Assembly (NCBI RefSeq): GCF_001194135.2
Contig: NC_068983.1
Coordinates: 158,071,102-158,135,101 of the forward strand
Origin: Octopus bimaculoides
Lineage: Eukaryota
Direction of reading: 5' to 3'
DNA: 64,000 bases
Part shown: piece after piece, positions 1-64,000 of the stretch
Layout of the letters: each line of letters opens with the position of its first letter
How positions within the stretch are numbered: the first letter of the stretch is position 1
The notes under the pieces: model-generated
Databases searched by the model: none
Seen by the model: only the letters and a program-made list of their open reading frames with translations
What the model was told of the DNA's origin: nothing
Program-made: the position numbers and the translations under genes

Positions 1-193
1 ACTATAAGTTTCGTCTTTCACTGTAACACCCTCTATGGTATTGATAGGCAAATGTGTAGCTTGGTATTTCTCATCTCTTTACCTTAAGTAAGCCCAAGAA
101 AAAGCATATAAACTAAGTCAAATTATGTATTATGATAAACAAAGTTGAATTCTTCATTTAAGTATAAGATTAACTCTTAACTTCCTGTAAGGA

Positions 194-256
194 AGGCTAC
201 ATCGGTCAGTTACGAGGCTACATCGGTCAGCTACGAGGCTACATCGGTCAGTTACG
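194..256. repeat. Tandem repeat, 21-bp unit x3
   Basis: AGGCTACATCGGTCAG(T/C)TACG repeated three times. Confidence 0.95.
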
Positions 257-837
257 ATATCGTACTAAATTTGTTTACACTCATTTTAAAGAAGTGAGAT
301 ACTCGAATATGAGGAAGCAATCTCAAATCCTTTAATTTTTTTCCCTTCTAGAAGAATTATTGCAGGACTGGGTTTTTGACTCATAGAATTTTGAACAGGA
401 TGTTAAAAGTTAAGTTGAATATCATAGTAAGATATTTAAGCTCTGAGCAAATTATAAGAATGAAACGACAAGGCTAGAGAAATTATTTAAAAAAGAAATG
501 CAATAAGGATCTTTCAGGAACTTTGATGTGAGCGGATAAATATTGTAAAACTAACTTAAAAAATATTTTTTCCCATGCATATCTATATTGATTTTTAGAG
601 TGAAATTTGTTTTGTGAAAAAATCATAACTCTTTATGAATATACTACGTACATTAGGAAAAAATTTCAATCCCAACCTTTAATAAAGCGAGTTGAAATTT
701 GAGTTAAGATGTGTTCTTGTGAAGGTGCATCTTATCCTAAATATATGTAGAAGACAATACGAAAGTTAACATGAAACATTTCAAATAATTCTGAATATCT
801 TTGCTAGTATAATCTTTTATCTCTCATCTTAAACTTG

Positions 838-1210
838 TTTCAGCCATTAAACTGCGGTCATGCTAGAGCGCCTTGGAGAATTTTAGTCGAATGAATCGAC
901 TCCAGTACTTTGTTTCAAGCCTGGTACTTATTCTGTCGATAACTTTTACCGAACTGCTACGTTACGGAGATGCAAACACACCAACACTGGTTGACAAGCG
1001 GTGGTGGGGGAACAAACATAGACACAAAAACACACATACACACATATATATATTCTACGGGTTTCTTTCAGTTTCCGTCTACCAAATCCACTCACAAAGC
1101 TTTGGTTAGCTCGAGGCTAGAGTGGAAGACACTTATGCAAGATGCCATGCAGTGGGACTGAACCCGGAACCATGTGGTTGGAAAGCAAGCTTCTTGCTAT
1201 ACTTTCGCCT
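838..1210 (-). mobile_element. tRNA-derived SINE, family B (octopus OK-like)
   Basis: The reverse complement carries a tRNA-like head (GGTTCAGTCCC B-box) and an internal CA/TA microsatellite. The same body occurs at 13440, 33820, 37450, 39497 and 40600. The family name is a tentative match to published octopus SINEs. Confidence 0.8.
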
Positions 1211-1789
1211 ATAATACGTATCTTGTCATAAAATGAATTATATTAATTTACATATGCATCAACTGCTTAAAGTCATAAAAAACATTTTCTTAAGATTTGT
1301 CTTTTGTTTTGATCGTATGGAAATTTCCCTTTTTCTCGACTTCAAAAACTTGAACAATCTACTTGTTGCAGCATATGATAATGCTGTTTGACAACTACTG
1401 CTACTGTTGTTCCTGTACTGCATTGTTTTGTGGTTTTTGTTGTTGCTAATTTTGTATATGAAGTGTGCTAAGGTTGTTGAAAGTGTCGTTAAGTTCGTTT
1501 TTGTTTTGTTTTGACCGACTTAACATTATTATCTTTTATATATAATTACAGGTAGTATAAATATGATCGTCATCAACACTTTCACCATCATCGGCATTCT
1601 TTCTTTCTTTCTTTCTTTTTTTCTTTCTTTCTTTCTTTCTTTCTTTCTTAATTTCTTCAATGTTTAGTCACATTTTTTTACGTTCTGTCAAAAAGTTCAG
1701 TAAAATAGTATTAGTCGTGGACAGAGATCGATTTCTTTTTCCAAAATATGATGACTTATGTCTGTGTCAGAAATTATTATTATTATCAT

Positions 1790-2067
1790 TATTCGTCTGC
1801 TGCTACGTGCTGAGTTCAAATTCCGCCGAGGTCGACTTTGCTTTCATCATTTCGGGATCGATTAAATAAGTACAAGTTACGCACTGGGGTTGATGTAACT
1901 GACTTAATCCCTTCCTCTAAATTTGAGGCCTTGCGCTTCCAGTAGAAAGAACTATTATTATTATTATTATTATTTTATGTTTGACTTTTGTTTTGCATTT
2001 GTACAAGTTGGATCCAAGTCTCACCCAGAAACCTCAAGAGACAACAAGTTAGAAGTTCATGTAGGTG

Positions 2068-2105
<38 letters not shown>

Positions 2106-4710
2106 GTACGGCGAGCTGGCAGAAGATTCTGGTTTCGATTCCTGGACCGGGCGATGCATTGCGTTCTTGAGAAAATCCAACTCATTTCACGTAGCTACAT
2201 TACTCTCAGCTGGCAAAAATGAATAATCCTGCATTGGACCAGCGTCCCGTCCTGTGGGAGGGGCATATGTCCGCCACAGAATCCAAGAAACCGGCCTTAT
2301 GAGCCTATGAATCGGGAAAGACATTTGATCCCTTTTTAAGGTGGCGAGCTGGCCAAATCGTTAGCACGCCGGACAAAATGCTTAGCGCAGTTTCGTCCGT
2401 CATTACGTTGTGTGTTCAAATTCCACCGAGGTAAGCTTTGCCTTTCATCCTTTCAGGGTCGATAAAATAAGTACTAGTTGAGCACTGGGGTCGATGTCAT
2501 CGATTAGCCTTTTCCTTCCAAAATTTCAGGCCTTGTGCCTATAGCAGAAAGGATCGTTATTATTATTTGGGGTACTAATCCCGCCCATGTCTGCTTTCTC
2601 TTTAGACTTCTGAGGTCAATAAATTAAAACCAGTTAAATACTATCTCGATTTTTGATCATGAATTTGTGGACTTAGTTTCTAACATAGGCACAAGACCAC
2701 AGTTTTGAAGTACGAGTGAACTTTATTTTATCGACTCCGATTGGATGGAAGGCAAACTGACTCAAATTTAAACTCAGAACGAAAAGATCCGTAACTAAGT
2801 ATCCCAATGATTTTTTCGTGTGTTTTGTTTTGTTGATACTCTAACGATTCTGGCAAATTAATATTTTTATTGGTTTCAAGTTCTGGCACTAGGCCAGGGG
2901 TGGCTAGTCAATTACATCGGGCCCAGTACTCAATTGATACGTATTTTATCGACCCCAAAAGGATGAAAGGCAACTTCGACCTCGGTGGAATTTGAACTCA
3001 GAATGCAATGACAGGCAAAATGCTGCTAAGCATTTTACCCGGCGTGCAAATGACTCTGCCAACATCAGTATTATTATCAGCAGTTGCGGAGAAGGGGATA
3101 AGTCGATGACATGACCCCAGTACTCAATTGATACTTATTTTATTCTTTTATACTCTAGGCACAAGGCCCGAATTTTTTGGGGAAGAGGCCAGTCGATTAG
3201 AACGATCCCAGTACGCAACTGGTACTTAATTTATCGGCCCTGAAATGATGGAAGGCAAAGTCGACCTCGGCGGAATTTGAACTCAGAATGTAAGGCCGGA
3301 CGAAATGCCGCTAACCATTTTGCACGACGTGCTAACAGTTCTGCCAGCTCGCCACCTTAATCAGTATTATTATTATTATTAATAATAATTAAGGCGTGCA
3401 AACTAGCAGAACCGTTACCGTGCCGGAAAAAATACTTAGCGGTTTTTCTTCCGGCTTTAGGAACTAAGTTCAAATGTCACCGAAGTCAACTTTACCTTTC
3501 ATCCTTTCGGAGTCAATGAAATATGTTCCAGTAAAGTACCAAGGTCGGTGTAATCAATTCGACCCTCCTCACAAAATTTGAGGTCCTGTACTTACAGCTG
3601 AAATAATATTGTTTGTGATTTCGGCACACTGGCAACATTTTGGGAGCAAAAGGTTAGCTGCAGCCAACAATATCAGAACTTGATTGATACATTATTGTAT
3701 TGACTCTAGAGAAGGGCAAAACTGATTCCAACGAGATTTGAACTCAGAATGTAAATAGTCGTAATTACACATAACAAAACACTCTAACGGTTCTGCCAAA
3801 TCAATTATATCCTTACATACAATAAGCATTTTTAATGTCATAAATCTAGGATCAAAGGTTAGTCGGATTATATCGATTGGGAGCAGTAGGGTTAGACTAG
3901 TACTAGACTGGTACTTTATTTGATCGACTACAAAAGAATGAAATCAATGGAATTTGACCTCAGAATATCAAAATCGATAAGTATATTAGTTATGGCCCTA
4001 TATATTTTGTATTCATATCCCTATGAGGTCGACTTGGCCTTTTATCTTTCCGGGATCGATAAAATAATACAGTAGTGTACAATAGATCTAAAGGACTTCG
4101 ACTACGCCCTCTCCACTCAAATTTCTGGCCTTGTGCCTTTGTTTCATATTACTATTATTATTGAGGGCGGTAGATTGACCGAATCACTAAAACATCAGAC
4201 AAAGTGCTTTGGGGTTTTAGTTCCAGGAGTTCAAATCCTACCGAGTTTAACTTTGTCTCTTATTCTTCCGGAGTTAATACGATAAAGTGCTCGGCAATAC
4301 TAGTGTCAATATAAGCGACCGTTGCTTTCTCCACCTATTAATTCCTGACCTTCTTCTTATGTTAGAAAGTACAGGGCGTTGGCAGAATAATCAAAGCATC
4401 GAAAAAAAACGGCTTGCAGTATTTATTCAGATACTTCAGGCTCTGAGTTCAAATCCTTCCGGTATTAAGAACGTAGAGTACAGGTCAAATAATGTAAAGT
4501 CGATATAAACAACCATTTCCCACTGCTTATGCTAGAAACAACTGTGATCCTGCACTTTACATTCTGAGTTCAAATCTCGTCGGAGTCAACTTCGTCTTCC
4601 ATTCCTCCCGAGGCTGATAAAATAAAGTACAGTGAAATACTGAGGTCGATGTATTCGACTAATTTTTCCCTTTCAAAAATGCTGGTCTTGTACCTCAGTT
4701 AGAAACCATT
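1790..4710. mobile_element. Nest of more than 10 family A SINE copies (octopus OR1/OR2-like, CORE-type) in both orientations
   Basis: Repeated TTCTGAGTTCAAATTCCGCCGAGGTCGACTTTGCCTTTCATCC core on + (about 1790, 2338, 3390, 4020, 4163, 4550) and on - (about 2680-3362, 3620-4000), with (TAT)n tails. Confidence 0.85.
2108..2330 (+). mobile_element. Third SINE family, tRNA-like head with a V-domain-like core
   Basis: The head GGCGAGCTGGCAGAAGATTCTGGTTTCGATTCC (B-box) is followed by GGACCAGCGTCCCGTCCTGTGG, which differs from family A. Confidence 0.45.
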
Positions 4711-5058
4711 GGTATGCATACTTTTATTTCTAATTTTTATTTTACGCATCTATGTATTATGAGACGGATTTGAATAAAGAGGCACAAAAAAAAAAAAAGG
4801 AAGGAAAAGAAAAGAGTTACACTGACATAAGGGTATCTGCTAGAAACTTTCCGAAGGTCCCTGAATGTATGTCACGTGCAAACATTTATGTGTCGTCTGT
4901 GAAGTAGATAGCGTATATGCGTGTGTGTTTGTGATTGTGCTTCAGACAGAGCATGTAAGGAATATACATGACTGTTATTGGGGTGGGACAAGATATATAT
5001 CGTGTGGTTATGTGTGCATGTCAATGTGTGGCTGTGAGATGAATGTCTTTACGTTTGT

Positions 5059-5101
<43 letters not shown>

Positions 5102-5414
5102 AAAAGAAGAATGCTTCAATTTCTTCCACGTGTAAGTTACAGAGACAAGAAATAGTCTTCATCATGTACGTTATATACAACTGTCACATCAATAACATTA
5201 ACAGTAGTTAGTATAAGTAAGACAAGTGAATATTTCTTTGAGAAGGAATACCATAGGCTGGGAGTGATGGTGGTGGTGGGGAATGCATTAAAAGCGGCGA
5301 ACAATTCAGATAAATAAAAAATAATTCATACATCGATCTTTCTGTCTGACTAGCTGTTTTGGTATGTATGTATGTAAATGCACATGTACGTATGAACAGA
5401 TATATCTGTGTATG

Positions 5415-5491
<77 letters not shown>

Positions 5492-6072
5492 NNNNNNNNN
5501 NNNNNNNNNNNNNNNNNNNNNNNNNNNNNNNNNNNNNNNNNNNNNNNNNNNNNNNNNNNNNNNNNNNNNNNNNNNNNNNNNNNNNNNNNNNNNNNNNNNN
5601 NNNNNNNNNNNNNNNNNNNNNNNNNNNNNNNNNNNNNNNNNNNNNNNNNNNNNNNNNNNNNNNNNNNNNNNNNNNNNNNNNNNNNNNNNNNNNNNNNNNN
5701 NNNNNNNNNNNNNNNNNNNNNNNNNNNNNNNNNNNNNNNNNNNNNNNNNNNNNNNNNNNNNNNNNNNNNNNNNNNNNNNNNNNNNNNNNNNNNNNNNNNN
5801 NNNNNNNNNNNNNNNNNNNNNNNNNNNNNNNNNNNNNNNNNNNNNNNNNNNNNNNNNNNNNNNNNNNNNNNNNNNNNNNNNNNNNNNNNNNNNNNNNNNN
5901 NNNNNNNNNNNNNNNNNNNNNNNNNNNNNNNNNNNNNNNNNNNNNNNNNNNNNNNNNNNNNNNNNNNNNNNNNNNNNNNNNNNNNNNNNNNNNNNNNNNN
6001 NNNNNNNNNNNNNNNNNNNNNNNNNNNNNNNNNNNNNNNNNNNNNNNNNNNNNNNNNNNNNNNNNNNNNNNN
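5492..6072. other. Assembly gap (representative of about 10 N-runs, also 7040-7399, 11531-11778, 14287-14689, 15233-16101, 31802-32130, 38132-38376, 42123-42201)
   Basis: N-runs almost always flanked by (TA)n or (CA)n, i.e. short-read breaks at microsatellites. Confidence 0.95.
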
Positions 6073-6371
6073 ATATATATATATATATTTCCCGTCTGGC
6101 CGTATAGCCTTTTCTGTTTGTTTTCCTGTCTTGTTTTTTGTCCGCCAGTACATTCCTCCATGGCAAGGTTTAATTTGTGTATACAAATTTAATTTGCGGT
6201 CCATGGGAAGAGCCGTTTTAACGATGCGTCCTACCCAGCTCTTCGAAACGCCGGTGTTAAAACGGGGGTAGCTGATGAAGAAGAATGAACCCAGATATGC
6301 ACCTATACATACAGGTGGATGTCGGTATGCACATACCTGTACGTATATATGCATATACTAATTTACTATTT

Positions 6372-6406
<35 letters not shown>

Positions 6407-6775
6407 CACACACATGAATGCGTATACATGTACACACACACACACGCATCACGCACATGCAAACGTATACACACCATGTATAGCTATGTTTGTATGTATG
6501 TCGGTAAAAATACATGGTTGATGTATTTGCTTTTGTTTACATGCCTTTCAGGTTCGGGCTATGTGTGTGTGTATTTATAAAGTTTTAAACGTCCCCTTGC
6601 ATACGTGGTAAATGTATGGGTACAGCCTTGGTATATACGCATTTGGTGGAATGAGAGTATACATATATCAGATGGATAATATAAGTATATGTATTTATGT
6701 ATGTATCTGTGTGTGTTTACGTACATATGTATATGTACATGATATATATGCATTATATATATATATACACACACA

Positions 6776-6810
<35 letters not shown>

Positions 6811-6811
6811 A

Positions 6812-6979
6812 CGTGGGGTTGCTGAAAGGTTCCTGGCTATAAGAGTATCCCGAAAGGCCTGGTTCGAGGTTCAACCTTCCGAGTTCTTTTACAGGGCTTA
6901 GAAACACCGAAGGAACCCTGGAATTGATCCTCCTGTATTTTCTTTTACCAGAAGCCGAGAACTTTTCAGCATCTCCACG
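6812..6979 (+). mobile_element. Tc1/mariner-derived MITE
   Basis: TIRs of about 27 bp (CGTGGGGTTGCTGAAAGGTTCCTGGCT / AGCCGAGAACTTTTCAGCATCTCCACG) with TA on both sides; homologous to 13176-13392. Confidence 0.8.
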
Positions 6980-7399
6980 TATGTGTATATGTATATGTAT
7001 TTACATGAACGTATATAGTTTATCTAAGAGTATATATATNNNNNNNNNNNNNNNNNNNNNNNNNNNNNNNNNNNNNNNNNNNNNNNNNNNNNNNNNNNNN
7101 NNNNNNNNNNNNNNNNNNNNNNNNNNNNNNNNNNNNNNNNNNNNNNNNNNNNNNNNNNNNNNNNNNNNNNNNNNNNNNNNNNNNNNNNNNNNNNNNNNNN
7201 NNNNNNNNNNNNNNNNNNNNNNNNNNNNNNNNNNNNNNNNNNNNNNNNNNNNNNNNNNNNNNNNNNNNNNNNNNNNNNNNNNNNNNNNNNNNNNNNNNNN
7301 NNNNNNNNNNNNNNNNNNNNNNNNNNNNNNNNNNNNNNNNNNNNNNNNNNNNNNNNNNNNNNNNNNNNNNNNNNNNNNNNNNNNNNNNNNNNNNNNNNN

Positions 7400-7455
<56 letters not shown>

Positions 7456-7525
7456 ATGTATACTGTGTATTAATTCTGATATAAGCAATCACAGAAAAAA
7501 AATCTTTACATATGTGTGTGTGTAT

Positions 7526-7556
<31 letters not shown>

Positions 7557-7745
7557 GAATTATCCATGTAAACAACTATTTACTCACGTTTGTAATATAC
7601 GTGTAGATGTGTATGTATGTGTGTGTATATATATGTGTATATAATCATAACGCAGGTCCCATAAATGAACAAGGGAATTACTAGTGATGCATCGTTTGAT
7701 TAGGGACAAGCTTACGCACAGTCGCAGATTCTTATACATCTTTAT

Positions 7746-7804
<59 letters not shown>

Positions 7805-7878
7805 TATGCACATACACGCACAGATCTCTCTCTCTCTCTCTNNNNNNNNNNACATACATATGCACATACACGCACAGA

Positions 7879-7946
<68 letters not shown>

Positions 7947-8361
7947 CATACATGCATACACATGTCTGTATGTATAGGAAAAGAGACAGAATGAGAGAAT
8001 GAAATAGCTAGATGCATATATTGAGACAGACAGGTAGCTATATACAGAGCAAGAGAGAAGTGTATGTGAGTAGCAATATGTTTTTTTTTTGCATAAAATT
8101 CATAAAACATATATATACTCATAAAATATATATACTTTGTCATTATGTATAGTATGTGTGCGTGCAGGCGCGTGTAATTTGTAGGTCTGTGTTTATGTTG
8201 TGCATCGTATACGTGTACGTGTGTGTGTGTGTGTTTATGTTAGCATATGTGTGCTTGTAAGGGAGAAAGAATTTGCTGAAATAAAGTTATATATGGTAGA
8301 AATGTCTAGGAAAAAGTTAATCGATGAGATGATAATATTTGGTAGTGAAAAGTGTACTTAC

Positions 8362-8480
8362 CACCACATTCCAGTTGTGGCTGACGTCTCTATCACACTG
8401 TATATACAAAAACAAGCGAAAATAATGGAGACCGGCGAAAAAACTGATCTGCCATTCCACATAACAGAACTTTGGGCCAT
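8362..8480 (-). CDS. Wnt6: First coding exon of a Wnt-family ligand, most like Wnt6 (signal peptide plus G-M-W-W)
   Basis: The minus strand reads ATG(8480) MAQSSVMWNGRSVFSPVSIIFACFCIYSVIETSATTGMW-TG|GTAAGT. There is an in-frame stop upstream and no earlier in-frame ATG, a hydrophobic h-region (VSIIFACFCIYSVI), small residues before a likely cleavage site, and a consensus donor at 8361 in phase 2 inside the second Trp. A phase-2 intron within the WW motif is conserved in Wnt genes, and G[LM]WW directly after the signal peptide is the Wnt6 pattern. Exon 2 was not found in the window, so the paralog call is tentative. Confidence 0.6.
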
Positions 8481-9310
8481 TTCTCCGACGATCTTAAGAA
8501 ATCCTGGTATTGTATAGTCGGTGCTTGGTGTTATATCTGCCTTCTATATAATGTTTTAGTAGTTGTATTTAGTAAGTTTTATTCCGAATTTACTATTATA
8601 TAATAATATTAATTAACTTATTTAATCCTTTTTCATCCATCACACATTCAAAAATCCATAAATATATATATTTACATAAGTATAAATAGAACTACATATA
8701 TAAAAAATATATACATATATGTATGTGTGTGTGTGTGTGTGCGCGTGTACGTGCGCGCTCATGTAAGTGTGTGTGCGTGTGAGCGTGCGCGCGCGTGTGT
8801 GTTTGTGAGAAGAGAGAGAGAGAGGGGAAAAGTGTGATATTAGAAGGGAAAGAAATATAGAAGAGACTTGTCTATTTACAGATTGTGCACTTATAAATAA
8901 ATAGATTGATGTATTGACAAACGTGAAGTCAAAGTGATAGATAAATAGACAGACAGATAAGATAGAGAGGGGGAGAGAAGGAGGAGGGAAGAGGATAAGA
9001 TAGATGGATAGAGAGATAGCTGTACACTGTATTCAACACAACGTATTTGTTGCTAATGCTCTCTTGAATTTAATGATGATAAAAGTACAAGTAGGATTAA
9101 TTTATAAGTAGGAAGAACTTAACTATGAAGTATATCTCTCAGCACACGCAAATACGCGAGTAATATTTTAAGTTATTCTTAAGAAGGTTGCATAGGTATT
9201 TTTAATGGAATTTTTGAACCAATGGATAAATGCACGAGTAAAATTTTCTTTTGAAGATACAATTATTTCAACTCTATATATAATCATGTATGTATGTATG
9301 TATGTATGTA

Positions 9311-9376
<66 letters not shown>

Positions 9377-9849
9377 TATGTATGTATTTATGTATGAATG
9401 TATTTATATATGTGCCTATTTATTAATATACTTATATACAATATATACAAACGTGTTTATATTAAATTTAAATATATTTTTGTGTTGATTGGTGTATGGC
9501 TATAAACAGATAAATTCTGTGGAAATATGTTTACTTTTCTTTTCTTTACATTTAAATATATTGTATTTTTTCTCTTAGAATTAAGATAGTTCTACTCCTA
9601 AAACAACTTTTTGCTGTCAAAACATTTTCTCGCGTCCTCTTTAACTTTCATCTCTTACTTTCTCCTTTTTCTCTCTTTCTTTCTCTCATACACACACACA
9701 CAAGCCGAGACACTCACACACACATACATACACACACTTTTTCTCTTTTCCTTTTTTACCTTCTCTTTCTCTTTCTTTCTCCCTAATTTTTTCTCCCTTT
9801 TTTTTTTGTTTTCCTCTCTCTCTCTCTCTATCTCTCTCTCTTTTGCTAC

Positions 9850-11250
9850 TTTTCTTTAGCGTTTGTGTCTCAGCGCGTTGGTTTCACGTTGCTCTTCCTC
9901 TTTTTGGTATAACAATCCCTTTTAATATAGAAAACACTTCCTTGGATGCATCCGCGTCTGTCCGGTCACGCTGTACAGCAGTAACTTGCTTCAATGAACT
10001 TTTTCTTAGTCATTTACTTATTCTTTTATTCCGCTTATCACAGTACTTATTTTTTTTTACAACAAAAATAATCAACAACAGTAATAACAACCACAAAATC
10101 GACAACTACAACGTTCTCTAATGTTATTGTAACATGCTTTGTGTCAAAGGATGTTTTGCTGGCTTTTTAACTTATCGTTGTTAAGCTACTGGCATAGTCG
10201 CACTGCCTGTCCCGTGTTTCTTTGATAATTTCATTTATTCTTTTAAATTATTCATAATTGTTGTTGTTGTTGTTGCTGTTCTTTTAGAGGAGTGTCTTGA
10301 AAGTAAATAGGCGTTTTGGTTTTGTTGTTGCTGTTGTTGTTGTTTGACTCAGTATATGTTTTCTAATTGGTTTGTCGATATTCTAAAAACTTTCTCCTAC
10401 AGTAAGCTCCTTTTCTATCGGTTTCTGGGAGCCAGCTGGGCAGTTATTAGGGCCGAGTTTGGTTGCCGAGTGGAGAGCCGAGGTTTGACGCTCGGTACTG
10501 AGAGAATGATGGAACATCATAGCCTCAGAGAAATTAGAAACGAGGAAGTAAGGGAGGGGAAGAAAGAGGTTAGGCCCAGACGACAATATAACTACTGCTG
10601 CTGCTGTTGCCGTTGATGGCGCTGGTGTTTTCCTTTGGGTTGTTTTTACTGCTGCTACTACTCATGTCGCTCTATTGCTAGTGACGGCAAGTAACAACGA
10701 GTAAGAACAGCATATTAACCACACCACCACCACCGCCACCACCACTACTACTACTACTACTACTGCTACTGCTACTGCTACTACTGCTACTACATAGCAA
10801 TAACAACAACAATAGCTATTGCTAGTGCGCGACCAGAAAGGAACCAGTAAAACAAACGACAGACATAACGAAGGCTCGCTAAAACTCCTGCTGCTGTTAC
10901 TGCTGCTATGTGTGCAGGAGGCGGCGACAGTTTGTCGGCCTAAGGTTGTGTTTCCCCGCCTTTTTTTTCCATTCTGAAACAGAAACTTTGCAAAAAAAAA
11001 AGAAAGAAAAAAGCTTTATAATACACACGGTCAGTGACGTTGTCGGCCGTCTTTTTGCATACATACACAGAAACACACACACACACATACACACACACGC
11101 ACACACACAAGTGAGTGATAAAGTCAGATTATCTGCGAGCTGGGGCATCTATCTAACTGGAAGTCGATCTGGATGAGATTGTGGCCAAGTGGAAAACTGC
11201 AATAAGTCATCGGAAGGGAACGATTTAAGTTATAAAAACCTGCATTTGCT
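9850..11250. promoter_or_regulatory. CpG-enriched, promoter-like block upstream of the Wnt exon, possibly bidirectional
   Basis: Locally high CpG/GC content (about 9890-9975, 10430-10500, 10850-11050), no SINE copies, a TATA-like TATATTAAAA on the minus strand near 9920-9930, a TGACGT motif near 11035, and flanking GA/CT and trinucleotide tracts. The regulatory function is inferred. Confidence 0.45.
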
Positions 11251-11344
11251 GGGAACTACCGTCCATTATCAAGTAAAAAAAAAACAACAACAAAGCTAAT
11301 TGATTCATAACAATTTCAGGTGATATAAATACATACATACACAC

Positions 11345-11379
<35 letters not shown>

Positions 11380-13047
11380 AAAATTAATTAAGGTACTCAG
11401 AAACGTGGATGTTTGTACATTTAAAGATTTTTATTAATGTCACTGTACGTTTTTCAAATTGTTTTCAAAACAATTTGAAAAACCTACACGACTAGGTGAA
11501 GAGCGCTTCATTTAATATGTGACATTAATANNNNNNNNNNNNNNNNNNNNNNNNNNNNNNNNNNNNNNNNNNNNNNNNNNNNNNNNNNNNNNNNNNNNNN
11601 NNNNNNNNNNNNNNNNNNNNNNNNNNNNNNNNNNNNNNNNNNNNNNNNNNNNNNNNNNNNNNNNNNNNNNNNNNNNNNNNNNNNNNNNNNNNNNNNNNNN
11701 NNNNNNNNNNNNNNNNNNNNNNNNNNNNNNNNNNNNNNNNNNNNNNNNNNNNNNNNNNNNNNNNNNNNNNNNNNNNNNATATATATATATATATACATAC
11801 ACACAAACATGTATTCTATACACGCACATATATGTGTGTTTATATGTGTAAGGTGAGTATGGGGGTTCAATGCTAATCTTTCTTTTTCCTATTTTCTTTG
11901 TTATTTAGCAATCACCACCACCACCACCGCCCTACATTACCATCATCATCATCATTCGCATCATCCTTAACGTAACCACCGCCAACATATCCATCATTGT
12001 CGCCGTCGCCAGTTACAAATGTAGAAGTAGTAGTAGTAACATTTTTTTTCTTTGCAAATCCAAGCATGTTTGGGTCAGTGGTGTGTTTGAATATTTATGC
12101 GTGTAATGTGCCCGTGTGTGTGTTTGTGTACGTGTGTGTATGCATGTATTTATCTATGTGTAAATATAATGCGTTCGTTATACGTTATTTTTATATTTAT
12201 TATCATTTTAATCAAGAATTTCATTTGTGTTGTGACTTAATCTATCTGGGAATGTGTATGTTTGTGTACACACATATATACAAGAAGTATAAGAAGTTGC
12301 AGTTACTGTTTGTAGACCGACTAAAGACTAGCACCCCTCTTGCATGCTATCTGTTTTTAATGCGATTGTAGGAAAAAAAACCGAAGTAGTATGCATTCTT
12401 TTGGTGGCAAGCAAGAAGAGTAAATAGAAATATACAGCCTCTGAGTTTTAAATCTCTCTAAAGTGATTTTTAAAATTATTATTTATACCTCCATTTTGCA
12501 CACAGATTTGTTTAATGGATGTTAGAAGTAGGCAGAAAGTTTGCCTTCATACATTACTGTATCTGGTTTGAGGATCGTGTTTATCAAAAACAATCTCGTC
12601 CTATCCCAGACACTGCCTTCTAAACAAGAGATTGTAAAATATACATGGATGTTTGGTGTTGATTTAATGTACAAAACCGTCTCTTGTTGTAAAATAGGCT
12701 TTGTTGTTAGCCAAAATATCTAAATTATTGTTGGATTAATAAAATAATTTCGTCATATAAATGAATTTATGTTTGCTGGTCGATTCCTGTGTGTAATATA
12801 TAATGAAACCTTTCTTACGAGAAATCTAAACGAAATAATCAAAATCTACAAGCACACAAATATACACACAACCCTCCCCATACACATGTTCATGTCCCAC
12901 AAGAGTATCTTACAAAATTACATACATGTCAGTATGTGCATGCAAATATGTTTTTCTCTTTTTTTTTTTTACTTGAAGCCAAATACAATCATGCACGGCT
13001 GGAATTATTTTGTATGTACTGCGTTGTGTTGTGTTGTTGTATAGTAT

Positions 13048-13099
<52 letters not shown>

Positions 13100-13669
13100 C
13101 AGGACTGTAAACTCGAGCCAACAACAACTTTTCATTTTCTGAAGGACAAAAGAGAAAAAAAAACTCAACCAAGTACGCGGGGGTACTGTAAAGTTCCTGA
13201 CTTTGGGTAAAAGAAAATATAGGACGATCAGTTAATTATGATTCTAATCAGCATATTCCCGTCTCAGATTCACACACGTATTGCAGCGGCCCTTCAGTTT
13301 TTCTAAGCCCTGTAAAAGAACTCGGAATGTTGAAACTCGAACCAGGCCTTTCGTGATACCCTTAAAGCCAGGAACATTTCAGCACTCCCTCGTACACATT
13401 TCGGATATTCACAACTTCATCGCATCAACGCACATCTATTCCCACGTCTTTTATCTTTTACTTGTCTCGGCCATAGGGCTACGGCTATGCCGGGGCACCG
13501 CCTTGAAGGGTTTTTTTTTATTCGAACGAATCGACCACAGCACTGATTTTGTTAATGCCTGGTACTTATTCTATCGATATCTTTGGCCAGTTACAGTGGT
13601 CATAAACAAACCGACACCGGTTGTCAATCTGACAACACAAGGATACACGGAGACAGATACATACATGCA

Positions 13670-13745
<76 letters not shown>

Positions 13746-13754
13746 GATCTATCA

Positions 13755-13827
<73 letters not shown>

Positions 13828-14874
13828 CAACTGGCTTCTTTCAGTTTCCGACTACCGAATCCACGAGGAAAGCTTCGGTCGGCCCGGGACTATAGTGGGA
13901 CACACTTGCCCAAGATGCCATGCAGTGGGATGGAATCCGGAACCCTGTGATTGAGGCTCTTCCTACCACACACATTCATGCATTCATAAACAAGAATGAT
14001 ATACATAAATGCATATATAATGCAAACGTGAGTGTAAGCATGTCATTGTTTTGCTCCAGGTCAGCCCTTATCATAAAAAGGCCTATGCTCAAAGGCGTTC
14101 CAGTCATGGGTGACCTGACTTTTGTATATCAGGCATTATATTGTTCAATTTAGCTTTCATTTATTAAAAACGGTTGAATGCAACATGAGGGACATTTAGC
14201 AATTATTTCTAGCAGATCCAGCGACGATGTAGAGGTTCCCTCTCCCCTGTATATATATATGTATATATATATATATATATATGTATNNNNNNNNNNNNNN
14301 NNNNNNNNNNNNNNNNNNNNNNNNNNNNNNNNNNNNNNNNNNNNNNNNNNNNNNNNNNNNNNNNNNNNNNNNNNNNNNNNNNNNNNNNNNNNNNNNNNNN
14401 NNNNNNNNNNNNNNNNNNNNNNNNNNNNNNNNNNNNNNNNNNNNNNNNNNNNNNNNNNNNNNNNNNNNNNNNNNNNNNNNNNNNNNNNNNNNNNNNNNNN
14501 NNNNNNNNNNNNNNNNNNNNNNNNNNNNNNNNNNNNNNNNNNNNNNNNNNNNNNNNNNNNNNNNNNNNNNNNNNNNNNNNNNNNNNNNNNNNNNNNNNNN
14601 NNNNNNNNNNNNNNNNNNNNNNNNNNNNNNNNNNNNNNNNNNNNNNNNNNNNNNNNNNNNNNNNNNNNNNNNNNNNNNNNNNNNNNNNNTAATATAAACG
14701 TGATACTGAAAATGTTTGACACGTTTACTATTCACATAGTATTTACACTTTTGTTATCAAATGAAGTAATTTTTTTTATATAAAAATAAAACGATCCGTC
14801 TGTGTCACTCTATGTATGTATGTATGTATGTATGTATGTATGTATGTATGTATGTATGTATGTATGTATGTATG

Positions 14875-14914
<40 letters not shown>

Positions 14915-15194
14915 GATCGATCTATCTATCTACCGAAAGATAGGTAGGTATGATTTTATGCAGTGTATACACAAGAATGTGTATATAGACACATACGTAT
15001 GTATAAAAATAATTACTCGAATGTGTGTACATATTACACACAAATATGTACACACCCGGTGTACAGAGACGCGCAAACACACGCACTCAACTTCACACAT
15101 GCATTATTTATTTCTGATATTGTGTGTAATGTTCATACATACATGCATACATACCTATGTATGCATACATATATACCTATGTATACATACATAA

Positions 15195-15232
<38 letters not shown>

Positions 15233-16110
15233 NNNNNNNNNNNNNNNNNNNNNNNNNNNNNNNNNNNNNNNNNNNNNNNNNNNNNNNNNNNNNNNNNNNN
15301 NNNNNNNNNNNNNNNNNNNNNNNNNNNNNNNNNNNNNNNNNNNNNNNNNNNNNNNNNNNNNNNNNNNNNNNNNNNNNNNNNNNNNNNNNNNNNNNNNNNN
15401 NNNNNNNNNNNNNNNNNNNNNNNNNNNNNNNNNNNNNNNNNNNNNNNNNNNNNNNNNNNNNNNNNNNNNNNNNNNNNNNNNNNNNNNNNNNNNNNNNNNN
15501 NNNNNNNNNNNNNNNNNNNNNNNNNNNNNNNNNNNNNNNNNNNNNNNNNNNNNNNNNNNNNNNNNNNNNNNNNNNNNNNNNNNNNNNNNNNNNNNNNNNN
15601 NNNNNNNNNNNNNNNNNNNNNNNNNNNNNNNNNNNNNNNNNNNNNNNNNNNNNNNNNNNNNNNNNNNNNNNNNNNNNNNNNNNNNNNNNNNNNNNNNNNN
15701 NNNNNNNNNNNNNNNNNNNNNNNNNNNNNNNNNNNNNNNNNNNNNNNNNNNNNNNNNNNNNNNNNNNNNNNNNNNNNNNNNNNNNNNNNNNNNNNNNNNN
15801 NNNNNNNNNNNNNNNNNNNNNNNNNNNNNNNNNNNNNNNNNNNNNNNNNNNNNNNNNNNNNNNNNNNNNNNNNNNNNNNNNNNNNNNNNNNNNNNNNNNN
15901 NNNNNNNNNNNNNNNNNNNNNNNNNNNNNNNNNNNNNNNNNNNNNNNNNNNNNNNNNNNNNNNNNNNNNNNNNNNNNNNNNNNNNNNNNNNNNNNNNNNN
16001 NNNNNNNNNNNNNNNNNNNNNNNNNNNNNNNNNNNNNNNNNNNNNNNNNNNNNNNNNNNNNNNNNNNNNNNNNNNNNNNNNNNNNNNNNNNNNNNNNNNN
16101 NTGTATATAC

Positions 16111-16151
<41 letters not shown>

Positions 16152-19100
16152 AACAGGGTGGACGTTGTCTTACAAGTAAAAGTGTTAGTAAATGTGGTCG
16201 GATTGACCTGAAAATTTGCACACCTATTTTAAAAGTGCTGGGGAGTTTGCATGGCACCTTAGAGTTTGCTCAATTGAAAGGTGTGGCTTCTAGGGCAAAA
16301 TTCCTCATCTTTAAAATGTGGCCCGAGTATATACAGGAGTGGCGTTTGCTGCTATCGTTTAAGACTAGAAGCGGGCTAGCATCATGTGCATCTTTTTAAG
16401 ACACTAAGTGAAATTTTAGGGAGATATTATGTGCTATTTCTACCTTGTAGTGTGATTATATACAGATAATTTCTTTTGAATCACTGCCATAGACTGAATT
16501 GGAAACACGAATCTATTATTTTGCCCTTATCAACCCTAATACGTATTAAACATTTATCATTAGAAACAGACGGACTGAAAGTGGTGGATTAGCAGCGTCA
16601 ACAGAGCATCGAGCAAGAATTTTTCGAGGTATGTTTTTTTTTTTTTAATATTTTGAGTTCAAATTACGGTGGGGTTAACTTTACTTTTGTTTCCTCCGGG
16701 ATCAGTAAAATAAGGTTCTTTTTCTCCGGTGTCAGTAAAGTGAGGATCGATTTAAGCGATTAAGCCCTCGCACAATATTTCAGCTATTGTCGAGGGTGGT
16801 GCATTTGTAGGATCTTATAGTGTATCCCATTATGAGTTCAAATTCTGCCGGAATCATCATTGACTGTTATACTTCACTGCTTGATAGAAAAAAGTACCTG
16901 TCAAGTATTGAGGTCAATATTATTAACTATGCAGACCCACTCGAATGAATTTAAGGCTTCTTGCCTATATCAGAAAGTATTAGTATTTCTTCTGAGTAAA
17001 TGAACAGACATTTGTCTTTTTAAAGCACACTCACTTCCAAACTATTTTTCTAATGGCTTTAAGATAGTTGTTCTAGTTGGTGAATGTATAAAACTATTTC
17101 CTCTTTTAATGCTTATTGGTTGTGGTTATGTGCCATCGAAAGTAAAAATCTGTTTCTCCCTACCCCTAAAAATCTTCGTCTCTTTGTTCATAATGTATAT
17201 TCTTTCAATTTTTTATTGGTTCCAGTCAGATGGAACTGCTTCTATAATCTCCCAGGAAACGTAATATATTTATAATATGTTGAATTTATATTAATTCATT
17301 TTTTTTTTTTTTTTTCTAAAATGCATGAAAACTTCACTGTAATTCTCAATCTATAAAGCTATTTTGATCTGTGCCCTATATTTCAATAAATTTTCTTTAT
17401 CATTAAGTTTCGGTTTGGCACATCAGACTCTACAAAGACCCGTATAAGGAAAAAGCAGATGAATTTTGTAAGGTTGGTACTCGTTTCGAAGCCATTTTGT
17501 CATACGTAAAATGAAATGAATTGAATAAGAATCAGACTTGTGGATCTAAGACAATTCTCTGTAAGGCATTTCGCCGTAGGACAATTGGCCGTAGGACTAT
17601 TTGCCGTAAGGACATTTTGTAATAAAAATAAAAAATAATGACGGTCATACACTTTATCTAAAAATAATGAAAGTCATACACTTTATTTAATAAGTTAAGC
17701 TAAAAAACTAAAAAGTTAAAAATCATGTAAGTTCATTACAATTGCATGCAAATAATGTCCTTGATTTTGATCGTAACCTCTAGCAATGCTTAGTATGCGC
17801 TTATAAGCATCTTTGTATTTTTTGTTGGTTGCGGTTTCTCTTCTTGCTGCATCGTTCACCGTCTTTTTAGAAAGAGGTTTTCTCAAGACATTGAGAAATG
17901 ATCTTTCTCACATTTAAATCACCTTTCTGTTTTTAAATTATCATTTTAGCAATTACCGAAAATGACTACTGTAAATACTGTGCCTTTATCTACCTTATTT
18001 AATTAACAACACAATTTCAAGTTTCTGAGCTTTACGGTAAAATGTTCTTGCAGCAAAATATCTATATGACGAATAGTGCTACGGCGAATTTGTTTACGGC
18101 AAATCATCCGGTCATCCAGACCTCAACTTTTTCAGTTATAGTAATGTTGTCAGTTTCTTCCTTAAAACTACTTATCCAACAAGCAGGTCCTACACACACA
18201 CACTTTCTCACTCACATAATACAAAGCTAGGTACACTTATAATCACTAATTACACTCATACATATTATACGTATATGGATGTTGTAACGCTCACGTATAT
18301 ACAGTTATTCTTTTACTTGTTTCATCCATAGGGATGCTGCTGTTCTGGGACACCATCTTGAAGACTTTAGTCAACCAAATCGCCCCTGTGCTATATGTGT
18401 GTGTATAATTTTTAAAATTTTTTTATTTAGCAATGTGAGAAGACAGAGTTGTTGTTTAGCATCAGTCAGCCATTTTACTTATTTTGCTCCCTTTTTATCG
18501 AACCACAGTTTTCGTCTATCAAATTCACTGGGAAGGCATTAATTAGTAGAGAACACCTACCCATAGAATTATAGAGCTGGAGTCGTATGTTTCAGGAGAA
18601 AAATTATTTTAAAAGAATTATTTCCATATATACGCTCTCGCGACGCTATCCGTTGTTTTATTGTGGGCCATATTCTGAAGAGACGAATGTCCATTCTGAT
18701 TGACGCACAAATTAATTTTAATGTTGCCACATTGTGGAAAATGAAAGCTGCATCCCTTTAAAGGTAAGTGCTAAGTGTTGCACTATATTTTTCATGCAAA
18801 AAAAAAAAAAAATCAACGCTTAAATATTGGAATTTTCTTTTTTAAAATTTGAATCTATTAGAAAGGAATAAAAGTTGTACTTTGATTCAAAATTGTTCTT
18901 TCGATTCTTTATTATAAATATAGATATCTTCAGTTCTATTAAAAAAAAACTCGTTTATATATATTTTTTTGCGACTTCATATTTATGGCTTCAAATTTAT
19001 TGACAGCTCATGCATGATGTCATATCTAACCACATCTACTTTAAACAGAAAAAATGCGGCGACATTCTGTTATTTAGATGTTGCACATGATAATGGACCA

Positions 19101-22100
19101 AAGACCAATGTTTCTGCATATCACACAAGAGCTTATAATAACAGAGTTAATGGTATATACAAAAGAAATTATTGTATATTGATATACACATCGGCAAATG
19201 AATTTGTAAAACGGCGCAATTATTAGACAGACTTTAAAATATCGACTATCCTTACACATTTGGAATGTTTTTTTATTCATTCCCATAAATACTAATGTTC
19301 CATCTAAATATATAAAGCTGGTAATTCCCTTGCACACCCATAAGTTTTGTTTTAGAGAACTGAGACCCTACTTCATTCCACTTTGAGATAAGATACAAAC
19401 TACTGAAGTTCCTTTAACGTAGAAAGAAAAGTTGTTACTGTTCGTTCTAGATATATACTCCTTTCTGTCCCGCTGTCTGAGTTGAGATAAGGTATTTATA
19501 TTAGCTTCTGCATCTCATATAAAACTCAAAGATTTTTGAAGATAGAGCAATAGGTTGTTAAATGTTTTGTTGTCGTTGAGTATATTGTAAAGCAATAATC
19601 CCGAAAAGTTGTTGGATCCTTAAGTGAAGATATGTGGTGTTAATCTCGCTTAAATGTATTCTAAGTAAAGCCACACTTAACCAAACGCTCTATGGTACAC
19701 ATCCTATCACCGGTGGTGTGTTGTCATTTTGACCAGTCAGTCAAGCAGGTACTAGGAGGTGTTCTTCACCTGAAGCAGTAGATGTTCAAATCTTTTTAGT
19801 TTGCAGTGTTATATTAAAAACTTCTCAATTTTGGATGATAATGGTAGTCATTAAGATTATGATTAGTCTAGTTTTCAACTATGGAGCTTCCTTCCTGAAA
19901 TTAACTTCTTTCTTTACATGGAAGAAAATTGAAACCGTGGCGTTCATTTCATTCCGAAGTCTTGGTAATATGAAATAAATCTGCATCAGCTGGCATTTGA
20001 AAGTAGTTTACAGACAAACTTTCAACCTCAGAATTCTAAAATATATTCATTTTTGTCTTTTTTGATGACACACTGGAACATTTAGCCAAAACAGTCTAAG
20101 TTTATTAGTGTTAGTGAAGAATTAAAGTATGTTCTGTTACTGGAAATGACATGTAAGGTGTTTTAATGTAGAAGGAGAAATAAATTTTGATAGCTGTTGC
20201 TTTAGCAAGATTATCAGTGACATAAAATAGTTTGAACTGTGGATCGACACAGATTTGCAGACTTGTCTTTCTTCAAAATTACTTAGCTTTAGCCTAACTC
20301 TAAAATCTCAGAAGAAACGTCCAAGAGATCAGAATTATGAAACATTAACTGAATAAAACCATATTAATGGCTTCCATAGTTTATAGAATCAAAAAGTATC
20401 CTTGTTTTAGATCACAGACCTGAAGCAGCGTTGACATAATCTTCCAAGGGTCAGTAGAGTATGCAGGGCTTGATAATACTTTAGGAGTCATAACGGAAGG
20501 GACTATAGACGATCAAGAGTTCCTTCAGTGATTGACAAACGAAAAATATTTGCAGACGCTGATTAAATCTGTTTGATCTTCGCACACCAAAGTAACTGGA
20601 TAAATAAAATATATTTTGTGGGGAATTTCAACCATGTTTCGTGGTCTGCTACCACAACAGCTCCTTTATAGGATCCAGTTAGCTCAAGACATCATCAGGA
20701 GGAACCACGTCTGGTTTCGGCCCCTACTCCTCTACCGTTTTGACGTGGCGGGGCCACCCCCTTTCGGAGGTGTCTTCGGCTCTGGTGTTGGGTGCATGTC
20801 TTCTTTCACTGTTTGTGACTGTTCTAATTCAACTGTGGGATGTCCCTCGCTATGGTTATTTTCCAGGAGGTTCTGGCCACACGTCTTACGGTTCATCAAC
20901 CCGCGTTGTTGAATTACTTTCTTCTGACATACCTTCCCTTGGTGGATTAGGATCCAGTTAGCTCAAGACATCATCAGGAGGAACCACGTCCGGTTTCGGC
21001 CCCTACTCCTCTACCGAGTGACTTCAAGTTCAATATCCTTCAGCATCAATAAAAGTATTCTGAGGTCAAGTCATTTGACTATTCTTACTCTTCCATCATA
21101 TGCACTATACTATTTACTAATGAGATATATACATAAGCTTTTCTTTGTAATTAGTATCTTACTAGTATTGAAAAAGATCTGTCTTTAGAAAGTCAACAGC
21201 TCTTTACCGATTGCTAATACTATTTTACCTGCCGCTCTCAATTCAATGTGTTAGACACCAAACAATTTTTTATATCAACGAGCCAGTTCTCCTTTGCAAC
21301 TTTTTACTGAACGAAATGACTAGAATACATCTCAGAACCTGTTCCCGAAAGAAATCCACTCTCCAAAGACCGACAACTAATCGAATTTATAACTTACATT
21401 TCAAAGTGACGATTTGGTGCATCGAATGGTAGTGAAATCATTTATGTACACTTTGTATTTACACTTGTCCCTCTAAGTTCAAATTCCGCTGTGGTAAAAT
21501 TCTCATTTTATTCTTTTAGGATAATTAATATCACCATATTATATATGTACGGAGATGGATTAGATTAACAATATTCGCTCCCTAAAAAAGACAGCGAGCT
21601 GGCAGAAACGTTAGCACGCTGGGCGAAATGCTTAGCGGTATTTCGGCTGTCTTTACGTTCTGAGTTCAAATTCTGCCGAGGTCAACTTTGCCTTTCATGT
21701 TTTCGGGGTTGATAAATCAAGTACCAGTTGCATACTGGGGTCGATATAATCGACTGCTCCCCCCCCCCCACCAATTTCGGGCCAAGTGCTCTGAGTAGAA
21801 AAGAATATTCACTCCCTGAAAGATATACGAAGACATAAGTTCCAGTTAAGACTTTTTAGAACAAATTCGATTCGTCATTGCATTAATTTCAACGAACCTA
21901 TTTTCAAATAGAATATTTGTTTGATAATCATTTTATTGGAAAAGACGTTTTAATATCTTCTCGGTAAGGTTGTGCTGTATTTCACCAAAACATTCAGTGC
22001 AATGATGTCGTACTATCTCGGCCAATTCTATTGCGAGAAGTCTTAATGAAATTGTATGGCAAACGTACATTCTTGGGTATTAGCAAAATATGTCATACTT

Positions 22101-23166
22101 AGAAGGCATTGTGTTCCAGGATGGTCGTTCGGTGATCCAATTTGTAATTATGTATTGCATCTGAGCCACCTCCTCTAAATATTTGTTAGTGTAGTAGTCA
22201 TACAGAAAATGCAAACTCTTAGGCTTTTAGAATTACTGGTGATAATCCAATACAGAGACAAATTCTAAAATTACAAGCTAAAAATCATATTCGTGTATAT
22301 ACTTACATGTGCTTAACGTGAGTAAAAAATATGTTTAAGCCAATCAATATTACACCTGTATTGAAAAGAAAAAACCGTTAGCTTCAAATTTTCCTGCGCT
22401 TTTGTTTTGCATTTTTGCGTCAACTGTTTAGTAGAACAATTGCAATCACGCCTTTAGTAACACTCAACACAAAATGAATCAGAAATCAAAACAAAAGCTA
22501 ACAATCAAATAAACAATGAACACAGCTGAAGCTAGCGGGGAAAACAAAGTAAACTTAAAACAAATATTATCGAGATCAAAATGTTAAAGGAAACAAACAC
22601 AAATGTAAAGCAGGTGATTTGGTATTGTTAGAAAGGTTTTAAAACATAAGGGTATAAGTGTATATATAGCTGTATAGATGACAGGAAATATAAACTTCGC
22701 ATATCGATGGCACAAGTGGTATATTATAAGGATGTCTCAAAGTTTAAGTGGAATGAAATATTTTGAATAAAAAGCAAAAACCCCTAATTTGTGGCTTTGT
22801 CATATACTATAATACTCTGTGATAAAAATCTGAAAACCATGATTCTCATTCCCTCATTGTTCTGGAATAAGGTATTTCGTGTGGACTAATAAATGTTTGA
22901 AGACCATTGACTTTTTAAAAACTTATTTGGACAGATGAATGGCAGAATGGTTTGCAGTATACTACCACGGCCACTCTTTGCCTGCATGGACATTCACGAT
23001 ATTCATGCAAGCATCGACTTGTTTTAATATAATGTATGTGTACTGCTATGATATTTGTTTAAAATATTACAGGAGTGCCCAAGATATGCAGAGTCGTAAC
23101 GGTGTCCCTACGACTTGAGAGTCCCATTACCACAACGATATGTACAAAAATATTAGCATATATAAA

Positions 23167-23211
<45 letters not shown>

Positions 23212-25976
23212 GCACATTTAAACATTGGAATGCTTTCAATATGTTTGTAATCTGCTTATGCATATATTTATGCTCATGTATATGCAGGGTGGTTTTAAAA
23301 CACACCCATTACACATTAATATTTTATTTTCATTTATTGGAAAGAGATATTTTTTTTTAGAATGGAGAGAGAGAGAGAGAGAGGAGCTGTTACCTTGTCA
23401 CAAAGCTATAAACTGATTCAGGGTGGAAGGGGTTGAAATTAATTTGTCTTCTGAACATACTCGCAACGGATGTCTTTTATCAAACCCAAAGGAATGGAAA
23501 TAATAATAAAAATAAACAAGGGCGTTTACTTTTTGTTTAACCATCTTGTACATATGAATGTACATATGTCTATAAAATGTTATTATTGGTATTACTGAAA
23601 GTGGCGAGTTCTAGCTTGCCGTCTCGAGTTCAAATGCCGCCGAGGTTGACTTTGCCTTTCATCCTTCGGGGTCGTCGAAATAAGCATCAGTCAAATACTG
23701 GGTGGGGGAGGATTGATGTAATCGACTAGCCTCCTCCCTCAAAATTTTAGGCCTCGTGCCTTTAGTAGAAGGGAGTTTAGTCGGTGAGATGGCGGAATGG
23801 TTAGTACGTTGGACAAAATGTTTACCGATATTTCTTTCGGATGTTTACCTTCTCTGTTCAAATCCCACCTCGATCAACTTTGCCTTTCATCTTTTCGGGG
23901 TTGATAAAAATAATGTACCAGCTAAGCCCTAATGTCAATGTAATCACCTACCCTACCTTCATTACTGCTACCTTGTGACAAAAATTAAGAATAGTTATAA
24001 TTCTAAGGGCGAGGAAGCGTCTGAGAAATGTTTTGCAACATTTGTACTGCCTCTTTACATTCCGAGTTCAAATCCAGACTAGGTTTACTTTGCTTTCACG
24101 CTGTCTAGGTCGATAAAATAAGTACTAAGGTGTATATAGTCGACTATACCTTTTCCCCAAATGTCAGGACTTGTGCCTGTACGCATGTCTGAACGTATGT
24201 ATGTATGCATGGTGGAAGGGGAGGAATGGGAGATATGTAGACGAAAGAGAAAAAAGTATAATGTATAAAATTCCCATATCTATAGCAGCAGCAACGACAT
24301 TTTAATGCAAATACTATCGTTTTCAGTCCTATCAAATTAACAAGTCATCTTCTGGCTTCAGGAAATTAATAGGCACTCTTGTTGAAACTGGTGAAAACAC
24401 AATGGTTAAATACTTCTAATTTAACCTCTTAAAGGTATCACTTGTTCATAAGAGCTGGCCTGTTAGGTGCATGTGTCAATCAAGTTAGATAGTGGAGGCA
24501 AAATATATAATGAAAAAGATCAGGAAGCTACGTATAGGGTATCAGGTTATCTTTAGAATTAACTCAGTTCAACTGTGCTTAATGGGTATTATAGTAATTA
24601 TAGGTGTTAAATATTGCCTTAAAAGCAGAGAGCGTCAGGAGTTGATAGAAAGATGAATAATGGGAAACGCTAAGTAAAAGAATATCATTGTAAATACTGT
24701 GGTCATGAGAGTTGTTTCATTGTAACTGCGGAAATAATTGTGTTTTTATTGAATATATAAAAGAGTCCCTAGTGTTACGATCGACTAGCCGATTTTATAA
24801 TGTTTCTCGCACGTCTCCAGGTACATCGAAAAATATTTCGTTTACTGCTTTTTCTTAGTTCAAGTCTTCTATTTGTGTGTTGAAGGAAACGGATAATTAC
24901 CTTTCCAGAGGATCTTGCATTAAATTACTTCCGTTTAAGTCAAAACACCCACCAATGCTTCAATGACCAATCTCATTATACATGTTTACTGAGAGCATCC
25001 TTAGATTTCTGTGAGTATTGGAAAGAAATTGAAAGATTCGCTACAGAACAAATCGTAATTCATAAAACTAGTTTCATAAGCTAGTCTACGTATTGCTTTA
25101 TCTAAGTGGATGTATGTGTACAGATAAATTTGATTTTGTCACATTATAGTTCCATTTTATAAGAATCATTATTTTAGTAATTTCAGTTCTGTAGTGCAGC
25201 AAGCAATTTTTGTTTGTTGTTTTGTTCAAACTTCAATTGCTATATTGCGATCGGGTTAAGTAGAAGTCTTATTTTGGAAGATACATGTTTCCTGTTAAAC
25301 TGTTCATGGTATTCTATTTAAATAAATGAATAGAAACTAAATGTTGGCAAAGCTTAGTTGTAGAAATTGAAACATACTGTGGTTTATTACGTTGACGAAA
25401 TCATGAATTTTAATTTTTTATTAAATCATGAATACAGGTTACGTTTGGATATAATATCTACGGTTAGAAAATATTTTTCATGAAGTAACATAAAATAGGT
25501 AGGTCTGTAAACTACCTGCACGTCGGTGCGTCGTGTTCTCGAGCAAAAACATTTCATTTCACGTTGGTTCGACTGAAAATAAGTCCCAGCAATAACTGGA
25601 GTCAGACCTGCGACAGACTGCTGTCCCGTTCAGGAAAAGGAAGAATATTGTACTTTTGGTGTAAAGGAAACTAGGTTACGCTCCGGCTCTGTTGACTCGT
25701 GACAAACGTAGGACTCTAGAAAAATGATTAACTCGACTGAATTCTGCTTGAAATAGACAAAATGTCATTCTGAATATAATTTTCAGATCAAATTTTCAAT
25801 ACATTTGTTTCAATATATTGAGCATTAATTTCTTACATTAGTACTTGACTTGTAACAAGAGGATTTTATTGGGAAGAGATATGGTCAGTTCTATCGACCT
25901 TGTAAAAGTCTACTACTTAACGAGAGCGCATGAAAAGAAAATAAATTCAGATTATACAAGAGCAAAATTAAAGTGT

Positions 25977-26021
<45 letters not shown>

Positions 26022-27821
26022 GCACTTGGTTTTCCGTCGGTTTCGACGATGAGGATTCAAGTGTTCAATGACTCAAATTACCTTCACAGTGAATTAAAGT
26101 GTAACTGTTTTAAAAAATATAAACGCTACAAAACATTGAAAAGTATGTAAAATAATACTTGAGGTCGAAAATAAACAAAAAAATTTACAATAAGCCATTA
26201 GAAAATATCTTCTCTTTGCGTATCTTTATTAAACTTGCTTCTTATATGGATAATACTTTTTAACAGTATTGACTGTATTCCAGTAAATCTGGGATAATTC
26301 TCTGTATTCCAATGGATACTATTGATGAAAGGAATAGGATATGATGTAATGTTGTCAAGTGACTGAGATGGTCTTGAAGATTACCTTCTGGTATCAAGTA
26401 TAGTCACTAGAATTGGTAGGGTTGAGAAAATCTGTATCAACATTAGCGGTACACTGTAAGAAATTGAATGTTTAACTAAACAAAGATTTAGTAATAAAGG
26501 TAATCAGTACTCTTGTATTCTAAAACTGTGATGCATCAATTATTTCTACGACTAATTTAATAGCACTGCGTTCTCTTTCACTTTGGATATTATGTATTTT
26601 CAAATGCAATGTATGAATTATCTACTAAATACTTTATGTATTTAAAGGAATAAAGTGACTAACAATACATTGAGCTCTGCACGGTGTTATCATCTATGTG
26701 GAAATGTGAAAGATTGCAAAAGTTGATAAAACATAATCAGTATATAAAAATAAATATCGTAGCAATATACTATACTAGTTTCAAGAATAATCCAAGAGAC
26801 TGATTGAAAAGATCTAGAGTGATATATAAAGTACTGATAGATAGGAACGATCGATATGTACAGATTATAGAAATTAATAGACTAGATAGTGTTCTCAGCA
26901 ACAGTACGAGATTTAAAGTTCAGGTTTAAAACAGACAAAAGTGCATATATGAACAACTTATGAATAATATAAAAATTCTGTTCAACAATAATTCTATAAC
27001 GTAAAATTTATACTTGATGCATTTAATTGCTTCATATTTGTTGACGATGGAAATTTAGTCAACCAGTCTGGGTCTCTTTTCGAATTAATTTAGAATTTTT
27101 GCTTCACAGTGATGAAGTTGAAGCTATTAACTCACAAACTACTGGATCAAACTTTTGAGCCCACCATGGTATGCTAAATATGCTAAAGTATACATATTGT
27201 CAACTCAGCCTTGCAGCGTAAGACAGTTTTTTAAAAAAGTATTATGAATATACGAGCAGAGCTATATATACAGTGAGAGAAAACATCAAACACACACTTC
27301 AACACATAAACTATCAAATTTTGGCGTATGTTGTATGTACGCATGCATAAGCACACACACACACACCTTCTACATCATACATACTCCAGATGAAAGTTGT
27401 CATTCCTGTTTATCAGGTAGTATATATCTTGTATTTTACTTGTTCTGTTAGTGATGACAAGTGTACCAGAGAGAGACAACATCGGGAGTTTAACGTCTGA
27501 TGAACAGTAAAAAACACAAAAACAAAATGCCTTCCATGTTATCCGTGTATTCGTACATCACACTAATTTCACATTTTTTGTGTGTTCGTTTTGCACACAA
27601 TGCTACTCTAATAGGTTGTAATTCTGAGTGTTGTTTGTAGTCAACATATATTCCATATATATTGACCTCAGAAAAGAAAAGTCATCTCTGGTAAAAAGAA
27701 AAAAAAACAAAACAAATTTATGGAGACATAAAAGTAGTCAATACAGATGCCTTACATATTCACCACCGTCTATTCCTGGTGATTGTTAAGTATAAGGATT
27801 TCTTAAAGTAGGTAATTAAGC

Positions 27822-27904
<83 letters not shown>

Positions 27905-52115: not shown

Positions 52116-55026
52116 AGAAAGTTTATTATTAGATTTATTCTATATAAAAGCTGTAGAAAAGTTCTGGTAGATTGGAGTAGGTGCATCTTCAAGATAATAA
52201 TTACATGTGTTTATATCTGTGCAAGGGCGTATATGTTACTGATCCTGTTCAAACTTCCGGTATTTTATGAACCACAGTCTCTGAATATATCAGAATATAT
52301 TTAGTCTAAATATTATAGTTACTTCGATAATCATACGCACAAATATTCATACTTAGACTGTATAATAATTCTATAATTAAACATAGATATGTACACAAAT
52401 ATATTCTCATGAATGAAATAGGCAAACGTCTAATGAAGAGATTTAGCGTCCTTATTATGGGATTAATGATACCATAATACGTACCAGGACACTATTTATT
52501 CCTCGACAACCCAACTATATCTTTCTTCAAGGAAAATAATTTCATTAAGTCATTTATATCGAGAAGTAAACAGAATCAGTAATGTCAAATATTAGTCATA
52601 GTATTTCTTATTATATCTTGATCATTTTTTAGAGTTACAGGGGTTTATCATAGCTAAGAAAAAATATTGATTCTTTTATAAGAAAATACTATTCATGTAT
52701 GTTCTATGAAACAATGCGTCTCGGCGGAAGAAGGTGGTTTTGTATTGAGAGTAAACTGTATTGCTCTACTTCACGAGAGGGCATTTAGTTCAAAATATGT
52801 TTTACCAGAAATTTAACAATGACTACTCTTTTGGTTGTTATTATCGTTTTTGTTTTTCATATTTGTATACTAGTCTATGCAATAAAACTGTTACGTGTAC
52901 AACGTATTGTATTGAATATTTGGGTGTATAATGATAAGTAAGTACTTGCACAGTATATACCAATTCATTATTTATGGGAAGAGAGAGAAGGAGAGAGATA
53001 GAAAAAAATAAGGATGTTTGATAAGAGCGTGAAATTACTGCAAAACTAGGTATTGAGAAATTTAGTACAAGAATTTTTTAAAAATCATTAATCTAACAAA
53101 AGCCCCGCGCTAAAAATTAAATAAAATCTACATTGCATTTCTATTTCCTTTGTATTGTGTAGGAATGGCAAGTTTTTATCTTCACTAGAGTCTGAAACTT
53201 CATATACCTATTTTCTACTGAATTTTATTCAGTGTTCTTCGTCATACAAATATAATGCTTTTTATTCTACCTATTTCCTGCTGGTGAATAAAAATATATT
53301 TGGACCACTTGAAACCTAACTAAAACGAGATCAAATTTAATCAGTTTATCCAGAGGACTATCAAAAAATAATAGCAATTAGTAGAAAGAAAGCCGACAAT
53401 TTGTCAGAAAAGTTCGAATAATATATGTAGAAGACATTTTTTACTTTAGGAATATAAAATTCCTTGAATTGTAATCTTGTCACCTTTCATCGGTCTGAAA
53501 AAGTTATTAACGAAGCGAAGTTGGCAAGAAGTAGAATATAAACGAAACGAAGTGGTTTACATAAAATTATTTTACAAGAAATTTGATTGGTTGCTTATCT
53601 GTTTTTCCACGTGTGAAATTTACTGGAATTATTAAAATAATGAGCGATTTTGTCAGTTGTTATCTGAGAAGTCTGTAATATTTTTTTATCTTTTATTGTC
53701 TCAATCAATTTAAATGTCAAACCTCAGTTTTGAAATGTATTCTGAATTATTGATACGTTCAGATGCATTCGATCACTGACCCTCCCTTAACATTTACATT
53801 TCAGAATGGCATTTAATCAATTGCCTTTTATAGCCGACAGTTTTCTGTTTGATATGTTTATACATATTTTCTTGATACTATATTTAGTTCTATGCTATTT
53901 CGAACGATTTTATGAAACTATATTAAAATGCAGTCATTTTTCACACGTAGATATACATTTAAGTGCTTCGCAGCTACATCGAGTTCGATTACTCTACACG
54001 GAATCTTGAAAAAATATCTTCTTAGTCTTAGGTTGACGAATACGTTTGCAATGAAAACTGGATTGATACTGTTGGTGAAACTCACTTTTTTAAAAAATCT
54101 AGGATATTTGAATCATTTCAGTTTCTTGTTTGTTTTACTTTCGAAATTTAAAAACTGAAACTCATCTCTTCTAGTCGGATTAGTCGATAGGGTCCAGAAG
54201 ATGGCCTTTAGACATTAGTTTTCAAAATGCAACATTTGTTAGTTTTCAAATAACGTCTTTCGGTCTTAAATAAATACAAAATGGCAAACAAAGAATTAGT
54301 TATTAACGTAATATTTCGGCCATTTGCTATTATTTTGTCCGGTGACATTTTCGTCCCCCAAATTGTGGACTTTTTAAAACTTTTATTCCCTGTGCTTTAT
54401 TTCTATTCAACTGCGTTACTACCCCAACTCACTATGTGGCTTTATTTTTGTCAAACTGGAAGCTACATTCAATGCAATGCCAGGTTGCTTATTTGTAGAC
54501 TTATAAATCTTTTAAATCGCGCTCCGACTATATATTACATTAATTACATAATTCCGCCGATCTGACCGTGTTGCTAGAGAAGAGAAGCCTGCAATCACGT
54601 TTACCTGCAATACCAAAGGAGCCATAGTCACAGAATGAACCAAGCTGCAAGTGCTTTGAGTTCTAAAGAATTTAACGCAATTATGTAGAAGGTACAATAT
54701 AATGATATAATCAGTGATGTATGTCTGGTCATCCAAAGTAGAAAACTAGCAAAAGTACATATGTTTTCCTATAGCTAAATAGAATCACTATATTCCATTA
54801 TATTCTCTGTTTGAGTTAAGTTGTAGACGAGCAGACTCAAGTGCATTTGAATACTGCAATTAAATGGTGTTATGGCGAGGGAAAATAACATTGGTGCTGA
54901 TCACAATAATGGGAATAATACTCGAAGTAGATACAAAGTAATGGATTTATCAAAGAAATGAGAATGGGTTTCAAGGACTGCTCATATTTAATGATTATTA
55001 TTTTTATTGTTTCCGTATCTTTAGAT

Positions 55027-55080
55027 GTGTCCTTGACTGTGTTTTGATGGGTACTTTTTCCCATCGTCTTCAGGTGACAC
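55027..55080 (-). ncRNA. Degenerate minimal type I hammerhead ribozyme motif (Penelope-type)
   Basis: GUGUCAC-CUGAAGA-C-GAUGGG(AAAAAGUA)CCCAUC-AAAAC-ACA-GUC-AAGGACAC: perfect 6-bp stem II and a GUC cleavage triplet, but G12 is changed to A and stem I is imperfect. Confidence 0.45.
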
Positions 55081-56606
55081 TTCTTGTCATGAAGACAGGG
55101 GAACACTGATTGAAATATTCAACAACATATCTAAAGTTACAAAAGAGTCCGAAAAACACATCATCATAAACTCCTCCAGGATAAAAAAGATATGTAAGTT
55201 TTGTCTGAAATGATGTTCCAGTTTTCATTGCTAAGTTATTAATTAGTCCGAGGCTATCATAGAAGACGTTTCCTAAGATGACACAAAGAGGAATCGAACT
55301 CGGTTGCGAAGAGAATTTCTTAAGTGCACTTTTATGCCATTCTTCTTTAGGGAAGAAAAGAAAACAAAAAAGAAGAAAGTCTGAGCTGATGAAAAATATT
55401 TGTATTGAGTACATTATATCATCAGCAAATGAAAACTATTGACTTGAATTTAACGCAATTCTGGGAAACTACCGAAAGAGGGAGAATAAAGAAAAGAATG
55501 CTTGAAGAAATGATGTGATTATTGTGTTCAAAGAGAGAGGAGGAAAAATAGGTGCAGACAGTAAGGAAGATTTTGAAATATGAATGAGCGGATAAGGGAA
55601 CGCGTGGGTGAGGGTATGTGAGTTCGAGTGAGTGAGTGAATGAATGAATCTATGAGTGTGTTAGATAGACAGAAGAATGGAATAAAGCAATGTCACATTT
55701 TCCTGTTTAAGACATTTTTTAATCTCTAATTGGTCTTAAGAGTGTGACATTTTAGTATTTTATTTTGTTTTATATTTTAGCTGAATCTGCTATTTTTTTT
55801 CGTTTATCTCTTACGAAGTTTAGCTATACAACAATCAGTATGTATTCTAGCAAAATCGTTTAAATTCGCCTAACACGCTCCCCGCACTCTTAAATCAACA
55901 TTTATTTTGTAGTGCATTTGTCATTTAGACACACGAATACTTGAATTGGGAAAATGATGTTTGTTTATCAAAAGTAAAAAATGTTTATATAATAGTGTGT
56001 CAATTAACGTTTTTTTATGTCTTAGTCTACTTAATTTGCGGGCAATTTACAACAAATAAGTGTTAAGTATCTCATCTTAAATTGAAATGCCAAATTCGTA
56101 TCAGTGTCATTTATTTTTAAAGATTCTCTGTTAGCAAATATATATTTAGTTATTATTCATTTACTTGGCAAATTTACATTCATTTATTATATTAAATGGA
56201 AATTGAAGAAATTTAACACAAAATCTATTGTAATTATATAAAATGTTTCATTTGCAATGTAATACCTAGAATGTAAAGCATAAATTAAAATGCTTCAGTT
56301 TTATAGGAGTGGGAAAATAGTCTATTTTGACACCCATTTCCAAAACATTAAGAATAAAACATATCCACAAAAGAGCCGAAACATTAGAAACTTTGGTCGA
56401 TATGAACTTAGGAACACAACGGCGCCCGTCGTATAAAAAAATATAATTTGGTATGTTAACTGCATGATTATGAAGTTCGCTTTGCACTGTATGGGATTCC
56501 CTCTGCACAGCACACTAGACAACTGTATTCTACAACAATAAACGCATGTTCGTAAATAACTTCAGTGGAGTTTGTAAGACAGAAACTTCTAAGAAGGCTG
56601 ACTACA

Positions 56607-56637
<31 letters not shown>

Positions 56638-58555
56638 GTATATACATGTGTATGTGCGTGCGTGTCTGTCTATGTGTATAAACATGTGTTACAAATAAAA
56701 CTTCGCTAGAAGGTGGCGTTATACGCATTCACATGAGGAACACTACAGTATTTCAATTAATGACCTGCTCAACATTTTCAACACTACATCATTCTAAAAT
56801 CCAATCTCGGAAACAATTTTCTGAAAGCAGAATCTGTAAATCGACCATCTCTTTCACCACCACCACTAACAACAACAACAACACTACATAAGATACAAAC
56901 AACTATCACTCACAACGAATATAAACATCACACACACACTGAAGACGGACACTTTAGAAATTATATCGACGCCATTCACAGCACATATGCATCACGTTCC
57001 GTGAGGGTAAAAATAAGGTTACTATATGCACAATATATTTGATCCATCATGTATTATACCAACCTTGCTTACGTTTGTAGCTTCTCCACCACAAACTACA
57101 AAACATACAAGACAGTTCAATATGTAACATCACAGGTTGTACCGACCACGCTCACAGACTACTTGCATAATGAAAGAAAAAATATTCAAAAGGAAATATC
57201 AACTGGATGAGCAGTTGGTATTTGATTCAGTAATAGAGTGTTACTGAAACAATCTCCATCCTTCAAAATCCGTTCACTAGTGTGCAAGAACTCCCAGTCA
57301 CCTTGGTAAAATTACAATGTCCTAAAACATTACAATAAAACTATTCTAAAAAATCCTGCACAGAAACACATTAAACATAAAATTTGCAACAGATCATTGT
57401 GTTAGGTTGTATAATAGCAGCGATGCGTACAAAGAAGCAACATTGTCTCGTTGTGACCAAGTCTACCTTGCTCGCTCTGTTTGGCGATTACTAGTACCTA
57501 CCATCATACACATGAGCATATGCAGAAGTGTGGTCGTTCGACCTCCAAGAAATTAGTCAAATCTCCCTCAAATTATACTTTACTGTCTTAAATAAAGCTA
57601 CTTTGGACAATATAGTTCTACATAACCCTAAAAAGACATGGTGATCAGGGCTAATATGCATTTGCTTATAGGTATACTTATTCAGGACTGATTTGGGGCT
57701 AAACACGCAAAACATGTGTCATACAATGGAGATGTTTGAAGAAAAGAGAATATTTGCTGATGTAATTTTATGAACTGTACTAGCCTGGATTTAGCCCGTC
57801 AGCTATTTGCGACATTATCCAGTAGTTAATTACTGTTTTTCTATATCAGTAGAAGCAAAATTTGTCTAAATATACCGCTGATAATGGATACTTGCTACCG
57901 ATGACGCACAAAGACGCAGAAATCCGGACGTTTTCGCCTGTTACTGATATACTTCTATGTTTTTTTTAGATCTATACGTCTCCATGAGGTGCTTTTTGGA
58001 GACTAACAGCACAGTGTTGAAGCTTTCTACAGTATATGCACAGTAAGATATACAGAATGATATTCTGAACTAATACTGCTTCCTTTGCTAATAATAGGAC
58101 AGTGGTTGTAGGAGAACCAACATGTTCAGCTAGACTAGTAGATGCTGGAGTACAGGGTATAGGTTCCCTCTATGTGTAGGTCCAGTATATCTGAAACAAT
58201 AGATTTAGGGTGACATCTAGTCATCCTGCCGATTAGCTAAATGCTGTATGTCTTTTCCACTGAGCTAATATGCGTCTAGAAAACAATATCAATTACTAAA
58301 AAATTGTGTCTTTTGAGGACGATTTGAAAAGTACCAGAGAAAAGTCTTCTATAGATAGTTTTGACCGGAAAATAGCTAATACTGAAATAATAGTTCAAGA
58401 TGAGTGAAAAATATGTGTGTGTGAGTGTGTGTATGCACTCATATACACATAAACATGTTCACATATGCACACGTACATAAAAATCGAGCGTCAATAAAGC
58501 GCGCGCCCATTCAGACTCAGAAACAAGCACATTCATACGTATATGTTATATTCTA

Positions 58556-59252
58556 TGATTTTGTGAACTTGTGTACTGTCCGTTCCTTTAATTAGATAGA
58601 CTTAATAGGTGGACCCATGACTGTCTGCGCTGATCACTGGCTCTTGAACTTCTTAGGCCTTGGAGATGAGGTATAACACAAATGCGTGAATTGAGTTTCG
58701 TTTCAGTATTCTAACTATACGGCTACTCTTTATTCCCATTCTACTAGATAGGAAAAGTGTCTTCTTTGACTTCAAGCGCTCCCAGCCGATCCGAACGGAG
58801 CAGACAGCGATATTAATCTCCTTCAAATCGTGTGCCAACTGCCTAGGTGTCACTTTACACGCACTTTCCAATATTCAAAATTGCACTGTGACCATAGTTC
58901 AGGTCTGCAATGAGCTTACGAATAGTGACCTGTCTGTCCTCGCGAATAATTTCGCCCATTTGCTTGTGGTTCGCGTCGGTGGTCATAGTTGATGCTCTCC
59001 CACTGCATGATTTGACAGCATTGTGATTTTGTGAACTTGTGTACTGTCCATTTCTTTAGATAGGTTTGATGGACGGACTCATGACTGTCTGCGCTGATCA
59101 CTGACTCTTGAATTTCTTAGACCTTGGACATTGTTCCTGACATTGGTGTCGTCTTCATAAACAACCAATAGTCTTTTGGAGATATCGGACAGCCTGCACT
59201 CCTCCTTTGTTAGTGACTTGATGACGACAGCATACTTCAGCTCGGAATCCAT
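58556..59252 (-). pseudogene. Mariner transposase pseudogene (N-terminal HTH region) with an internal duplication
   Basis: ATG at 59252: MDSELKYAVIKSLTKEECRLSDISKRLLVVYEDD; further on SCSGRASTMTTDANHKQMGEIIREDRQVTIRKLIADL and KVTPRQLAHDL (degenerate KV.ARWVP..L); 58556-58647 duplicates 59024-59131. Confidence 0.8.
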
Positions 59253-60500
59253 TATTTACTTGAAAGTAAGAAGAGCAGGAAGAAGAGTTAAGACGGAGGA
59301 AGAGTTATTCTATTGACCTGCGCCATTTTAATGACGTTTATCAGTTAATGAAAAAGTTATGCCTACATTTGCATAACTTTCGGGATACATCTCGTGAAAA
59401 TGTACACACATACATAAGTTCACACACATACTTATATTCACACATATACATATATACATACATACGCACACAAACACAAATGTACAAAATCACACAAGTG
59501 CATACGTACAAACACATACACAAACATTTCTGTGCGTGTGTATAAGTAATTATGTAAGTATATAACAGTACATACTTCAAAACGAGAAGACATCCTAAGC
59601 AGATATTAGGAAATTCTTAAAATACTGAAATATCTTTCGTAAGAACAAGATTATTTTTCATCGCGATAGCTATTTTCTGTACATTAAGTTTAATGGTATC
59701 AAAATTATCAGAAACTAAATACTTACATAGGGTCCTAACATATTTTGCTGCCGCTTGGTAACATTCTTCATCATTCATACTCACTTAAACGACTGGTATG
59801 TTGACCTAACAAACATTCGCCTACTAAATTTAGAAACGGTGTTCCTTTGAAAGTTCAAAAGTCAAACACCAGCGCAAAAGATTACTAAATGCTTGATTCA
59901 CTTCACAGTTGTGTGATGTTTTCTAGTATATCACCTGAAATATCAAAATACTGTTCAAGCACAAGACTAAGATTTGTCAGTAAATACACAACCTTGGATG
60001 TTTTCATTTTTGCATCTCTTATTATCAATGTTTAAAAAATCAGAAGAGCAAGTAGTTAGGTAGAAATAAATTTTCTTTTTATTAGTTCCTTTACCTCATA
60101 ACAAATATTCCATTCATTTTATAACACCATTATATGAATCAGATGCTATGTAGAAATAAAATGGTGTACCTATTAATATATGATTTAAATCACCGTATAC
60201 CTTAGCCAAATACATAAATATGTGTAAATAGGTGGACAGCATTTAGTCTGATTTTACATGTTAAGAAATTTGATAGATACTGGAATAATAACATTTTCAA
60301 TATATTTTCCAAACTATTTTCATATCAAATATTGACTATTCTTAGTTTTTTTTTGTCATGTTTATGATAAGGACTTCATTTGCTGAAATCAGATACTGTA
60401 AGTGTAAAGATTTTTTTCTTTTCAGTTCTATCATTCATACAAGTTCAAATATGTCTTTTTAACTCTAATTGATTCAAAGCTCCATGAATACTATAATATT

Positions 60501-60646
60501 CAACAGCGTAGCGTGGGGGGTGTACGGGCTGTGTGGATCGCACAGGGTGGCCACTTTATAGACACAAAGGTATGTAGCGTTTAAGAAAGGGAGCGGCCAA
60601 TTTGGCTGTCTCACAGGGGCGGCCAAAACCGACTATACGATGTTGC
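60501..60646. mobile_element. Short GC-rich MITE-like element, possibly hAT-type
   Basis: CAACAGCGTA / TACGATGTTG inverted ends (9/10) around GGGGGG and GGGCGGCC motifs; no clear TSD. Confidence 0.4.
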
Positions 60647-60959
60647 TCTTTAATAGTTTAGATCTACTGAATAGGAACAATTGAAAGCGATATGAAGTTC
60701 TAGTTTTGTAATCAAAAGTTGACAACCGAGGGAATGTAAGGAGAGAAATGACTTTTTAATTATTTAAAACCTTCATAGCGTTAAAACATTAACATTTATT
60801 TTTCAATATTTTTGAATATGTTTGAATGGATGGAGTGAAAAAGCCCTATGGTAGTTTTTGGTAGACACAAGGTATATTTTTGAGGCTGACTGAATTGGCT
60901 TTACTTAAATTACTCTTTTACTCGTTTCAGTCTGAAAATTATGGCCAGGCTGGAACACC

Positions 60960-61480
60960 AGAATTGTTATTGCTAATCTTAACTCGTCGGTTCGTTTTTG
61001 AAAGATAAGACAGTTTCACGTTGCTGCTCCAATTCGCGTTTCTTGCTAGGAAGTCGGTTCATCTGGAATCTCAGATAAGATGTCCAAATGTCTCTCGAAA
61101 ATCCACATCCATACCATGTAAATCTCCCAAACTTTTTGTCAGAATCTTAAAGCGTTGGGAGCTTTTGAAACCTTAACTATTGAAGTATTTGATTCTAACT
61201 CTAGATGTCAAAGCAAGGACCTTTGGCATCATCCGGTGGTGTCCTTTTCGGGGATTTTTTTCTAGCTTTCAGTGCTAAAGTTTAGGGGCGAGCCCTTCGA
61301 ATATCTTCAAGGCGTATATTACTGTATATCGTTCGCTTCAAGGAAAAGAGTTTTAATTATTTCTGTCTCTCTCACCCTGTGATCTGCTGCAATCTATTTG
61401 TTGTAGTAGAGTTGGATTGTTTCCTGCTATGCAGTTAGCTTCACATTATGTGGTGATAATAATTGAGAGCACTAATCTTT
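60960..61480 (-). mobile_element. 3' end of a CR1/L2-clade LINE, decayed
   Basis: Minus strand GFKSSQRFKILTKSLGDLHGMDV ... LDILSEIPDEP matches the F.GP.LFN.LP..LR.L.G..V...LD..L..IPDEP C-terminal pattern. Confidence 0.65.
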
Positions 61481-62214
61481 ATAGACTTTGGGTACATAAA
61501 TATTAAAATTACTCACCATGAAATTCGATCCTCTGCACGTAGGACAAAATTGCTGCAAGGCAATTAATCAAGCTCTCTACTTTTTTGCTTACTCATCGCA
61601 TTATTTAAGGAATGCATTCATTACATTTATTTATCCATTTCATAAGTTTTTACACTGACTCTATAATTCGTTTTATATGTCAAAATTCACTTTGTAATTG
61701 TAAACAGGAAAAGAGAATTACAACACGGCATGAATAAATGTCTTTTTATTGCTGTAGATGGGGCATGAATATATTTCTAAATAGTATGTCTGCCAAGATA
61801 CTGAATGTGTTAAGCTGGAAATAAAACTGGTCCTCCAGAATGTGTGAATTTACGAAACTATTGAGAAGAATTAGAAATAATCATTGCGTTGAGTTGTTGA
61901 ACTCTGACATTGTCACTGATAGTTCACGTCGATTGTGAGTATTTTATCAAAAGTAAACGAACGTCTTTGTACTGACTATATGCCTAAGCCAATCCCCTAT
62001 TTAGAATAAAACCAGAATAACCTGTGCAAAATTAACTTACTGTCAACTCGATGTATGTCAGCTAACATTGCACAGTTTCTTTAAAGAGCAACAAGAGAAT
62101 CTAATAATGAAAGAAAATGAATGCTCAAATCTAACTCCAATTACTTCTACTGCTTCAAATTTTCATTCTATTACTCCATAACTTATTCACCGTTTTTTTC
62201 TAATTCCATTAGCC

Positions 62215-62259
62215 CATGCTGTTGCTGTTGTTACAACAACAACAACAACAACAACAACA

Positions 62260-62320
<61 letters not shown>

Positions 62321-62352
62321 TCTATCTATCTATCTATCTATGTATCTATCTA
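62215..62352. repeat. Compound microsatellite (GCT/GTT)(ACA)n(ACT)n(ATCT)n
   Basis: Directly visible adjacent arrays. Confidence 0.95.
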
Positions 62353-64000
62353 TTGACAAACAGAGTGCTCACGTTCAATTCCTTGTTAACCAATTATCTT
62401 TCTTGACACACCGGACCAGCTATGCTGGTGGTAATTCCAAAGTCTTTTAGGATTATGGCTATATCATTCAATAAACTTTAAATTAATATATTAGTAGTAT
62501 CAAAATAATCATCAGCCTTCTAAGGATGCAAATATACAACATATATGAATTCTAAAGATCTGAAGATCTGTTGTTTCTACTAACTGTTCACCAAACATTG
62601 TGTAGACAATATCGAATTTTGTATCTTAATATAATACTTTCTCTTACCCTCTCTCTCTCTCTCTCTCTTTCCATACACACACACACAACCATAGTCGCAC
62701 ACACACAAAAAGCATACACACACAAAATACGTACACACACAACACATTTGTACACATGATCAAATAAGTATGCTGAGATGTAGCCATATGCATAGTTATC
62801 ATGTACTTAGTATCGTTGTAAAATTAAGGACCGTGGTTTAACCACGAAGCTTTCAGTAACTTAGAACAGGGATCGAAGTGACAGGATTCGCCTTTTTTAA
62901 CAGGCATTGCAGATAGCTTATCTCTACTTTTCAAACTTTTGTTTGAAGTAGTTTACAACTAGCAAAAATTCAAATAAAATTATGACAATACTCATATCTA
63001 TACAAAATTGATGGCTTGGTATTTGCAACTAGAATACAAGTTTCGTGTGCGTTATGGTTAAATGTTTATACTGAGTCATGTCTGTAACTTTAACATAAAC
63101 AGAAATGTATATGTGTAGATGTGAGTATGCGCATGCGAATAATATCTGCGCGACCGTGGTCTATGTTTGCATAATGGCTCTATTTCCATTAATAAAACTT
63201 CAAGCATTTCCTTCGATGTGAGTATGGGGGGATCCAGTCAGCGGAGACAGTGAACGTATCAACTTGTACTTATTTTATCATCTTAAGACTTCTTTCAATT
63301 ACACACGAAACAACTTAGTCGTCACCACTGACCTTTAGTTCCTCTTACACTCTCTGTTCCACAAACATATCGAATTCTTAAAATACATTCATCTGCATTC
63401 AAATCACCCTAAGAACATAATAAATATTTAAGGATTCTCCTCGGTAATATAAAAATTCACTATCTAAAAGTGACTTTAAGGCCAAGACAGTGCACATTGA
63501 CAAGGTAACATATATATGACTCAAAACAAGAATTGGCAAAGACAGATCTGTTAATATAGCCAATCTTACAACGTAACAGTCGCCTCCTAAATCTCTTCAC
63601 ATTCCTCGAAAATCATTTCCCTCACAATTTAGATGGTATCAAATTAAAAAAGAAAAAAAATCACTATTAAAATTTCCAACTCACCTTTTCGGAACTTTGG
63701 TCAGAAACGATAACATCTCGAAACAACCACCGAACACACAAGTCTAACAAACATTGTAATTGTCGCAAACCTGACTCATGCGCCGTAGACTCACAATACT
63801 TAAGTGGTTAACAATCAGTTCACTGTGCAGATAAACAACACCTCGAAAGTTTGAACTGAAATGGTATTGGACTCATCTAATCTTTGATACAACTCGCATA
63901 TCAACAGACACTCTAACAAATCCAAATAGACTTACTAACTACATACAACTGAGGGCTATCTCCATCTTTTAACTTGAACTGAAAAAATACTGGACCCCCC

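What the first reader, a model, noticed from the sequence alone, without database searches (positions are those of the whole stretch)
8362..8480. Hidden Wnt first exon missed by the ORF track
Seen: a 39-codon signal-peptide ORF ending GMW-TG|GTAAGT. Known: Wnt genes conserve a phase-2 intron inside the WW after the signal peptide, and GLWW-AVGSP is the Wnt6 junction. Inference: this window holds the promoter, the first coding exon and at least 8 kb of intron 1 of a cephalopod Wnt (likely Wnt6). That reframes the rest of the window as upstream regulatory territory of a developmental signalling gene.
Basis: partly seen in the sequence, partly recalled or inferred. Interest (0 to 1): 0.75.

Follow-up and report, generated by a model that had tools for sequence, protein, structure and literature searches.

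The report
Wnt-style first exon look-alike, unproven
A short reading frame in octopus DNA looks exactly like the start of a Wnt signalling gene, but it is not Wnt6 or Wnt1, and whether it starts any gene could not be settled here.

Summary
On the minus strand, 8480..8362 reads ATG, 39 codons, then TG|GTAAGT. It encodes MAQSSVMWNGRSVFSPVSIIFACFCIYSVIETSATTGMW(W), which has a signal-peptide shape.

Haliotis Wnt1, Octopus bimaculoides Wnt1 and O. sinensis Wnt6 all end exon 1 at ...TGG TG|GTAAGT, a phase-2 intron in the second W codon. Their first introns are 1.5, 37 and 63 kb. The Wnt6 junction is GLWW|AVGSP. The window is octopod DNA, because it shares interspersed repeats with Octopus loci.

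"Likely Wnt6" is refuted. Wnt6 starts with a near-invariant LYFYL..P.NIIGLWW in squid and Octopus, and the peptide lacks it. Wnt1 is also excluded, because Octopus Wnt1 has KKVKKSRFRAVRWW. The window is not collinear with either locus.

Nothing positive links the exon to any other Wnt. The window holds no Wnt exon, and the peptide has no homologue in the protein searches. Signal-peptide-like ORFs with donors occur by chance in this window.

My rough estimates:
- chance look-alike: about 0.5
- real first exon of an untested Wnt paralogue (Wnt2, Wnt5 or another): about 0.3
- exon of an unrelated gene: about 0.15

Either way the feature is ordinary.

The parts
8362..8480 (-). Candidate first coding exon: ATG + 39 codons + 2 bases (MAQSSVMWNGRSVFSPVSIIFACFCIYSVIETSATTGMW + TG of a second W). 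Read without splicing, it is a 40-aa ORF ending at TAA 8360-8358.
   Evidence: It is a unique sequence, with no copy elsewhere in the window or in 228 kb of Octopus loci. It has no protein homologue and no Pfam family.
8354..8361 (-). Consensus splice-donor-like site GTAAGTAC immediately after TGGTG. The 13-mer TGGTGGTAAGTAC (8366-8354) is identical to the O. sinensis Wnt6 exon 1 / intron 1 junction.
   Evidence: Not shown to be used, because no transcript data were available.
8475..8485 (-). Start-codon context gagaaATGGcc (A at -3, G at +4). This is the first in-frame ATG after an in-frame TAG 21 codons upstream.
8544..8550 (-). TATATAG heptamer 70 nt upstream of the ATG. It is the only promoter-like element near the ORF, and it is unremarkable in DNA of 33% G+C rich in (TA)n.
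   Evidence: read directly. CpG observed/expected around the ORF is not unusual, and it is not raised at the two verified Octopus Wnt first exons either.
1..8361 (-). The stretch that would be intron 1. It holds microsatellites, three N gaps and SINE-like repeats, with no Wnt exon and no Pfam-recognisable coding segment on the minus strand.
   Evidence: tblastn with six human WNTs gave nothing better than E about 1. Pfam on all open minus-strand segments of at least 35 aa found 0 families.

Best explanation
Most likely this is a fortuitous open reading frame in non-coding octopod DNA, intergenic or intronic, that copies the anatomy of a Wnt first exon. In this AT-rich sequence, short ATG-initiated ORFs are common and tend to encode hydrophobic, signal-peptide-like stretches. 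One of them happens to end in TGGTG followed by a consensus GTAAGT. On this reading nothing is translated or spliced here, and the rest of the window is ordinary repeat-rich non-coding sequence.

Shown: the ORF and donor exist; it is not Wnt6 or Wnt1; there is no homologue and no downstream Wnt exon in the window; look-alike ORFs occur by chance nearby.

Inferred: that it is not used. I hold this only slightly above the rival that it is the real first exon of another Wnt paralogue.
For: - No protein among the 90%-identity cluster representatives shares three 5-residue words with the peptide.
- phmmer against 1.84 billion representatives gave only a spurious 38-repeat protein.
- The same kind of query would have found the squid representatives for the two verified Octopus Wnt exon-1 peptides. 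These share 4-5 five-residue words next to the WW (my comparison of the sequences).
- The window has no Wnt-like exon anywhere and no Pfam domain downstream.
- The peptide lacks the subfamily motifs of Wnt6 (NIIGLWW) and Wnt1 (basic stretch + RWW).
- Decoys with the same build occur in the same window at 52819+ and 63105+.
- The rough chance expectation is about 10 such composites per 2.7-Gb genome. Against this, only about 2-3 untested Wnt genes are expected to carry a strict WW junction (plus my assumption about paralogues).
- There is no CpG or G+C signal of a promoter.
Against: - The junction matches verified molluscan Wnt first exons very closely. TGGTGGTRAGT occurs four times in the 334 kb of mollusc DNA held here. 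Three of those are the Wnt1 or Wnt6 exon-1 donors and the fourth is this site.
- The 13-mer TGGTGGTAAGTAC is identical to the Octopus Wnt6 junction.
- The WW lies 33-40 residues from a Met with a good start context, after a well-formed hydrophobic core, which is the usual Wnt layout.
- Octopus Wnt first introns are 37-63 kb, so a missing exon 2 is expected for a real Wnt.
- The protein searches index only cluster representatives. In both families checked, the Octopus proteins were hidden behind non-octopus representatives, so the negative search is weaker than it looks.
Confidence: 0.5

Rival explanations
1. This is the genuine first coding exon (signal peptide up to the WW) of an octopus Wnt paralogue other than Wnt1 and Wnt6. 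Candidates include Wnt2, Wnt5 or WntA, which carry a WW after the signal peptide in other animals (my recollection of vertebrate sequences). It would be spliced in phase 2 to an exon 2 lying tens of kb to the left of the window.
For: - The junction anatomy is identical to three verified molluscan Wnt first exons.
- The peptide is signal-peptide-like with a good ATG context.
- Very long first introns in Octopus Wnt genes explain the absent exon 2.
- Octopus gene models do miss Wnt first exons: the O. bimaculoides Wnt6 model P0244 lacks exons 1-2.
- 'TTGMWW' resembles hemichordate Wnt1 'TTGKWW' and crinoid Wnt6 'TTGLWW', which is weak evidence.
Against: - There is no homologue of the peptide in either protein search. 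For Wnt1 and Wnt6, the residues next to the WW are conserved between squid and octopus strongly enough that such a search would have hit.
- There is no positive evidence for any Wnt beyond the pattern that caused the site to be picked.
- Only a few paralogues are left that could fit.
Confidence: 0.3
2. This is a real exon of some unrelated gene. It could be the first coding exon of a secreted or membrane protein, or an internal exon entered at the AG of tatatAG at 8545-8544, or a non-coding RNA exon. The WW would then be coincidental.
For: - The ATG context, donor and hydrophobic core are all good.
- The frame is open from the AG/TAG 21 codons upstream.
- The sequence is unique and not part of a repeat.
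Against: - No homologue was found.
- There is no recognisable downstream coding segment in 8.3 kb.
- By my recollection, first exons that encode signal peptides usually end in phase 1, not phase 2.
- No transcript evidence was available.
Confidence: 0.15
3. This is the first exon of Wnt6, or of Wnt1. It could be the canonical exon or a distal alternative first exon.
For: - The donor 13-mer is shared with Octopus Wnt6.
- A 51-nt local alignment around the junction reaches about 30 nt into the intron. With the 13-mer core held fixed, 17 of 3000 flank shuffles scored as high, p about 0.006.
Against: - The canonical Octopus Wnt6 exon 1 encodes MRFQTILVGLYFYLMFPVNIIGLWW and lies in another locus (L003:10001-10074).
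- Octopus Wnt1 exon 1 encodes ...MKCIFLILLLCVSINYSSKKVKKSRFRAVRWW (L004).
- None of the four O. sinensis Wnt6 isoforms or the Wnt1 isoforms starts with the peptide.
- The window shows only repeat matches to the 108-kb Wnt6 and 95-kb Wnt1 loci, with no collinear match.
- The flanks on their own are not significantly similar.
Confidence: 0.02

Closest known systems
Octopus sinensis Wnt6, exon 1 (P0246 / XP_036368300.1; locus L003:10001-10074)
   Same: Both have an ATG, a short signal peptide ending G-x-W-W, and a phase-2 split of the second W codon. The 13-mer TGGTGGTAAGTAC at the junction is identical. The Wnt6 first intron is very long (62.7 kb).
   Different: The Wnt6 peptide is MRFQTILVGLYFYLMFPVNIIGLWW, with the LYFYL..P.NIIGLWW motif conserved from vertebrates to molluscs. 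The candidate has none of it, is 15 residues longer, and lies in a different, non-collinear region.
Octopus bimaculoides Wnt1, exon 1 (P0254 / XP_014782987.1; locus L004)
   Same: The exon ends ...AGG TGG TG|GTAAGTA, a phase-2 intron in the second W. Intron 1 is 37 kb and exon 2 begins G|ACA CTG (W|TL).
   Different: Wnt1 carries the protostome basic stretch KKVKKSRFRAVRWW before the junction. The candidate has the acidic or neutral ETSATTGMWW.
Haliotis rufescens Wnt1, exon 1 (P0102; locus L001:10443-10543)
   Same: The exon ends ...CAG TGG TG|GTAAGTG and exon 2 starts ...TTGCAG|G TCT TTG. This is the same intron position and phase, which shows that the junction is conserved in molluscs.
   Different: Intron 1 is 1.5 kb, and the N-terminus is basic (KKGRHKGRMKGIQWW).
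Chance signal-peptide-like ORFs with donor sites in the same window (52819+, 63105+)
   Same: Each is an ATG ORF of 37-39 codons with a strong hydrophobic core, ending at GTAAGT or GTGAGT in phase 2.
   Different: They do not end in WW, and their ATG contexts and c-regions are poorer.

Membership tests
Wnt ligand gene (Pfam PF00110) | Exons encoding the Wnt domain (RWNC, CKCHG, C-terminal cysteine knot) downstream of the signal-peptide exon on the same strand | tested here: inconclusive
   None is present in the window (tblastn with 6 human WNTs; Pfam on minus-strand open segments 1-8361).
Wnt ligand gene (Pfam PF00110) | N-terminal signal peptide encoded by exon 1 | tested here: met
   The peptide has an n-region with Arg, a 14-19-residue uncharged hydrophobic core and a small-residue c-region. 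It passes a hydrophobicity filter that 0.6% of positions pass. SignalP was not run.
Wnt ligand gene (Pfam PF00110) | Phase-2 intron splitting the second W codon of the post-signal-peptide WW (TGG TG|GTRAGT) | tested here: met
   The candidate reads ATG TGG TG|GTAAGTAC. The same junction occurs in Haliotis Wnt1, O. bimaculoides Wnt1 and O. sinensis Wnt6. Use of the donor is not shown.
Wnt ligand gene (Pfam PF00110) | An annotated or transcript-derived protein that carries this N-terminus joined to a Wnt domain | tested here: not met
   No candidate shares three 5-residue words with the peptide. phmmer against 1.84 billion representatives gave only a spurious repeat protein. The exact ORF is not on record. 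Caveat: only cluster representatives are indexed.
Wnt6 subfamily | N-terminal motif L(Y/F)F(Y/I)L..P.NI(I/G)GLWW followed by AVGSPL | tested here: not met
   The motif is present in molluscs, brachiopod, onychophoran, hemichordates, fish, squid (P0144) and Octopus (P0246). It is absent from MAQSSVMWNGRSVFSPVSIIFACFCIYSVIETSATTGMWW.
Wnt6 subfamily | Position in the Wnt6 locus | tested here: not met
   There are only interspersed-repeat matches of at most about 430 bp to the O. sinensis Wnt6 gene +/- 10 kb (L003, 108 kb) and the O. bimaculoides Wnt6 3' part (L002).
Wnt1 subfamily | Protostome N-terminal basic stretch (K/R-rich) + G/A-x-(K/R/Q)-WW, and position in the Wnt1 locus | tested here: not met
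   Octopus and Argonauta Wnt1 have SSKKVKKSRFRAVRWW|TLAHAES. Other protostomes are similar. The candidate has no basic stretch. There is no collinear match to the O. bimaculoides Wnt1 locus L004.
Other Wnt subfamilies (Wnt2, 4, 5, 7, 9, 10, 11, 16, A) | Match of the peptide to the octopus orthologue's N-terminus, or linkage to its exon 2 | not testable with these tools
No octopus sequences of these paralogues were obtained, and the papers searched held none.

The most novel reading that the evidence does not exclude
The ORF is a real but unannotated distal first exon. It would give an octopod Wnt paralogue, or an extra lineage-specific Wnt copy, a signal peptide unrelated to those of its orthologues. 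It would be spliced across a very long intron, which would mark a separate promoter for a developmental signalling gene.
Probability: 0.07. Interest if true: 0.4.

Novelty: not a real feature. Interest (0 to 1): 0.2.

Why it matters
If it is real, it would be a routine annotation repair: the first exon and promoter position of one octopus Wnt gene. That would help people studying cephalopod development, but it would not be new biology. If it is chance, the lesson is methodological. In AT-rich genomes, signal-peptide-like ORFs ending at consensus donors are common, so a two-residue motif plus a splice site cannot by itself assign a gene family. The by-products are solid. The WW-splitting phase-2 intron is confirmed in three molluscan Wnt genes. 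Octopus Wnt first introns are 37-63 kb. The current O. bimaculoides Wnt6 model really does lack its first exons.

Tried and rejected
- Peptide against the 5.8-billion-protein word index: nothing.
- Peptide by phmmer against 1.84 billion representatives: one hit, P0001. It is a 4132-aa protein whose 38 weak repeat matches add up, so I rejected it as spurious.
- Exact look-up of the 40-aa ORF and of ten other window ORFs, hoping to reach the source contig and extend leftwards: none is on record.
- Pfam on minus-strand open segments left of the exon: none.
- Pfam on suspected transposon remnants: nothing significant.
- Degenerate DNA pattern for ETSATTGMWW + donor in JGI metagenome contigs: 0.
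- Literature search for cephalopod Wnt sequences or for the peptide string: no sequences held. Cho et al. 2010 is not in the library.
- CpG observed/expected as a promoter signal: uninformative, because the verified Octopus Wnt first exons show no enrichment either.
- A stricter home-made signal-peptide filter: rejected, because it failed two of the three verified Wnt exons.
- Apparent nucleotide homology to the Wnt6 junction (z about 8 with plain shuffles). It shrank to p about 0.006 once the shared 13-mer was fixed, and the flanks alone are not significant. I do not count it as homology.
- tRNA and Rfam scans of the window: nothing.

Full report
**1. The observation**

On the minus strand the window reads gagaaATGGCCCAAAGT...ACAACTGGAATGTGGTG|GTAAGTACAC. 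ATG is at 8480-8478 and 39 full codons follow. The next codon, TGG, is split after its second base if the GT at 8361-8360 is used as a donor. Read through, it is a 40-aa ORF, MAQSSVMWNGRSVFSPVSIIFACFCIYSVIETSATTGMWW, ending at TAA. This ATG is the first one in an open frame that starts 21 codons upstream, right after a TAG. The peptide has one Arg in its n-region, a 14-19-residue uncharged hydrophobic core and a small-residue c-region. The description is correct.

**2. What the window is**

The window has about 33% G+C, ten N gaps, and many (CA)n, (TA)n and (GA)n tracts. It has no long clean ORFs, no tRNA or Rfam hits and no Wnt-like exon in any frame. It shares interspersed repeats of about 160-430 bp, at 84-94% identity, with the Octopus sinensis Wnt6 locus and the O. 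bimaculoides Wnt1 locus. None of eleven window ORFs is in the protein or gene collections, so I could not reach the source contig or read beyond the left end of the window.

**3.

I fetched three molluscan Wnt genes with their DNA.
- Haliotis rufescens Wnt1 (P0102, L001): exon 1 ends CAG TGG TG|GTAAGTG. Exon 2 begins TTGCAG|G TCT TTG.
- O. bimaculoides Wnt1 (P0254, L004): exon 1 ends AGG TGG TG|GTAAGTA. Exon 2 begins TTTTCAG|G ACA CTG. Intron 1 is 37.0 kb.
- O. sinensis Wnt6 (P0246/P0243, L003): exon 1 ends CTT TGG TG|GTAAGTACGG. Exon 2 begins ATGCAG|G GCA GTT GGT, that is W|AVGSP. Intron 1 is 62.7 kb.

So the phase-2 intron inside the second W and the Wnt6 junction GLWW|AVGSP are both confirmed. 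An exon 2 missing from the 8.3 kb left of the candidate is exactly what a real octopus Wnt would show. In the 334 kb of mollusc DNA I held, TGGTGGTRAGT occurs four times. Three are these Wnt donors and the fourth is the candidate. Those loci were chosen because they contain Wnt genes.

**4. Wnt6 and Wnt1 are excluded**

I searched with a Haliotis Wnt6 fragment that I derived from the gene next to Wnt1. The search showed that the Wnt6 N-terminus is almost invariant across Bilateria: M.(I/V)Q..L..LYFYL(I/M)(F/C)P.NIIGLWW|AVGSPLVMDPN.
- Squid (Doryteuthis pealeii, P0144) has ...ALYFYLICPANIIGLWWAVGSP.
- Octopus sinensis isoform X3 (P0246) has MRFQTILVGLYFYLMFPVNIIGLWWAVGSPLDMDPN.

The candidate peptide has none of this motif. 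None of the other O. sinensis, O. vulgaris or O. bimaculoides Wnt6 isoforms begins with it.

The cephalopod Wnt1 cluster covers O. bimaculoides, O. sinensis, O. vulgaris, Argonauta hians and squid-like transcripts. It starts ...MKCIFLILLLCVSINYSSKKVKKSRFRAVRWW|TLAHAES. This carries the basic stretch seen in the other protostome Wnt1 sequences with a recognisable WW. The candidate has an acidic or neutral ETSATTGMWW instead.

The window gives only repeat hits, with no collinear match, to the whole O. sinensis Wnt6 gene +/- 10 kb and the O. bimaculoides Wnt1 gene +/- 10 kb. "Likely Wnt6" is therefore refuted, and Wnt1 with it.

**5. Is it some other Wnt?**

What remains is indirect.

Against a Wnt:
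- The peptive has no relative among the 90%-identity cluster representatives or among 1.84 billion 50%-identity representatives. The only hit there was a spurious repeat protein.
- This negative is softened by one fact. Octopus Wnt1 and Wnt6 proteins are cluster members behind non-octopus representatives, so their own N-termini are not indexed.
- Even so, in both families the residues next to the WW are conserved enough between squid and octopus (4-5 shared five-residue words) that the same query would have found the representative.

For a Wnt:
- The junction is a perfect copy of the real ones.
- The start-codon context is good.
- The WW sits at a normal distance from the Met.

**6. Chance**

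- The window itself holds 37 ATG-ORF + GTRAGT combinations. Two other non-repetitive hydrophobic ones are among them. One, at 52819+, also has 39 codons in phase 2.
- Markov estimates put TGGTGGTRAGT at 0.03-0.1 per window, or about 1000-4700 per 2.7 Gb.
- About 0.6% of positions have a signal-peptide-like ATG ORF upstream in frame.
- That gives an order of 10 composites per octopus-sized genome by chance. Against this stand perhaps 2-3 untested Wnt genes with a strict WW junction.
- I then allowed for the extended donor (GTAAGTA), the purine at -3 and the negative protein searches.
- This gives roughly 0.3 for a real non-Wnt1, non-Wnt6 Wnt exon, 0.15 for an exon of some other gene and 0.5 for chance. 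These are rough figures from small samples and my own assumptions, not measurements.

**7. Things that looked promising and were not**

- A 51-nt alignment between the candidate and the Wnt6 junction runs about 30 nt into the intron. With the shared 13-mer fixed it has p about 0.006, and the flanks alone are not significant. Wnt paralogues are far too old for intronic homology, so I treat it as coincidence or a shared splice-site context.
- CpG content does not mark the verified Octopus Wnt first exons, so it cannot be used here.
- The TATATAG 70 nt upstream (8550-8544) is unremarkable in this DNA.
- There is no independent support for a promoter, or for calling the remaining 55 kb regulatory territory of a Wnt gene.

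**8. Verdict**

The sequence feature is real and was well read, and the family knowledge behind the inference is correct. The specific assignment to Wnt6 is wrong, and assignment to any Wnt is unproven. I rank a fortuitous look-alike slightly ahead of a genuine first exon of another Wnt paralogue. Either outcome is ordinary: a non-feature, or a routine annotation of a known gene family. One tblastn of the scaffold to the left, or a look at RNA-seq junctions, would settle it.

Noticed in passing
window 36809-37247, 28046-28460, 45131-45357, 21588-21809, 2336-2503, 3141-3360, 827-1195, 39590-39746, 46817-46977: These are copies of interspersed (SINE-like) repeat families. They recur many times in the O. 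sinensis Wnt6 locus (L003) and the O. bimaculoides Wnt1 locus (L004) at 84-94% identity, which identifies the window as octopod DNA. No tRNA-like head was found by ARAGORN.
   Followed up: partly
window 52819-52937 (+): A decoy ORF: ATG, 39 codons (MTTLLVVIIVFVFHICILVYAIKLLRVQRIVLNIWVYND), phase 2, then a GTAAGT donor. It is signal-peptide- or TM-like. This shows that the ORF-plus-donor part of the finding arises by chance in this window. A second decoy lies at 63105 (+).
   Followed up: partly
L002 (O. bimaculoides CM046623.1:35,554,712-35,559,351) versus L003 (O. sinensis): The O. bimaculoides Wnt6 model (P0244, XP_014782989.1, 287 aa) starts MILLSMYVYS... It lacks the canonical exon 1 (MRFQTILVGLYFYLMFPVNIIGLWW) and exon 2 that O. 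sinensis isoform X3 has. This is a genuine case of a Wnt first exon missing from a gene model, but at a different locus.
   Followed up: partly
L004 (O. bimaculoides CM046623.1:35,618,982-35,714,412): A second annotated Wnt gene (359-aa product) on the opposite strand spans the whole 95-kb Wnt1 locus, with no Wnt exon of its own inside it. Either a >95-kb intron encloses Wnt1, or the gene model is chimeric.
   Followed up: partly
L001 (Haliotis rufescens) 10001-46481 and 50435-56481; O. bimaculoides CM046623.1: Wnt1 and Wnt6 lie tail-to-tail (convergent). They are 4 kb apart in Haliotis and about 70 kb apart in O. bimaculoides, so the arrangement is conserved while the spacing has grown about 17-fold.
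   Followed up: no
window 8316-8374 (-) versus L003:10056-10107: A 51-nt local alignment between the candidate junction and the O. sinensis Wnt6 exon 1 / intron 1 junction extends about 30 nt into the intron (CACAACTGGAATGTGGTGGTAAGTAC-ACTTTT-CACT-ACCAAATATTAT). With the 13-mer core fixed, p is about 0.006, and the flanks alone are not significant.
   Followed up: yes
window 58656-59255 (-) and 50951-51609 (+): By eye, the open segments look like remnants of a mariner-type transposase N-terminus (MDSELKYAVVIKSLTKEECRLSDISKRLLVVY...) and of a retroelement C-terminal Cys/His motif (KCNRFHESICHILAGC). Pfam gave no significant match, so this remains an impression.
   Followed up: partly
window 5492-6072, 7040-7399, 7842-7851, 11531-11778, 14287-14689, 15233-16101, 31802-32130, 38132-38375, 40313-40322, 42123-42201: These are N gaps. 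Most of those I looked at are bordered by (TA)n, (CA)n or (GA)n microsatellites, that is, assembly breaks at simple repeats. Three of them lie in the putative intron just left of the candidate exon.
   Followed up: no
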